Source: an uncultured SAR86 cluster bacterium
GTDB lineage: Bacteria > Pseudomonadota > Gammaproteobacteria > Magnimaribacterales > AG-339-G14
Length of the DNA: 64,000 nt
Direction of reading: 5' to 3'
Assembly (NCBI GenBank): GCA_902627595.1
Contig: CACOJO010000004.1
Span: 27,632-91,631, forward strand
The position numbers were made by a program, and so were the translations under genes. Shown here one piece after another: positions 1 through 64,000 of this stretch. Each line of letters begins with the position of its first letter. Positions within the stretch are counted from its first letter, which is position 1. The notes under the pieces are model-generated. The model ran no database searches. It saw nothing but the letters and a program-made list of their open reading frames with translations, and was not told where the DNA came from.

Positions 1-522
1 AACACCAGTTTTAATTTGAGAAATTTATCTTTTTTGGTTGATGAGAGAGGTCTTTTCCTAGAAGGAAATATAAATTTGTTATCAACCATTTTAAACAACC
101 AAGTTTCTTTGGAAGACGTAAATTTGAATCTAAATTCAAAGCGATTCTTAAGAAAAGTTCCGGTGATTTCATCTGTATCTGGCGAAGACATTTCAATCAT
201 TTTCGATATAAATGGTTGCTATTTTTCAGAAGGAACCATATCTGCCTCCTTAAGACAAACAAATAAGTTAGATCAACTTTCCAATGCAAAGTTATCTGGG
301 ACCATCTCTTGTAAGGACACTAAGATGCTTGGCTCATTTTTTTCTATTCCGAAGGACGATGTTTTAAAAGGAACCTTTGAATTGGATAAAGAACTTAATT
401 ATGTAGTGATTGCAAATTCAAAACGACTTTTTGCAAAGATAACATCATTTTTTGAGAGTGGTTTTACCTCTAGTCCAGATGTTAAACTAAGAGGAAATTT
501 ATTCGATTTTTTTCAAGATTAA
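1..522 (+). CDS. Hypothetical protein, C-terminal fragment (reading frame is open to the window edge)
   Basis: Frame 1 is open from nt 1 and stops at 520-522. No motif recognised. The next gene starts at 523. Confidence 0.4.
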   Translation, partial: NTSFNLRNLSFLVDERGLFLEGNINLLSTILNNQVSLEDVNLNLNSKRFLRKVPVISSVSGEDISIIFDINGCYFSEGTISASLRQTNKLDQLSNAKLSGTISCKDTKMLGSFFSIPKDDVLKGTFELDKELNYVVIANSKRLFAKITSFFESGFTSSPDVKLRGNLFDFFQD

Positions 523-1401
523 ATGCTAATAGGTAAAAATCCTCTTAACGAGGCTCCAGAATGGTTTGTAAAAAATATCGCTGAACGTCCAGAAGAATGT
601 TCAGTCAACGTTAATGGTGCCAATGTAAAGTATTTTATTTGGGGAGATAAGTCCAAAAAACCTCTGCTTCTGCTTCACGGTTACAACGCTCACTCATTTT
701 GGTGGGATCATATCGCTCCTTCTCTTACTGAAAATCACTGTGTAGTTGGCCTTGATTTTTCTGGTATGGGAGAAAGCGACAGAAGAGAAGTGTATTCTCA
801 AGAAATTTTTGTCGATGATGTTAAGGGCGTTATCGATGACTTGTCTTGGAAATCTTGTACTTGCATTGCTCATAGTATGGGAGGTTCGATAGCAACTTTA
901 GCCACATCCATTTATCCAGATATCTTTGAACACCTAATTTTATTGGATTCCATGATTGTCATACCTCCTAATGTTGCAGAAAGAATGTCCTCAAATAGAC
1001 CATCCGCAAGATTGGTTGTTGCGAGTCCTGATTTAGAGACCGCAGTTGCAAGATTCAGGCTGACTCCATCTCAACCTTGTAAAGATTACGTTCTCAAACA
1101 TGTTGCGGAAAATTCTTACATAGAAAGGTCTGATGGTTGGTATTTAAAATCTGATCCCTTAATACCTAACACATACAAATACAATGATCTGCATGACGCT
1201 TTTACAAAAATGAACTGTTCCTTTGATTATGTTTATGGTCAACTCAGTCAATTAGTCACTCAAGAGGTTTTAGAGTATATGACTTATGTAGGAAATGTAG
1301 ATGAAAATAACATTCATTCTTTAACCGGCGCTATGCATCACCTTTTTTTGGATATGCCTGAAGAATTTACTACATTAATCAAAAGCTTACTTTCAAAATG
1401 A
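523..1401 (+). CDS. Alpha/beta-fold hydrolase
   Basis: LLLLHGYNAHSFWW oxyanion region, nucleophile elbow AHSMGG and a late His (GAMHHLFLD). Family-level call only. Confidence 0.7.
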   Translation: MLIGKNPLNEAPEWFVKNIAERPEECSVNVNGANVKYFIWGDKSKKPLLLLHGYNAHSFWWDHIAPSLTENHCVVGLDFSGMGESDRREVYSQEIFVDDVKGVIDDLSWKSCTCIAHSMGGSIATLATSIYPDIFEHLILLDSMIVIPPNVAERMSSNRPSARLVVASPDLETAVARFRLTPSQPCKDYVLKHVAENSYIERSDGWYLKSDPLIPNTYKYNDLHDAFTKMNCSFDYVYGQLSQLVTQEVLEYMTYVGNVDENNIHSLTGAMHHLFLDMPEEFTTLIKSLLSK

Positions 1402-2618
1402 CCAAACCCTTAGTAGAAGGATTCTGTGATCCTAGGTTTTCTAAACTCGAAGATATCTTTGTTAAAGCTATAAAATCTGGATTTGATGATGGAGCCGGCT
1501 TTGCTTTAGAAGTTGAAGGTAAAGAGGTTTTAAATCTTTGGGGAGGATTTTCTGATAAACAGCATCAAAAAAATTGGCAAAAAGATACTTTGGTTAATGT
1601 TTTTTCAGTTACAAAAGCAATGACTTCAACTTGTGCATTGCAGTTAATTGAATCAGGCAATTTAAATCCCAACGCTCTAGTATCTGATTATTGGCCTGAA
1701 TATGCATGTGCAGGAAAAGAGAATACCAAAGTGATTGATTTTCTTACTCACAGAGCAGGTATGTTTGGTTTTCAAAGCCCATTGCCGAAAAACTCTTGGG
1801 AAGATTGGAATATGATTGTGGATAAGCTCGCAAAGCAAAATCCTATTAGAGAACCCGGAACAACTCAAGGCTACCATGCTGTTACATTTGGCTATCTAGT
1901 TGGAGAATTGGTCCGAAGAATTGACGGAAGATCTCTGGGAAAATATTTCAAAGAAGAAATTGCTGATAAATTTGATATTGATTTTATTATTGGCCTAAAT
2001 GATGAAGAAATAAACAGATGTGCAGATTTGTTATTACTTTCTGGAAAACCCAATCCATTAATTCAATTGATTTTATCTTTACCCAATTGGCTCCTCCCTG
2101 CGCAAGTAAAAATAGTCAAAGAAACCTTAAACAGCAAAGAGTATGCAAAGGCTTTTTTAGAAATTATGGAGGTAGAAGAAGGTGAAACTGCGCCTTCAGA
2201 TTATCCCAATTCAAATTCTTGGCGCAAGGCAGAAATTCCAGCAGCCAATGGTCATGGGACTGCATCTGGGATAGCAAAGTTTTTTGGCATTTTAGCTTCT
2301 GGCGGCCAAAGGGATGGTCAAAGAATGCTTAAACCAGAAACTATTAAAGAAGCAACAATTCCAAAAACAACCGGTCCAGATGTTGTTCTTTTTCAAGCCC
2401 CTTATAAATTTGGTATGGGTTATCAAATAGATGCCCCTTTCTCACCGATTGGAATGCAGAAAGGAATGTTTGGACATACTGGAATAGCTGGTGCTACTGG
2501 ATTTGCCGATTTAAATCATAAAGTTGGTTTTGGATTTACAAACAATAGACAGCATTCCTTAGGTAAGTTATATAGAACGTCTAATAATCTAGCCAAGAAA
2601 CTTTACGAGATTCTTTAG
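1398..2618 (+). CDS. Serine hydrolase, class C beta-lactamase/esterase family
   Basis: S-x-x-K motif (FSVTKAMTS) near the N-terminus in a 406-aa protein. 4-nt overlap with the upstream hydrolase gene. Confidence 0.7.
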   Translation: MTKPLVEGFCDPRFSKLEDIFVKAIKSGFDDGAGFALEVEGKEVLNLWGGFSDKQHQKNWQKDTLVNVFSVTKAMTSTCALQLIESGNLNPNALVSDYWPEYACAGKENTKVIDFLTHRAGMFGFQSPLPKNSWEDWNMIVDKLAKQNPIREPGTTQGYHAVTFGYLVGELVRRIDGRSLGKYFKEEIADKFDIDFIIGLNDEEINRCADLLLLSGKPNPLIQLILSLPNWLLPAQVKIVKETLNSKEYAKAFLEIMEVEEGETAPSDYPNSNSWRKAEIPAANGHGTASGIAKFFGILASGGQRDGQRMLKPETIKEATIPKTTGPDVVLFQAPYKFGMGYQIDAPFSPIGMQKGMFGHTGIAGATGFADLNHKVGFGFTNNRQHSLGKLYRTSNNLAKKLYEIL

Positions 2619-2628
2619 TCTAATCTAA

Positions 2629-3390
2629 ATGGTAATAGAACCTTATTTCTATGTAATTGCAGTTGTTTCTGTATTTTTGCATGGCATGGGCAAAGGCGGA
2701 TTTATTGGTGCTGGTTCTTTTGGATCTTTACTTGCGATACCGATGCTTTCGATTTTTATACCTCCGTTTCAAGCTGTTGCAATTCTTTTGCTTCCCTTAA
2801 TTTTTATGGATTTAGTTACGGTCTGGAGATATAGATGGATGTGGGATTTAAAAATATTAAAATTTATTGTCCCGCTTGCATTTCTTGGAATCATTATCGG
2901 CACATTATCGTTTAGCTACCTTTCAGAAGATAACATCAGAGTGATAATTGGCTTGATGGCAGTCATATTTTGTCTCGATTACTATCTGCGAAATGACTCT
3001 GATGAACCTTCACAACCGTCTTCTTGGGGTTCGTATTTTTGGCCTTCATTATCAGGCTTTACGAGTTTTTCAATTCATGCAGGCGGTATTCCCTTGAGTT
3101 TTTATCTTCTTCCAATGAGATTAGATAGAAGAATTTATGTAGCAACTGCCGGTCTGTTTTATTTATTAATCAATTTATTCAAGATTTTTCCATATGCTTA
3201 TTTAGGTCAAATGAATTTTCAAAATATATATACGTCAATATTACTTTTACCCTTAGCTCCGCTTGGCGTATTCGCAGGAGCATATTTGGTGAATAAAATT
3301 AATCAAGATTGGTTTTACCGCATAGGTTATTTTTGTACGCTTATCGCTGGATTAAAGTTAGTTTATGATGGCATGCAGAGCTATATGTGA
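2629..3390 (+). CDS. TauE/SafE (TSUP, DUF81) family membrane transporter
   Basis: About 250-aa polytopic membrane protein. The Gly-rich first helices (HGMGKGGFIGAGSFGSLL) are typical of the family. Confidence 0.55.
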   Translation: MVIEPYFYVIAVVSVFLHGMGKGGFIGAGSFGSLLAIPMLSIFIPPFQAVAILLLPLIFMDLVTVWRYRWMWDLKILKFIVPLAFLGIIIGTLSFSYLSEDNIRVIIGLMAVIFCLDYYLRNDSDEPSQPSSWGSYFWPSLSGFTSFSIHAGGIPLSFYLLPMRLDRRIYVATAGLFYLLINLFKIFPYAYLGQMNFQNIYTSILLLPLAPLGVFAGAYLVNKINQDWFYRIGYFCTLIAGLKLVYDGMQSYM

Positions 3391-4130
3391 TGACAAAGTT
3401 AAGTGTAAATATCAATAAAATTGCTTTGATAAGAAACTCAAGAAAGGGAAATAATCCATCTCTTGAGTATTTCTCAAGAAAAATAATTGAAGCAGGTGCT
3501 GATGGAATTACAGTTCATCCAAGACCAGACCAGCGACACATAAGAGCTGATGATTTATCTGACCTTATTATAATCACTAAAGAATTAGGGGTTGAATTTA
3601 ATGTAGAAGGTAATCCTTACGAGGAGAGATTAGGAGAATATCCAGGGTTTTTAAACTTGATTGACGCAATCAAACCTTCACAATGCACACTTGTGCCAGA
3701 TGATAGCAACCAGCTTACATCTGATCATGGTTGGAATATTCATTCAGAACATAATAAATTGAGCAATGTTCTAGAATTTCTAAAGGAAAACAACATTAGA
3801 AGCAGCATATTCGTAGATCCGGATAAATCTCAATTGGATGCAGCAAAAGATATAGGTGTAGATAGAGTTGAAATTTACACCGGTCCTTTTGCAGAAGCAT
3901 TAAAAAAAAATGAAGAAAAAATACTAAATACCTATAAAGAGGCAATCGAATATGGCAACCAAATAGATCTTGATATTAATGCAGGACATGACTTGAATTT
4001 AGAAAATTTGTCTACATTATTATCTTATGGAGATATTAAAGAAGTCTCCATTGGACACGCTTTGATTTCAGAATCATTAATTTACGGAATCGAGAATACG
4101 ATACAAAATTATATTAAAATAACATCATGA
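3387..4130 (+). CDS. pdxJ: Pyridoxine 5'-phosphate synthase
   Basis: Colinear with E. coli PdxJ as recalled: LSVNINKIALIRNSR, GADGITVHPRPDQRHI, NAGHDL, SIGHALI. Confidence 0.85.
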   Translation: MMTKLSVNINKIALIRNSRKGNNPSLEYFSRKIIEAGADGITVHPRPDQRHIRADDLSDLIIITKELGVEFNVEGNPYEERLGEYPGFLNLIDAIKPSQCTLVPDDSNQLTSDHGWNIHSEHNKLSNVLEFLKENNIRSSIFVDPDKSQLDAAKDIGVDRVEIYTGPFAEALKKNEEKILNTYKEAIEYGNQIDLDINAGHDLNLENLSTLLSYGDIKEVSIGHALISESLIYGIENTIQNYIKITS

Positions 4131-4441
4131 CAACCGAAGAAAAAATAAAATCTCAAATAGCGGACAATGAAATCCTTTTGTATATGAAGGGTTCTCCTGA
4201 ACAACCACAATGTGGATTTTCTCAACGAGCAACTCAAATTTTAATGGCCTGTGGAAAAGAGTTTTCTTTTGTCGACATACTATCCAACCCTGAGATACGC
4301 GAAACTTTACCGAATGTCTCAAATTGGCCTACTTTTCCTCAACTATTTGTCAAAGGGGAGTTGATTGGTGGAAGTGACATTATGTTTGAAATGTATCAGT
4401 CAGGAGAGATGCAAGAATTGATTGACTCGGTTGAAGCTTAA
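4127..4441 (+). CDS. grxD: Monothiol glutaredoxin (Grx4 family)
   Basis: CGFS active site (PQCGFSQ), WPTFPQLFVKGELIGGSDI, 104 aa. Confidence 0.85.
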   Translation: MTTEEKIKSQIADNEILLYMKGSPEQPQCGFSQRATQILMACGKEFSFVDILSNPEIRETLPNVSNWPTFPQLFVKGELIGGSDIMFEMYQSGEMQELIDSVEA

Positions 4442-4483
4442 TCAATTAATTCTCCATAAAAACCTAGATAGTTAAAATAAGTT

Positions 4484-5662
4484 ATGAAAAAAGTAGTATT
4501 AGCTTACTCCGGTGGCTTGGATACATCCGTAATTCTTAAGTGGTTGCAAGAAGAAAAAAACTTAGATGTTATTACTTATACGGCAGATTTAGGCCAAGGA
4601 GACATTTCAGATGACCTTGAAGAAAAGGCAAAAAGTCTTGGGGCAAGTAAAGTTATAGTTGAAGATCTCACCGAGGAATTTATTTCAGAATATGTTTTTC
4701 CAATGTTTAGATGTAACACTATTTTTGAAGGTGAATATTTACTTGGAACTGCTATTGCAAGACCTCTAATTGCTAAGAAGCTTGTCGAAATAGGCATACA
4801 AGAAGGTACGGATATTATTTGTCATGGAGCAACAGGTAAGGGAAATGATCAAATAAGATTTGAAATAGGTGCTCATGCTTTAAATCCATCTATAGAAGTG
4901 ATAGCTCCTTGGAGAGACTGGGATATGGTATCGAGAACAGATCTCATGAATTACTGTAAAAATCATCAAATACCTATGCCTGCATCTAAAGCAGAAGAGC
5001 CACCTTTTTCCATGGATGAAAATTTACTTCATATTTCTTACGAGGGAGGTGTTTTAGAAGATTTAAATAATACTCCACCAGAAGACATGTGGTTGAATAC
5101 CAAATCACTGGAAGATGCTTCCGAGAAGTCTGAAGAAATATCTATTGAGTTTTTAAAAGGTGATCCTATAGCTTTAAATGGAAAGAAACTGTCACCTGCT
5201 AAGTTATTTAAAGAATTGAATTCTCTTGGTGGAAAACACGGTATAGGAAGAATTGATATTGTTGAGTCAAGAGTAACTGGTATGAAATCTAGAGGTTGTT
5301 ATGAAACTCCAGGAGGAACTATCCTATTGAAAGCTAGAAGAGCTATGGAGTCGCTGTGTTTATCTGGTCAAGAAATTAAAAATAAAGACAAATTTATACC
5401 TGATTATGCTGCCTTAATTTATGAGGGCTTATGGTGGAGTAATAAAAGAGTTTCTCTGCAAAATGAAATTGATTTAGTATCAAAAAAAGTGAATGGCAAA
5501 ATTATCCTCAAACTATACAAAGGAAACATCATATCAATTGCTAAAGAAAGCCCTAATTCTTTGTACAATGAAAATAAAGTAAGCTTTGAAGAAGAAGGCG
5601 GATTTTCTAATGAGGATATGAAATCACATATCAAGAAAAATATATTGGACTTCGATATTTAA
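4484..5662 (+). CDS. argG: Argininosuccinate synthase
   Basis: AYSGGLDTS PP-loop, GATGKGNDQIRFE, 392 aa. Confidence 0.9.
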   Translation: MKKVVLAYSGGLDTSVILKWLQEEKNLDVITYTADLGQGDISDDLEEKAKSLGASKVIVEDLTEEFISEYVFPMFRCNTIFEGEYLLGTAIARPLIAKKLVEIGIQEGTDIICHGATGKGNDQIRFEIGAHALNPSIEVIAPWRDWDMVSRTDLMNYCKNHQIPMPASKAEEPPFSMDENLLHISYEGGVLEDLNNTPPEDMWLNTKSLEDASEKSEEISIEFLKGDPIALNGKKLSPAKLFKELNSLGGKHGIGRIDIVESRVTGMKSRGCYETPGGTILLKARRAMESLCLSGQEIKNKDKFIPDYAALIYEGLWWSNKRVSLQNEIDLVSKKVNGKIILKLYKGNIISIAKESPNSLYNENKVSFEEEGGFSNEDMKSHIKKNILDFDI

Positions 5663-6555
5663 TCAGTTTCTAAAGAAATTTTTTCAACCTCTTTAATTTT
5701 TCTAGCCATGTTGATTATTGTTTTTCCCGGTCCTGAGTCAATTAATATGGAAAGTTTGTTCTCAAGGAGGTATTGCAAAGTTTCTCTCCATCTAACAGTC
5801 TTAGTGAGTTGATTGATAAGAGAGTCTTTGATGAGGCCTACATCTGATGTTGGCTTTGCAAGGACATTAGGAATGACAGGAATGGAAGGGGATTTAAATT
5901 CTACCTCATTGAGCAATTTAGCCAATTCTTCTTGAGCTTCATCGAGAAGATAACAGTGAGAAGGAACAGACATTTGTACCATTTGAGTTTTTACTCTTCT
6001 ATGCTCACCATCAGCAATATAATTTTTACAAGCTTCAATTGCAGAATTTTTACCTGCTAATACCGATACTCCATCAGCATTGTCAGTTGAAAAATTAATT
6101 GTTTCATTTGTTTCGTTAATTTCATCAATCATTTTATAAACGTCATTAATTGGCATATTCAAAACAACCAACATTCCTGCAGTGCCCTCAGGCACAGCAT
6201 TTTGCATTAACTTTCCTCGATGATTAACTAGCGTCACCGCATCTGACAATTCTAGACAATTTGAATAAACCAACGCAGAGTATTCTCCTAAAGATAAACC
6301 TGCAGTGATATCAATATTGGAAAGAAGATTTGAATATTTTGCCAACAAAACACTAGTTACAAGAATGGTTGGTTGAGAAAATTCTGTTAAATTTATTTTT
6401 TCTTCTGGCCCATTGCGTAATAGACCCTCTAAATCAAAATCTAAAGATTTAGAAACATCACCGATAGTATTTCTAGCTTCCGGATATTCTGTCAGGAGCT
6501 TATCAAGCATCCCAACTTTTTGGACACCTTGACCGGGAAATAATAGAGCTTTCAT
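5659..6555 (-). CDS. fabD: Malonyl-CoA:ACP transacylase
   Basis: FPGQGVQKVGM and the active-site GLSLGEYSAL motif, 298 aa. Lies outside the fabG-acpP-fabF cluster. Confidence 0.85.
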   Translation of the reverse strand: MKALLFPGQGVQKVGMLDKLLTEYPEARNTIGDVSKSLDFDLEGLLRNGPEEKINLTEFSQPTILVTSVLLAKYSNLLSNIDITAGLSLGEYSALVYSNCLELSDAVTLVNHRGKLMQNAVPEGTAGMLVVLNMPINDVYKMIDEINETNETINFSTDNADGVSVLAGKNSAIEACKNYIADGEHRRVKTQMVQMSVPSHCYLLDEAQEELAKLLNEVEFKSPSIPVIPNVLAKPTSDVGLIKDSLINQLTKTVRWRETLQYLLENKLSILIDSGPGKTIINMARKIKEVEKISLETD

Positions 6556-8048
6556 AAATTAAGAGAAAACTCACTTTCTAAAGATTCAATCATATTTGAT
6601 AAAGATGAGATATCGTTTACACCACCATAAGTATATTTGTCTGGACGAACTAAAACTGCTATGTATTTTTCAAAGATAGTTTTTAATCTTTGTTCGGAGT
6701 CATCATTTGAATCAATCGTTAGTGTTTTAATATCAAGCAATTCGACAATAGTTTTTGCTCTTTCAGATAAATCCAAATTTGACTCATTAGTTAAAATAGC
6801 GAAGTTAGATGATATTACTCTATCAAGCATTTCTTTTTTATTGTTTAGTGAAATAATGGGCTGAGGTATGGGAACACCAGTTATCATGTCTGCAGGATCA
6901 CCATAAATTCCATGCGGAATATGAGGAAAATTTACATCATAGCTTGGCCCTTTGGGCTCATACTCTTTGCCTTCAGCCGCAGCGCAAAAACCTTCAATTA
7001 CTTGTCCGATAGTAACCGTTTGCGCAATGGTCCATTTTGCATGTGAATGTCTTTCTTTTTGATAAGTATCAAGTATTTCTTCCTTGGCTTTATTTTTGAG
7101 TAAAAGATCCAGTTTCCAAGAAATATTTGTTATATCCCTAATACCAGTTCCCATTCCAGCTCCCATGAATGGCGGCATTTGATGAGCTGCATCTCCTGCA
7201 ATTAAGACGTTTCCTTTGCGCCAAGTCTCAGCTATGCAAGCATGAAAAGCATAAACTTGAGCTCTTTCCAGCTTGGCATTATTTTCATTTATCCATGGTT
7301 TTAAAAGTTTCCAAACATTCTCATCCTTTTCTAATTCATTTGTATCTTCGCCAGGCATTTTTTTAAATTCAAATCTTAGATGCCCACGTCTACCAGGCAC
7401 ATAAGTTCCTGGTCTTTTTGGATCACAAACTTGCATAGCTTCTTTTTTTGGAATATTTACTTCCTTAGTTAGATGAGCATCACAAACCAACCATTCTTGA
7501 TTGTATTCAAAATCTTCCAAATCAATATTCAACTCTCTTCTCACAAAGCTGCTAGCTCCATCACACCCTATAAGATATTTTGAAAAAAATGTTAAGTCGC
7601 CATCAGAGTTTTTACATTTTAGATAAACTCCTTCAGCTGTATCATCAATACTTAATAATTCTGTTCCTTCTTTGATAAGAATATTATTTTCTGACTCTAC
7701 AGAAGATCTTATGAATTCTTCTAGTTCAGGTTGATAAAACAAAACTTGATTTGGCCAACCCATAGCAGATACACCAACCGGTTGCTCGATTGTTTGAATA
7801 GGATTTAAATTTGCATCGCCAAAATGAACACAATGAACTTCAGTTGAATTTTCAACAACTTTCTCTGCAATACCCAGCCTATCAAATGTTCTAAGTTGTT
7901 CTCCATCTGTATTTATAGCTCTAGCGGTTGGAGAGGGACCAATGTTTCTTTCAATGACTAAAACTTTATGACCTAACTTACCCATTAAACCTGCGAAAGT
8001 GGAACCAACAGGTCCGTATCCACAAATTGCTATATCAAATTGTTCCAT
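6552..8048 (-). CDS. FAD-dependent aromatic-ring monooxygenase (MhpA/PheA-like hydroxylase)
   Basis: GxGxxG dinucleotide fold (DIAICGYGPVGSTFAG) and GDAAHQMPPFMGAGMGTGIRD. I place the start at the internal Met (MEQFDIA) rather than at 8120, which would overlap the divergent gene. Confidence 0.7.
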   Translation of the reverse strand: MEQFDIAICGYGPVGSTFAGLMGKLGHKVLVIERNIGPSPTARAINTDGEQLRTFDRLGIAEKVVENSTEVHCVHFGDANLNPIQTIEQPVGVSAMGWPNQVLFYQPELEEFIRSSVESENNILIKEGTELLSIDDTAEGVYLKCKNSDGDLTFFSKYLIGCDGASSFVRRELNIDLEDFEYNQEWLVCDAHLTKEVNIPKKEAMQVCDPKRPGTYVPGRRGHLRFEFKKMPGEDTNELEKDENVWKLLKPWINENNAKLERAQVYAFHACIAETWRKGNVLIAGDAAHQMPPFMGAGMGTGIRDITNISWKLDLLLKNKAKEEILDTYQKERHSHAKWTIAQTVTIGQVIEGFCAAAEGKEYEPKGPSYDVNFPHIPHGIYGDPADMITGVPIPQPIISLNNKKEMLDRVISSNFAILTNESNLDLSERAKTIVELLDIKTLTIDSNDDSEQRLKTIFEKYIAVLVRPDKYTYGGVNDISSLSNMIESLESEFSLNL

Positions 8049-8110
8049 TTTTGAGCATAAAAAATTAAGAAATTTATTATAATGATTTTTGAAAATTTGA
8101 GGAGAAAACC

Positions 8111-9121
8111 ATGGAACCAATTATTAAGGCAGTCGACGTTCAGTACTGTACGTTGCAATGTCCTGATTTAGATATACAAGAACAGTTTTTAATTCATTTT
8201 GGGATGCATACAGTTTCGAAGACAGAAGAAATGTTATTAATGAAGGGTGATGGAAATCAACCTTTTATAGAAAAAGTCCTAAAGGGAGAAAAGAAATTTA
8301 TCAGTCTTGCTTTCGTTGCATCATCAATGGAAGACTTAGAAAAAATTAGCAAAACAGAAGCTTTCTCTGACATAGAAGAACTTAATACACCAGGAGGAGG
8401 TTTTATGTCTAAAGGACATGATCCAGATGGTTTTGGCGTAGAAGTAGTTTACGGTATTAAAAATTTGGAAGACAAAACTGCTGAAACTATTCCAACTAAC
8501 GAAGGAAGGACCGTAAATAGAGTTAATCAAATGAAAAGGTTTTTAAAAGGATCTTATCCAAGAATTTTAAGATTTGCCCATGCCGGTCTAAATGCAGTTA
8601 ACGTTGTAGAATCTTTTTCTTGGTATCAAAACCATTTAGGATTTATAGCAAGCGATAGACTTTTTATGGGCGATCCTAAAGACCCAAACACTCCCTTGAA
8701 TGGAATCTTTGCAAGACTAGATAAAGGCATGGAGCCTGCAGATCATCACACAATTTTCTTTATGCCTGCAGATATGTTTTCAGAAGGAAAGCCAGTAATG
8801 AACCATGTTTCTTTTGAAATGTTTAATATCGATGACGTGTTTACTGGAAATGAGATGCTCGAATCTAAAAAAGAGGAGTTTAATTATTTTCAAGAATGGG
8901 GTATCGGTAGACATTACCAAGGTAGCCAATTGTTTGATTATTGGAGAAATCCTTTTGGACAAACTCATGAACATCAAACTGACGGAGATATGTTTGATAA
9001 TACATTTCCGACTAGAGATCTAAATGTATTTGTTGATGAAAATGGATTAGGGGATGCGCCAGCAGAGTCTCAATGGGGTCCAGCTCTTAGCAATACCTTT
9101 GGAGATGTAAAAAACGGATAG
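8111..9121 (+). CDS. Type I extradiol ring-cleavage dioxygenase-like protein (VOC/glyoxalase superfamily)
   Basis: Two-domain size (336 aa). His/His/Glu-type pattern: HAGLNAVNV, DHHTIFF, NHVSFEM, GRHYQGSQLFDYWRNPFGQTHEH. Divergent from the hydroxylase gene. Confidence 0.5.
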   Translation: MEPIIKAVDVQYCTLQCPDLDIQEQFLIHFGMHTVSKTEEMLLMKGDGNQPFIEKVLKGEKKFISLAFVASSMEDLEKISKTEAFSDIEELNTPGGGFMSKGHDPDGFGVEVVYGIKNLEDKTAETIPTNEGRTVNRVNQMKRFLKGSYPRILRFAHAGLNAVNVVESFSWYQNHLGFIASDRLFMGDPKDPNTPLNGIFARLDKGMEPADHHTIFFMPADMFSEGKPVMNHVSFEMFNIDDVFTGNEMLESKKEEFNYFQEWGIGRHYQGSQLFDYWRNPFGQTHEHQTDGDMFDNTFPTRDLNVFVDENGLGDAPAESQWGPALSNTFGDVKNG

Positions 9122-9124
9122 CAT

Positions 9125-9901
9125 GTGGATCTAGGTATTTCAGGAAGGAAAGCAATCATTTGTGCTTCTAGCAGAGGTTTAGGTAAAGCTTGTGCTCATG
9201 AATTAGCTCAAGAAGGTGTCGAAGTTTATATCAATGGAACTAACGAAGATAATTTAGCAAAAACCGAAAAAGAATTTCTAGGCAAGGGTTTTAAAGTTAC
9301 TCCTATTCTAGGAGCAATGGAGGACTCTTCAACAAGATCTGCATTACTTGAAGCTTGTCCTGATCCTGATATTTTGATCAATAACAGCGGGGGACCGCCA
9401 CCTGGAAATTTTTTTGATTGGACTGAAGAAGATTTTTTATCAGCAATTAAGTCAAATTTCACACAATCTGCCTTGCTTATGCAAGCAGTTATACCAAAAA
9501 TGAAAGAAAAAAATTTTGGAAGAATAATAAATATTACTTCTGCTATGGTAAAAAACCCTCATTTAATAATGGGTCTTTCAACATCAGCTCGATCTGGATT
9601 ACATGGTTTGTCAAAAGCTTTATCAAGAGAGGTTGCGCAATACAACATAACTATTAATAACGTTTTGCCTGAAAGAATTGATACCGATAGACAAACCCAA
9701 ATTTTAAACTTTCAAGCAAAGTTAGCAGACTCTACCTATGAAAAAGCAAAAGAAGAATTGGAGGAAACTTTAACTGCAAAAAGAATGGGAACTGTGGAAG
9801 AGTTTTCTGGTATTTGTACGTTTCTTTGCTCGCAACAAGCTGCTTACATATCAGGACAAAATATATCGGTAGATGGTGGCAATTCTACAAACCTTATTTA
9901 A
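9125..9901 (+). CDS. Short-chain dehydrogenase/reductase (SDR)
   Basis: GTG start. CASSRGLGKA cofactor motif, NNSGG, and an SDR-like C-terminus (YISGQNISVDGG). Confidence 0.75.
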   Translation: MDLGISGRKAIICASSRGLGKACAHELAQEGVEVYINGTNEDNLAKTEKEFLGKGFKVTPILGAMEDSSTRSALLEACPDPDILINNSGGPPPGNFFDWTEEDFLSAIKSNFTQSALLMQAVIPKMKEKNFGRIINITSAMVKNPHLIMGLSTSARSGLHGLSKALSREVAQYNITINNVLPERIDTDRQTQILNFQAKLADSTYEKAKEELEETLTAKRMGTVEEFSGICTFLCSQQAAYISGQNISVDGGNSTNLI

Positions 9902-10925
9902 CGCCTAATTTTTCCTGAAGACCTTTATTAGAAGTAGTGTAACCAAATGGGACTCTTTTTCCCGGATTAATTCGTTTATAAGCTTCTTGGACTGCAATGG
10001 TTGTTTCATGAAAACCACATAATATTAAATCCAGTTTGCCAGGATAAGTATTTATGTCACCAACAGCGAAAATACCTTCTTTATTCGTTTGATAATTCTC
10101 TGTATTTACCGCAATTTTTTTTCCATCTAAATCAATATTCCATTCAAGGATTGGACCAAGTTGCTTGTTCAAACCAAAGAAAAATAGAGCTTCATCGCAT
10201 TCTAAGATCTCACCTTCCTTGGTTTCAAAATGCATAAGCTCAACACCTTCAAAAGACGAATCTCCCTTAATTGATTTGATGACATAAGGGATTTTTAATT
10301 CAATTTTTCCTTTTTTTACAAGATCTCTCATTTGATTTTCGGTATGCTCAGCCCCTCTAAAATCATCTCTTCTATGAACTAAAAATATTTTTTTAGCAAT
10401 TTTAGATAATTCAACTGACCAATCCAAAGCGCTATCACCACCACCGAAAATAACTATTTCCTTATCTTCATATTTATCTTTTTCTTTAATTGCGTAGTCC
10501 ACACCTTTCGATAGGAATTTATCAGGATCTTCGACGGGGGGTTTTCTTGGTTCAAAAGCGCCAGCTCCAGCTGCAATAAAAACATTTTTTGTTTTGAATT
10601 CGGTATTTTCGCTGGTAACAACTCTCCAAAAATTATCAGGAAGCTCTTCAAGAACATCAACTCTTTGATTAAGATGAGTTTCATAATCAAAAGGCTTAAT
10701 TTGTTCTAATAATGCATCGATGTGCTCTTTACCAGTTTGATTTGCTACTCCGGGAATATCATAAATCGGCTTTTCCGGATAAAGCTCAATACACTGGCCG
10801 CCCACCTTGTCTAAATTGTCAATTAAATGACAATTTAAACCCAAAAGTCCTGCCTCAAAAACTGTAAAAAGACCTACTGGACCAGCACCGATAATAACGA
10901 TATCTGTTTCAATTGTTTTTGACAT
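9894..10925 (-). CDS. Ferredoxin-NADP(+) reductase, thioredoxin-reductase-like type
   Basis: TDIVIIGAGPVGLF, GGGDSALDW, FAVGDINTYPGKL, 343 aa. Confidence 0.7.
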   Translation of the reverse strand: MSKTIETDIVIIGAGPVGLFTVFEAGLLGLNCHLIDNLDKVGGQCIELYPEKPIYDIPGVANQTGKEHIDALLEQIKPFDYETHLNQRVDVLEELPDNFWRVVTSENTEFKTKNVFIAAGAGAFEPRKPPVEDPDKFLSKGVDYAIKEKDKYEDKEIVIFGGGDSALDWSVELSKIAKKIFLVHRRDDFRGAEHTENQMRDLVKKGKIELKIPYVIKSIKGDSSFEGVELMHFETKEGEILECDEALFFFGLNKQLGPILEWNIDLDGKKIAVNTENYQTNKEGIFAVGDINTYPGKLDLILCGFHETTIAVQEAYKRINPGKRVPFGYTTSNKGLQEKLGVK

Positions 10926-11257
10926 TAACTCACCTTCATTCCTGGCAATGCATCTGTATCTGGACTGACAATGTAGACACCGCTATCTTCATTGCTAGCA
11001 GCTAAAATCATTCCTTCTGAAGTTCCAAATCTCATATTCCGGGGTTTTAAATTATTTACACAAATGACCATTTTATTAAGTAAATTCGTTGGTTCATAGT
11101 ATTTCTTAATTCCAGCAAAAACAGTTTTTTCACCCAAATCGCCTAGGTCTAATTTTAGTTGTACCAATTTATCAGCTTCTTCAATTTCACTCACTTCTAT
11201 AATTTTTGCAACACGCAGGTCAATTTTAAAAAAATCATCAATTGTAATTTCATTCAC
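10925..11257 (-). CDS. Stand-alone tRNA-binding domain protein, equivalent to the MetRS C-terminal Trbp111/EMAP-like domain
   Basis: NEITIDDFFKIDLRVAKIIEVSEIEEADKLVQLKLDLG...NLKPRNMRFGTSEGMIL is colinear with the C-terminal domain of E. coli MetG as recalled. GTG start overlaps the metG stop (GTGAATGA). Confidence 0.75.
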   Translation of the reverse strand: MNEITIDDFFKIDLRVAKIIEVSEIEEADKLVQLKLDLGDLGEKTVFAGIKKYYEPTNLLNKMVICVNNLKPRNMRFGTSEGMILAASNEDSGVYIVSPDTDALPGMKVS

Positions 11258-12899
11258 TTTTACTTGCCTCTTTCAGTTTGTCTATCTTATCGTCTTCAAT
11301 TCTTTCAATTAATGGTTCAAACTTTTGAACCTCATGATTTTTGATTGAAATATTGAGATTATCAAGACCATCATCTTTTAAATTTAAATATTCTTTAATT
11401 TTAGATGCTGTCTCAGGAATTATAGGTTCTAAGCAAATATTTAATATCCTGAATAAATTCATAGCAGTGCTTGAAATTTTAATAACTTCTTTCTGATTTA
11501 TACTCTCCTTTGCCAGTATCCAAGGTTGATTATGGTCAATGTATTGATTGGCTGTATCTGCTAGTTTCATAATTCTCTTACATGCATTTGAATAATCTAA
11601 ATTAATTAAGTCATTAAATATTGCTTCGGTTTCATTTTGAAAATCTTCAATTAGATCCTCATCTAAATCTATACCTATTTTATTATCGTTAGTTGTTAAA
11701 AACTTTTGAACTCTACTGGCAATGTTGATGAATTTTCCAACTAAATCGGTATTAACTTTTTTTTGAAAATCTTCAAGATTAAAGTCGATGTCATCAATTT
11801 TATTGGTAAGTTTTGAAGCTAAATAGTATCTTAAAAAATCAGATTTTAATTCAGATGAATATTGATCAGCCAGAAGAAAATTTCCTTTGGATTTAGACAT
11901 TTTATTGCCATTCAAAGTTAAAAAGCCATGAACAAAAACATTTGAGGGTTTCTTAAATTGAGCTGCATGCAATAGAGCCGGCCAAAACAGAGCATGAAAA
12001 TTTAGGATATCTTTTCCAATAAAATGATAAATTTCATGAGTTGAATTTTCACTCCACAAATCTTTTGCAGTAAGTTTATTTTTTGAGTCCTTTAAAAATT
12101 TTTCTAAGGTGCCAATATAGCCAATTGGCGCATCTAGCCAGACATAAAAGAACTTTTCTTCAAAGCCTGGAATTTTAAATCCAAAGTAGGGCGCATCTCG
12201 TGAAATATCCCAATCCATAAGCCCATCTTTAAACCATTCTTGAAGCTTATTGATGACGCTATCTTGTAAAGAAGATTTGTCTATCCACTCTTTAATTTCT
12301 TTTTCTAACTTTGTCAGAGTAAAGAAAAGATGTTCACTTTCTTTAATAATTGGTGCTTTTTTTGAAAAAATTGATATGGGGTTAAGTAATTCAGTTGCTT
12401 CATATTTAGCTCCACAAACATCACAATTATCTCCATATTGGTTTGGCGCATTACACTTAGGACAATTTCCTTGTACATAACGATCTGCTAAGAATAAATT
12501 TCTTTCCTGGTCATAAAGTTGTTTGATATTTTGTTTTGAGATGTACCCATTTTTGAGTGCGGTGTTATAAATCAATTCACTGTATTTTTTATTCTCTTCA
12601 CTGTGGGTTTGATAATAACAATCATGAAGCACCTGAAACGTTCTTAAAGTTTTTTTGTGTTCATTCATGTATTTATCTACTAATTTTTCGGGTGAGACAT
12701 TTTCTTCTTCAGCTTTCATCATGATAGGCGTACCATGAGCATCAGATGCACAGAGATAAATGCAGTCATTACCTACAATACGTTGCGATCTAACCCAAAT
12801 ATCGGTCTGAATATGTTCTAGTAAATGTCCAAAATGAAGTGGACCGTTTGCGTAAGGAAGTGCACTAGTAACAATTAATTCTTTTTTTTTCGTTGTCAT
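11250..12899 (-). CDS. metG: Methionine-tRNA ligase (catalytic body plus anticodon-binding domain; no C-terminal tRNA-binding domain)
   Basis: SALPYANGPLHFGHLLE (HIGH region), KMSKS, and the zinc knuckle CPKC...CDVCG. 549 aa. Confidence 0.9.
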   Translation of the reverse strand: MTTKKKELIVTSALPYANGPLHFGHLLEHIQTDIWVRSQRIVGNDCIYLCASDAHGTPIMMKAEEENVSPEKLVDKYMNEHKKTLRTFQVLHDCYYQTHSEENKKYSELIYNTALKNGYISKQNIKQLYDQERNLFLADRYVQGNCPKCNAPNQYGDNCDVCGAKYEATELLNPISIFSKKAPIIKESEHLFFTLTKLEKEIKEWIDKSSLQDSVINKLQEWFKDGLMDWDISRDAPYFGFKIPGFEEKFFYVWLDAPIGYIGTLEKFLKDSKNKLTAKDLWSENSTHEIYHFIGKDILNFHALFWPALLHAAQFKKPSNVFVHGFLTLNGNKMSKSKGNFLLADQYSSELKSDFLRYYLASKLTNKIDDIDFNLEDFQKKVNTDLVGKFINIASRVQKFLTTNDNKIGIDLDEDLIEDFQNETEAIFNDLINLDYSNACKRIMKLADTANQYIDHNQPWILAKESINQKEVIKISSTAMNLFRILNICLEPIIPETASKIKEYLNLKDDGLDNLNISIKNHEVQKFEPLIERIEDDKIDKLKEASKSE

Positions 12900-12916
12900 A
12901 GGAATAAGCTATCAAC

Positions 12917-13657
12917 ATGAAGAAAGGTCATTTTATCTCAAATGCCAAAAGTATTCTGTTGATTTTATTTTTAGCAATGTCAGGTTGTGCAACAACCAAT
13001 AATCTATCGAGCGATTTTAATCCTGAAGATCCATATGAAAAAAGCAATCGAAAGGTATTTGAGTTCAATAATAAAATAGATAAGTTATTTTTAAGACCTG
13101 TAACTGATTTTTACGATAAAGCAACTCCAGAGTTTGCCCAAACGTCCATAACAAATTTTTTTGCAAACTTAGATGATATTAGAATTTCAATCAACAATCT
13201 TTTACAAGGCAATGTTGTTGAATCTATAAGCGACATAACTCGTTTTTTTATTAATTCTGTATTTGGATTAGCTGGTTTTTTTGATGTTGCTTCGGAAATG
13301 GGTTTAGAAAAACATAGCGAAGATTTTGGTCAAACTTTAGGTAAGTGGGGTGCTAAACCAGGACCGTATTTAATGCTGCCTTTTTTAGGACCCAGTACCA
13401 CAAGAGACGCTTTTACTTTTGTGGGCGATACTGCTCTTGCCCCAGCTCTTTCTTTGGATGATAACAGAGCAAGGTTGGGTCTTATATCTCTAGACTTAAT
13501 TAACACTTATTCAGCTTTCACAGGTATAGCCGACATTGAAAGCAAAGATCAGTATGCTTTTTTGAGAGATGCTTATCTTGAAAGAAGAAAATACGAAGTG
13601 AACGATGGACTATCGGAAGAAGAGCTTTTTCAAGATGAAGATTTTGAAGATTTTTAA
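12917..13657 (+). CDS. mlaA: MlaA/VacJ family outer-membrane lipoprotein
   Basis: Lipobox (AMSGC), NRKVFEFNNKIDKLFLRPV, GPYLMLPFLGPST. Confidence 0.8.
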   Translation: MKKGHFISNAKSILLILFLAMSGCATTNNLSSDFNPEDPYEKSNRKVFEFNNKIDKLFLRPVTDFYDKATPEFAQTSITNFFANLDDIRISINNLLQGNVVESISDITRFFINSVFGLAGFFDVASEMGLEKHSEDFGQTLGKWGAKPGPYLMLPFLGPSTTRDAFTFVGDTALAPALSLDDNRARLGLISLDLINTYSAFTGIADIESKDQYAFLRDAYLERRKYEVNDGLSEEELFQDEDFEDF

Positions 13658-14908
13658 TTAATCAACAAAAGCACTGTAAACCATTGATTGCATCTGTACT
13701 CTTATCGGGTAATAACCTGATGGCATCAACTGAGTCATTAAAATACAAATTAACTCTTCTTTAGGATCTATCCAGAAAAAAGTGCTTGCGGCACCGCCCC
13801 AGTTATAACTTCCAATTGAACCAGAATTTTGAGTGTCAGCTAAATCTATATTTACCCCAAAACCCAGTCCAAAACCAACTCCTTTATATCTAATTTCACT
13901 AAAACTTCCTTCAGAACCCATCGTTACCATATCTTGATTCTCAGGCAGATGATTAGAAGTCATTAATTCAATAGTTTTTCTTGACAAAAGTCTTTGGCCT
14001 TCAAAAATACCTCCATTCAAAAGCATTTGACAGAAATTGTAGTAATCTTCTGTAGTAGAAACCAAACCTCCTCCTCCAGATAAATGGAGAGGCATACTTG
14101 AATAACCACTTTTATTGTTTCCCGCATCTTGAAGTCTTAAATACTCTTTGGGTGTTCTTTCGTAACATGCAGCAAACCTATTAATTTTATTTTTGGCAAC
14201 ATAAAAACCTGTATCTTTCATTTTTAAAGGTTTAAAAATATATTTTGCAAAATAAGCATCTAACGACATACCACTTAAAACTTCTATCAATCTTCCGCAG
14301 ATATCTGTGGCAACGCTATAGTTCCATTTATCTCCTGGATCAAACTCCAAAGGTAAACTGGCTATTGATTTTGAAAAATTTTCTAAATCAAGAGGCGGAA
14401 AACTAAAATCTGTATTTTCTCCTCTTGGACCACTCCAAACTTTACGATAAGCATGATCTATATTTGTTCTATAGTGAAAACCGTAAGTTAATCCAGCTGT
14501 ATGGGTTAACAAATCTCTAATAGAGATTTCTCGATCTGCAGGACGAGTCATAAAATGTGGATAACTACCTGAGACAAAGACTTTTGGATTTTTAAATTCT
14601 GGTAAAAATTTACTTACTGGATCTGCTAATTGAAAAAGACCTTGTTCAAATAATTGCATTAAAGCAACGCTGGTTATGGGCTTAGTCATTGAGTAAATTC
14701 TAAAAATAGTATCTTTTTCAATTTTTTTGTTATTTTCTACATCTCTCAAACCAGTAGACTTGAAATGAATAACTTTTCCTTTTCTGGCAATTAAGGTTTG
14801 AATACCTGCCAATTTGCCATTTTGAATATATTTTTCCTTAAAAAAGTTTTCCATTTTCATTAATCTCTCTTTTGAAAGACCATATTTTTCAGGATTTAGA
14901 GTTTTCAT
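13658..14908 (-). CDS. Serine hydrolase, beta-lactamase/esterase family
   Basis: S-x-x-K motif (YSMTKPITS) in a 416-aa protein. Second member of this family in the window. Confidence 0.7.
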   Translation of the reverse strand: MKTLNPEKYGLSKERLMKMENFFKEKYIQNGKLAGIQTLIARKGKVIHFKSTGLRDVENNKKIEKDTIFRIYSMTKPITSVALMQLFEQGLFQLADPVSKFLPEFKNPKVFVSGSYPHFMTRPADREISIRDLLTHTAGLTYGFHYRTNIDHAYRKVWSGPRGENTDFSFPPLDLENFSKSIASLPLEFDPGDKWNYSVATDICGRLIEVLSGMSLDAYFAKYIFKPLKMKDTGFYVAKNKINRFAACYERTPKEYLRLQDAGNNKSGYSSMPLHLSGGGGLVSTTEDYYNFCQMLLNGGIFEGQRLLSRKTIELMTSNHLPENQDMVTMGSEGSFSEIRYKGVGFGLGFGVNIDLADTQNSGSIGSYNWGGAASTFFWIDPKEELICILMTQLMPSGYYPIRVQMQSMVYSAFVD

Positions 14909-15348
14909 ATTTTCTCCTTTGCTGAGATTTTAGCTTTTATAAAATCTGAATGAGCAACGTAAATTAAGTTAGCAATTTTTCTTATGATGTGTTCTTCGTA
15001 TTTATCAATATTTCCATCTGCGTAAGCAATTTTCCACATTGACTCTATTAATTTAAATTTTTGTTCCGCATCAAAATTATCATTTATATCTCTGGTAAAT
15101 TCATAAAGAGAAGTTGAGTCCGCAACATTTTCTTTTGCATGATTTATTAACTCATCCACTTCGTTCTGATTTATTTCAAAATCTTTAATCAATGTATTTT
15201 TTAATGTTTCTATTTCGGTATCGTCAAGAATTTCATCTGCCATACCTGTCTCCAATAGAAGTGCGATACAAGCTTTTGTAGTTGTTTCATCATCAATTTC
15301 AGGTTTCTGGGTTTCTTCAGTATTAAAAATTTTTTTAAAAAAGTTCAT
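14905..15348 (-). CDS. TerB-like (tellurite-resistance/DjlA N-domain family) protein
   Basis: 147-aa acidic helical protein. Repeated D/E-rich helices (ADEILDDTEIETL, AYADGNIDKYEEHIIRKIA) fit the TerB fold pattern. Weak call. Confidence 0.4.
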   Translation of the reverse strand: MNFFKKIFNTEETQKPEIDDETTTKACIALLLETGMADEILDDTEIETLKNTLIKDFEINQNEVDELINHAKENVADSTSLYEFTRDINDNFDAEQKFKLIESMWKIAYADGNIDKYEEHIIRKIANLIYVAHSDFIKAKISAKEKI

Positions 15349-16307
15349 GCTGCTCTATTTTGACTTTCTAAAATTATATTTTTCAACTCATCTCTAATTT
15401 TTTCATTTTTTTGATTACTAACCAAAACGAATCTAGATTTTTTTGCATTATTCAATCCTTTGAATAAATTTAACATGTGGAATCTAGCTTTGATTTTTTC
15501 TTTAGAATTGAGATTATCAATGTACTCAAACATCTGATCAATTACTGTCAATAAACTTTTATTTTCTTTATTTACGTCATAAAAAAGTTTATCTACTTCC
15601 AATAATCGCAAAGGGAATTCGTATACAGCCCTTCCAACCATTATGCCATCTAAATTCTTAAAATCTTCTTTTGCTGAGATAAAACTACTAATACCGCCAT
15701 TGATAATGATATTAATATCTTGAAAGTCTTTTTTTAATCTCATAACTCTTTCGTAGTTGAGTGGAGGTATTGTTCTATTTTCTTTAGGATCCAAACCTTT
15801 TAAAAGAGCAATCCTTGCATGGACATAAAAAGTTTTAATACCAATTTTACATAATTCATCTACAAAGAAATCAAGATAATGCTCAATATCAGAGTCATCA
15901 ACGCCTAGTCTTATCTTTACTGAAACCTCTTTATCAGAAACGCAAATCATTTCAGATAAACATTTTTTTACTAGCTCCACGTCTTTCATCAATACTGCTC
16001 CAAAGTTTCCAGACTGAACCTTTGAGCTAGGACATCCAAGATTTAAATTAATTTCAGAATAATTGAAATCATTAGATATTTCTGTGGCTTTTTTTAATTC
16101 TTCTGGATTACTGCCTCCAATTTGCAAAACAGTAGAATTAGACACGCCAGTGTTATCTAGAAATTTTTTAGGATTACTTCGATTTATTGCATTTGCGTGA
16201 ATCATCTCTGTAAATAAAATTGCTTCTTTAGATAAAATCCCACTCAAGTACCTAAAATGACGATCAGTTCTTCTCATCATTGGAGCAACACAAAAAGATC
16301 TATTCAT
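15345..16307 (-). CDS. dusA: tRNA-dihydrouridine synthase A
   Basis: FCVAPMMRRTDRHFRYL, NLNLGCPS, 320 aa. Confidence 0.8.
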   Translation of the reverse strand: MNRSFCVAPMMRRTDRHFRYLSGILSKEAILFTEMIHANAINRSNPKKFLDNTGVSNSTVLQIGGSNPEELKKATEISNDFNYSEINLNLGCPSSKVQSGNFGAVLMKDVELVKKCLSEMICVSDKEVSVKIRLGVDDSDIEHYLDFFVDELCKIGIKTFYVHARIALLKGLDPKENRTIPPLNYERVMRLKKDFQDINIIINGGISSFISAKEDFKNLDGIMVGRAVYEFPLRLLEVDKLFYDVNKENKSLLTVIDQMFEYIDNLNSKEKIKARFHMLNLFKGLNNAKKSRFVLVSNQKNEKIRDELKNIILESQNRAA

Positions 16308-17779
16308 TAGAGAAAATATATTACCGATAGAACTCCTACCACTGACAAGACAATAGTGTAGGGCAACGCCATTAAAACCATTCGTAAATAGGAAAGACCT
16401 AATAGAGGTGCTACAGAAGAAGTAAGTAAAAATAAAAATGCAGCTTGACCGTTAGGAGTAGCCACACTAGGTAGGTTTGTACCACTATTTATTGCAATAG
16501 CTAATAAATCAAATTGTTCTCTACCAATTACGCCACTATCCAAGGCTTCTTTAACTTCACTTATATAAATGGTCGCGACAAAAACATTATCACTAATCAT
16601 CGATAATATTCCATTTACCATGAAAAACATCGGTATTTGAATTTCTTGTCTCAAGCTCAAAACATAAGTTATAACTGGAGTGAATAAGTGTTGGTCATGT
16701 ATAACCGCAACTACTGCAAAAAATACGACTAGCAGAGCAGTAAATGGTAAAGCCTCTTCAAAAGCTTTTCCAAGTTTCGGTTCTTCAATGACTCCATTAA
16801 AAGCAGTCAACAAAACGATAATCATTAGACCGATTAGCCCAACAGCAGCAAGTCCAAGAGCCAAAGAAAATACTAATATCAAAGCAACTGCTGCTTGAGT
16901 AATGATTTTCATATTTTGAGCATTAGTTCTTTCTAAAGACTCTTGTTTATCAAAGTTATAGAGGATTTGTCTAATATGATCTGGAAGCTGAACCCCAAAA
17001 GAAAATAAAGAAAATCTTTCAACGAAATAACAAGTTATCAATCCTGCAATGAAGACAGGAAAAGATATTGGAAGCATTTTTAAAAAGAATTCAATAAATG
17101 ACCAATCGGCAACACTAGCAATTAATAAGTTTTGTGGCTCTCCCACAGTTGTAGCAACACCACCTAAAGCAGTTCCAACTGCTCCATGCATTAATAAATT
17201 TCGAAGAAACCCTTTAAAAGTCTCAAATTCACTTGAGTTCTCAGAAAAAGAATCTTCCTTTGACGCAACACTTTTATAAACATGATAAAAACCTGCTGCA
17301 ACTGCAATCAATACTGCCATTACTGTTAAAGCATCTAGAAAAGCAGATAGAAATGCTGCTGAAAAAACAAAAAGCAGACATAAAATTCTTTTATTCTTAA
17401 TGTTAATTAAAAGCTTAGTGAAAATATATAAAAGAAAATCCTTCATAAAGTAGATGCCAGCTACCATAAAAACTAGCAGCAAAATAACCTTTAAATTTGC
17501 TTCAACCTCATAATAGATTTGTCCTGTATTGGTAAGACCCATTAAGATAGACTCTAACGCTATCAATCCACCAGGTTGAAGAGGGTAACATTTGATTGCC
17601 ATTGCCAATGTAAAAATAAATTCACCCAGAATAATCCATCCAAGGATGAATCCTGCAGGCAAGCTCATGGCGTCAAATAAAACGTATATAATCGGATTAA
17701 TAATCAAAAAAGAGATTATTGTGTTTTTATACCAATTAGGAGCAGCTCCTAAAAAATTATAATAAATTGAATTTATCAT
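16307..17779 (-). CDS. nhaB: Na+/H+ antiporter NhaB
   Basis: The N-terminus ([23 protein letters not shown]) matches the NhaB N-terminus as recalled. 490-aa polytopic membrane protein. Confidence 0.75.
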
Positions 17780-17790
17780 GGTGATTTCAT

Positions 17791-18612
17791 TTGTTTAACT
17801 TTGAACCTGCAAATTATATAGAAGTTGAATCTAAAGACTCAGAATTTTTTGTTATATTTGAGCAAAGCATTCTCTCATTTACAAATGAAAATTTCATCAG
17901 GCCTATAACACAAGATGAATTAAATTGGTCTTATATAGAAGAAAAAGAAAGACATTTTTTAGGTTATCTCAATAACAAACAATGTTTTGTTATTTTGGCT
18001 GAAAAAAATCAGTGTGAACTTGAACATTCAATATTCATTGATATGCGCTCAGCACTTGGAAGAATGCCTGATCAATTATTCGATGTCATAGCAAGATCTA
18101 TTCAAATCATAAATTGGTCTAAAGATCATCAATTTTGTGGGACTTGCGGGTCAAAAATGGAACAACATATCAAAGAAAGGGCAATGGAATGTTCAAAATG
18201 TAGAAATCAACTTGTTTATCCTAGAATTTCACCTTGTGTAATTACGCTCATATATAAAGAAAATGAATTTTTACTTGCACACAATAAAAATTTTCCTCCA
18301 GATTTCTATAGTACTTTGGCAGGTTTTATAGAACCAGGTGAGTCTGTTGAGAATGCATTAAAAAGAGAAGTTTTGGAAGAAGTAAATATAAAAATAAAAA
18401 ATTTAGAGTATTTTTCGAGTCAAACTTGGCCTTTTCCCAGTCAATTGATGTTGGGTTTCTATGCTGAATACGACTCAGGTGAAATAAAACCTGATGGTGA
18501 GGAAATTGATGATGCTCAATGGTTCAATAAAGATAACATTCCGAAAAATGTACCTCCATCTAATATTTCTATATCAGGAAAGTTAATCGAAAACTTTATC
18601 AATAAATTTTAA
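17791..18612 (+). CDS. nudC: NADH pyrophosphatase (Nudix)
   Basis: Zn ribbon CGTCGS...CSKCRN followed by the Nudix box [26 protein letters not shown] start. Confidence 0.8.
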
Positions 18613-18613
18613 A

Positions 18614-20638
18614 TTATTTATTTCTTGGGTCGTTTGCCGCTCTTTCTGAGGGTATTTTTGTTTCAGCGCTCTCTTTTTTAATCGAAGCATCCTTATCTGT
18701 TTTAGGTCTACTCAATTTTCTAGGTTTAGAACGGTTTTCGTTATGAACTGCATCCTGATTTTTATTTTCGAAGGATTTTTCAAAATTTTTATCTTTAGGT
18801 TTAGATATTTCAGGGCTTTCAGATTTTGGTTTTTTTGAAATATTATTTGTTTTATTTTCCGTCGATTTCTGAGGCTTTTTGTTTTTAGAATTTGATTTCC
18901 TATTATCATTAAACCTTTTTGTATTGGATTTATTTTTTCCATCAGGTCTATTTCTGTTTTTCTGGTAAGGCTTTTTGCTTTGATTTTTAGAGAATTTACT
19001 TCTTTTACTTGGTTTCTGTGTTTGTTTCTTAGGCTGGGTACTTTTAAATAACTCTATGAATCTTTTAAACAAAGATTTTTTTGGTCTACGCGATCTTTTA
19101 ATATCTAATAGAGGCTTTTCTTCTAAACTTTTTTTCTTACTTTTCTTTTCGAAGTGATCAGCAACAGAAATACTAGATCTATTTTTTTCAGGATCGATAA
19201 CTTTTCCATCTTTAATTCTTATTACTTCAAACCTTGAGTCTGGTCTTGTTGCATCAGATATTACTACAAGTTTTACACTGCTTCGGGCCTCAATGTCATT
19301 CAAACGAACTCTTCTTTCATTAAGAAGCAATGCAGACATATCAGGAGAAACAATAGCTCTAACTTCACTTGTTTTTTCTTTACTTGACTCCTCTTCAAGT
19401 AATCTGAGAACTGCAGTAGAAAGAGTATTTATATCCTGAGTCCATCTTTCCTTTAATGAAGATCTCAGTCTTTGCCTCGATAATTCGAGTAATCCAAATC
19501 TTGATATTCTTCCAATTTGTACTCTGGCGCGATCTTCAGATAATGCCTCTCTCATAGCATCTTCTACAGCTCTCTTATTTTCAATTTTCATCATATCAAT
19601 AAAATCGATAACAACTAAGCCGCCAATATCTCTCAACCTTAATTGTCTTCCGATTTCCGCACATGCTTCGATATTAGTTTTGACTGCTGTTTCTTCAATA
19701 TCTTTTCCTGAAGTAGCTTGAGAAGAATTAATATCTATTGCTACTAATGCTTCAGCATCGTCAATTACTATGGATCCACCAGAAGTAAGCTTAACTTCTC
19801 TTTGATAAGCAGTTTCGATTTGAGACTCAATTTGATAGCGAGTAAAAAGAGGCAAAGTATTTTCATATTTGTTCAAGATGTTTAATTGATCAGGCATAAC
19901 CCTTTCAACAAATTCAGAGGCTTCTTCAAAAGCTTCTTCAGTATCAACCCAGATTTCCTCTATATCTTCTTTTAAATAGTCCCTTAAAGCTCGAATGATA
20001 ATATCGCTTTCTTTGAATATTAGAATTGGACTATTTTTAAGAGTATTTGCTTCGTTTATTCCTTCCCACAATCTTTGTAAATAATCTAAGTCCCATTTCA
20101 AGTCTTCCAAATCTTTTCCTTCTCCAGCGGTTCTTACAATCAACCCCATAGAGTCGGGTACATTCAAAGAAGAAATTCTGTCTTTTAATTTATCCCTTTC
20201 TATACCTTCTAATCTTCTAGAGATACCAGCAGCTTTAGGATTATTAGGCATCAAAACTAAATATCTACCAGCCAGACTAATGTTTGTCGTTAGAGCAGCA
20301 CCTTTATTACCTCTTTCATCTTTTTCAACTTGAACTAAGATTTCCTGATCTTTTTTTAAACAATCGGATATAGACAACCTAGTATTGCGATTATTTCTTT
20401 CTGGGTAGAATTGAGGAGAAATCTCTTTAAACGGTAAAAAACCATGTCTCTCAGCTCCATAATTTACAAACGCAGCACCTAAACTAGGCTCTATTCTGCT
20501 TACCTTGCCTTTATAAATATTTCCTTTTCTACGAATTTCACTAATATTTTCAATATCTAAGTCGTAAAGAATATTTCCTTCGGTAATTGCAACTCTAAGC
20601 TCTTCGGGCTGTGTTGCATTTATAAGCATTCTTTTCAT
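18614..20638 (-). CDS. rne: Ribonuclease E (short form with a lysine-rich C-terminal tail)
   Basis: MKRMLINATQPEELRVA, S1 domain, DNase-I-like and Zn-link regions. The last ~170 aa are K/N/S/P-rich low complexity. Confidence 0.9.
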   Translation of the reverse strand: MKRMLINATQPEELRVAITEGNILYDLDIENISEIRRKGNIYKGKVSRIEPSLGAAFVNYGAERHGFLPFKEISPQFYPERNNRNTRLSISDCLKKDQEILVQVEKDERGNKGAALTTNISLAGRYLVLMPNNPKAAGISRRLEGIERDKLKDRISSLNVPDSMGLIVRTAGEGKDLEDLKWDLDYLQRLWEGINEANTLKNSPILIFKESDIIIRALRDYLKEDIEEIWVDTEEAFEEASEFVERVMPDQLNILNKYENTLPLFTRYQIESQIETAYQREVKLTSGGSIVIDDAEALVAIDINSSQATSGKDIEETAVKTNIEACAEIGRQLRLRDIGGLVVIDFIDMMKIENKRAVEDAMREALSEDRARVQIGRISRFGLLELSRQRLRSSLKERWTQDINTLSTAVLRLLEEESSKEKTSEVRAIVSPDMSALLLNERRVRLNDIEARSSVKLVVISDATRPDSRFEVIRIKDGKVIDPEKNRSSISVADHFEKKSKKKSLEEKPLLDIKRSRRPKKSLFKRFIELFKSTQPKKQTQKPSKRSKFSKNQSKKPYQKNRNRPDGKNKSNTKRFNDNRKSNSKNKKPQKSTENKTNNISKKPKSESPEISKPKDKNFEKSFENKNQDAVHNENRSKPRKLSRPKTDKDASIKKESAETKIPSERAANDPRNK

Positions 20639-20849
20639 AATTTCGCCTCATGAAAATGCCTAAATATAAAATGAGAAAACCTTTCTAAAAGGTTTGATGA
20701 GAACAAATATTTAGGTTTTACGCCCTAGCTACCTATATTTATTAAATTCTTATATTTAAACTATATTAAAATTCTTGCCCTAAAATACTTTTTTGAAGGG
20801 ACTTCGAATGGCATTTTAGAGAATTTATTCAAAGAAATCTAAATTTTTT
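20639..20849. promoter_or_regulatory. Divergent rne/rluC control region; probable rne 5' leader with an 8-bp hairpin at 20687-20705
   Basis: 211-nt non-coding gap, one of the longest in the window. Hairpin AAACCTTT-cta-AAAGGTTT. E. coli rne is autoregulated through its 5' UTR, so the function here is inference only. Confidence 0.3.
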
Positions 20850-21764
20850 ATGTCAAAAGTAAAAAAAATAAATATCGATAGTGATATCTCAGGCCAAAGA
20901 CTTGATAATTTTTTAATTAATAAGCTCAAAGGAGTGCCTAAGTCAAAGATTTATTCAATAATTAGAAAAGGTGAGATAAGGGTTAACAGCAAAAGAAAAA
21001 AACCTTCTTACAAACTTTTACATGGCGATGAATTAAGGATACCTCCTTTAAATATTGTAGAAAAAGAAAATAATTTTATTCCCTCCAAAATCATATCTTT
21101 TTTGAAAGATTCGGTTATTTACGAAAATGATGATTTTATTGTTTTAAATAAACCAGAAGGGATTGCGTCTCATGGAGGAAGCGGAATATCAGTAGGCGTA
21201 ATAGAAGCCGTAAGGAATTTTGGTAAATCTTATAGAGATGCAAAATTAGTACACAGGTTAGATAAAGACACATCGGGATGTCAATTAATTGCTAAAAACA
21301 ACAAATTTTTAAGGCGTTGCAATGAGTTAATTTCTCAGAGAAAAGTAAAAAAAATTTACCATGCCGTCGTTTATGGAAAGTGGGCTCATAAAAATGGTCT
21401 CTATGAGATTAATGTTAAAAAAAATTCTTTAGCAGGTAAGGAAAGAGTAGTTAAAGTTACTAAAACAGGCAAAATAGCTAAGACTTTTTTTAAAGCTATA
21501 AACATTTCCTCTAATTTCTCTTTTATAGAATGCGAATTAATTACAGGACGAACACATCAATTGAGAGTTCATCTTGCTTCTATGGGCCATCCAATAGTAG
21601 GCGATAAAAAATATGGTAATACAAACAGCATGAATTTAAATAATTTCAATTTAAAAGATAGGATGTATCTTCATGCATATTCCTTTACCGCAGATGATTT
21701 AAGTATTAAATTCAATGTTGATTCATCAACAGAGTTTAAAAAAATACTTAAAAATGATGAATAA
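20850..21764 (+). CDS. rluC: 23S rRNA pseudouridine synthase, RluA family (RluC position)
   Basis: S4 domain at the N-terminus, HRLDKDTSG catalytic Asp motif, GRTHQLRVH. Divergent from rne as in E. coli. Confidence 0.75.
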   Translation: MSKVKKINIDSDISGQRLDNFLINKLKGVPKSKIYSIIRKGEIRVNSKRKKPSYKLLHGDELRIPPLNIVEKENNFIPSKIISFLKDSVIYENDDFIVLNKPEGIASHGGSGISVGVIEAVRNFGKSYRDAKLVHRLDKDTSGCQLIAKNNKFLRRCNELISQRKVKKIYHAVVYGKWAHKNGLYEINVKKNSLAGKERVVKVTKTGKIAKTFFKAINISSNFSFIECELITGRTHQLRVHLASMGHPIVGDKKYGNTNSMNLNNFNLKDRMYLHAYSFTADDLSIKFNVDSSTEFKKILKNDE

Positions 21765-21797
21765 ATTACAAAATTGTCCTAGAATTGCCTCTCAACA

Positions 21798-22004
21798 ATG
21801 GCTGTACAAAAAAGCAAAGTATCAAGAGCAAGAAGGGGCGCAAGACGTTCTCATAATTCTTTGAAAAAAGAAACATTATCATTGGATCCTGTTTCTGGGG
21901 AAAAACATCTTCGACACCACATGACTAAAGATGGATTTTTTAAAGGAAGAAAAGTTTTAGACATCAAAACAAAGGAAGAATCAACAGAAGACTCCCCTAG
22001 CTAG
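21798..22004 (+). CDS. rpmF: 50S ribosomal protein L32
   Basis: [19 protein letters not shown]...SGEKHLRHH. About 11 aa longer at the C-terminus than E. coli L32. Confidence 0.9.
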
Positions 22005-22007
22005 GCA

Positions 22008-22739
22008 GTGTCAAAAAAAAGCGTATTAATTACTGGAGCCTCAAGAGGAATAGGTAAAGCTATCCTTGAGTCCTTCAATAAGGAGTATTTTTTAGTTGGC
22101 ACAGGAACGTCTGATTCAAGTGTTGAAAGTATTTTAAAAAATATTAAATCTCTTGGTCTAGAAGGAGCAGCTTTTAAATTAGATTTAGGAAATAGAGACT
22201 CTATTAAAGAATTAACATCTTCGCTTGAAGAAAAAAAAATATATCCAGATATTTTAATAAATAATGCCGGGATCACGAGAGACAATATAATGTTGAGAAT
22301 GCAAGAAGATGAGTGGGACAACGTAATTGATGTTCACCTAAATGGTCAATATTTATTAATCAAGTCTTTTTTAAAGAAAATGGTAAAAAATAAATGGGGC
22401 AGAATAATAAATATTTCCTCAACATCAGCTGTTTTAGGTAATAAAGGCCAAGCTAATTACGCTGCAGCAAAGGCAGGCATTGAAGCAATGTCTAGATCAC
22501 TTGCAAGAGAGCTAGGCTCACGGAATATTAATGTTAATTGTGTTGCGCCAGGTTTTATTGAAACAGACATGACTAAAGAAATATCAGAGGGAAATGAAGA
22601 CCTACTCGCATCTCAAATTCCTTTAGGAAGGCTTGGAAAACCAAATGAAATTGCAGAAGTAGTAAATTTTTTAGCTTCTGAACAAGCAAATTACATTACA
22701 GGACAAACTTTACATGTTAATGGTGGTTTGTATATGTAA
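22008..22739 (+). CDS. fabG: 3-oxoacyl-ACP reductase
   Basis: GTG start. TGASRGIGKA, NNAGITRD, YAAAKAG, and its position upstream of acpP. Confidence 0.9.
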   Translation: MSKKSVLITGASRGIGKAILESFNKEYFLVGTGTSDSSVESILKNIKSLGLEGAAFKLDLGNRDSIKELTSSLEEKKIYPDILINNAGITRDNIMLRMQEDEWDNVIDVHLNGQYLLIKSFLKKMVKNKWGRIINISSTSAVLGNKGQANYAAAKAGIEAMSRSLARELGSRNINVNCVAPGFIETDMTKEISEGNEDLLASQIPLGRLGKPNEIAEVVNFLASEQANYITGQTLHVNGGLYM

Positions 22740-22781
22740 CTTGACTTGCACAAAATTGATACATAAATATTGCAGATTATT

Positions 22782-22811
22782 TTGAAAAAATTTTTTTTAA
22801 AGGTATATAAT
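22782..22811 (+). promoter_or_regulatory. Candidate sigma70 promoter for acpP (TTGAAA-N18-TATAAT)
   Basis: TTGAAA at 22782-22787 and TATAAT at 22806-22811, with AGAGG Shine-Dalgarno upstream of the 22841 ATG. AT-rich context makes chance matches likely. Confidence 0.3.
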
Positions 22812-22840
22812 TCATTCAAATTTTTTAAATAGAGGTTCAT

Positions 22841-23074
22841 ATGAGCAGTACTGAAGATAGAGTTCGCAGAATAGTATGCGAACAATTAGGAGTTGGTGAA
22901 GAAGAAGTAACTCTCTCAGCTTCATTTATTGACGATCTAGGCGCAGACTCGTTAGATACTGTTGAATTAGTCATGGCTTTTGAAGAGGAATTTGAAATTG
23001 AAATTCCCGATGAAGAGGCAGAAAAAATAGCTACTGTTGAAGATGCAGTAAACTATATAGACTCTGCTGAATAA
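22841..23074 (+). CDS. acpP: Acyl carrier protein
   Basis: [19 protein letters not shown] phosphopantetheine-attachment site, 77 aa. Confidence 0.95.
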
Positions 23075-23086
23075 ACTTTTCCAAAT

Positions 23087-24328
23087 ATGTCATCGAAAAG
23101 ACGGGTTGTCGTAACTGGTCTAGGCATAGTTTCTCCACTAGGGAATGATATTGATACATCCTGGCAAAATATTGTTGAAGGAAAAAGCGGTGCTTCAGAG
23201 ATAACTAAATTTGATCCTTCGTCCTTTGCAACACATTTTGCTGCTGAGTTAAAAGGGTATGATGAAATTTCTGGTATTTCCCCAAAAGAAAAAAGAAGGG
23301 TTGACCCCTTTGTACAATATGCAATTACTGCCACAGATCAAGCCATTATTGACGCAAATTTGTCTCTTGAAGATATTGATATTACAAGGGTAGGTGTTTC
23401 AATTGGTTCTGGTATAGGTGGTTTAGGAAGCATCGAAGAAAATGCCCTTATTTTAAATGAAAAAGGGCCAAGAAAGATTTCTCCTTTTTTTGTACCAGGA
23501 GCAATCATAAATATGGCGTCTGGAAATGTAGCAATTAGACATAATCTTCAGGGTCCGAATATTTCAATAGTTTCTGCATGTTCCAGCGCAGGCCATAGTA
23601 TAGGCTATTCGGCTAGAACAATTGCTCATGGAGATGCTGATGTCATGATTACAGGTGGTTCAGAGGCCGCTATAACCCCTTTGGGTTTGGCAGGTTTCAA
23701 TGCCGCAAAAGCACTTTCAACAAATAATGAAAATCCACAGCGTGCTAGTTGCCCTTGGGATAAAAAAAGAGATGGATTTTTATTAGGTGAAGGAGCAGGT
23801 ATTTTGGTTTTAGAAGAATTTGAGTCGGCAAAAGAGAGAGGAGCTCAGATATATGGAGAGATAGTTGGTTTTGGACAAAGCGATGATGCTTATCATATTA
23901 CTGCCCCTGCTGAAGATGGCCGAGGAGCATATCACGCAATGATTAATGCTCTGAAAGATTTTAATCAAGGTCAGGATAAAATTGATTACATAAATGCACA
24001 TGGAACATCTACTCCACTAGGAGACGTCATTGAGGCAAAAGCAATAGCAGAAATTTTTGAAGAAACAGATAATTTATCAGTTAGCTCAACAAAATCTATG
24101 ACTGGTCACTTGTTAGGGGCTGCAGGTGCAATTGAGGCAATTTTTTGTTTACTATCAATGCGAGATTCAATCATTCCACCAACCATAAATTTGGATGAAC
24201 CTGATAATGAATTCAATCTTGATTTAACACCGAATATGTCAAAATCCAAAGAAGTAAAGTTCGCTATGAGTAATTCTTTCGGGTTTGGCGGTACTAACGT
24301 ATCCTTAATTTTTAAAAAAATTCAGTGA
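23087..24328 (+). CDS. fabF: 3-oxoacyl-ACP synthase II
   Basis: RRVVVTGLG, active-site ACSSAGH, NAHGTSTPLGD, NSFGFGGTN. Confidence 0.9.
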   Translation: MSSKRRVVVTGLGIVSPLGNDIDTSWQNIVEGKSGASEITKFDPSSFATHFAAELKGYDEISGISPKEKRRVDPFVQYAITATDQAIIDANLSLEDIDITRVGVSIGSGIGGLGSIEENALILNEKGPRKISPFFVPGAIINMASGNVAIRHNLQGPNISIVSACSSAGHSIGYSARTIAHGDADVMITGGSEAAITPLGLAGFNAAKALSTNNENPQRASCPWDKKRDGFLLGEGAGILVLEEFESAKERGAQIYGEIVGFGQSDDAYHITAPAEDGRGAYHAMINALKDFNQGQDKIDYINAHGTSTPLGDVIEAKAIAEIFEETDNLSVSSTKSMTGHLLGAAGAIEAIFCLLSMRDSIIPPTINLDEPDNEFNLDLTPNMSKSKEVKFAMSNSFGFGGTNVSLIFKKIQ

Positions 24329-25245
24329 AATATCTATTTTCTTTGATATTTCTCATAAATATTTTCTCTTATTCTTTTTTAATATTTAAACCTCTTAACT
24401 ACCTTGCAGAATTTACAGTCAAAGAAGGAGATAACCTGGGTAAAATTTTTTTTGAATTAGAAAAGAAAAATATTTTTTTTCCCAAAGCAATGAAGCTTAT
24501 TTTTAATTTGTTTGAAGCAGATAAGCGACTTTTTCAAGGAAAATATAATGTAACTAATCAAGATTCATTGTATAAGATTTTCAATAAAATTTATCTTGGA
24601 AAGATTACTTTGAAAGAATTCGTAATTCCCGAAGGATCTCAAATTGAAAATCTATTTACTAAAGAAGTGATCGATGAATATTGTTTGGAGCAAGATATAG
24701 TTAATTCTTGTAAATTGGAAGGATATCTCAAGCCCGACACATATTTTTATGACAGAGAAAGTGAATTAATAGATATCTTAAGAAACTCAATTATTAATCA
24801 AAATAAAATTCTCGATCAAGCATGGAAAAAACGAAAATCAAATTTAGAGAATATTTCAAAATTTGATATGTTGACTATTGCATCAATTATAGAAAAAGAG
24901 GCCTGCTCCAATGAAAGAGAAAAAATTTCAGGAGTAATACTTAATAGACTAAATCTTAAAATGTTTTTGCAAATGGACTCTACTACAATATATGGATTGA
25001 AAGAATTCAATGGGGATTTAAAGAAGAAACATCTAAAAGACTCTTCCTTATATAATACTTATATGCACAAAGGTTTACCTCCAGGTCCAATTTCAAATCC
25101 CTCTAAAAATTCAATCTTTGCAGCAGGACAACCAGAGTCTCATGATTTTTTATATTTCGTTGCTAAAGATAAGTGTAAACATGAATTTTCCACAAATTAT
25201 GATGATCATTTGATGGCTGTAAAAAAATATCAATTAAAAAAATAA
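24325..25245 (+). CDS. mltG: Endolytic murein transglycosylase (YceG family)
   Basis: IASIIEKEA, LQMDSTTIYG, YNTYMHKGLPPGPISNP. Position after fabF as in E. coli. Confidence 0.8.
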   Translation: MKYLFSLIFLINIFSYSFLIFKPLNYLAEFTVKEGDNLGKIFFELEKKNIFFPKAMKLIFNLFEADKRLFQGKYNVTNQDSLYKIFNKIYLGKITLKEFVIPEGSQIENLFTKEVIDEYCLEQDIVNSCKLEGYLKPDTYFYDRESELIDILRNSIINQNKILDQAWKKRKSNLENISKFDMLTIASIIEKEACSNEREKISGVILNRLNLKMFLQMDSTTIYGLKEFNGDLKKKHLKDSSLYNTYMHKGLPPGPISNPSKNSIFAAGQPESHDFLYFVAKDKCKHEFSTNYDDHLMAVKKYQLKK

Positions 25246-25856
25246 TGTTTATTTCTCTAGAAGGAAGCGAAGGAGCGGGGAAGTCTACTTTGATAGACTC
25301 ATTAAAAAAATTTTTTAAAAAAAATAAAATAGAATTTCTCTTTACCAGAGAACCAGGAGCAACTAAAGAAGGACAAATCTTAAGAGAAATATTATTAGAT
25401 AAATCTATTGAAATTGATCCTTACACAGAAACCTTTCTTCTTGTGGCTGATAGATTGCAACACGCTAATAAGATAATTATTCCCGCTCTTGCCAAAGATA
25501 TAAATGTCTTGTCAGATAGATATATTGACTCGACTTATGCATATCAAGGAGCTGGAAGAGGAATTAGTCAAAAATACTTAGATCAAATTATGGAGCCATT
25601 AAACTTGCCAATGCCTGAGCTAACTATTTACTTAGATTTACCTGTCGAAGATGGATTGAAAAGAGCTAAATATCGAGATGAGCTTGATAGATTTGAAGAA
25701 GAGGATATTAAATTCTTTGAAAGAATAAGATCTTTTTACTTAGATCAAGCAAAAAAAAATCCTAATCGTTTTTTAATCATAGACTCTAGTAAAGATAAAG
25801 AAGAGGTATTTGAAATTTCCAAGAACCTCATTTTAAAAAAATTAAATGAAAAATAA
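25245..25856 (+). CDS. tmk: Thymidylate kinase
   Basis: ISLEGSEGAGKST P-loop, DRYIDSTYAYQG. Confidence 0.9.
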   Translation: MFISLEGSEGAGKSTLIDSLKKFFKKNKIEFLFTREPGATKEGQILREILLDKSIEIDPYTETFLLVADRLQHANKIIIPALAKDINVLSDRYIDSTYAYQGAGRGISQKYLDQIMEPLNLPMPELTIYLDLPVEDGLKRAKYRDELDRFEEEDIKFFERIRSFYLDQAKKNPNRFLIIDSSKDKEEVFEISKNLILKKLNEK

Positions 25857-26766
25857 TTATTTTGAAAAATTATTAAATTTTGAAGACTTATCTCATGCAT
25901 ATCTTTTTGAATGTAAGCCTTCAAAAGAATTTAACTTAGAAATAAATAATTTAATCAAAAAAATTCTTTGTGTGGATAAACAAAAAAACTTTATGTTTTG
26001 TGATTTATGTAGTTCATGCACGTCTTTCAATGGTCATACCAATCCAGATTTTTTAGAAATATTTCCAGATGAAAAATTAAAGACAAAAGTTATTGGCATA
26101 ACAACTCTTAGAGGAGACACAAAGAAGAACAGAGGCATCATTAATATAATGAATGAAACCGCATTACTATCAGATGCAAAATTAATAAAAATTAATGATG
26201 CAGATTTACTTGATAATTTGGCCCAAGATTATTTACTAAAAATTCTAGAAGAGCCTCCAAAAAACTCATATATCTTTTTACTTTCTTCTAGGCCAGCTAT
26301 ATTAAAGCCAACTATTCTCAGCAGGGTAAACAGAATAAAGATCAACCCTTCATATTTTGAAAATAAAGATATAAAAAATAAATTAGATCCGTTATTTTAT
26401 GAAATTTTATTTAGAGAATTTGATCCTTCTTCCATCGACGAGGTAGAAATACAAAAACTGAAATCTATATATGCAGAAACCATTGACTCAATAGAAGAGT
26501 TCAACTTTTCAAAAACTAGAGTTTTAGATCTTTGGAATGATGATTACCTAAATTTTAGATTAAATATTTTAAAACAAAATATCTTCAATGTTTTATCAAA
26601 TAAATTTAAGGATAGCGGATTTAAAGATGCTTCTGCAATTTCATCTCTTAATGAAGATAAACTTTTTTTATTTCTAGAAGAATTAATATCCTTTCAAACT
26701 TTATTAGCCAATAAAGTACCTATAAATAAAAAAATTCAACTAAGTGCTATTTTTGATTTTGTTTGA
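25846..26766 (+). CDS. holB: DNA polymerase III delta' subunit
   Basis: LLKILEEPP motif, Cys cluster CDLCSSC, and its position after tmk. Confidence 0.7.
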   Translation: MKNNYFEKLLNFEDLSHAYLFECKPSKEFNLEINNLIKKILCVDKQKNFMFCDLCSSCTSFNGHTNPDFLEIFPDEKLKTKVIGITTLRGDTKKNRGIINIMNETALLSDAKLIKINDADLLDNLAQDYLLKILEEPPKNSYIFLLSSRPAILKPTILSRVNRIKINPSYFENKDIKNKLDPLFYEILFREFDPSSIDEVEIQKLKSIYAETIDSIEEFNFSKTRVLDLWNDDYLNFRLNILKQNIFNVLSNKFKDSGFKDASAISSLNEDKLFLFLEELISFQTLLANKVPINKKIQLSAIFDFV

Positions 26767-27435
26767 TAATTGACTTTGATAAAAAGCCAATATTGGAAAA
26801 GAAATCAGGCAAATCTGAATATATATTGCTATTGAACTAGATAAAATCCTGTAAATTTGAGGAATTTCATCTGGCTTTTCGTAGTTACTAATCAAAGAAG
26901 ATAAAATTGTTATCGATAAAATTGTAATCAGCCAAAAAAAAGTAGCCATTAGAACGCATTGTACTAAGTTTGACTTGGAGCTTTCCCAGGAAAAATACAA
27001 CGACTCAAAAATAGATTTATTTTCCAGAATTGCATAATAGTTAACAAATACTAGTAATCCAGCTATAAGAATTCCTGGAAAAACAAATAAAATTAATCCC
27101 AAGCCAATGGCAATTGTTGATATTAAAGAAAGTAATAAAACTTTTATTAAGAATTGCCAAGAAATTGCATAGTAAACCAGAACGTCTCTTTTATTATTCT
27201 TGAATAAATCGTTAGCCAACAAAATTGAAAAAATCGTGATTAATGGTGAGATTAAAAAATTATTAAATAACAAAAGCATAATATCTAAATTTGATAAGCC
27301 CATAGATAATTGCGATGTCGATCCACTACTTGCAACAAAACCAAATAAAAAAACGAGAGGAATAATCTTGATTGAAAAATTCAAACCAAAATTTTTATAA
27401 TATTCGAAACCTTTAGATATTGCTTGAAGTGTCAT
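26740..27435 (-). CDS. Polytopic membrane protein, unknown function
   Basis: 231 aa with about 6 hydrophobic segments. No motif recognised. 27-nt convergent overlap with holB. Confidence 0.45.
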   Translation of the reverse strand: MTLQAISKGFEYYKNFGLNFSIKIIPLVFLFGFVASSGSTSQLSMGLSNLDIMLLLFNNFLISPLITIFSILLANDLFKNNKRDVLVYYAISWQFLIKVLLLSLISTIAIGLGLILFVFPGILIAGLLVFVNYYAILENKSIFESLYFSWESSKSNLVQCVLMATFFWLITILSITILSSLISNYEKPDEIPQIYRILSSSIAIYIQICLISFPILAFYQSQLSNKIKNST

Positions 27436-27456
27436 AGAATAATTAAGGAGTTAATT

Positions 27457-27684
27457 ATGATAGAAATTTGGTCAAAACCGCAATGTCCATTTTGCGATAA
27501 AGCAGAAAATTTATGCAAGCAAAAAAACTTTGAATACAAAAAATTCATGTTAGATGTAGATTTTTCTAGAGAGGAAATGTTCGAAAAATTTCCATCAGCC
27601 AGAACCTTTCCACAAATCACAATAAATGGAGAGCTTATTGGCGGATATACTGAATTTGAAGCAAAAGTAAGATCAGAAGAATAA
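27457..27684 (+). CDS. Glutaredoxin (dithiol, CPFC active site)
   Basis: KPQCPFCDKA, TFPQITINGELIGGY. Start moved to the ATG at 27457, which has an AAGGAG Shine-Dalgarno 8 nt upstream. Confidence 0.8.
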   Translation: MIEIWSKPQCPFCDKAENLCKQKNFEYKKFMLDVDFSREEMFEKFPSARTFPQITINGELIGGYTEFEAKVRSEE

Positions 27685-29325
27685 TTGGATAGCCTAAATA
27701 GTTATATTCTATTAGTAGATAGCTATTTTGGTAGCGCTCCATGGTTTCCTTTGTTGCTTTTATCTATCGGCATTTTTTTTACCTTTTATCTTGGCATACC
27801 TCAACTAAAATTTTTTTTTAAAGGATGGAAAATACTTTTTTCATCTGGAAAAGACAATGTTGGTCAAACTACTCCTTTTCAAGCATTGAGTACAGCTTTA
27901 TCGGGAACTGTTGGTACAGGGAATATCGGCGGGGTAGCTATGGCTATCTTTATTGGAGGGCCTGCAGCTCTTTTTTGGATGTGGGTTACAGCTTTTCTTG
28001 GAATGACAACTAAATTTGTTGAAGTTTCGTTATCTCATCACTATCGAGAGAAGAATGTCTTTGGAGAGGTTTTTGGTGGACCTATGATTTATATGGAAAA
28101 AGGATTAAATATGAAATGGCTTGGAGCAATCTTTGCTTTTTGTCTTTTAATAAGTACTTTTGGTTCCGGAAATATGCCTCAGATTGATAATATTTCAAGC
28201 ACAATTGAATCTAGCTTTGGAGTAAATCCTTTATTAACGTCGATAGCGATGAGCATACTGGTGGCATTAGTTATCATTGGCGGGATAAAGAGGATTTCTT
28301 CAATAGCTGCTTCAATCGTTCCTCTAATGGCATTTATTTACTTAGTTGGAGGATTGAGTGTATTGATTTTTAATTATGAAAATATCATTCCTTCTTTTAA
28401 GGTTATTATTCACGACGTATTTGAGGGTACTTCAGTAGCAGGAGGATTTCTTGGAGCTTCTTTTTCTCTTGCTTTCACATATGGAGTAGCAAGAGGTTTA
28501 TATTCAAATGAAGCAGGTCAAGGATCAGCTCCAATAGCTCACGCAACTTCTAAAACAAAACATTCAATAGAAGAAGGATTTGTTTCAATTTTAGAACCTT
28601 TTATAGATACATTAATAATTTGTACCTTAACGGGATTAGTTATTTTATCTTCAGGAGTTTGGACAGAAAAATTTTCAAATAATTTTGAAAGAACTTCAAT
28701 GTTCATTGTGAACGGATCGCTGGAAGAAAGAAATGATGGATCAGAAGTCTTAAAGTTTCTTTCTGGCGAGAATTCTTCAGTTAAGAATTTTATTGGTGAA
28801 TTAAACGTTCTATCTGGAAAAATTTCAGAAGAGGTAACAATTATAAATAATAGATCTATTGCAGAAGATGTAATTATTCTTAAAGATAATATTCCTTTTA
28901 ACGGTAAACTTTATATTGATGAAGAAGAAATTGATCCTAGTTATCAATTCAAAGGCAAATCTTTAGTTAAATCTGCTGTTTTAACCAGTAAAGCATTTAA
29001 TAAAGGTTTTTTTGGAAGTTATGGCGAATATATTGTTTCAATAGGATTGTTGCTATTTGCCTTTTCTACTGTTATCACTTGGGCATATTATGGCGATCGA
29101 TGCACGGCTTACTTGTTCGGAGAGTCCTCCGTCATTTACTATAGAATACTTTATATATTTGCATTCTTTGTTGCTGGCAGTGGCTATTTGGATACTGAAA
29201 TCATCTGGAACTTTGCTTTGATAACAGTAGCTGCAAGTACATTACCAAACTTGATATCAATTTTTCTTCTTAGAGAAAAAATGAAAAATTTGATTTCAGC
29301 ATATTTAAATTCATCAGATGACTGA
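27685..29325 (+). CDS. Alanine/glycine:cation symporter (AGCS family) with an internal ~100-aa hydrophilic insertion
   Basis: QALSTALSGTVGTGNIGGVAMAI, SNEAGQGSAPIAHA. TTG start. Confidence 0.85.
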   Translation: MDSLNSYILLVDSYFGSAPWFPLLLLSIGIFFTFYLGIPQLKFFFKGWKILFSSGKDNVGQTTPFQALSTALSGTVGTGNIGGVAMAIFIGGPAALFWMWVTAFLGMTTKFVEVSLSHHYREKNVFGEVFGGPMIYMEKGLNMKWLGAIFAFCLLISTFGSGNMPQIDNISSTIESSFGVNPLLTSIAMSILVALVIIGGIKRISSIAASIVPLMAFIYLVGGLSVLIFNYENIIPSFKVIIHDVFEGTSVAGGFLGASFSLAFTYGVARGLYSNEAGQGSAPIAHATSKTKHSIEEGFVSILEPFIDTLIICTLTGLVILSSGVWTEKFSNNFERTSMFIVNGSLEERNDGSEVLKFLSGENSSVKNFIGELNVLSGKISEEVTIINNRSIAEDVIILKDNIPFNGKLYIDEEEIDPSYQFKGKSLVKSAVLTSKAFNKGFFGSYGEYIVSIGLLLFAFSTVITWAYYGDRCTAYLFGESSVIYYRILYIFAFFVAGSGYLDTEIIWNFALITVAASTLPNLISIFLLREKMKNLISAYLNSSDD

Positions 29326-30406
29326 AGTCATTGTTATTGGTGGAGGTGTTATAGGATTAAGCATTGCCCGAGAACTCTCTAAATCTGGAATTGAAACTAT
29401 TGTATTGGAAAAAAATGATAGAGCAGGTGATGTAACTTCATCGAGAAATTCTGGTGTTATACATGCGGGAATTTACTATCCTGAAGATTATTTGAAAACA
29501 AAGCTTTGTATTGAAGGTAATACTCTGATTTATAAGTATGCTGAAGAAAAAAAAATAAATCATAAAAAATATGGAAAATACATTATTGCCACCGAAAAAT
29601 CGGAGGAAGCTAACTTAGATAAAATTCTAAAACAAGGAAAAAAAAATAATATATTTATCGATAGAGCAAATCCTGAAAAAGTTTATGAAAACAACCCTGG
29701 ATTAACATTTTATAAAGCTCTTTATTCTCCTAATTCAGGCGTAATTGACGTTCCCGAATACGTAACAGCACTTGAAGGCGACATTCAACATTATGGCGGT
29801 TTGATTTCTCTTCGAACATCTTTTTTAGGAGCCAAAAATAATAAAAATGGATTTTTGGTTGACTGTGAAAGCGATGATCTTTTTTCTTTAGACTGTAAAT
29901 ATTTGATTAATTGCAGTGGATTAAGTAATGAACAGACTTTAAAAAACATTAAAAACTTTCCAAGAAACAAAATATATCGCAATTATTTCGCTAAGGGACA
30001 TTATTTTAAGTATTCTGGGAAGGCGCCATTTTCAAATCTAATCTATCCAGTTTCAGGAAATCATAGTTTGGGCATTCACGTAGGCTTTGATTTAGCTGGA
30101 GGTATGAGATTTGGCCCTGATGTAGAATTTGTAAATAAAATAGATTATAAGTTTAACGAGTCTCTTAAAGAAAAATTTATTAAATCTATATCAAGATATT
30201 GGCCTGAACTTAATCCAGATAAATTGCATCCTGATTACACGGGTATCAGACCAAAAATAACCAAGCCAAATGAGTCCATGCGAGATTTTAGTATTGAAAC
30301 AGAAAAACAGCATGGGATAAAAAATCTTATCAATCTACAAGGTATTGAAAGCCCAGGTCTAACTTCTTCTCTAGCAATAGGAAAATATGTTAAGAGTCTA
30401 ATTTAG
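29318..30406 (+). CDS. FAD-dependent oxidoreductase (DAO family, L-2-hydroxyglutarate-oxidase-like)
   Basis: VIVIGGGVIGLSIA, SSRNSGVIHAGIYY (compare E. coli LhgO NSGVIHAGVYY), IESPGLTSSLAIG. Confidence 0.55.
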   Translation: MTEVIVIGGGVIGLSIARELSKSGIETIVLEKNDRAGDVTSSRNSGVIHAGIYYPEDYLKTKLCIEGNTLIYKYAEEKKINHKKYGKYIIATEKSEEANLDKILKQGKKNNIFIDRANPEKVYENNPGLTFYKALYSPNSGVIDVPEYVTALEGDIQHYGGLISLRTSFLGAKNNKNGFLVDCESDDLFSLDCKYLINCSGLSNEQTLKNIKNFPRNKIYRNYFAKGHYFKYSGKAPFSNLIYPVSGNHSLGIHVGFDLAGGMRFGPDVEFVNKIDYKFNESLKEKFIKSISRYWPELNPDKLHPDYTGIRPKITKPNESMRDFSIETEKQHGIKNLINLQGIESPGLTSSLAIGKYVKSLI

Positions 30407-32474
30407 AAAGATTAACTATAAACCCTAATTCTTCAGCTGTTTCTTTCAGAGACTCAATCCTACCACTTTTACCTGCATGTCCTCCTATCATGTTCATCTT
30501 TAACAAAACAGGATTTTCAGAGGTTGTATGTTCTCTTAGTTTTGGTACGTACTTAGCAGGTTCAAAATATTGAACTTGAGAGTCAAACAAACTAGAAGTA
30601 ACTAATATTGCTGGATAAGGCTTAAAATCAATATTGTCATATGGAGAATATCTTTTCATATATAAATATTCTTTTCTTTTAGCTGGATTTCCCCACTCTT
30701 CATATTCAAAAGTAGTCAAAGGAATACTTTCGTCGGACATTGTGGTTAGCACATCTACAAATGGAACAGCGGAAACAATACCTTTATAAAGAGTAGGCTC
30801 TAAATTTATTATCACTCCCATAAGAAGACCCCCGGCACTACCTCCCATCGCAAATATATTTTTTTTGTTGCCAATATTTAGTTTTAATAACGCTTTAGTA
30901 CAATCAATGAAGTCTGTAAAAGTATTCATTTTTTTTAACATCTTTCCTTGATCATACCAACTCTTACCAAGATCCTGGCCTCCTCTTATATGGGCAATTA
31001 CAAATACAAATCCTAATTCAACGAGTGGCATAAAAGATAATTTAAACGAAGGTTCAACTATCAGACCATATGAACCATAGCCATATTGCAATAATGGCGC
31101 ATGCTCTAAATTTATCCCTTTTTTATAGATCAATGAAACTGGAACTTTCTTACCATCCCGTACTTTTAAGAATAGACGTTTCGTTTCATAGTTGGACTCT
31201 TTATGATGAAAGATATTTTGTTGCCATACTTTTTTTCTTTTTTGCGAATACAGATTTTGAGAAAATATTGTAGTAGGAGTTCTTAAACTCGAATACGCAA
31301 AAGAAAAAGTTTTACTCTTGTAATCAATATTATTTACCAATTCAACTGAATAAGCGGGGTCATCAAATTTTATAATCGATTTATTTTTTGTATTTTTGTT
31401 TACTTGAGTTAAGAAGGGCAGTCCATTTTTCCGTGTTTCTAAAATAACGTAATCTTCAAAACATATAAAATTTTCAATTAATTCTTTTTTATTATGTCGT
31501 ATAAAGATTTTCCAATTATTTTCTTGTGTATTCTTTTTATTGGTCTTGTACAGCGCAAAATTCTTTTGATTTTTTCTGTTGCTGAGTATAAAAAATTCTT
31601 CCGGTGTATCATCAATATAATAAAGATGCCCTTTAGATCTCTTATGAAAACACTGTAAATCATAGTTTTCAGCTTCTAAATCTAATATTCTGAATTCATT
31701 GGACTCAGTCTTTGAAATATCCAACAACAAGTATTTTTTAGTCCTGCTTCTGAAAAAACCTAAGTTGTATTGGTTATCACATTCTTTATAAATCAGCTTA
31801 TCAGCTTTTGATGAGGTACCTAATTTATGAAAGTATAGAGAATCTGTAATTAAGGTATCAGGATCTTTTTTAAGATAAAAATACCCATCAGATGAATTAT
31901 TCCAAATAATTCCACCAGCGGCAGAGCACGTATTTTTCTCTAATAATTTCCCAGTCTTTAAATCCTTTATGACAATTGAGTATTCTCTTCTACCAGTCTC
32001 ATCTTCACCAAAAGCTAAAAGTGAGTGATCATTAGAAGGTTGAACTTTAGAAATATCATAGTATTTTTTATTTCTGGCTAGCTTGTTTATATCTAATATC
32101 AATTTTTTTCTTTTTTTAAAAACTTGGTAATACTTTGGGTGTTCATTTGAGATTGAAATGGACGAAAAATAGTCGTAACCATCAATACGCTTTTTAAAAC
32201 TTTCCTCAATTTTTGGCAAAGATTTTTTATATTTTCCAAATATTTTATTAGAGTCAACTTTATTTTTTTTATACCAATAATCAGTATATTTATTTTCATC
32301 TCGAAGATAGTTAAGAATCTCTTTATTTTTTCTTTTATCGTCTCTTAGCCAATAATAGTAATCAATTCTTTCATCGCCATGAGCCTTGAATTTCTTAATT
32401 TTCTTCTTAGGTTTTGGAGGATGTTTCATACCTGACATAGTGTACAGAAAAAATGACCGTGATATCAATTTCAA
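30390..32474 (-). CDS. ptrB: Oligopeptidase B (S9A prolyl oligopeptidase family)
   Basis: HGDERIDYYYWLRD N-terminal motif and the GGSAGGLLMG catalytic Ser. The start may be at a downstream Met (32438 or 32429). Confidence 0.8.
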   Translation of the reverse strand: MKLISRSFFLYTMSGMKHPPKPKKKIKKFKAHGDERIDYYYWLRDDKRKNKEILNYLRDENKYTDYWYKKNKVDSNKIFGKYKKSLPKIEESFKKRIDGYDYFSSISISNEHPKYYQVFKKRKKLILDINKLARNKKYYDISKVQPSNDHSLLAFGEDETGRREYSIVIKDLKTGKLLEKNTCSAAGGIIWNNSSDGYFYLKKDPDTLITDSLYFHKLGTSSKADKLIYKECDNQYNLGFFRSRTKKYLLLDISKTESNEFRILDLEAENYDLQCFHKRSKGHLYYIDDTPEEFFILSNRKNQKNFALYKTNKKNTQENNWKIFIRHNKKELIENFICFEDYVILETRKNGLPFLTQVNKNTKNKSIIKFDDPAYSVELVNNIDYKSKTFSFAYSSLRTPTTIFSQNLYSQKRKKVWQQNIFHHKESNYETKRLFLKVRDGKKVPVSLIYKKGINLEHAPLLQYGYGSYGLIVEPSFKLSFMPLVELGFVFVIAHIRGGQDLGKSWYDQGKMLKKMNTFTDFIDCTKALLKLNIGNKKNIFAMGGSAGGLLMGVIINLEPTLYKGIVSAVPFVDVLTTMSDESIPLTTFEYEEWGNPAKRKEYLYMKRYSPYDNIDFKPYPAILVTSSLFDSQVQYFEPAKYVPKLREHTTSENPVLLKMNMIGGHAGKSGRIESLKETAEELGFIVNLSKLDS

Positions 32475-32521
32475 TTACTATACGTTTCGCTTAGTACCAA
32501 AACTATCTTTTAATAAAAAAT

Positions 32522-34432
32522 ATGAGAACAGATGACTCAGTAAGTTCTTTGAATGAGAACAGTATTATCAATGACAAGATTGATTTACCCAGTCTGTTTT
32601 CTATTTTTTTGGATAACTTTAATCTTTTAATTTCAGCTTTTTTAGTTGGAATTGTTCTTTCTTCAATAATTTACTTAAGTTCTGTAAGTATTTATAGCTC
32701 AAAATCATTGATTGAAATTCAGCAACAGGAAAATATGTTTGAAAATAGTATTCCTGGATTTGCAAGGAATACAGAAAACTCATTACTTGCAGAAGTTGCC
32801 ATTTACAAATCAAGAAATACCTTAGACGATGTTGTTAAATCTCTTGAAGATGATGTAAATATTGATATAGAAGATATTCCCTCATCAAATTTAATCAGAT
32901 CAAATCTTTCAGTATCTTCAAATGGAAGATCTTTAATGACCATTATTTATAATCATTCTGACCCTAAATTAACTGAACATATTCTGAATCTTCTCAATCA
33001 GGAATATATAAAAGATAGAAGAGATTTTAGAAAAAGATCTACTGCTGCAGGCAGAGAGTTTATAAAAAAAGAGATACCAAAGATAAAACAATCTCTTAAG
33101 GAAGCAGAAGACAAACTCAATAACTTTAAATTATCTACTAATGACTCAGGACTTATATTTGAGACTGAAAATAGAAGTTCAGAGTTAAATAATCTCTATC
33201 GAGCAATCGATGATATTGAGTTTAAAGAATTAGAATTAAAAGAATTTTATAAGACAAATCACCCAATTTATCTAACATTGACCGAGCAGAAAAATTTTCT
33301 ACTAAATAAAATAAAAATTATTGAAAGCGACTTACCTAACATACCAAATACGCAAAGAAAACTAGAAAATCTCAAGAGAGAAGTGACTATTTATTCAGAT
33401 GTGCTAAATAATTTATCCTCACAAGAAATTAATCTTGCCATGGCAGAAGCTTCCAGTAACAGTAACGTAAGAATAATAAACAAACCTAGTAATGCAGTTA
33501 AAATTCAGCCTACCGTTTATGTGTTCTCAATTCCTTTTGCAATAATAATTTTTATATATCTAATTCAAGCTATAAGACATTTTTTGGGAGATAAAATTAC
33601 TAATTATGATGCCTTGATAGATTTCGTTGATAAAAAAAATGTTTTAGGAGAACTCCCTTTGTATAACAAGGAAGCTAAAGAGCCTTCCGATGACTCAAGC
33701 TTAATTGCTGAAGAATTAATGAATAAAATTGCCTATGAAATTACTCATTCAAAAGATCAATTATCTTCTATCTCCATTGTGGGTTCAAAAAAAGGAGTTG
33801 GCAAAACAGAAATTTCAGAGAAGTTATTTTATAAATTAACTTCTCTGGGAAAAAGAGTTTGTCTTCTAGATTTAGACTATAAAAAAAGAGATTTAACTCT
33901 CAAATCATTTTCTTCAGAGAAAACTCCAAAAGATTTTAAAGAATTCTTCCAAGATATTGACTCTTATAAAATAGAACAAAGTCTATTTATTCCATCCTTT
34001 GACGTCGAGAATTCTGTTGAATTTTTTACTTCTGATGAATTTGCATCTGAAATAAAGAAGCTTAAAGAAGAGTATGATTATGTCATTTGTGATACACCTC
34101 CATGGAGTTTATTTATTGATGCAAAGATTGTTTCTAGATACTTTGACGCATGTCTTTATGTAGTAGGAAATAAAATTTCTACTTTCAAAGATATTATTCT
34201 GTTTAACAAAGATTTAGAGTCATTTGAAAAACAAAAATCTATTAAGTATTTTTATAATAAATTTGATGTATTTTTTAACTTCTTTTGGTATAGATATCAC
34301 TATCCTAACTACTCTGATAACTATTATTATGAATATTCTGCATATGGAAATTTAAAAGAAGAATATCTTTTTAGGCGAATTTTTAATAAAATCCTCGAAC
34401 TTTTTAATAAATTGAGAAATAAACAGTCATGA
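32522..34432 (+). CDS. Wzc-like polysaccharide co-polymerase / bacterial tyrosine autokinase (BY-kinase)
   Basis: Two TM segments flank a coiled-coil periplasmic region. Walker A GSKKGVGKT, Walker A' VCLLDLDYKKRD, Walker B YVICDTPP. C-terminal Tyr cluster YRYHYPNYSDNYYYEYSAYGN. Confidence 0.75.
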   Translation: MRTDDSVSSLNENSIINDKIDLPSLFSIFLDNFNLLISAFLVGIVLSSIIYLSSVSIYSSKSLIEIQQQENMFENSIPGFARNTENSLLAEVAIYKSRNTLDDVVKSLEDDVNIDIEDIPSSNLIRSNLSVSSNGRSLMTIIYNHSDPKLTEHILNLLNQEYIKDRRDFRKRSTAAGREFIKKEIPKIKQSLKEAEDKLNNFKLSTNDSGLIFETENRSSELNNLYRAIDDIEFKELELKEFYKTNHPIYLTLTEQKNFLLNKIKIIESDLPNIPNTQRKLENLKREVTIYSDVLNNLSSQEINLAMAEASSNSNVRIINKPSNAVKIQPTVYVFSIPFAIIIFIYLIQAIRHFLGDKITNYDALIDFVDKKNVLGELPLYNKEAKEPSDDSSLIAEELMNKIAYEITHSKDQLSSISIVGSKKGVGKTEISEKLFYKLTSLGKRVCLLDLDYKKRDLTLKSFSSEKTPKDFKEFFQDIDSYKIEQSLFIPSFDVENSVEFFTSDEFASEIKKLKEEYDYVICDTPPWSLFIDAKIVSRYFDACLYVVGNKISTFKDIILFNKDLESFEKQKSIKYFYNKFDVFFNFFWYRYHYPNYSDNYYYEYSAYGNLKEEYLFRRIFNKILELFNKLRNKQS

Positions 34433-35565
34433 CTCAGAAGATATGTAGCTATATAAAGACATTGAAGATATTATTTCTATCTATTTTTTTAGTATCTTGT
34501 TCTATCGGTACTCACTTTAAAACTACGGAAGTTAGATCTTTTAAGGGAGTGGTTATTCCTGAATTATCAAAAGAACCAATATTGATTGAAAATATTTCAA
34601 AGAATTTGATTACAAACGAATCTAGGAGGGCGCCTTTAAATCTTCCTCTATCTCTTTTAAATTATGAACCTACCTCTTATAAAGTCGGTAATGGAGATGT
34701 GCTTTTTATTTACGTTTACGGAGAAACTGAAAGACTATCTGCATCTTTAGCGAGAGGAGCTGCTATAAATCCAGTTTTTCAGAAAAAAGTTAGAGATGAC
34801 GGTACAATTTTTTATCCTAATGCAGGAGTAATTGATGTTAAAGGTAAATCAATAGAAGAGATTAGATTAATTCTTACTGACAGATTATCTAATGTGTTAA
34901 ATAATCCTCAGGTTGATGTCTCTGTTTCTGAATTTAATTCTCAAAGAATTGTTGTTTCAGGAAACTTTAATACTACTGGAACAATTCCAATTACTTTAAA
35001 TCCAGTTACTTTGAATGAGGTTATAGCTAATGCTAATCCTTTTGGATCTAATGGTACATTTTCAAATGGAGACCTTACTTCTTTAAAACTTTCACGAGAT
35101 GGAGTTACATATGACATTGATTTTGAATATCTATCGAGGAACTCATTAATTCAAAATTATATTTATCTCAAAGACAAAGATGCTATTTACTTACCTGATA
35201 ATTCTCTAACACAAGTTCATGTTTTAGGAGAAGCAAATGCACCTACATCAATAACTTTAAGAAGAAAAAATATTTCCCTATCTCACGCTTTGGCAACATC
35301 TCAAGGACTAAATCAATCAACTTCGAGAGGAAAAGAAGTTTATATATTTAGACCTAAGGATTTTGAAGGCAAACCAAGAATTTTTAAATCAAATATTTCC
35401 TCTCCTACTGGCTACTTACTAGCAAGTGAATTTTTACTTCAAGCAGAAGACATTGTATTCATTGGAACAGCAGGAGTTACTTCTTGGTCTAGATTTATTA
35501 GTCAGCTTCTTCCATTTACTAACTTTATTAATTCTGCCGAAGATACGGATTTAATTACAAATTAG
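34429..35565 (+). CDS. Wza-like outer-membrane polysaccharide export lipoprotein
   Basis: Lipobox (LVSCS). Poly_export motif YKVGNGDVLFIYVYG...DGTIFYPNAGVIDVKGKSIEEI...PQVDVSV is colinear with E. coli Wza as recalled. Confidence 0.8.
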   Translation: MTQKICSYIKTLKILFLSIFLVSCSIGTHFKTTEVRSFKGVVIPELSKEPILIENISKNLITNESRRAPLNLPLSLLNYEPTSYKVGNGDVLFIYVYGETERLSASLARGAAINPVFQKKVRDDGTIFYPNAGVIDVKGKSIEEIRLILTDRLSNVLNNPQVDVSVSEFNSQRIVVSGNFNTTGTIPITLNPVTLNEVIANANPFGSNGTFSNGDLTSLKLSRDGVTYDIDFEYLSRNSLIQNYIYLKDKDAIYLPDNSLTQVHVLGEANAPTSITLRRKNISLSHALATSQGLNQSTSRGKEVYIFRPKDFEGKPRIFKSNISSPTGYLLASEFLLQAEDIVFIGTAGVTSWSRFISQLLPFTNFINSAEDTDLITN

Positions 35566-35571
35566 AAAAAT

Positions 35572-36327
35572 TTGATAAAACTATTATTTTTTTTATTATT
35601 TTTTTCTGAATTAGTATTTTCAAATTTAACTATCGAAGATTTAGATTTTTATAGAAAATCATCAAATCCTCAATCAATTTCTATAGTTTCATCAGGTACT
35701 AACTATTGCAAAAACTATTTTAGTTCTAATAAGTCCATTAACGTAAGCTCAAAAAACACTTTTAAAAATTCTTTTTCATGTAAATATTCTCTAAAAAGGA
35801 ATAGATTTTATGTTTTTATGGTTGCCCAAACAAAAAACCAAGAAAAAACAATACGAGAGAACTGTTTAGATGTTTTGAGTAAATGGCCTGAAATAATGGA
35901 TCATATGGATGAAACATTTTTTGATAATAAAAAATTATATTTGGAAGGTTTTTTTGTAGAAAATATTTTCAATAACCAAATATTAAGCTTTTCAAATATT
36001 TATGCTCAAGATGAGTTGGAGAAGAAAAATCTTATAAATCAGTTAATTCTCGACAAAAAATCATCGTTTTCTTCCAATGATGAAGAAAATAATGAACTAG
36101 TTAAAAAAGAAATCTTACGTTTAGAAAAAATATATAAAAAAATAATAGAAAATAAAATTCCAGATCTTCACAAAATAATAAAGCTTGAATTGGATAAAAT
36201 CACAAGATATAAAATTTTCATTAATGACTTAAATAGATTTAAATCATATAGTTGTAATTGGAAACCTGGCAAAGGGCTTGATCCTTACATAAAAAAAGAA
36301 AAATTTATTGAGTTCGAAAATATCTAG
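35572..36327 (+). CDS. Secreted protein, unknown function (K/N/I/F-rich)
   Basis: TTG start and N-terminal signal-like segment (LLFFLLFFSELVFS). No motif recognised. Lowest-GC stretch I spot-checked. Confidence 0.4.
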   Translation: MIKLLFFLLFFSELVFSNLTIEDLDFYRKSSNPQSISIVSSGTNYCKNYFSSNKSINVSSKNTFKNSFSCKYSLKRNRFYVFMVAQTKNQEKTIRENCLDVLSKWPEIMDHMDETFFDNKKLYLEGFFVENIFNNQILSFSNIYAQDELEKKNLINQLILDKKSSFSSNDEENNELVKKEILRLEKIYKKIIENKIPDLHKIIKLELDKITRYKIFINDLNRFKSYSCNWKPGKGLDPYIKKEKFIEFENI

Positions 36328-36344
36328 TTAAGTGCGGAGAAATT

Positions 36345-37298
36345 ATGGGAAATATTGTAGAAGCAAATAATATAAATATTTGGTACGAAGAATTTGGAGA
36401 TAAAAATAAAGAAACAATCCTTCTTATTATGGGAGCCAATGCGAATTGTATGCAATGGGATCAGGATTTTATTGACCAACTAGTTTCAAATGATTTTCAT
36501 GTAGTTAGGTTTGATAATAGAGATGTTGGCAAAACTACATGGTTTGGAAAAGAACCTACGTTTAATAAGCTCTTAAAATTTCTTCCAAATTTTCTTTTGA
36601 AAATGATTGTTAATAGTATTTTTGGCTTGGCTGTTGATAAAAATGGAAGATTTAAGTTTAGTGAATCTACCTCAATAGAATACGATTTGTCTGATATGGC
36701 TAAAGATGCAGTTTCATTAATGGAGGCTCTAAAAATTGATAAAGCTCATATCATAGGAGCTTCAATGGGTGGAATGATTACCCAAATCATTGCATTAGAT
36801 TATCCAGAGAGAGTGTTAAGCATTACTCCCATAATGACTTCCCCTGGAATACATAATGATTCATTATCTGGACCTACTGAAGAATTGCTTGAGGCAATGA
36901 AAAAGTCATTTGTATATAACCTTAAAGGCAGAATAGAAGACGGGGTTGTTGAAATTTACCGACAACTTACTGGCTCACGGTTTCCTTTTAACGAACAAGA
37001 TTTTCGAGAAAAGTTAAAGCCAGTTATTGCGCATGGAAATAATCCTTTTGCTCTTCATGGAGCCGCAGTTGGTGCGAGTCCAGACAGAACAAGTCGACTT
37101 CATGAAATTAAAGTTCCTGCTTTAATTATTCACGGAACTGAAGATGCTATCCTTCCACTCGACCATGGTATTGCCGTTGCAGATGGCATAACAGATTCAA
37201 AAAGAATGATTATGGAGGGAGTAGGGCATGAAATTCCTGAAGAGTTATTACCTGAAATAATTAACGAAATTGTAGAGAATATTAGAAGAGTTTCTTGA
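36345..37298 (+). CDS. Alpha/beta-fold hydrolase (Ser nucleophile)
   Basis: GASMGG nucleophile elbow, HGTEDAILP, GHEIPEE. Confidence 0.7.
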   Translation: MGNIVEANNINIWYEEFGDKNKETILLIMGANANCMQWDQDFIDQLVSNDFHVVRFDNRDVGKTTWFGKEPTFNKLLKFLPNFLLKMIVNSIFGLAVDKNGRFKFSESTSIEYDLSDMAKDAVSLMEALKIDKAHIIGASMGGMITQIIALDYPERVLSITPIMTSPGIHNDSLSGPTEELLEAMKKSFVYNLKGRIEDGVVEIYRQLTGSRFPFNEQDFREKLKPVIAHGNNPFALHGAAVGASPDRTSRLHEIKVPALIIHGTEDAILPLDHGIAVADGITDSKRMIMEGVGHEIPEELLPEIINEIVENIRRVS

Positions 37299-37300
37299 AA

Positions 37301-37876
37301 TTAAATTAAATATTTTTTTGTATTTAAGGTAAAAATCTCTTTTATTTGTTTTTCATTTAAGCTCTGAACAACACTAAGTCTTAAGAAAAACATAAAAGAC
37401 ATACATTCAAATATAATTTCTCTTTCGGATTTCCTTTTTTCTTGAATCTCAGGAAGAATGGAATAAACAAAATTTCTTAAAATTTTATTCCAAGAAAACA
37501 TATTTTTTCTTAAATTTTTGTCTCTCCAGATATTGCGAAGATTCCAACGGATAATATTTTGATTTTTTACATAGAGTTTAATAAGAATAGAACAAACATT
37601 TTCAATTCTACTTTCTAAGTTATCCGTTTTATTTATTAAAGAAAAGGCACTGGTAAATTCTTCACCAAGTTTTTGATCTAAACTTTCTTGAAGTGTTTCT
37701 TGATCTTTGAAATGACGAAAAATTGTTCTAGTTCCTATATTTGCTTCTTTAGCAATAGAATTAAAGGACATGTTATCTATGTTGCCTTTACGGGCAATTT
37801 TTATAGCAGTGTTCAAAATGTGATCTGAAGTAGACTCACTTCTTAATTTTCGTCCGTCTTTTTTTAGCTTATCCAT
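37301..37876 (-). CDS. TetR family transcriptional regulator
   Basis: N-terminal HTH (ILNTAIKIARKGNIDNMSFNSIAKEANIGTRTIFRHFKDQETL), 191 aa. Divergent from the dehalogenase gene. Confidence 0.75.
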   Translation of the reverse strand: MDKLKKDGRKLRSESTSDHILNTAIKIARKGNIDNMSFNSIAKEANIGTRTIFRHFKDQETLQESLDQKLGEEFTSAFSLINKTDNLESRIENVCSILIKLYVKNQNIIRWNLRNIWRDKNLRKNMFSWNKILRNFVYSILPEIQEKRKSEREIIFECMSFMFFLRLSVVQSLNEKQIKEIFTLNTKKYLI

Positions 37877-37881
37877 ATGAA

Positions 37882-37936
37882 TATGACAGTAACGCTGTCA
37901 TAAGTTATTGACACACATACTGTCATATTCTATATT
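37882..37936 (+). promoter_or_regulatory. Candidate TetR operator pair overlapping a near-consensus promoter (TTGACA-N17-TATATT)
   Basis: Perfect inverted repeat TATGACAG-N5-CTGTCATA at 37882-37902. Second copy TGACA-N7-TGTCA(TA) at 37909-37927 overlaps the -35 TTGACA (37908-37913). The -10 TATATT is at 37931-37936, with AAGGAGGA Shine-Dalgarno before the GTG at 37970. Confidence 0.5.
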
Positions 37937-37969
37937 CAATTTATATTTTTAAGCAAGGAGGAATAGTAA

Positions 37970-39070
37970 GTGAAGTCAATTCTAGGTTTCTTCATTTTCT
38001 TAATAGTTAATTTTTCTATCTCCATAAATATTTATGGAGATGAGATTAAAGAGGGCGTTTTAAGAACTCCAGATGAAAGATTTGAAAATCTGAAAGATTA
38101 TCCTTTTAAACCCAATTATGTGATGATTGATGGTTTGAGAATTCATTATCTTGATGAAGGCCCAAGAGATGCAGATCCAATATTTCTGCTTCATGGCGAA
38201 CCTGCATGGAGTTATTTATTTAGAAAAATGATACCTGTATTAACTGCGCAAGGACATAGAGTAATTGTTCCAGACTGTGTTGGTTTTGGTAAATCAGATA
38301 AGTTTATTTCAAAATATGACTATTCTTACAAGCATCATGTTGAGGTTATGAAGGAATTAGTCCAAAAACTTAATCTCCAGAATGCAACTTTCTTTGGTCA
38401 AGATTGGGGTGGTTTAGTAGGTTTAAGAGTAGTCGCTGAGTTACCGGATCGCTTTGACAACGTTGTCGTATCCAATACAGGAATGGTTGCTCGATCTGGC
38501 ATATCAGCATGGCTATTTGAAAAATTTGTTCAATTCAGGGTTTGGTGGATTGGACCGATCACTTTCGAAGAGTTAATGTCCATAGCCAAAGAAGCATTGA
38601 CAGTTGAAAATCCTTCTGCATCTACAGGAATTTCAATGTTTAGTAATTGGATAGCATATTCATATTATGCAGATGATATGAATATTCCTGGAATCATTAA
38701 AAATTTTGGCGGAATAGATTTATCAGAAGAGGAAGCTTATGCTTATGAAGCTCCTTATCCCTCGGGTTTATATAAAGCAGGAGCCCATGTTTGGCCTTAT
38801 CTTATTCCAACTCAACTCCCAGAAAATGAAAAACTTTGGAAAGAAGTTTATGAAAAATGGGATAAACCTTTCCTAGTAGCTTTTGGAGAAAATGAAAGAA
38901 TTACTCTTCCAATGAAGGCTGTTTTTCTAGAACGTATTCCAAACCCAACTGTTATAACTTTAGGAGGCGCAAGTCATTTTGTGCAGGAAGAAGTTGGTCC
39001 CGAGCTCGCGCAAATCATTAGTGATTTTATTCAAGGAAAGCCAGTAGCGGATTTACCAGCTAAAAATTGA
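37970..39070 (+). CDS. Haloalkane dehalogenase family protein, HLD-I (DhlA-like), with an N-terminal signal peptide
   Basis: The GTG start is followed by a hydrophobic leader (MKSILGFFIFLIVNFSISINIYG). RTPDERFENLKDYPFKPNY, HGEPAWSYLF, GFGKSDK, FFGQDWGG and GASHFVQEE are colinear with DhlA as recalled. Confidence 0.8.
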   Translation: MKSILGFFIFLIVNFSISINIYGDEIKEGVLRTPDERFENLKDYPFKPNYVMIDGLRIHYLDEGPRDADPIFLLHGEPAWSYLFRKMIPVLTAQGHRVIVPDCVGFGKSDKFISKYDYSYKHHVEVMKELVQKLNLQNATFFGQDWGGLVGLRVVAELPDRFDNVVVSNTGMVARSGISAWLFEKFVQFRVWWIGPITFEELMSIAKEALTVENPSASTGISMFSNWIAYSYYADDMNIPGIIKNFGGIDLSEEEAYAYEAPYPSGLYKAGAHVWPYLIPTQLPENEKLWKEVYEKWDKPFLVAFGENERITLPMKAVFLERIPNPTVITLGGASHFVQEEVGPELAQIISDFIQGKPVADLPAKN

Positions 39071-39173
39071 AAATTTCTGTAAATAGCTAAAGGATTAACA
39101 AGCAGGATCTCCTTTCTTTAATAAAAGTGATATAAATTTGGTAAGATAATTTTTCGATTTTAGGAGTATTCTC

Positions 39174-40199
39174 ATGACAGACTCAATAAAGCTTATAGGG
39201 AATGTAGCATCACCATATACCAGGAAGATGATTGCTTATCTAAGATATAAGAGAATTCCATATGAAGTAATTTGGGGTCAACCAGAAGATGTTCTCAAGA
39301 AAATGAACATTGAACCTCCAAAACCTATTCTTTTGCCAGTATTTATATTGGATCGAGATGGTCAAGCTACTGCAGTTACCGACTCAACTCCTCTTATAAG
39401 AGAGTTTGAAGAAAAATATCCTGATAGATCAGTGCTCCCCAAGGATCCAGCTCTAAACTTTATAAATTTTATCCTTGAGGACTTTGGCGATGAATGGTGT
39501 ACAAAATTTATGTTCCACTATAGATGGCATTTTGATGAGGATGCAGATAATGCAGGAACTATTTTACCTTTGGGCATAAACAGTACTTTGGAAGACGATG
39601 AGTTGGCATTTTTTAAAGAACATTTTGCAAAAAGACAAATAGACAGATTATGGGTAGTAGGCTCTAACAATGATACTGCTGAGTTTATAGATAAAAGCTA
39701 CAAAAATGTACTTTCAATTTTTGAAGAACATTTTAAAAAGTATCCATTTCTCCTCGGAAACTTTCCATCTTCATGCGATTTTGCAGTTTATGGGCAATTT
39801 ACTCAATTAGTAGGATTTGATCCTACTCCCAGAAGAATAGCACATGAAATTTCTCCTAGAACAGTTGCATATGTAAACACACTTGATGATAGAGGAGGTT
39901 TAGATTATATCGAGGAAGATATCTCTTTAGATTTCCTTAGCGACTCAATACACGATCTTTTTAAGGAGTTAGCCGTCTCTTATGTGCCAACTCTAATAGA
40001 AAATCATAAAGCTATCAAAGAAGGTGAAAAAGAATGGTCTGTTGACCTGGCAGGTTATCCTTGGAAGCAGAAATCATTTCCTTATCAAGCAAAGTGTCTT
40101 GATTGGATAAGAGATGAATTCAAGGGCCTGGATAATGAAAATCAAAAAAAAGTTTTAGGTTTTTTAGCCTCAACCGATTGTCAATCTTTAGTGGAGTAA
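39174..40199 (+). CDS. Glutathione S-transferase-like protein
   Basis: N-terminal thioredoxin-like GST motif LIGNVASPYTRKMIAYLRYKRIPYE (compare E. coli YibF LVGSYTSPFVRK). The 341-aa length is longer than canonical GSTs. Confidence 0.55.
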   Translation: MTDSIKLIGNVASPYTRKMIAYLRYKRIPYEVIWGQPEDVLKKMNIEPPKPILLPVFILDRDGQATAVTDSTPLIREFEEKYPDRSVLPKDPALNFINFILEDFGDEWCTKFMFHYRWHFDEDADNAGTILPLGINSTLEDDELAFFKEHFAKRQIDRLWVVGSNNDTAEFIDKSYKNVLSIFEEHFKKYPFLLGNFPSSCDFAVYGQFTQLVGFDPTPRRIAHEISPRTVAYVNTLDDRGGLDYIEEDISLDFLSDSIHDLFKELAVSYVPTLIENHKAIKEGEKEWSVDLAGYPWKQKSFPYQAKCLDWIRDEFKGLDNENQKKVLGFLASTDCQSLVE

Positions 40200-40201
40200 A
40201 T

Positions 40202-41131
40202 ATGAATAGAATAACTGAAATGTTGGGTTGCAAATATCCGATTATTCAATCACCAATGGGCTGGATTGCTAGGAGTCAACTCGCTTCAGCTGTATCAAAT
40301 GCTGGAGGTTTTGGGATTATTGAAACCTCATCGGGAGAAGTAGATCAATGTAAAGACGAAATAAGAAAAATGGCTTCTCTTACGAATAGTCCATTTGGAG
40401 TAAATCTTCCAATTCTATTTCTTTCAGATGAAAGTATGTTAGAAGTGGTAATTGAAGAAAACGTTAAATTTGTTACAACTTCTGCTGGAGATCCAGCTAA
40501 ATATATTCATAAGCTCAAGGAAGCAGATATTAAAGTATTTCATGCTGTTCCAAGCCTAGCAGGAGCTCTTAAGGCTGTAGATGCAGGTGTAGATGGCCTA
40601 GTTGTAGAAGGAACAGAAGGAGGAGGTTTTAAAAGTCCTGAAGAAGTAGGTTTGCATGTCTTAATTCAATCTATTCGTAAGCACTCTGATTTACCTATTG
40701 TAGCTGCTGGAGGTATCGTCGATGGTATTGGTATGGCAGCGGCTTTCGCAGCAGGTGCTGATGGTATTCAAATGGGAACAAGATTTGTTTCATCTTTAGA
40801 AAGTCCAGTTCATGAAAATTTCAAAGACGCAATTGTAAGTGGTTCTGAACAAGGTACTTACATTCTTAATAAAAAAGCAAAACCATGTATTAGAGCTCTA
40901 AAGACAGAGTTAACTGATAAGATTTATGAGGAAGGGTTAATGGATATGTCTGCTCTTAGCGGAATAAAAGATTTATATTTTGGTGGCGACATGAATGCAG
41001 CGCCTGCTTTAGCAGGTCAGTCTATTGGACTCATAAATGAAGTATTACCAGTAGAACAGATTATCAAACAAACTATGCAAGAATTTAATTCTGTATGTGA
41101 ATCTTTATCCAACTCTAAATTTGAATTATGA
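40202..41131 (+). CDS. Nitronate monooxygenase / NMO-family FMN oxidoreductase (FabK-like fold)
   Basis: YPIIQSPMGWIA, VVEGTEGGGF, AAGGIVDG, GADGIQMGTRF. Start set at the ATG at 40202, which is preceded by GGAG. Confidence 0.75.
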   Translation: MNRITEMLGCKYPIIQSPMGWIARSQLASAVSNAGGFGIIETSSGEVDQCKDEIRKMASLTNSPFGVNLPILFLSDESMLEVVIEENVKFVTTSAGDPAKYIHKLKEADIKVFHAVPSLAGALKAVDAGVDGLVVEGTEGGGFKSPEEVGLHVLIQSIRKHSDLPIVAAGGIVDGIGMAAAFAAGADGIQMGTRFVSSLESPVHENFKDAIVSGSEQGTYILNKKAKPCIRALKTELTDKIYEEGLMDMSALSGIKDLYFGGDMNAAPALAGQSIGLINEVLPVEQIIKQTMQEFNSVCESLSNSKFEL

Positions 41132-42216
41132 AAATTTTAAGAACCCCAGATAGTGCTTTTGAGAATGTAAAAAATTATCCATTCGAGCCAAACTATACAA
41201 CAATACAAACTCACGACGGTTCTGAATTGAGAATTCATCATGTTGATGAAGGACCCAAAGATGGTCCGATTCTATTGGCTATGCATGGTCAACCTGTTTG
41301 GAGTTACTTATACAGTAGAATGATTCCTTTTTTGGTAGATGCAGGAATAAGAGTTATTGCGCCGGATTTACCTGGCTACGGAAAGTCCGATAAACCTGCA
41401 TCCAGAGAAGACTATTCATATCAAAGACAAGTTGATTGGATGACAGACTGGCTTAAAGCTAATGAATTCAAAAATTTAACCTTTTTTGGTCAGGATTGGG
41501 GAGGTCTTATAGGACTGAGAGTAGTAGCGAATGAGCCAGATAGATTTCTCAAGGTCGCAATGGGAAATACAGGCCTACCTTATAACCCTGACACTCCTCA
41601 AGATGTAATTGACAAAGTTAAAGCTTTTAGAGATAGCGATATCAAACTTACTGTGATGTCTATGCAAAAAGAAGTCAGTAAAATGGATGGTAAGAACATT
41701 GCCGATGATAAAACATCTTCCAGTCCAGCACTTAAATTTATGTATTGGCAGAAATTTTGTTGGGACACAGAAGATCTCCCTATTGGTTTTTTGATGTCTA
41801 ACATGATGGAAAAAAATTCCACTCTTAAGACACTTATTTCTTATTTATTTCTTAGACTTGGATTAAGAAAATTATTTCCATTGAATAGAGCAATAGATCA
41901 TGCGTATGAGGCTCCGTTTCCTGACCCATCTTATAAAATGGGTCCAAGAGCCATGCCAAGTCATGTTCCTACAATCCCAGATCAGTCTTTAAGTGCAGTA
42001 AGAGATGCTAGAGAAATATTTAAAAATTGGAATAAACCTTTTTTGAGTGTTTTTGCTGGAGATGATCCAGTAACCAATGGTGCCGAAAGAGATGTTTTGA
42101 ATATGTGTCCTAATGCAAAAAGTGCACCCCAAATAGGAGGAGGGCACTTTTATCAATGGACTCGACCCAAAGAGCTATCTAACTTACTTGCCAATTTTAT
42201 TAAAGAGAACGATTAG
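41128..42216 (+). CDS. Haloalkane dehalogenase family protein, HLD-I (DhlA-like), cytoplasmic
   Basis: MKILRTPDSAFENVKNYPFEPNY, HGQPVWSYLY, GYGKSDK, FFGQDWGG, FAGDDP (Asp aligned to DhlA D260), GGGHFYQW. No signal peptide. 4-nt overlap with the NMO gene. Confidence 0.8.
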   Translation: MKILRTPDSAFENVKNYPFEPNYTTIQTHDGSELRIHHVDEGPKDGPILLAMHGQPVWSYLYSRMIPFLVDAGIRVIAPDLPGYGKSDKPASREDYSYQRQVDWMTDWLKANEFKNLTFFGQDWGGLIGLRVVANEPDRFLKVAMGNTGLPYNPDTPQDVIDKVKAFRDSDIKLTVMSMQKEVSKMDGKNIADDKTSSSPALKFMYWQKFCWDTEDLPIGFLMSNMMEKNSTLKTLISYLFLRLGLRKLFPLNRAIDHAYEAPFPDPSYKMGPRAMPSHVPTIPDQSLSAVRDAREIFKNWNKPFLSVFAGDDPVTNGAERDVLNMCPNAKSAPQIGGGHFYQWTRPKELSNLLANFIKEND

Positions 42217-42218
42217 TT

Positions 42219-42674
42219 GTGTTAGAAATGCTTTTTCCTAAATCTGCAGATAATAATTATTTGGGCTATAAATTTGTTTTCTACGCCTTTATTCCATTCC
42301 TATTATTAATGACCTGGCGTTCTGTAATTCATATGTCTTTCGAAGACTTTGGACTACATGGTATTGCTAATGTGAAAGTATTAACTGGTACTCCTGATCC
42401 AATGCCTCTTATATATGCTTTCTTTTCTGCATGGGGTTTAGTTCAGCTAATATTTTGTGCTTTTGCCTGGATAGTCGTCATAAAATATAAGTCTTTAACA
42501 CCTTTATTAATCCTAGCTTTTTTAGTTGAGTGGTCTGTTAGAGTATTAAATTCCAGTCCAATTGTTAATGATCCGATTTATTCGGACGGAGTTACTCCTG
42601 GAATGGTTTACGCTCCTTATATGACTTTGTTCTTATTTCTTTTATTCGTTTTTTCTTTGATTAAAAAAAATTGA
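42219..42674 (+). CDS. Small membrane protein, unknown function
   Basis: GTG start 3 nt after the HLD-I stop. 151 aa with about 4 hydrophobic segments. No motif recognised. Confidence 0.45.
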   Translation: MLEMLFPKSADNNYLGYKFVFYAFIPFLLLMTWRSVIHMSFEDFGLHGIANVKVLTGTPDPMPLIYAFFSAWGLVQLIFCAFAWIVVIKYKSLTPLLILAFLVEWSVRVLNSSPIVNDPIYSDGVTPGMVYAPYMTLFLFLLFVFSLIKKN

Positions 42675-42739
42675 CCTAATTTGATACAAAACTTCTAATT
42701 TTTTCTTGTAATATTTAATATATATTTTGGGAGAAAATA

Positions 42740-43432
42740 ATGAAAAATATAAAAATATCTTTAATTTTTCTTTTAAGCTCAATATTTTCAATAAATCTTA
42801 GCGCGGTTCCAGAAGGAGCGTTTACGACTCTTATGGTTCAAGCAAAAGATATTGATAAATATGTTAATTTTTTAAAAGAAAATGTCGATTTTGATGATTT
42901 CGGATCTGAACAAGCTGGTTATTGCAAAACCAGAACAGGAGAAAGCTATCAAGGTCAAATGTTTATCTACAATGCTTTTACGAGTGTTGAAAAAGCTATA
43001 GGGTTTATTGAGTTATATGATCCAGCAAGTGCTAATTTTGACCTCAAACAATTAAGAACCATCAAATATTCTTCTGCTTTCAAACCACTTAAGGATTTTG
43101 AAGCTAGAGATGGATACCATAGGCTTTGGAGAGTAAAGTTAAACGATTGGCAGGCTTTTTCAAATTCAATGACGAAACTTCAAAAAGAACTTGATGCTGC
43201 AGGTCACAAAATGATGATTGGTGTATTTGCTCAACTTGGCGGTGGATTTGCTGAAACCGGAATGTTTCATTTAAGAACCATTACCGAAACAGCAGCAGAA
43301 ACTGGAAAAATTATAGATGAGTATTTTAGAGGAGCAGGTTGGGCTGCTACTTGGGATGATGCTCAGCAATACATAGATGAAGAAGTTGAAGAAACTTTTG
43401 AGTATTGTGAGACCATTTATACAAGAAATTAG
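42740..43432 (+). CDS. Secreted protein, unknown function
   Basis: GGGAGAA Shine-Dalgarno. Signal peptide MKNIKISLIFLLSSIFSINLSA. 230 aa. No motif recognised. Confidence 0.5.
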   Translation: MKNIKISLIFLLSSIFSINLSAVPEGAFTTLMVQAKDIDKYVNFLKENVDFDDFGSEQAGYCKTRTGESYQGQMFIYNAFTSVEKAIGFIELYDPASANFDLKQLRTIKYSSAFKPLKDFEARDGYHRLWRVKLNDWQAFSNSMTKLQKELDAAGHKMMIGVFAQLGGGFAETGMFHLRTITETAAETGKIIDEYFRGAGWAATWDDAQQYIDEEVEETFEYCETIYTRN

Positions 43433-43441
43433 AGGTAAGTC

Positions 43442-44173
43442 ATGAAAAATAAAATCATTTATTTATTTCTCACCACTTTATTGTCTTTTAGTCTATTTTC
43501 AAATGAGAATACATTGAGGCCTGGCAGTGGTGTTTATGAATTCCATTTTTTTAACGTAACTAATCCAGCAGGGTTTGTAGCTGCCATTGAGACCTTTGAT
43601 TCTTCTTCTTGTGCAGAGAAATGGCGAAATGAATCTGGAGCAAATGTTGGGCTGTATTCTCGTATGGGAGGAGGGCATTCACATATTATTTTAGTTGCAT
43701 ATGAAAATTATGACATGATGCAAAAAGGGCAAAATATCTTTGCTTCTTGTGCAGCATCTTCAGAAATGAATGTAGTTTTTGATAAAACTTCAGTAAGTGA
43801 AGATTATTATAATTACGTTACCGAGCTAGTTTTAGAGGCTGGTGATTGGCGATTGAATACTGTTTTTTCTAACATTGAAGTTAAGGTTAAAACTGGAAGT
43901 CAAGCATCTTATCTTGAAGCGTACAAACAACTTACAAATTCCACTGCAGATGCTTTTGGGTCATATGGAATAAATAGAGTAGTTTATGGCAATAAGTATG
44001 TATCTCATATGTTGTATAACGGATCTAATTCTATTCAAGAGCTAAACAATGCCTTGGATGAAGTTTATGCTTCAAATGAATTCAAGTCTTTCAATAGAAA
44101 GGTTGGAAATATTAGAAAGTTAGTAAATTCAACACTTGCTCAATTAGTTAAAGCTTATCCTGCTGAAAGATAG
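43442..44173 (+). CDS. Secreted protein, unknown function
   Basis: GAGG Shine-Dalgarno. Signal peptide MKNKIIYLFLTTLLSFSLFS. 243 aa. No motif recognised. Confidence 0.5.
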   Translation: MKNKIIYLFLTTLLSFSLFSNENTLRPGSGVYEFHFFNVTNPAGFVAAIETFDSSSCAEKWRNESGANVGLYSRMGGGHSHIILVAYENYDMMQKGQNIFASCAASSEMNVVFDKTSVSEDYYNYVTELVLEAGDWRLNTVFSNIEVKVKTGSQASYLEAYKQLTNSTADAFGSYGINRVVYGNKYVSHMLYNGSNSIQELNNALDEVYASNEFKSFNRKVGNIRKLVNSTLAQLVKAYPAER

Positions 44174-44180
44174 TTGATTT

Positions 44181-44208
44181 ATAAGCCGCTCGTTTATGAG
44201 CGGCTTAT
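44181..44208 (+). terminator. GC-rich 11-bp perfect hairpin, 8 nt after the stop of the 43442-44173 gene
   Basis: ATAAGCCGCTC-gtttat-GAGCGGCTTAT. No U-tract follows on either strand (an A-run follows on +), so it is a non-canonical terminator or an RNA-stabilising hairpin. Confidence 0.5.
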
Positions 44209-44366
44209 TAACAGAAAAAAAAATTAACTATTTTATACACAGATAAAGTATCTTTATCTATATCTAATTTTCTATTTCAATAATAAGAGGGAAGTAACAA
44301 TAGTGAGTTTTCATTGAATCTAAAGGATATATACATTCGTATAATATATATTATGTTAAATTTAAA

Positions 44367-44918
44367 TTAAGTTAAAATGATTAATAAGGCATAAGAATTA
44401 ATAACAAAAATTGCTGAAATAGCCTGTATATTTCTATCAATTTCAATTTCTTTTCCTAGGAAGCGAATTATTATAGGAGGAACGCCATTTATATCATTGA
44501 ACTCCCCGTCATATAACTTAATAGATGCTGCAGTAGCAAAGAAAGAAAATATCCATAAAAAATTTAATGCAACAACTAGTAATAAATTAAAAAAGGTATC
44601 AAATACCCATAATAAAGATAAGCAAAGTAAGGCAGTAAATATCATTGCATTTACCTGCCAAACTAAATGAAACCTAGCGTGACCTGTCCATAAAGGATTA
44701 GTGGCATGAGACTCATTAAAATCTATTAAAGGAGTTATTATTGCAAAACCCAAGCAAATCATCGTGAGAAGAATTTTTGAAATAAATATATGCGAGTAAT
44801 CAGTAAAAAGGAGGGTATAAAAAGACCACAATATTGTTATCCCAATAATAGTTCCAAACATACTTTGAGCTCTTAACGCAAAGTTAAACGCCCTGCTTCT
44901 TTGTTCTGGATCAAACAT
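44367..44918 (-). CDS. Polytopic membrane protein, unknown function
   Basis: 183 aa with about 5 hydrophobic segments and a conserved-looking NPLWTGHARFHLVWQ loop. No family recognised. Confidence 0.45.
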   Translation of the reverse strand: MFDPEQRSRAFNFALRAQSMFGTIIGITILWSFYTLLFTDYSHIFISKILLTMICLGFAIITPLIDFNESHATNPLWTGHARFHLVWQVNAMIFTALLCLSLLWVFDTFFNLLLVVALNFLWIFSFFATAASIKLYDGEFNDINGVPPIIIRFLGKEIEIDRNIQAISAIFVINSYALLIILT

Positions 44919-44981
44919 TTAATTCTCCTAAATTTTTTCTTTATAAATGATATATTTATTTTCCTTACAGGAGTAATAATA

Positions 44982-45839
44982 ATGGACAAGAAATACAAAG
45001 AGATTTTAGGAAAACAAATGGCTTATTTAGATTCAGGTGTAGGCCAATCAATAGTTTTTTTACACGGTAATCCTGCCTCATCTTTTTTATGGCGAAATAT
45101 CACTCCATATGTAGAGGATATTGGCCGAATAGTTGTTCCAGATTTAATTGGAATGGGCGACTCTGAAAAACTTGAAGGAACAGATAATCCTGATTATCAA
45201 TATCATGGACAATACAAATATCTGTCTACATTACTAGATGAATTAGATTTAGGTGAGGAAATTAATTTAGTAATACATGATTGGGGTTCTGCAATGGGAT
45301 TTCAGTATGCAAGAGAAAATTCAAATAAAATAAAATCGATTACATTTATGGAGGCAATCGTAATGCCACTAACTTGGGATCAATGGCCAGAAAATGCAAG
45401 AAACATTTTTCAACTAATGCGTTCTGATGCAGGAGAAGAAATTGTTCTTGAAAAAAATGTTTTTGTAGAAAGGATTCTTTTGAATGACTCTGCGGATGGT
45501 TTTACCGACGAAGAAAAGGCTGAGTACATTCGACCCTTTAAAAATGCAGGTGAAGATCGTCGCCCTACTCTTACTTGGCCCAGACAAATTCCTGTAGATG
45601 GTTCTCCTCAGGTTGTAATTGATGAAGTAATAAAAAATGGCGAATTTCATAAAGACTCAAATATCCCGAAACTTTTCATTAATGCCGATCCTGGAAGCAT
45701 TCTTGTAGGAGATCAAAGAGAATTTGTTCGAAGCTGGAAAAACTTGAAAGAAGTAACTGTGAAAGGAAACCATTTTATTCAAGAACATTCTCCCAATGAA
45801 ATAGGAGCAGCTATAAAAGATTTCTTAGGTTCGTTGTAA
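44982..45839 (+). CDS. Haloalkane dehalogenase, HLD-II (DhaA/LinB-like)
   Basis: FLHGNPASSFLWRN, PDLIGMGDSEK, VIHDWGSAMGF, MEAIV and GNHFIQEH are colinear with DhaA as recalled (HGNPTSSYLWRN, VIHDWGSALGF, MEFI, HYLQED). Start set at the ATG at 44982 after a CAGGAG Shine-Dalgarno. Confidence 0.85.
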   Translation: MDKKYKEILGKQMAYLDSGVGQSIVFLHGNPASSFLWRNITPYVEDIGRIVVPDLIGMGDSEKLEGTDNPDYQYHGQYKYLSTLLDELDLGEEINLVIHDWGSAMGFQYARENSNKIKSITFMEAIVMPLTWDQWPENARNIFQLMRSDAGEEIVLEKNVFVERILLNDSADGFTDEEKAEYIRPFKNAGEDRRPTLTWPRQIPVDGSPQVVIDEVIKNGEFHKDSNIPKLFINADPGSILVGDQREFVRSWKNLKEVTVKGNHFIQEHSPNEIGAAIKDFLGSL

Positions 45840-45877
45840 AAAATTAATTAGCTCAATAATTATTCTATTCCAAACAA

Positions 45878-45914
45878 TAAAAAAAACCCCTTTAAAATTT
45901 AAAGGGGTTTTTTT
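45878..45914. terminator. Bidirectional intrinsic terminator
   Basis: A9-CCCCTTTAAA-a-TTTAAAGGGG-T7. The stem is flanked by an A-run and a T-run, between convergent genes ending at 45839 (+) and 45927 (-). Confidence 0.7.
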
Positions 45915-45926
45915 GAAGATAAGTTA

Positions 45927-48881
45927 TTAATTTGGTGGCGCTATAATAGTTTTTCCATGAATTACCGAGGGATCTGTACTATTTGCACTTGGTAATGTTG
46001 TTGCAGGAACAGTACCAATGGAATTTGCACCGGAAAATAAGTTCTGAATATTATTTGCTGCCGGTAAATCACTCACTGACTTAGAGTAACTTACTCCAGC
46101 AGGAATGCTTCCTAATTTAAGTAAATATTCATCTCCTCTTAGAGCTCTGATTTTTAAGTCATCCCCACCACTTAGGTTAGTAAGAACAGTAGCATCAGGT
46201 ATTACAAATTCATGTATGTATCGGTAACACTGGTTCCATCCACCATCAACATATCTTCCTAAGATTGCGCCTGTACAGGTATTTACTACTCGTCCAGGAA
46301 TATTATGTAGCTCTCCGTAACCTTCAAATTTCAGTTTGAATTTTTTTCCAGCAAGATTTGTGTTTGGAAAGTTATAAGTTATTCCACTTGCAGGGACAGT
46401 AAATAAAACTGATTGCGGTGGGGAGACATTGACATATTGACTAGAAGTATCGTTATACAGTCGATAGTCAGGCATTTGTCTTACTCTGATGTCATACATA
46501 GTCGCAACCGCTCCTTCCCACATTTTGTAGTCACAATAATATGAGGCATTTCCAGTTGCATGAACTGCAGCATCATTTGCTTTAGCTTTGAACTTAACAT
46601 CATAACCCCTTGCGTTACCACCAGAAGTTTCACAAAGAAGAGCTGCTTTATTAGTGTCTGAATTAATCACTGCTCTCATATGAAAAGCCCAGCCAAAATT
46701 ATTGGTATGATTATTTTGATAAGTATGAGGCTTCATGTAATAACGATAATTTTGTAGAGCATCGCCATGCTGTCTAGCATCTACTTTTTGTCCATTTGCA
46801 AGAGAATATTCTATGTAAGTATTACCTGCTGTACCGTCTCTGAGTTTATTGGTTCCAGCAACATTCACAATTGTATATTGAGGAGCATCAGCAACTTTTA
46901 TTCCGCCAATATTATTGTAGTTACCAGCTGCAATATCTGACTCTCCCCCATCTTGGTCACCATTACCATTTGAGTCGTAATAAACTGTGGCTGTCCACCA
47001 GTCTCCAACATTTTTGTAAGGAGTAACGTTTAAAGCACCAGGATTACTTGAATTTTGAACTGCAGTAAAAGCTGCATCAATAGCAGTATTCATATTAGAG
47101 GCATCAAGACATTCTCTTATGCAAAGCAGACCTGTTGCATTGTCGCCAGTATTAGTTATTTCTGTTGCCAACTGATCGATATTTATTCTTTCTTCTGTTC
47201 TTGTTCTAACTTGAGCGGAAGGCGTTGTTGAGTCAGGGTCACCAAAAGCAGCATAAGGAACTGTGTAACTTTGATGAGAGTCAGGATCCCAAAAATGCAT
47301 CCTTCTATTCCAGCCTGAGTCAGTCATTTGAGTTGACCAATTTGCCGCCGTAAATGAGAAAGGATTATCCAATGCAAAAGGCATTATTCTAGCTCCCCAA
47401 TCCATTCCATGAGTTACAGTAAAAGTTACAGTAGAGCCACTAACAGTAATTGTTCCTGAGTACTCAGGACAGTTACCTTGTGCAGCATTACAATTACCGG
47501 CATTCGGAAAATTAAGATTTCCTAGTTTTGTTTGAAAAGTACCACCGTCTCTGAAATTATTTGCATAAAATTGAAAGGAAACTCCGCCAAGTTGGTCTAA
47601 TGAAAGATACTGTCGCGTTCTTTTTACAATTTCATAGTAATTTTTTCTTAAATTATATGAATTGTTATCGCTAGAATTTCTTTTATTTTTAAATATAGTT
47701 GAGTCAGTTACATTTGCCCTATCAGTAGGATTAACATGCACTCCCCAGTAGCTGGCATGAGACCATATTGGAGCAGAAAGTGAACCATTATCAATAGTAT
47801 TTGCTTCCAAAGACATGGAAGGTGTAGTTAAGTCAGCCCTTGAACCGTCTGAATTTTTGTAAGTTCCATATTCATATACCACTCTTTTTGCTGCTGATCT
47901 TCTAGTATCCCAGCAATGTTCACCAGTAATAGTAGCTGCAGTTCCTCCGTCAGTATCAACAAAGCCTCCCCCGTTTTGAGCATTGGTTATAGCCGTTGCT
48001 AGATTAGTTTCAGAGATTGCCGCTCCTTCTGTCCAAAGACCATTACCACCTTGAGAATATTCATTAGCACTAGAAAATTTTTGGCAGTATCTATCTGCAC
48101 CTTCGTTAACCTGTACTTGATGTCTTACAGCATAAGTTGTCATTCCACCGCCGCCAGCAATACGAAGAATTGTTTGCATAAATCCTTGAATATTGTTGGC
48201 ATCAGCCAAGTCTGCAATGATTACCCTATCAGGACCTTGCATACCCGTTTCTCGATATTGGATGGTTGTGTTGTTTACATTTAAATAACCTTGATTTATG
48301 GATATACCAGCTGTGGGAAGTCCTTGTGCGATTTGAATTTGTTTGTTTCTGAGGTCATATCGCATGGTAAAAGTTCCAAAACGATTAGTGCTACTTTTAT
48401 CTGCAGTTACTGTTGTAGATAAGAAAGCGGTTGTTGGAACTATGGTTCCGTTTTGGCCCATCTCTAATTCAATATCCACCCAACCTTTTCCTTGTACTGT
48501 ATTTCCAGAAGTTTCCCCAGTATAAATTCCAGTAGTATATTCAGTAGCGTCAACTGCATTGGTGCCAGTTCCTGCCCCACCGCCACTAGCTGATGAACCT
48601 GTTGCAGATGCTGCTTCAGAAGCTGCATCAGCTCCGCTTGCAGATTCACATTTAGCCTCATCAGTTAAAGCTTTATAAACTCCTTTGTTAACAAAAGTAG
48701 AAAAATTAATACTTTCCATGAAACATAAGAGAAAATTAACTTGGCTCATTGCATCGTTTGCAAGTATGCCTGGCACGTAATAATCTACTTCCGCAGCATC
48801 ATCAGTATAATCATCTGTAAAAGACAAATTACTTATTAATATAAAAGTTAATGTAGTAAAAAAAAGCTTAATTGTTTTCAT
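45927..48881 (-). CDS. Large secreted protein, unknown function (984 aa; Gly/Thr/Asn/Ala-rich, multiple Cys)
   Basis: AAGGAA Shine-Dalgarno. Signal peptide MKTIKLFFTTLTFILISNLSFT. Uninterrupted 2.95-kb ORF. No catalytic or repeat motif recognised. Confidence 0.6.
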   Translation of the reverse strand: MKTIKLFFTTLTFILISNLSFTDDYTDDAAEVDYYVPGILANDAMSQVNFLLCFMESINFSTFVNKGVYKALTDEAKCESASGADAASEAASATGSSASGGGAGTGTNAVDATEYTTGIYTGETSGNTVQGKGWVDIELEMGQNGTIVPTTAFLSTTVTADKSSTNRFGTFTMRYDLRNKQIQIAQGLPTAGISINQGYLNVNNTTIQYRETGMQGPDRVIIADLADANNIQGFMQTILRIAGGGGMTTYAVRHQVQVNEGADRYCQKFSSANEYSQGGNGLWTEGAAISETNLATAITNAQNGGGFVDTDGGTAATITGEHCWDTRRSAAKRVVYEYGTYKNSDGSRADLTTPSMSLEANTIDNGSLSAPIWSHASYWGVHVNPTDRANVTDSTIFKNKRNSSDNNSYNLRKNYYEIVKRTRQYLSLDQLGGVSFQFYANNFRDGGTFQTKLGNLNFPNAGNCNAAQGNCPEYSGTITVSGSTVTFTVTHGMDWGARIMPFALDNPFSFTAANWSTQMTDSGWNRRMHFWDPDSHQSYTVPYAAFGDPDSTTPSAQVRTRTEERINIDQLATEITNTGDNATGLLCIRECLDASNMNTAIDAAFTAVQNSSNPGALNVTPYKNVGDWWTATVYYDSNGNGDQDGGESDIAAGNYNNIGGIKVADAPQYTIVNVAGTNKLRDGTAGNTYIEYSLANGQKVDARQHGDALQNYRYYMKPHTYQNNHTNNFGWAFHMRAVINSDTNKAALLCETSGGNARGYDVKFKAKANDAAVHATGNASYYCDYKMWEGAVATMYDIRVRQMPDYRLYNDTSSQYVNVSPPQSVLFTVPASGITYNFPNTNLAGKKFKLKFEGYGELHNIPGRVVNTCTGAILGRYVDGGWNQCYRYIHEFVIPDATVLTNLSGGDDLKIRALRGDEYLLKLGSIPAGVSYSKSVSDLPAANNIQNLFSGANSIGTVPATTLPSANSTDPSVIHGKTIIAPPN

Positions 48882-48901
48882 TTTTATATTCCTTGATTAA
48901 A

Positions 48902-49075
48902 TTAGTCTGTTGCTTGTACAGGATCTACTTGTCCAGCAAAGTTACCTGTTGGTGCACTGCCTCCATAAGAATTATTAGAGCCGGAACTACCGCCACTGCC
49001 ACTACTACCATATCCACCACCACCACAACCAACAAATAAGATTGTGATAACTAAAATTGTAAATAATTTGTTCAT
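48902..49075 (-). CDS. 57-aa Gly/Ser-rich lipoprotein (not in the supplied ORF track because it is under 60 aa)
   Basis: Hand translation: MNKLFTILVITILFVGCGGGGYGSSGSGGSSGSNNSYGGSAPTGNFAGQVDPVQATD*. Lipobox-like LFVGC. GAGG lies 8 nt upstream of the ATG. The stop is 20 nt upstream of the 984-aa gene. Confidence 0.5.
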   Translation of the reverse strand: MNKLFTILVITILFVGCGGGGYGSSGSGGSSGSNNSYGGSAPTGNFAGQVDPVQATD

Positions 49076-49270
49076 AAAAAAGACCTCATTTAATAAATAT
49101 TTATACTATTTTTCTTTGAGTATGCATATCATTTTTTTTTAAAAAAAATAGTCAACTATTGCGGCGACTATGGCTAAAAATATATTGACAATTACTATGA
49201 CAAATAACAACCCTTTTAAATTAAACTTTTTATCTTTCTTCTCCATAAGGCATAATTATGACCAATATTT

Positions 49271-49489
49271 ATGGCAAAAGAAGATTTAATTGAAATGTCA
49301 GGCGAGGTTATAGACACCATGCCCAATACTACTTTTAAAGTTAAACTAGAAAACGATCATGTGATTACTGCTCATATTTCAGGAAAAATGAGAAAAAATT
49401 ACATACGTATTTTGACTGGAGATAAAGTTAAAGTAGAAATGACTCCTTATGACCTTACCAAAGGTAGAATAACCTTTAGAGAAAAATAA
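49271..49489 (+). CDS. infA: Translation initiation factor IF-1
   Basis: [48 protein letters not shown], 72 aa. Confidence 0.95.
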
Positions 49490-49491
49490 TT

Positions 49492-51744
49492 TTATGAAGT
49501 TAGTTCTTTTTCTTCGTGAGGAAGAAATTTTATATCTATTTGGTCCTTCTTGATTGAAACTTTTGCAATTCCTCCTTCTTTGGCTAAATCTCCAAATAAA
49601 ATAGACTCAGCCAATTTTTGTTTAATTTCATCTTGAATGAGTCTTTGCATTGGACGAGCACCCATTTTTTCATCGTAACCTTTGTCAGCAAGCCAAGCTC
49701 TTGCTTTGTTATCAACTTCAAGCACTACTCTTTTTTCATCCAATTGAGCTTGAAGTTCCGTTAAAAACTTATCTACTACTGTATGAATTACTTCTGTTTT
49801 CAGAGAACCAAACTGAACGATAGAAGTTAATCTATTTCTAAACTCCGGACTGAAAGTTTTTTTAATGACTTCAGTTCCATCTGTAGAATTGTCTTGTTTT
49901 TGAAAACCCATTGACTCTCTCGCCATCTCCAATGCACCAGAATTCGTTGTCATAATCAATATGCAGTTTCTAAAACTTGCTTGTCTACCGTTATTATCGG
50001 TTAGCATTCCATGGTCCATAACCTGCAATAAAACATTAAATACTTCTGGATGAGCTTTTTCTATTTCATCTAGAAGAATTACTGAATGAGGATTCTTGGT
50101 TACGGCTTCAGTTAACAAGCCACCTTGATCGTAACCTACATAACCAGGAGGAGCTCCTATTAAACGAGAAACGGTATGTCTTTCCATGTATTCAGACATA
50201 TCAAATCTTACTAACTCAACTCCTAAGATTTTAGCTAGTTGTCTAGATACTTCAGTTTTACCAACTCCAGTAGGCCCAGAAAATAAAAAAGAACCTATTG
50301 GTTTTTCATCTTCACCCAAACCAGCTCTAGACATCATAATAGAATTAGAAAGTTTTTGGATAGCTTCGTCTTGACCAAAAATGACTCTTTTAAGATCTTC
50401 TTCTAATTTACCTAAGGAAACTCTATCTTGAGTGGAAACGCTTTTTTCCGGGATCTGTGCCATAAGAGAAATTACTCTTTCAACATCCTGTTCATTGACA
50501 GTTTTTCTTTTAGTACTTAGGTTAAGCCTTAATCTTGCTCCCGCTTCATCAATGACATCAATTGCCTTATCGGGAAGAAATTTATCATTTATATGTTTTG
50601 CTGAAAGTTCAGCTGCTGCTTTAAGCGAGGCCTTTGAATACTTTAATTCATGGTGCTGCTCATATTTCTTTTTAAGCCCTTCAAGAATTTTTACAGTTTC
50701 CTGCACAGAAGGCTCCACTAAATCGACTTTTTGAAATCTTCTAGAAAGTGCCCTATCTTGTTCAAAAATAGTTCTATATTCTTTAAAAGTAGTTGAACCT
50801 ATAAACCTTATACCTTCTTTCCCTAAGACAGGTTTCAGTAAATTGGATGCATCCATAACCCCACCTGAAGTAGCACCTGCTCCAATAATGGTATGGATCT
50901 CATCTATAAATAGAATAGCATTTGGGATGGCTGACAATTCTTTTAAAATTCCTTTAAGTCTTTTTTCAAAATCTCCACGATATTTTGTGCCTGCTAACAA
51001 AGAACCCATATCTAAAGAATAAATTATGCTTTCTTGCAGTGAAGGAGCAGCTGATTTTTCAACTATATTCTTAGCTAGACCTTCAATTAAGGCTGTTTTT
51101 CCCACTCCAGACTCACCAACTAAAATTGGATTATTTTTAGAACGCCTAGCAAGAATTTGAGAAATTCTTTCAATCTCCTTATCTCTTCCTACCAAGGGAT
51201 CTATTCGATTTGCTTCAGCTTCTAAATTAAGATTTAGAGCATATTTTCCAAGATAACCCGACTCGCTAGAAGAAGAAGATTCTTGTGAGATATCATCAAA
51301 AGATTCATCTTCTGTAACTCCCTCTCCATGGCTCATATATGAAACTGCATCAAGTCTTGTCATTCCTTGCTTTTTCAAAAGGTAGACGCTGTGACTTTCT
51401 TTTTCACTAAACAAAGCTACCAAGATATTTGCTCCTGTAACTTCTCCCGTACCAGAGGATTGAACGTGAAAGACCGCTCTTTGAATTACTCTCTGAAAAG
51501 ACAATGTTGGTTGAATTTCAACTGCATCATCTTTCTTTTCTGGACAGTTTTTTAAAATGAACTCTTTTAATTCAGCTTCTAAAATATCGATATTTATGTC
51601 GCAAGCAAGAAGGACATTAAGAGCGTCTTGGTTATTTAATATGCATAAAAGAAGATGCTCAGTAGTAACGAATTCATGATTATTTTCGTGAGCAAATTTA
51701 AAAGCGTTATTCAGACATTCTTCAAGACTTTTTTCTAACATCAA
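49492..51744 (-). CDS. clpA: ATP-dependent Clp protease ATP-binding subunit ClpA
   Basis: Two AAA+ modules (GESGVGKTA and GPTGVGKTE Walker A) and the Clp N-domain. Lies downstream of clpS. Confidence 0.9.
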
Positions 51745-52091
51745 TCTTCCTCATCTATTGGTTCAATATCACTTACTAAAGGATGTTCATTTTGCTTAGC
51801 AAAATTATTAATTTGATTTGATTTTGTTTCTGCCACTTCTTTCGTATAAATACCACAAACTCCCTTTCCTTTTGTATGAACAGCAAGCATTATTTGAGTA
51901 GCTTTTTCCTTATCGTAACTAAAAAAAGTTTGTAGGACGTAAATTACAAACTCCATAGGAGTATAGTCGTCATTTAGAAGAATGACTCTATATAAAGAAG
52001 GTTTTTTTAACTTAGGCTCTTCTAATTCGACTAGCGATGATGAATTAGATTCGTAGTCTTCAGATTTATTATTAAGTTTTATATTAATCAT
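51741..52091 (-). CDS. clpS: ClpS adaptor protein
   Basis: [24 protein letters not shown], 4-nt overlap with clpA. Confidence 0.9.
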
Positions 52092-52105
52092 TCATTAAAA
52101 AAATA

Positions 52106-53365
52106 TTATGACATTCCATTACAAATTTGTTCAGCAAACTCTGAACATTTTAGTAATTTTGCTCCTGTCATCAATCTTTCTAAATCATAAGTTACTAACT
52201 TATTCTTAATAGCCCAACTAATTCCTTTAATAATATTTTCTGAGGCTTCGTGCCATCCCATATGATTAAGCATCATTTCTGCTGATAATATCAGTGACGC
52301 TGGATTTACTTTATCCAATCCAGCATATTTTGGAGCTGTTCCATGTGTAGCTTCAAAAAGGGCTACTTTATCTCCTAGATTTGCTCCAGGCGCTAAGCCT
52401 AATCCACCAACTTTTGCCGCTAAAGCATCGGAGATGAAATCGCCATTAAGATTCATCGTTGCGATTACGTCATAATCACCTGGCCTTATAAGAATTTGTT
52501 GCAAAAAGTTATCCGTAATGATGTCTTTTAAAATAATCAAACGTTTAGTTACTGGATTTCTAAAGCTCATCCATTCTCCGCCATCCAAAGATGTTGCGCC
52601 AAATTCTCTTGCTGCTAAAGAATAACTCCATTCTTTAAAAGATCCTTCGGTATATTTCATTATGTTTCCTTTATGCACAATAGTTACCGAAGAACGATCA
52701 TTATCAATTGCATATTGAATGGCTTTTCTAACATGTCTTTCTGTGCCTTCTTTCGAAATAGGCTTGATCCCTATTCCACAGGCTTCTTCAAATCTAATAT
52801 TTTTTACACCCATTTCTTTAGTTAGAAATTCAATTAATTTTGAAGCTTCATCAGAATTTGCTTCAAACTCTATTCCTGCATATATATCTTCTGAGTTTTC
52901 TCTGAAAACAATCATATCGGTAGTTTCTGGAATAACTACTGGACTCGGCACTCCTTCAAAATACCTTATCGGTCTTTGGCAAACATAAAGATCAAGCACT
53001 TGCCTTAATCGAACATTTAAAGATCTAATTCCTCCTCCAATAGGAGTTGTCAAAGGACCTTTAATTCCAACAATATAGTTTTTCAAAGCATCTATGGTTT
53101 CATCTGGCAACCACTCATTTTCTCCATAGACACTCAAAGATTTTTCGCCGCAGAAAATTTCCATCCAAGCAATCTTTCTTTCGCCGTTATAGGCAAGATT
53201 TACTGCATGGTCTACCACTTTGATCATTGCAGCCGTTACATCCGTGCCTATGCCATCTCCTTCAATAAATGGAATTATTGGATTTGGAGGAACAATTAAT
53301 TCGCCAGAGTCATTTATAGTAATTTGTTCTCCATCCTCTGGAATTTCTATGTGTTTATATACCAT
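52106..53365 (-). CDS. icd: NADP-dependent isocitrate dehydrogenase
   Basis: [17 protein letters not shown] and GSFKEW are colinear with E. coli Icd as recalled. 419 aa. Confidence 0.9.
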
Positions 53366-53427
53366 AAGAGTTATAAAAGTCCTTTAAAGCGCGGTATCAT
53401 AGCATTTTTTACTTATCTATAAAAATT

Positions 53428-54486
53428 GTGAAAGTTCTAGTAGGTTTATCGGGAGGTGTTGACTCTTCAGTTGCTGCGTTCCTTTTAAAGAAAGAAGGTT
53501 TCGATGTTACAGCTGGATTTATGAGAAACTGGGAGGATGATGATGGCACTCCATATTGTAGCGTTAAAGAAGACTTTTTAGATGCTGCACAAGTTTCTGA
53601 CAAATTAGGCATAAATTTAGTGCAAATGAATTTTGCAAAACAATACAAAGAAAAAGTATTCAGTTATTTCTTGGATGAATTGAATAATGGCAAGACTCCT
53701 AACCCAGATGTTTATTGTAATAAATTTATTAAATTCAAAGAGTTCACAGATTATGCAATGCAGAATGACTTCGATGCTGTTGCAACGGGACACTACTCCA
53801 AGGTTCAAGTGATCGAAAAAGAACATTTCTTATGTAAATCTTACGATCAAAGTAAAGATCAAACTTATTTTCTAAGTCAGGTTGAAAAAGATGTTTTTAA
53901 AAAAATAAAATTTCCTTTAGGAAATCTTTTAAAAACTGATGTAAGAAAGATAGCTGAAGCAGAAAATCTAGTTACTTATAATAAGAAAGATAGCACTGGC
54001 ATTTGTTTTATTGGTGAGAGACCATTTCCAGAATTCTTAAAAAATTACCTACCTGAAGATTATGGAGAAATTGTTGATGAAAATGATGAAGTAATTGGAG
54101 AACATAAGGGTTTATATTTTTATACCATAGGTCAAAGACAAGGTCTTGGTATTGGAGGCTTAAAGAACAAGGCAGAAAAAGCTTGGTATGTTGCACAAAA
54201 AGATTTTTCTAATAATAAATTAGTGGTTGTTCAAGAAAATAATCATCCATTACTTTTTAAACAAGAAGTTTCCGTTTCAAATATAAATTGGCTGAAACTG
54301 CCATCTACTAACAAAGTCTCGGCAAAAATTAGGTATCGCCAAAAAGATCAAGATTGTGAAATCGATCATCAAGGAAACAAAGCTAAAGTTTTCTTTAAAG
54401 AACCGCAAAGAGCAGTAACTCCAGGCCAATTTATCGTATTTTATGAAGATGAAATTTGTTTAGGTGGAGGCGAGATAGATATATAA
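53428..54486 (+). CDS. mnmA: tRNA 2-thiouridine(34) synthase
   Basis: GTG start. VGLSGGVDSSVAA PP-loop, DQTYFL, 352 aa. Confidence 0.9.
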   Translation: MKVLVGLSGGVDSSVAAFLLKKEGFDVTAGFMRNWEDDDGTPYCSVKEDFLDAAQVSDKLGINLVQMNFAKQYKEKVFSYFLDELNNGKTPNPDVYCNKFIKFKEFTDYAMQNDFDAVATGHYSKVQVIEKEHFLCKSYDQSKDQTYFLSQVEKDVFKKIKFPLGNLLKTDVRKIAEAENLVTYNKKDSTGICFIGERPFPEFLKNYLPEDYGEIVDENDEVIGEHKGLYFYTIGQRQGLGIGGLKNKAEKAWYVAQKDFSNNKLVVVQENNHPLLFKQEVSVSNINWLKLPSTNKVSAKIRYRQKDQDCEIDHQGNKAKVFFKEPQRAVTPGQFIVFYEDEICLGGGEIDI

Positions 54487-54503
54487 TCCTCTTTTGAAAA
54501 TTA

Positions 54504-55877
54504 ATGCCCAACGATAATCTGCTTTCCATAACTCCTATTGATGGGAGGTATGCATCTCAAACAAAATTTCTTGCGAACTATTTTAGTGAATTTGCTTTGA
54601 TTAAAACCAGAGTAGAAGTTGAAATTGAGTGGCTTCTTTTGATATCCAAGAACAAGTCTCTTAAATTTATTCCTGTAGTTTCAGATAGTCAGGAAAATAA
54701 AATAATTAATATTTTCAAAGAATTTTCTATCAAAGATGCCAAGCAAATTAAGAAAATTGAAAAGAAGACCAATCACGACGTCAAAGCAGTCGAACTTTTT
54801 ATCGTTGGAAAACTAAAAAAATTAAAGCTGAATAAACTATGTGAGTTTGTTCATTTTTGTTGTACATCCGAAGATATCAATAATCTTTCTTATTCCCTCA
54901 TGATGCAAAGATTTTTAGATAGAGAGTTTTTACCTGAGGCTAATTTTTTAAAGAAAAATTTAAATTCTCTAGCTAAGAAATATTCGAAATTATCAATGCT
55001 AGCCTTTACTCATGGTCAACCTGCCTCCCCTACTTCGCTCGGTAAAGAATTTTCTAATTTTTCCTATCGAATGAAGTTTCATTTAGATCAAATTAAATCT
55101 GTTAAGCAAAAAGGAAAATTTAATGGAGCATCGGGAAATTATAATGCTCATATCATTGCCAAAAATAATCTAAATTGGGAAGTTTTATCCAAAAAATTCG
55201 TAAACTCTCTTGGGTTAGATTTTTCAAGTCACTCAACTCAGATTGAACTTAAAGACGCAATGGCATTTCAATTAGCAAGTATTCATAATTTAAACAACGT
55301 ATTAATTGATTTTGCACAAGATATTTGGCTTTTAATTTCAAAAAATTATCTGAAACAAAACTTGAAATCTGGAGAAGTAGGTTCTTCAACGATGCCTCAT
55401 AAAGTTAACCCTATAGATTTTGAAAATGCAGAAGGAAATCTATCCATTGCAAACGGCTTGATTATTGCACTGAAAAATAAAATTCAAATATCAAGATTGC
55501 AAAGAGATTTATCTGATTCGACTGTCTTAAGAAATATTGGCTCGTTATTTGCTTATATTATTATCAGCCTTAATTCTTTAAAAAAAGGTATCGCTAAAAT
55601 TGAACCTAACAAAGAGAACATCCTAAAAGACCTAGATAATAGTTGGGAAATTTTGACCGAAGCTATTCAAACCATACTAAGAAAAAATGGTGTTGAAGAT
55701 AGTTATACAAAAATTAAATCTATTTCACGTGGAAAAAAACTTGATTATCATTCCTACATAAAGATAATTGACGACTTGAAAATAAATAAAGCGGATAAGG
55801 AACTTCTTTTAAGCCTAACTCCAAAAAAATATATTGGATTGGCAGACAAATTGGCTAAATCTTCTTTTAAATCCTAA
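54504..55877 (+). CDS. purB: Adenylosuccinate lyase
   Basis: LSITPIDGRYASQT and GSSTMPHKVNP signature, 457 aa. Confidence 0.9.
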   Translation: MPNDNLLSITPIDGRYASQTKFLANYFSEFALIKTRVEVEIEWLLLISKNKSLKFIPVVSDSQENKIINIFKEFSIKDAKQIKKIEKKTNHDVKAVELFIVGKLKKLKLNKLCEFVHFCCTSEDINNLSYSLMMQRFLDREFLPEANFLKKNLNSLAKKYSKLSMLAFTHGQPASPTSLGKEFSNFSYRMKFHLDQIKSVKQKGKFNGASGNYNAHIIAKNNLNWEVLSKKFVNSLGLDFSSHSTQIELKDAMAFQLASIHNLNNVLIDFAQDIWLLISKNYLKQNLKSGEVGSSTMPHKVNPIDFENAEGNLSIANGLIIALKNKIQISRLQRDLSDSTVLRNIGSLFAYIIISLNSLKKGIAKIEPNKENILKDLDNSWEILTEAIQTILRKNGVEDSYTKIKSISRGKKLDYHSYIKIIDDLKINKADKELLLSLTPKKYIGLADKLAKSSFKS

Positions 55878-55887
55878 GGGGCATAAT

Positions 55888-57492
55888 ATGTTTGATTATA
55901 AAAAAATAGTAAAAGAATATGAGGATCTTAAGAACCAAAGTCCTAATATTTATAAAAATATTAATCCTGTATCTGCTGCAAGAATGAGATTACAAAATAG
56001 ATTTCATACTGGTTTAGATATTGCTCAGTATACTGCTGACATTATGCATGCAGACATGGCTGATTATGATAAAGATTCTAGTGTTTATACGCAGTCCTTA
56101 GGTTGTTGGCATGGTTTTACTGCGCAACAAATGATGATGGAGATTAAGAGGTCTCACGCAACTACCTCGAAAAGATATGTTTATTTAAGCGGATGGATGA
56201 TAGCAGCCTTAAGGTCTGAATTCGGTCCTCTTCCCGATCAAAGTATGCATGAAAAAACTGCAGTCCCGAACTTGATAAAAGAAATTTATACCTTTTTAAA
56301 AAGAGCAGACTCTGTTCAGCTGCAGCATTTGTTCAATGAGCTTGACGAAGCAGAAGCTGCGGGAAATAAAACTGATGAAATTATTAAAAGAATTGATAAT
56401 TTTGAAACTCACGTTGTTCCAATCATTGCGGATATAGATGCTGGATTTGGTAATGAGGAAGCTACTTATCTGCTTGCAAAAAAGATGATTCAAGCTGGAG
56501 CTTGTGCAATTCAAATTGAAAATCAAGTCTCTGATGAAAAACAGTGTGGTCATCAAGACGGAAAAGTAACTGTTCCTCATGAAGACTTTTTATCAAAGGT
56601 AAATGCTGTTAGGTATGCATTCTTAGAGTTAGGTATAAAAAATGGAATCATAGTCGCAAGAACTGATTCTTTAGGAGCAGGATTAACTCAGAAAGTTCCA
56701 GTTTCAAAAGAACCTGGAGATCTTGCTGACCAATACAACAGCTTTTTAGAGTCTCACGAAATTAACGATTTAAGTGAATTAGAAGATAACGATGTAACTA
56801 TTCACCAGGGAGGAAAACTTGTTCAACCAGTAAGACTCCCGAATGGGTTATATCAATTTAAAAAAGATACTGGATTTGATCGAGTAGTTCTTGATTGTAT
56901 AACTAGTCTCGAAAATGGTGCAGATCTTTTATGGATTGAAACTGAAAAACCAAATGTGCAACAGATTGCTGAAATGGTTTCTGCGATAAGAGAAAAACAA
57001 CCTCAAGCAAAACTTGTTTATAATAATTCGCCTTCTTTCAATTGGACATTGTCTTTCAGAGAGCAGGTTTATCAAGAATGGGTTGAAGCTGGAAAAGATG
57101 TTTCAAATTATCCTGATCCTGCTAAGGCTCCAAAAGGCTTGATGGATGAAAAATTTGATGAATCAGAGCTTGCAATTGAAGCTGACAAATATATTCAAAA
57201 TTTCCAAAAAGATGCTTCGAGAGAAGCAGGAATATTTCATCATTTGATTACTTTACCCACCTATCATGAAACAGCTTTAGGTACGTCAGTACTATCCGAA
57301 GGATACTTTGGCGATCAAGGTATGTTGGCATATGTCAAAGAGATTCAAAGACAGGAAATTAGGCGCGATATGTCTTCAGTTAAACATCAGGACTTAGCCG
57401 GCTCAACAGTAGGCGATACTCACAAAGAGTATTTCTCTGGAGATAATGCGCTTAAGGCAGGTGGAGAAGACAACACAATGAATCAGTTTTAA
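55888..57492 (+). CDS. aceA: Isocitrate lyase (long, ~530-aa type)
   Basis: KQCGHQDGK active-site loop (K-x-C-G-H), DIDAGFGN, TDS. Start set at the ATG at 55888 after an AAGGGG Shine-Dalgarno. The ORF-track start at 55834 would overlap purB. Confidence 0.85.
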   Translation: MFDYKKIVKEYEDLKNQSPNIYKNINPVSAARMRLQNRFHTGLDIAQYTADIMHADMADYDKDSSVYTQSLGCWHGFTAQQMMMEIKRSHATTSKRYVYLSGWMIAALRSEFGPLPDQSMHEKTAVPNLIKEIYTFLKRADSVQLQHLFNELDEAEAAGNKTDEIIKRIDNFETHVVPIIADIDAGFGNEEATYLLAKKMIQAGACAIQIENQVSDEKQCGHQDGKVTVPHEDFLSKVNAVRYAFLELGIKNGIIVARTDSLGAGLTQKVPVSKEPGDLADQYNSFLESHEINDLSELEDNDVTIHQGGKLVQPVRLPNGLYQFKKDTGFDRVVLDCITSLENGADLLWIETEKPNVQQIAEMVSAIREKQPQAKLVYNNSPSFNWTLSFREQVYQEWVEAGKDVSNYPDPAKAPKGLMDEKFDESELAIEADKYIQNFQKDASREAGIFHHLITLPTYHETALGTSVLSEGYFGDQGMLAYVKEIQRQEIRRDMSSVKHQDLAGSTVGDTHKEYFSGDNALKAGGEDNTMNQF

Positions 57493-57647
57493 TCGACTGT
57501 TTTACCGCAAACTTTACAAGTTTCGCCCTTTTCTAAATAAATTCCTCCACAACTTGGCTGGAGGGGTTTATTCTTAAGAATTAAACCTATAGACATTCCC
57601 GCTATTGAAAGAATGATTATAAAGATTGCTAATAAGGCTGTAATCAT
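57489..57647 (-). CDS. nqrM: (Na+)-NQR maturation protein NqrM
   Basis: One TM helix plus a Cys motif (SCGG...CKVCG). Position after apbE. Start set at the Met 4 nt downstream of the apbE stop, instead of the 84-aa ORF-track version. Confidence 0.6.
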   Translation of the reverse strand: MITALLAIFIIILSIAGMSIGLILKNKPLQPSCGGIYLEKGETCKVCGKTVD

Positions 57648-57651
57648 AAAA

Positions 57652-58500
57652 CTATTGTAACAATTCCTTCCATTGATTTGATTCAAAGGATAGTATTTTT
57701 TCATTACTTTTATAAATGAGTAATGCAGGTATATCTTTATCAATAATGGTTTTTTTTATTAAATTAATTTTTCCAATAGCAAACAATCCAGTTGCAAGAG
57801 CATCAGCATATGCCGTTGATTTTTTATCTAGAACCGAAATAGAAAGTAGATCTTGATCAATCATATTTCCTTCAAGTCCAAGGATGTGGCCAGGATTTCT
57901 ATAATTTCCTGAAGTTGCAATTGAAAGATTTTGTTTAAATTCAAAAGGTTTAAATAAATCTTGCTTATTAGGTAAGGGACTTTCAATTCCAATTTTCCAA
58001 AAATTTTTATTTTTCTTTCCTTCAGCTCTAATTTCTCCACCAATATTAATAAAAAAATTTTTAATATTTAATTCATTTAATTTGGTTGAAATGATGTCAA
58101 CCGCATAGCCTTTTGCCACTGCATTAAAGTAATCATAATTTTCAAATAATATAAATCCTTTGGCGGTTTTATTTGCCTCAATTGAAATTTTTATAACTTC
58201 TTGAAAATAATTCTTAATTTCTTGTTTAAAAAATTCTGTATTTTTTTTATCTCTTTTTAATGAGACCAAAGAATCATCTTTATACGTTGAACAACATTCA
58301 TTGATGGAAATAAAAATACTGTTTATTTCGTTATTTACTCTTTCAAGATTATTTTGAGTTTTTTCAAACTTTATTTCATAAAATGTACCAAAAGCTTGGC
58401 CAGACATAGAAAGAATTTCTTTTTCATATGAACAAGCCCCTAAAAAGAAGAGCAAAAAAAATATAGATCCTTTAAAAATTTTAACTACCAAAATCATCAA
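57652..58500 (-). CDS. apbE: FAD:protein FMN transferase ApbE (lipoprotein)
   Basis: Lipobox FLGAC and the ApbE-type N-terminal region ([12 protein letters not shown]). Position after nqrF. Confidence 0.8.
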
Positions 58501-59707
58501 ACATTATATTTTCTGGTTCAACACCTAGACTATCAAGCATTTTGAATGCAGCTGACATCATCATAGGTGGACCGCAAAGATAATATTCGCAATCTTCTGG
58601 TGAAGGATGATGTTGAAGGTATTCATCATATAAAACATGACTAATGAACCCTGTAAGACCATCCCAGTTATCTTCGGGTAATGGGTCAGATAGGGCCGCA
58701 TACCAAGAAAAATTCTCAAAGTCATTAGACAACTTATCGAACTCTTCAACATAAAACATTTCTTTTAAACTTCTTGCTCCATACCAAAAGCTAATTTTTC
58801 TTGAAGAGTTAATTCTTAAAAGTTGATCAAAAATGTGAGATCTCATCGGAGCCATACCAGCTCCTCCACCGATAAACACCATTTCAGCATCAGTTTTTTT
58901 TGCCTTGAATTCCCCAAAAGGACCGAAAATAGTTAATTTGTCCCCTGCTTTTAAATTGAATAAATAGGATGAAGCTTCTCCAGGAGGAACTGACATTCCT
59001 GGTGGTGGCGAGGCTATTCTAATATTGAATTTCATTATTCCTTTCTCTTCAGGATAATTTGCCATAGAGTAAGCTCTGATTACCTCCTCTTTCACTGAAG
59101 AAACATTATTAAACACCTCAAATCTTTCCCAATCAGATTTGTATTCATCTTGGATATAAAAATCTTTGTAATCGGCTTTGTAAGGAGGAATTTCCATTTG
59201 TACATAACCGCCAGCTTCAAAACCAACATCTTCACCTTCAGGAAGTTCTAAAACTAATTCCTTGATAAAGGTAGCAACATTATCGTTAGATTTAACGGTG
59301 GTTTCCCATTTTTTAACTCCGAATACTTCTTCCGGTATGGTTATTTTCATGTCACTTTTAACAGGAACTTGACAAGATAGACGCCAAAAGTCTTTTTTCT
59401 CCTTATTATTAAAATGACTTTCTTCGGTTGATAAAATTGAACCTCCCCCATCAAAAACCTGACAACGACATTGAGCACAAGTACCTCCTCCTCCACATGC
59501 TGAAGAAAGAAATAGGTTATTCTCAGCTAAAGTTTGTAAAAGCTTTCCTCCAGCCGGGACAGTAATTTTTTGAGCGGGATCGTCATTTATTTCAATGGTC
59601 ACATCTCCCGTGGAGACTAATTGAGATCTTGCCAAAAGAATAATGGCAACCATAACATTTACAATAACTGTAAAAGATAAAATACCTAATATTATTTCAG
59701 TGACCAT
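58481..59707 (-). CDS. nqrF: Na+-translocating NADH:quinone oxidoreductase subunit F
   Basis: N-terminal TM helix, 2Fe-2S motif [21 protein letters not shown] domain ([15 protein letters not shown]). Confidence 0.9.
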
Positions 59708-60318
59708 TATAAAATGATGCCTCCAAATGACATAAATCCAAAGCTCATCAAACCAACAATTATAAAAGTAGAACCTAGTCCTTGAAGACCTTCTGGCATA
59801 TCGCTATATTTTAATTTTTCTCTGATGCCAGCAAGTATCGTGATTGCTAATGCCCAACCAACGCCTGCACCTAAACCATAAGCAACACTTTCTCCAAAAT
59901 ATAAATCCTTTTCTACCATAAAAAGTGAAGCCCCTAAAATTGCACAATTAACTGTGATGAGCGGTAAAAATATACCCAAAGCGTTATAAAGCACAGGAAC
60001 ATATTTATCTAAAAACATTTCTAAAATTTGAACACAAGCGGCAATCACTCCTATGTAGCTAATTAATCCTACAAAACTTAAATCAACATCAGAAAGGCCG
60101 GCCCAAGCAAGAGCTCCATCTCTTAAAATGAAGTTATAAATTAAATTATTGATTGGCACAGTTATTGCCAGTACGACAATGACAGCAATTCCCAAACCAA
60201 TTGCTGCTTCAATTTTTTTTGAAATTGCAATGAAAGTACACATTCCTAAAAAGACAGACAGAGCCAAATTTTCTATAAAAATAGCATTGATAAAAATATT
60301 TAAATAATTTTCTATCAT
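59707..60318 (-). CDS. nqrE: Na+-NQR subunit E
   Basis: [17 protein letters not shown], 203-aa polytopic protein, operon position. Confidence 0.9.
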
Positions 60319-61013
60319 GACGTTGCCTTTGATGATGGTGTCGGCGGAGGATTTGGAATTAATTCAGGAGAATTTTGAGACATTTTAAATTCTGGCTCTT
60401 CAATTTGGTCTTTTTGCCATGCTCTTAAAGCCCATATAATTAAACCAATTAATATGAAGGAAACTGGAGGCAGAAGAAAAAAGTTATTTGGTACATACCA
60501 ACCGCCGTTTTGCACCAAAGGAAAAATCTCATACTCTAAAATGGTTCCGGTACCAAATAATTCTCTAATTGTGCCGAGTATTATCAAGATTACGCTATAC
60601 CCCAATCCATTACCAAAGCCATCAAGAAAAGATACTCCAGGAGGATTTTGCATCGCGAAAGCTTCAGCTCTTCCCATGACAATACAATTGGTAATTATTA
60701 AACCCACAAATACAGATAAAGTCTTACTTGTTTCATAGTCATAAGCTTTTAATGCTTGATCAACCAAGATTACTAGAGAAGAAATAATTGTCATTTGTAC
60801 AATAATTCTTATGTTTGATGGAGTTATATTCCTTATCATAGATATAAAGAAATTGGAAAGACTGACAGTAACTGTTAAAGCTACACACATAATTAAAGTT
60901 GGATAAAGTTTACTAGTGACAGCTAAAGCAGAACATATGCCAAGCATTTGCAAAGCAATAGGATTTTCTTTGAATACAGGTCGAAATAATATTTCTGAAT
61001 ATTTAGACATCAA
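60315..61013 (-). CDS. nqrD: Na+-NQR subunit D (with a ~25-aa Pro-rich C-terminal extension)
   Basis: [21 protein letters not shown] and operon position. Tail: [27 protein letters not shown]. Confidence 0.9.
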
Positions 61014-61779
61014 TCTTTTGCAAGTTATTAATTAAGTTTAAAAAACCATCATTACCCATCCAATAGGCTATCAAGTTGCTTACGCCATTACACGTCAAGG
61101 TAGCCCCAGATAATCCGTCAATCTCATAACTGAAATTATTACTAGTTTCCAAAACGCTTCCTTTAATTACCTTTAAAGAAACTTCACCGTTTTCTTGATA
61201 AATCTTTTTTCCTTTCCACAAGGCTTTCCACTTGGGATTATCAATTTCAGCACCCAGTCCAGGAGTTTCTTTATGTTCATAGAACTCCAGTCCAGCAACG
61301 GTATTGAAATCTCCTTCAATAGCCAGGTAACCATATAGGATTCCCCACAAGCCATATCCTCTTACCGGTAAAATTAAAGTATTTATTTTGTCATCTTTAT
61401 ATTCAATATATATCTTTGAGTATTTCTCTCTTTTTTTAATTGAAGCTATGTCTTCTTCTGCAGAAAGAAACTTATATCTTCCATCTTCTCTTAGCTCTTT
61501 TGCTAATTCATATGAGTCTGGACTTATATTTACAATCTCACCCTTGTCTAAGTCTATAATATGAGTTTTTATATTTGACATAGCATTTTCAACAGAACCA
61601 TAAACTTTTTCTAAACCTGCAGAAGAAACAATTTTCTTTTGCATATCAAGGACAACATTATTTTCTTGAACAGATCTAAGTTGAATAGAAATAAAGGAAA
61701 TAATAGCGCTGCATAACAAACAGAGACCAATTCCTACAAATGTTATATTTAAAGCACTGTCTTTATTGATCTTAAGCAT
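61003..61779 (-). CDS. nqrC: Na+-NQR subunit C
   Basis: N-terminal TM anchor and the FMN-attachment motif GLSGATLT. Confidence 0.85.
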
Positions 61780-62986
61780 TTTGAAGAGCTAATCTTTTTT
61801 TAATATTATTTTGAACCACAAAGTGATCGATTAAAGGCGCTAATAGGTTTCCAAATAAAATGGCAAGCATCATACCCTCAGGAAAAGCAGGATTTAAGAC
61901 TCGAATTAAAATTACCATCACTCCAATTATGATTCCATAAATCCATCTGCCCGCATTAGTATGCGATCCGGAAACTGGCTCAGTTGCCATGAAAACCAAA
62001 CCGAAAGCATATCCTCCAATTACCATATGCCACCAAAAAGGCATAGAAAACATAGGATTTGTTTCACTACCAACAAAATTGAATAAGTAACTAGTTAAGA
62101 TTGTCCCTATGGCTACTCCGATGACTATTCTCCATGAAGCAACCTTTGTATAAAGGAGAATAGCTAAGCCTACTAATATTGCTAAAGTCGAAGTTTCTCC
62201 AATAGAACCAGGAATGAACCCGAGAAAAGCATTATTCCATGTGTAGGAGAGACTTTGATAACCTTCTTGAGCTGCTGTTCCTAAGATAGTTGCTGCTGTG
62301 TAACCATCAACTGCAACCCATGACATATCTCCTGACCAAGAAGCTGGATAAGCAAAATATAAAAATGCCCTACCCGTTAGAGCTGGGTTTAAAAAATTTT
62401 TTCCAGTGCCGCCAAAAATTTCTTTACCAATGACTAATCCAACCGCAATACCTAAGGCACATTGCCATAGAGGAGCATTAGGTGGGCAAGATAGAGCAAA
62501 TAATACTGTAGTAACAAAAGCACCTTCACTAACTTCATGTCTTCGTATTAAAGCAAAAATTAATTCACAACCTATTCCGACTGCAAATACTACGACGTAT
62601 ATAGGGATAAAATAGATGGCTCCATAAACCAAGCAGTCCATGAAACTATTTGGATTAAGTGAAGTAAAAAAAGTAATAAGTGGCCAATGCCAATCTTTCT
62701 CAAAAGTAGTATTTGCTAGAGTTAGTTGTTCTATTGCAAAAAGTGATTGATATCCAAGGTTATACATTCCCGCAAACATTGTTGGAAAGGTTGCAAGCCA
62801 CACCACAACCATAATTCTTTGGATATCCGAACCATCTCTTACGTGAGTTAAACCTTTGGTTCTTTTATCTGACGAATAGAAAAGATTTTCAATAACATCA
62901 AATACTGGAAAATAATAAGAAAGTCCTCCTTTTCCTTGAAAAGAAGGCTTAATTTTATCAAGAAAATTTCTTAACGGATCTTTCAT
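61772..62986 (-). CDS. nqrB: Na+-NQR subunit B
   Basis: GTGKNFLNPALTGRAFLYFAYP, 404-aa polytopic protein, operon position. Confidence 0.9.
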   Translation of the reverse strand: MKDPLRNFLDKIKPSFQGKGGLSYYFPVFDVIENLFYSSDKRTKGLTHVRDGSDIQRIMVVVWLATFPTMFAGMYNLGYQSLFAIEQLTLANTTFEKDWHWPLITFFTSLNPNSFMDCLVYGAIYFIPIYVVVFAVGIGCELIFALIRRHEVSEGAFVTTVLFALSCPPNAPLWQCALGIAVGLVIGKEIFGGTGKNFLNPALTGRAFLYFAYPASWSGDMSWVAVDGYTAATILGTAAQEGYQSLSYTWNNAFLGFIPGSIGETSTLAILVGLAILLYTKVASWRIVIGVAIGTILTSYLFNFVGSETNPMFSMPFWWHMVIGGYAFGLVFMATEPVSGSHTNAGRWIYGIIIGVMVILIRVLNPAFPEGMMLAILFGNLLAPLIDHFVVQNNIKKRLALQNA

Positions 62987-63064
62987 CTCTAAGATTTATA
63001 CGCAATTTTAATGATTTAAAGGAGTCAATTTAGTTTTTAGAAGATATTCTTCTATATTATGCTT

Positions 63065-64000
63065 TTACCCATCTTTCTCTATTTTTTCTAAAATATTTCT
63101 AAGGATTAATCCGTAATCATACTTGCTTGGACAACTATAAGTGCAAAGAGCTAAATCTTCTTCATCCAATTCCAAAACACCAAGGCTTTGAGCCAATTCT
63201 GTATCTTCAGTCACTATAGCTTTAAGAAGTTGAGTAATCATTAAATTCATTGGAAAAATATCCTCATAGATACCCACTGGAACAATTGCTCGAAAACCAC
63301 CATTTAATGCTGATGTGAGGTTGTATTTATAATTTTTTTTGACTGATGCAAAAAACATTCTTAATGACGAATGTTTCTTTATTTCCGGTCTTAACCAATT
63401 CAAAAATTCACGATCATCTTTATTGGCTTCTCTTATGACAGTTAGCTGGTTAGAGAAACTTGACATATAAGCCAATGACCCCTCGCAAGTATGGCCACAT
63501 AAAACGGAGCCGGAAATCAATCGATTGTCTTCCTCAACTAGCTTTCCAGCTGTAAGTTCTTCAACACAAGCACCAAAATCTGTTAATAGGATTTCTGGAT
63601 TAAATACTTGAGGACCTGAAAGAGATATATATTTTTCATTAGATATGCAGCCTGTGAGAATAGTTTTGCCAATTTTTATTAGCTCTTGATATCCAATAGT
63701 CCAAATTTGATTAACAAGTGTTGCGGGAGAGATTTTATGAATTTGTGTTCCTACAAGCCCAATGGGATGAGGCCCTGAAAAAGTATGGTAGTAAATGTTT
63801 TCAGATTTATATAAATCTAAATTATTATCTTCAGTAATACCTACATGAATGCCCTCTTTAGGAAGACAAGAGATGACTTCCATGCCTTTATTGAATGCTA
63901 CTAAATCATCCTCGATAACCAACATTGGATCGAAAGATAGTGGATTTGAGTCAATTAGTGAAATAAAAATTTTATTAGGCAAGGAACCAACCAAAGGAAC
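63065..64000 (-). CDS. nqrA: Na+-NQR subunit A (partial; the N-terminus lies beyond the window end)
   Basis: The C-terminus (LGVLELDEEDLALCTYSCPSKYDYGLILRNILEKIEKDG) is colinear with V. cholerae NqrA as recalled. The frame is open to nt 64000. Confidence 0.85.
   Translation of the reverse strand, partial: VPLVGSLPNKIFISLIDSNPLSFDPMLVIEDDLVAFNKGMEVISCLPKEGIHVGITEDNNLDLYKSENIYYHTFSGPHPIGLVGTQIHKISPATLVNQIWTIGYQELIKIGKTILTGCISNEKYISLSGPQVFNPEILLTDFGACVEELTAGKLVEEDNRLISGSVLCGHTCEGSLAYMSSFSNQLTVIREANKDDREFLNWLRPEIKKHSSLRMFFASVKKNYKYNLTSALNGGFRAIVPVGIYEDIFPMNLMITQLLKAIVTEDTELAQSLGVLELDEEDLALCTYSCPSKYDYGLILRNILEKIEKDG

Follow-up and report, generated by a model that had tools for sequence, protein, structure and literature searches.

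Why does the chromosome of a SAR86 (Magnimaribacterales) bacterium carry three haloalkane dehalogenase (HLD) family genes, two HLD-I and one HLD-II, within 8 kb, and do these genes and their neighbors form one functional system? The window analyzed here is a 64,000-nucleotide stretch of that chromosome, in which ordinary housekeeping genes flank the cluster. An earlier note on this DNA suggested that the cluster may reflect strong selection for organohalide turnover, with algal bromo- and iodo-alkanes as possible substrates. All of the open reading frames that it listed were recovered at the same coordinates. It also considered a multi-component system of this composition to be undescribed, and no description of such a gene set was found in the literature searched.

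The dehalogenase homologs

HLD-I-a (37970..39070, plus strand, 366 aa) and HLD-I-b (41128..42216, plus strand, 362 aa) score 317 and 326 bits, respectively, against the NCBIfam model NF002043 "haloalkane dehalogenase" (curated cut-off 265 bits). HLD-II (44982..45839, plus strand), a cytoplasmic protein of 285 aa from the ATG at 44982, scores 354 bits against NF002938 (cut-off 241). The closest solved structure for both HLD-I proteins is 6f9o (E 4e-75 for HLD-I-a and 1.7e-80 for HLD-I-b), and HLD-II matches 7pw1 (E 6e-106) and LinB (E 1e-92). With all three curated cut-offs passed and haloalkane dehalogenases as the best PDB matches throughout, the proposed division into two HLD-I proteins and one HLD-II protein stands. 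The motifs quoted for each subfamily are likewise present, namely HGEP/HGQP, GQDWGG, the cap Trp, and G-x-HF in the HLD-I pair, and HGNP, HDWG, FMEA, and NHFIQE in HLD-II, where they are kept in 19/19 orthologs.

The pentads consist of D145, H336, E309, W146, and W227 in HLD-I-a; D123, H340, D313, W124, and W207 in HLD-I-b; and D100, H264, E124, N30, and W101 in HLD-II. In alignments of 82 HLD-I-b, 13 HLD-I-a, and 19 HLD-II sequences, all of these residues, from the nucleophilic Asp to the halide-binding pair, are invariant. HLD-I-a is an exported homolog; its leader (residues 1-23) is invariant in the 13 orthologs and aligns to the canonical AHA↓EE signal-peptidase sites of relatives outside SAR86. 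HLD-I-b is a cytoplasmic "long-cap" enzyme homolog that anchors the island, and its relatives are encoded by 285 or more species genomes. The cap domains of both HLD-I proteins contain large insertions that are found in no solved HLD, which suggests that their substrates may differ from model haloalkanes. In HLD-I-a, the insertion is ~26 aa relative to DhlA, and residues ~174-223 do not align to the solved HLD-I enzymes. The two copies are 36% identical and are therefore old paralogs rather than products of a recent duplication.

Regulation and partner genes

A TetR-family regulator (37301..37876, minus strand; TetR_N E 4.4e-7) is divergent from the operon, and in 37 related loci the first operon gene is likewise preceded by a divergent TetR gene. 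The TetR/HLD-I-a intergenic region contains a candidate operator (37882..37927) composed of a perfect palindrome, TATGACAG-N5-CTGTCATA at 37882-37902, and a third CTGTCATA half-site at 37920-37927. The latter falls between the −35 and −10 hexamers of the best sigma-70-like promoter of the region (37908..37936, plus strand; TTGACA-17-TATATT, 11/12). The operator positions are conserved in close relatives. In distant SAR86 loci, the palindromes are of a related type built on a TGACA(G/T) half-site; those of L036, L040, and L014 (TTGACAT/ATGTCAA) occupy the corresponding intergenic region. A Shine-Dalgarno sequence, AAGGAGG (37955-37961), is located 5′ of GTG 37970, the start of HLD-I-a.

Downstream, the genes are tightly packed. 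A gap of 2 nt separates GST341 from the NMO-family flavoprotein gene, the latter overlaps HLD-I-b by 4 nt (41128-41131) as the earlier note had observed, and another 2 nt lie between HLD-I-b and TM151. A scan of 38000-44173 found no terminator-like site, barring a weak hairpin inside HLD-I-b; since HLD-I-a is positioned between the operator/promoter and GST341, it probably shares a transcript with the core. TM183 and HLD-II diverge from each other as an independent pair, and the HLD-II unit ends at a terminator of its own, a strong, bidirectional intrinsic-terminator-like hairpin (45880..45914).

The GST-like, NMO-family, and TetR assignments are all upheld by domain searches. GST341 (39174..40199, plus strand; 341 aa) is an atypical cytosolic-GST-fold protein (GST_N_3 E 1e-10), whose single notable NCBIfam GST match is a weak one to IsoI (E 2.5e-11). 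The AF2 model (pLDDT 92, pTM 0.92) identifies the epoxide-opening GST StyI as the nearest fold (9qd3; E 1.7e-7, TM 0.76). An S13-P-Y-T-R-K motif marks the beginning of helix 1 in 72/74 orthologs, and the protein has a C-terminal extension. The flavoprotein (40202..41131, plus strand), for which ATG 40202 is most likely the true start, belongs to PF03060 (E 5e-57), so the family placement is correct. A nitronate monooxygenase role is unlikely, because the protein is FabK-like (7l00, E 9e-62; TIGR03151, 265 bits vs. a cut-off of 453) and Phe aligns with the active-site His; the substitution, in the motif EGTEGGGF, occurs in 56/56 orthologs.

Four unassigned envelope proteins, rather than the five previously counted, complete the cluster, and the gap at 44174-44366 contains no other ORF of at least 25 aa. 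TM151 (42219..42674, plus strand) is a 151-aa four-helix membrane protein with 186 homologs in this search, all from marine metagenomes and SAR86-type genomes. A Pfam domain is detected in 0/186 of these, and the AF2 model (pTM 0.73) has no significant PDB fold match; R34, H38, H47, N51, E104, R108, and Y121 are its invariant polar residues. Secreted sec230 (42740..43432, plus strand; leader ending in LSA↓VPEG) has no match in Pfam, NCBIfam, or the PDB, and secreted sec243 (43442..44173, plus strand) shares no detectable similarity with it. A family search with the multi-pass membrane protein TM183 (44367..44918, minus strand) returned nothing significant. The window also contains abh317 (36345..37298, plus strand), an accessory neighbor that resembles macrolide esterases and is a Ser-nucleophile α/β-hydrolase (Abhydrolase_1 E 2.9e-19; NF052610, 222 bits, under the cut-off of 420).

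Conservation across SAR86

The locus was compared with 80 species-level genome loci and four metagenome contigs, and neighbors were counted within 6 kb of HLD-I-b in the 56 loci with adequate flanks. GST341 is present and co-oriented in 56/56 SAR86 loci; TM151 is present in 51/56 and the NMO-family flavoprotein in 40/56. The distance from GST341 to HLD-I-b is below 1.5 kb in 73/84 loci. These four genes constitute a conserved core, the order of which is shuffled between loci; the cultured strain HIMB1674 (L063), for example, has GST-HLD-I-b-NMO-TM151. The pairing of GST341 with HLD-I-b in all 56 loci and the 2-4 nt spacing or overlap indicate that the functional link among HLD, GST-like, and NMO genes is real. 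The 8.5-kb interval as a whole, however, is no single conserved unit.

HLD-I-a, sec230 (12/56), sec243 (10/56), TM183 (9/56), and an adjacent HLD-II are accessory, occurring only in the closest relatives (9-14 of 56 loci). The same holds for abh317 (11/56), which is conserved there alongside TetR and HLD-I-a. DUF1330, further GSTs, sulfatases, and MBL hydrolases are additions found in other SAR86 lineages. One common HLD-I-b lineage, P0024 (L047, L048, L055, L069, L086-88), is solitary.

Proposed function and alternatives

The best reading, which we consider about evenly balanced between right and wrong, is that the island is controlled by TetR and handles electrophiles and organohalides; its substrate, enzymatic activities, order of steps, and the roles of its unassigned proteins are what we infer. 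The core would be a TetR-repressed, tightly packed operon for a StyI/IsoI-like GST341, the FabK-like flavoprotein, HLD-I-b, and TM151. A hydrophobic alkyl electrophile with a halide leaving group would relieve TetR repression. The Asp nucleophile of HLD-I-b would then displace the halide by SN2 attack, with the departing ion bound by the Trp-Trp pair and the ester intermediate hydrolyzed by His/Asp-activated water. Co-substrates or reactive products, for instance epoxides derived from halohydrins or unsaturated carbonyls, could be handled by GST341 and the flavoprotein, and TM151 might have a role at the membrane, either in uptake or as part of some enzymatic step. One SAR86 subclade would have gained the exported HLD-I-a (Asp-His-Glu triad) at the operon head, two secreted proteins, a membrane protein, and the separately transcribed, cytoplasmic HLD-II, additions that would broaden the substrate range and bring dehalogenation to the periplasm.

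One point against this reading is that volatile haloalkanes, at pM-nM concentrations in open seawater, are scarce for a streamlined genome to devote a catabolic operon to them. In its favor, haloalkane-type hydrolytic enzymes dominate marine dehalogenase genes, notably in the upper ocean (PMC12660952). As HLD-I-b is nearly always linked to an unusual GST, SAR86, an abundant ocean bacterium, may help degrade natural marine halocarbons. We note that several further features run counter to the organohalide reading: GST341 islands that lack HLD, the solitary P0024 lineage, the HLD-I cap insertions, the Glu acid of HLD-I-a, the missing FabK/NMO His of the flavoprotein, and the insertions that part accessory genes in relatives.

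It is possible, if rather doubtful, that the island instead serves glutathione-dependent detoxification or catabolism of lipids and electrophiles other than haloalkanes, for example, epoxides, sulfate esters, or sulfated and halogenated algal lipids. HLD-fold enzymes would then be one of several interchangeable leaving-group hydrolases, and "dehalogenase" only a family name. In other marine Gammaproteobacteria, GST341 homologs lie in islands that contain sulfatase, MBL, YfcG-like GST, DUF1330, NMO, and TetR genes but no HLD, which implies that the island is not inherently about halides; in L085, an epoxide-hydrolase-like Asp-nucleophile hydrolase takes the place of HLD beside the GST341 homolog. 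Within SAR86, HLD-I-b has a sulfatase nearby in 26/56 loci and an MBL hydrolase in 33/56, with DUF2855, extra GSTs, SDR, and acyl-CoA dehydrogenase as repeated neighbors, and in L014 the HLD-II and sulfatase genes overlap by 8 nt. The StyI-like fold and the cap insertions fit as well, and the many GSTs reported for SAR86 have been read as serving hydrophobic compounds (PMC11582366). Against this, neither the halide-binding residues (Trp-Trp or Asn-Trp) nor the full triad varies within any of the three HLD groups, which is hard to account for without halide chemistry, and the proteins score 317-354 bits on HLD models vs. at most 78 on other α/β-hydrolase models. Three different arrangements also place HLD-II, of the other subfamily, within ~7 kb of HLD-I-b, and this repeated co-localization points to halide chemistry as the common theme.

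An unlikely alternative limits the functional unit to the four-gene core, with HLD-I-a, sec230, sec243, TM183, and HLD-II as chance neighbors in one subclade, such that the three-dehalogenase cluster is a juxtaposition and no system. The restricted distribution of the accessory genes agrees with it, as do variable 1-4 kb insertions (a hot-spot) that separate sec243 from TM183/HLD-II in relatives, the independently terminated TM183/HLD-II pair, the low identity of the HLD-I copies, and the housekeeping flanks. The probable co-transcription of HLD-I-a with the core and the three independent HLD-II arrangements argue otherwise. Finally, it is very improbable that any HLD homolog is catalytically dead or repurposed like Renilla luciferase in HLD-II: the prime candidate, HLD-I-a, has Glu309 at the catalytic Asp position in 13/13 orthologs, where exported relatives outside SAR86 keep Asp, and luciferases and engineered bifunctional enzymes are among the PDB matches of HLD-II, but the HLD-I-a carboxylate is invariant, Glu is the natural acid of HLD-II enzymes (from a different position), all remaining pentad residues are intact, and HLD-II matches true dehalogenases (E 1e-106 to 1e-92) far better than it does luciferases (1e-64).

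Comparison with known systems

The HLD-I pair matches solved HLD-I structures (6f9o, 5esr, and 4mj3, which we take to be DpcA, DccA, and DmrA) with E-values of 1e-67 to 1e-80, and DhlA of Xanthobacter autotrophicus with 1e-44 to 1e-52. Shared features are the α/β-hydrolase core, the Asp-Trp elbow (GQDWGG), the catalytic His, the cap Trp (W175 in DhlA), the acid after strand 7, and the N-terminal RTPD...YPF...NY and HG(E/Q)P motifs. The window proteins, known from sequence, are ~50-60 aa longer owing to their cap insertions, where HMMER alignments break; HLD-I-a differs further in its export and Glu acid, and HLD-I-b in having HGQP for HGEP. The window HLD-II is collinear over its full length with 7pw1, 4brz/4c6h (DmxA, an HLD-II enzyme; PMC6920932), 2qvb, and LinB (1cv2), with the same pentad and a typical length. 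The depositors of 2qvb named it "Haloalkane dehalogenase 3". HLD-II has no structural oddity relative to these enzymes; what is new is where its gene sits in SAR86, next to TM183 and with two HLD-I genes nearby.

The flavoprotein shares the TIM-barrel FMN architecture of the FabK/NMO family and aligns over its full length with Clostridioides difficile FabK, but falls below the equivalog cut-off and has Phe for the His of EGGGH. Its matches to the nitronate monooxygenase entries 4q4k and 4qis are far weaker (E 1e-29 or worse).

The glutathione-epoxide pathways for isoprene and styrene employ the GSTs IsoI and StyI, a dehydrogenase, and a second GST, and the extra GSTs and SDR of SAR86 islands recall IsoH/IsoJ. 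The identity amounts to only ~21%, GST341 is ~100 aa longer, and the island lacks monooxygenase and CoA-transferase genes, its partner being an HLD rather than an epoxide-forming oxygenase. In the 1,2-dihaloethane pathways of Xanthobacter and Mycobacterium, an HLD is followed by alcohol and aldehyde dehydrogenases or a halohydrin dehalogenase, and then by a haloacid dehalogenase. Among the genes of the cluster and of its annotated flanks (20.8-32.5 and 49.5-64 kb), no PQQ alcohol dehydrogenase, chloroacetaldehyde dehydrogenase, HAD-type haloacid dehalogenase, or halohydrin dehalogenase turned up. By analogy, HLD-I would open the pathway by releasing halide from a small alkyl halide and generate reactive intermediates that need detoxification; in place of the downstream enzymes of those pathways, the SAR86 island has a GST, a FabK-like flavoprotein, and a membrane protein.

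Organization and control of the gene cluster

The core of the cluster is a tightly packed, TetR-associated operon. It encodes the 341-residue GST-like protein GST341 (39174-40199, plus strand), an NMO-family, FabK-like FMN flavoprotein (40202-41131, plus; mechanical ORF start TTG at 40178), the haloalkane dehalogenase (HLD) family protein HLD-I-b (41128-42216, plus, 362 residues), and the membrane protein TM151 (42219-42674, plus). Only 2 nt separate the GST341 and flavoprotein genes, the flavoprotein and HLD-I-b genes overlap by 4 nt, and another 2-nt gap precedes TM151. The divergent regulator gene TetR (37301-37876, minus) and the gene of a second HLD, HLD-I-a (37970-39070, plus, 366 residues), lie on one side of the core. 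On the other stand the predicted secreted proteins sec230 (42740-43432, plus) and sec243 (43442-44173, plus), the membrane protein TM183 (44367-44918, minus), and the third HLD, HLD-II (44982-45839, plus). All ORFs listed in the earlier note are found in the window, although we count four envelope proteins of no assigned family (TM151, sec230, sec243, and TM183) where it had five; the single sizeable intergenic gap of the cluster holds no extra ORF of at least 25 residues.

The regulator belongs to the TetR family (TetR_N, E = 4.4e-7). Between TetR and HLD-I-a, at 37908-37936, is TTGACA-17-TATATT, which of all promoter-like sites in the region is the strongest. Just upstream, at 37882-37902, lies a perfect palindrome, TATGACAG-N5-CTGTCATA, that represents a candidate TetR operator, and a third candidate half-site falls between the -35 and -10 hexamers. 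The positions of palindrome, half-site, and promoter are kept in close relatives. At the equivalent position, distant SAR86 loci carry related palindromes whose core is TTGACAT/ATGTCAA; in SAR86E the inverted repeat is perfect over 16 nt. A strong, bidirectional terminator-like element is predicted 3' of HLD-II. The cluster is flanked by housekeeping genes and its GC content is elevated only mildly, which argues against an origin as a mobile element or island.

Directly upstream, the 32522-36327 block contains Wzc-like (636 residues) and Wza-like (378 residues) ORFs, labeled by reading their translations, and a 251-residue secreted protein of no assigned family. This block has a low GC content (0.28) and is 36-88% identical or absent among relatives. 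A fourth α/β-hydrolase, encoded at 36345-37298 convergently with TetR, has a Ser nucleophile (GASMGG) and resembles macrolide esterases, with an EstT/EstX family score of 222 bits (cut-off 420). Among the closest relatives, its conservation parallels that of the accessory genes. At 45927-48881 (minus) is a 984-residue secreted protein with Gly/Ala/Thr/Asn-rich stretches, for which Pfam is blank even at E = 5 and clear orthologues (58-95% identity) are limited to a few of the closest relatives (loci L003, L008, and L038).

The three haloalkane dehalogenases

By sequence, the three HLD-family proteins are haloalkane dehalogenases, and the division into two HLD-I and one HLD-II proposed in the earlier note is borne out by family scores and catalytic pentads. 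HLD-I-a and HLD-I-b reach 317 and 326 bits, respectively, against NCBIfam model NF002043 (cut-off 265), and HLD-II reaches 354 bits against NF002938 (cut-off 241), while the best non-HLD α/β-hydrolase model gives no more than 78 bits. Every top match in the PDB is a haloalkane dehalogenase, with E values of 4e-75 (HLD-I-a) and 1.7e-80 (HLD-I-b) for 6f9o, and of 6e-106 and ~1e-92 for HLD-II against 7pw1 and LinB.

The pentads were mapped onto a DhlA sequence in which D124, W125, W175, D260, and H289 fall at their published positions. The catalytic and halide-binding residues are intact and conserved in all three proteins, and the nucleophile Asp and catalytic His are kept on alignment in each group, as the motifs cited in the earlier note had implied. 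In HLD-I-b, the nucleophile D123, H340, the acid D313 after strand 7, and the halide-binding W124/W207 pair do not vary across 82 sequences. The HLD-I-a pentad comprises nucleophile D145, H336, acid E309, and halide-binding W146 and W227; all 13 sequences share the Asp and the two Trp, and 12 have the His, the remaining shortened ORF (L006) having a gap in this column. HLD-II features nucleophile D100, H264, acid E124 after strand 6, and the N30/W101 pair, with the motifs kept in 19 of 19 orthologues. HLD-I-a and HLD-I-b share only 36% identity and are therefore old paralogues.

Both HLD-I proteins are 50-60 residues longer than every solved HLD-I (297-325 residues). HMMER alignments to solved structures are interrupted across the cap domain (residues ~174-223 in HLD-I-a, ~154-250 in HLD-I-b). 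Many other such "long-cap" HLD-I sequences were recovered from the representative library, and none is found among the solved HLD enzymes.

HLD-I-a differs from the HLD-I subfamily in its catalytic acid, which after strand 7 is Glu309 instead of Asp (Glu in 13 of 13 sequences). HMMER aligns its GENERIT segment to SDSDPVT of 6f9o and SDADPIT of 5esr, placing E309 opposite the acid Asp. The same residue aligns with D313 in the "DP" of HLD-I-b, which is invariant where the adjoining D312 is not, and DhlA-like GTKDRLLG sequences confirm this register. A MAFFT alignment that set DhlA D260 opposite Asn308 is thus in error by one residue. As a carboxylate is kept at the acid position, we class HLD-I-a as a variant-triad HLD-I homologue rather than a canonical member. 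Its hydrophobic leader is conserved among orthologues, and a strong Shine-Dalgarno sequence, AAGGAGG, supports the GTG start. The nearest relatives outside SAR86 (P0362, P0365, P0369, and P0373) possess canonical signal peptides ending AHA|EE at the homologous position, and their acid stays Asp. There is thus a clade of exported HLD-I proteins, and the change to Glu is specific to SAR86.

Partner proteins

The domain matches of GST341 are weak (GST_N_3, E = 1e-10; GST_C, E = 2.4e-4), and its AlphaFold (AF2) model (pLDDT 92, pTM 0.92) has the thioredoxin-like N-terminal and all-helical C-terminal domains of cytosolic glutathione transferases. The model yields 246 PDB matches at E ≤0.001; all among the 50 listed have the GST fold, and a few of these are non-GST proteins (SspA, FzlA, and mPGES-2). 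The closest solved structure is the styrene-oxide glutathione transferase StyI (E = 1.7e-7, TM 0.76 over the target, 21% identity). The sole notable NCBIfam GST match is the isoprene-epoxide GST IsoI (NF049950), with 43.6 bits against a cut-off of 300; the relationship of GST341 to these epoxide GSTs is one of resemblance, below the equivalog level. An invariant S13-P-Y-T-R-K motif opens predicted helix 1 (residues 14-26) in the model, the place expected for a catalytic Ser.

The flavoprotein most closely resembles FabK enoyl reductases (7l00, E = 9e-62), scores 265 bits against the FabK equivalog TIGR03151 (cut-off 453), and has Phe at the position of the FabK "EGGGH" active-site His in 56 of 56 orthologues. 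Given the score below cut-off and the replacement of His by Phe, it does not qualify as a canonical member of either the FabK or the nitronate monooxygenase group. The overlap with HLD-I-b described in the earlier note stands, and the NMO label does not hold in the canonical sense.

The homologues of TM151 number only 186; they come without exception from marine metagenomes or SAR86-type genomes, and none shows a Pfam domain. It contains a set of invariant polar residues. The model, of moderate confidence, consists of four helices and shows no significant Foldseek match to the PDB (best E = 1.1). Its size, four helices, and GST-rich context could have indicated a MAPEG membrane GST, but Pfam is blank at E = 5 and the 39 Foldseek matches include no MAPEG. 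No family similarity was detected for sec230, sec243, or TM183, and Pfam, NCBIfam, and PDB sequence searches with the two secreted proteins were all blank. The ideas that sec230 and sec243 are paralogues or divergent members of DUF1330 were also rejected (BLASTP E = 7, hhalign probability <3%).

Conservation of the neighborhood

Relatives of HLD-I-b occur in at least 285 genomes in a scan of species-representative genomes, and the family includes thousands of metagenome clusters; the exact HLD-I-b sequence is also present on a TARA metagenome scaffold. We compared the 80 best loci, each at least 70% identical to HLD-I-b. Nearly all are SAR86 SAGs and MAGs, including SAR86E and the cultured isolate Magnimaribacter mokuoloeensis HIMB1674 (L063), in which the core operon is present in the order GST-HLD-I-b-NMO-TM151.

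The linkage between HLD-I-b and GST341 is near-universal in SAR86. Linkage was counted within 6 kb of HLD-I-b at those 56 loci whose flanks extend 6 kb or more in both directions. GST341 is found at 56/56 loci, always co-oriented with HLD-I-b; next in frequency are TM151 (51/56), DUF1330 (45/56), the flavoprotein (40/56), an MBL-fold hydrolase (33/56), TetR (28/56, always divergent), a sulfatase (26/56), and DUF2855 (22/56). The remaining genes of the cluster are less frequent: HLD-II at 14 loci, sec230 at 12, HLD-I-a at 11, sec243 at 10, and TM183 at 9. Gene orders include GST-NMO-HLD-TM151, NMO-GST-HLD-...-TM151, GST-HLD-NMO-TM151, and HLD-...-GST-TM151. The core linkage survives every one of them, a classic signature of functional coupling. 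The neighborhood suggested in the earlier note is conserved in its core, whereas the complete arrangement is restricted to the closest relatives (L002-L012 and L038).

The 56/56 count does not make the linkage universal, because the flank filter had left out a solitary HLD-I-b lineage (P0024; L047, L048, L055, L069, and L086-88). P0024 is a very common homologue (73% identity, in 292 index blocks) whose gene neighbors encode NnrS, an amidohydrolase, and DUF305. Its contigs, with a GC content of ~39-47%, are binned inconsistently, as SAR86, Poseidoniia archaeon, Terriglobia, or Chloroflexi.

HLD-II accompanies HLD-I-b in three separate arrangements. In L014, its gene and that of a sulfatase share 8 nt, and in L053 a canonical DUF1330 gene (4369-4686; Pfam E = 2e-22) is directly 3' of it. 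DUF1330 genes recur beside HLD genes, and most SAR86 lineages have them next to HLD-I-b and GST341; in the clade of the window they are absent, and sec230 and sec243 stand after TM151 instead. Sulfatase genes (PF00884) are likewise recurrent (L014:16954-19405; L036:14834-16540; L083, L084, and L085), a hint that the substrates may bear halide and sulfate leaving groups together. A second NMO-family paralogue, ~35% identical to the HLD-linked one, is encoded a few kb downstream at 23 of the 56 loci (for instance L036:18791-19759 and L063:15282-16253), and a motif search for an "EGTEGGGF"-type sequence in it was blank. Among the closest relatives, the interval between sec243 and TM183/HLD-II carries variable insertions. 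The sec243-TM183 spacer (window ~44174-44366) is an insertion hot-spot, with three extra genes (245, 489, and 303 residues) at L003:13100-16265 and 1-4 kb of additional DNA in other relatives.

Homologues of GST341 with ~55% identity are also found in other marine Gammaproteobacteria, next to sulfatase, MBL, YfcG-like GST, DUF1330, TetR, and NMO genes. No HLD is present in these non-SAR86 islands; the GST-centered island thus predates its association with HLDs and has a wider distribution. The L085 island encodes an epoxide-hydrolase-like hydrolase with an Asp nucleophile, which we rejected as an HLD-I-b orthologue (25% identity, epoxide-hydrolase-like HGWP/HDKG motifs).

Proposed function and relation to known systems

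The favored reading is that the substrates of the island are organohalides. GST341 and the flavoprotein may act on co-substrates or on reactive products, for example enones or halohydrin-derived epoxides, and the subclade-specific genes could widen the substrate range and add periplasmic dehalogenation.

In the main rival explanation, the island acts on other electrophiles or on lipids (epoxides, sulfate esters, and sulfated or halogenated lipids), HLD being a family name only. In keeping with this are the GST341 islands of other bacteria that lack an HLD, the sulfatases that recur in the island, and the atypical HLD-I caps; it is harder to reconcile with halide-binding residues that are strictly conserved and with two different HLD subfamilies that co-localize repeatedly. 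Even if the HLDs are inactive on halides, the island is still a conserved xenobiotic or lipid module of SAR86.

The organohalide reading has a wider form, in which the TetR-controlled core operon would be a lineage-wide, glutathione-linked pathway for natural organohalides and SAR86 a major, unrecognized marine halocarbon sink. In this form, long-cap HLD-I-b would be coupled to a dedicated glutathione transferase (GST341), a His-less FabK-like flavoprotein, and the membrane protein TM151. The substrates would possibly include halogenated or sulfated algal lipids in addition to volatile bromo- and iodo-alkanes, and some ecotypes would add a periplasmic Asp-His-Glu HLD-I and an HLD-II. We consider this wider form rather unlikely. 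SAR86 bacteria are among the most abundant surface-ocean heterotrophs. Atmospheric ozone chemistry is influenced by marine halocarbons (among them CHBr3, CH2Br2, CH3I, and dihaloethanes), for which the biological sinks in seawater have been poorly characterized. Since HIMB1674 carries the core operon and is in culture, the organohalide hypothesis is directly testable.

The occurrence of HLDs in marine bacteria is well established. Among the dehalogenase genes of the upper ocean, those for haloalkane-type hydrolytic enzymes predominate in a survey that does not give their carrier organisms or genetic context (PMC12660952), and a high GST copy number has been described for SAR86 in a paper that never mentions dehalogenases (PMC11582366). 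The literature searched contains nothing specific on SAR86 and dehalogenases or on HLD-GST operons, and no description of the SAR86 HLD-GST-flavoprotein-TM151 operon, of a long-cap HLD-I, or of an exported Asp-His-Glu HLD-I. A very abundant HLD-I family is now attributed to SAR86, where its gene belongs to a regulated operon that is conserved and also encodes a specific GST. For enzymologists, the heavily engineered HLD family gains a long-cap HLD-I, an exported Asp-His-Glu HLD-I, and a conserved association with DUF1330, sulfatase, and GST genes.
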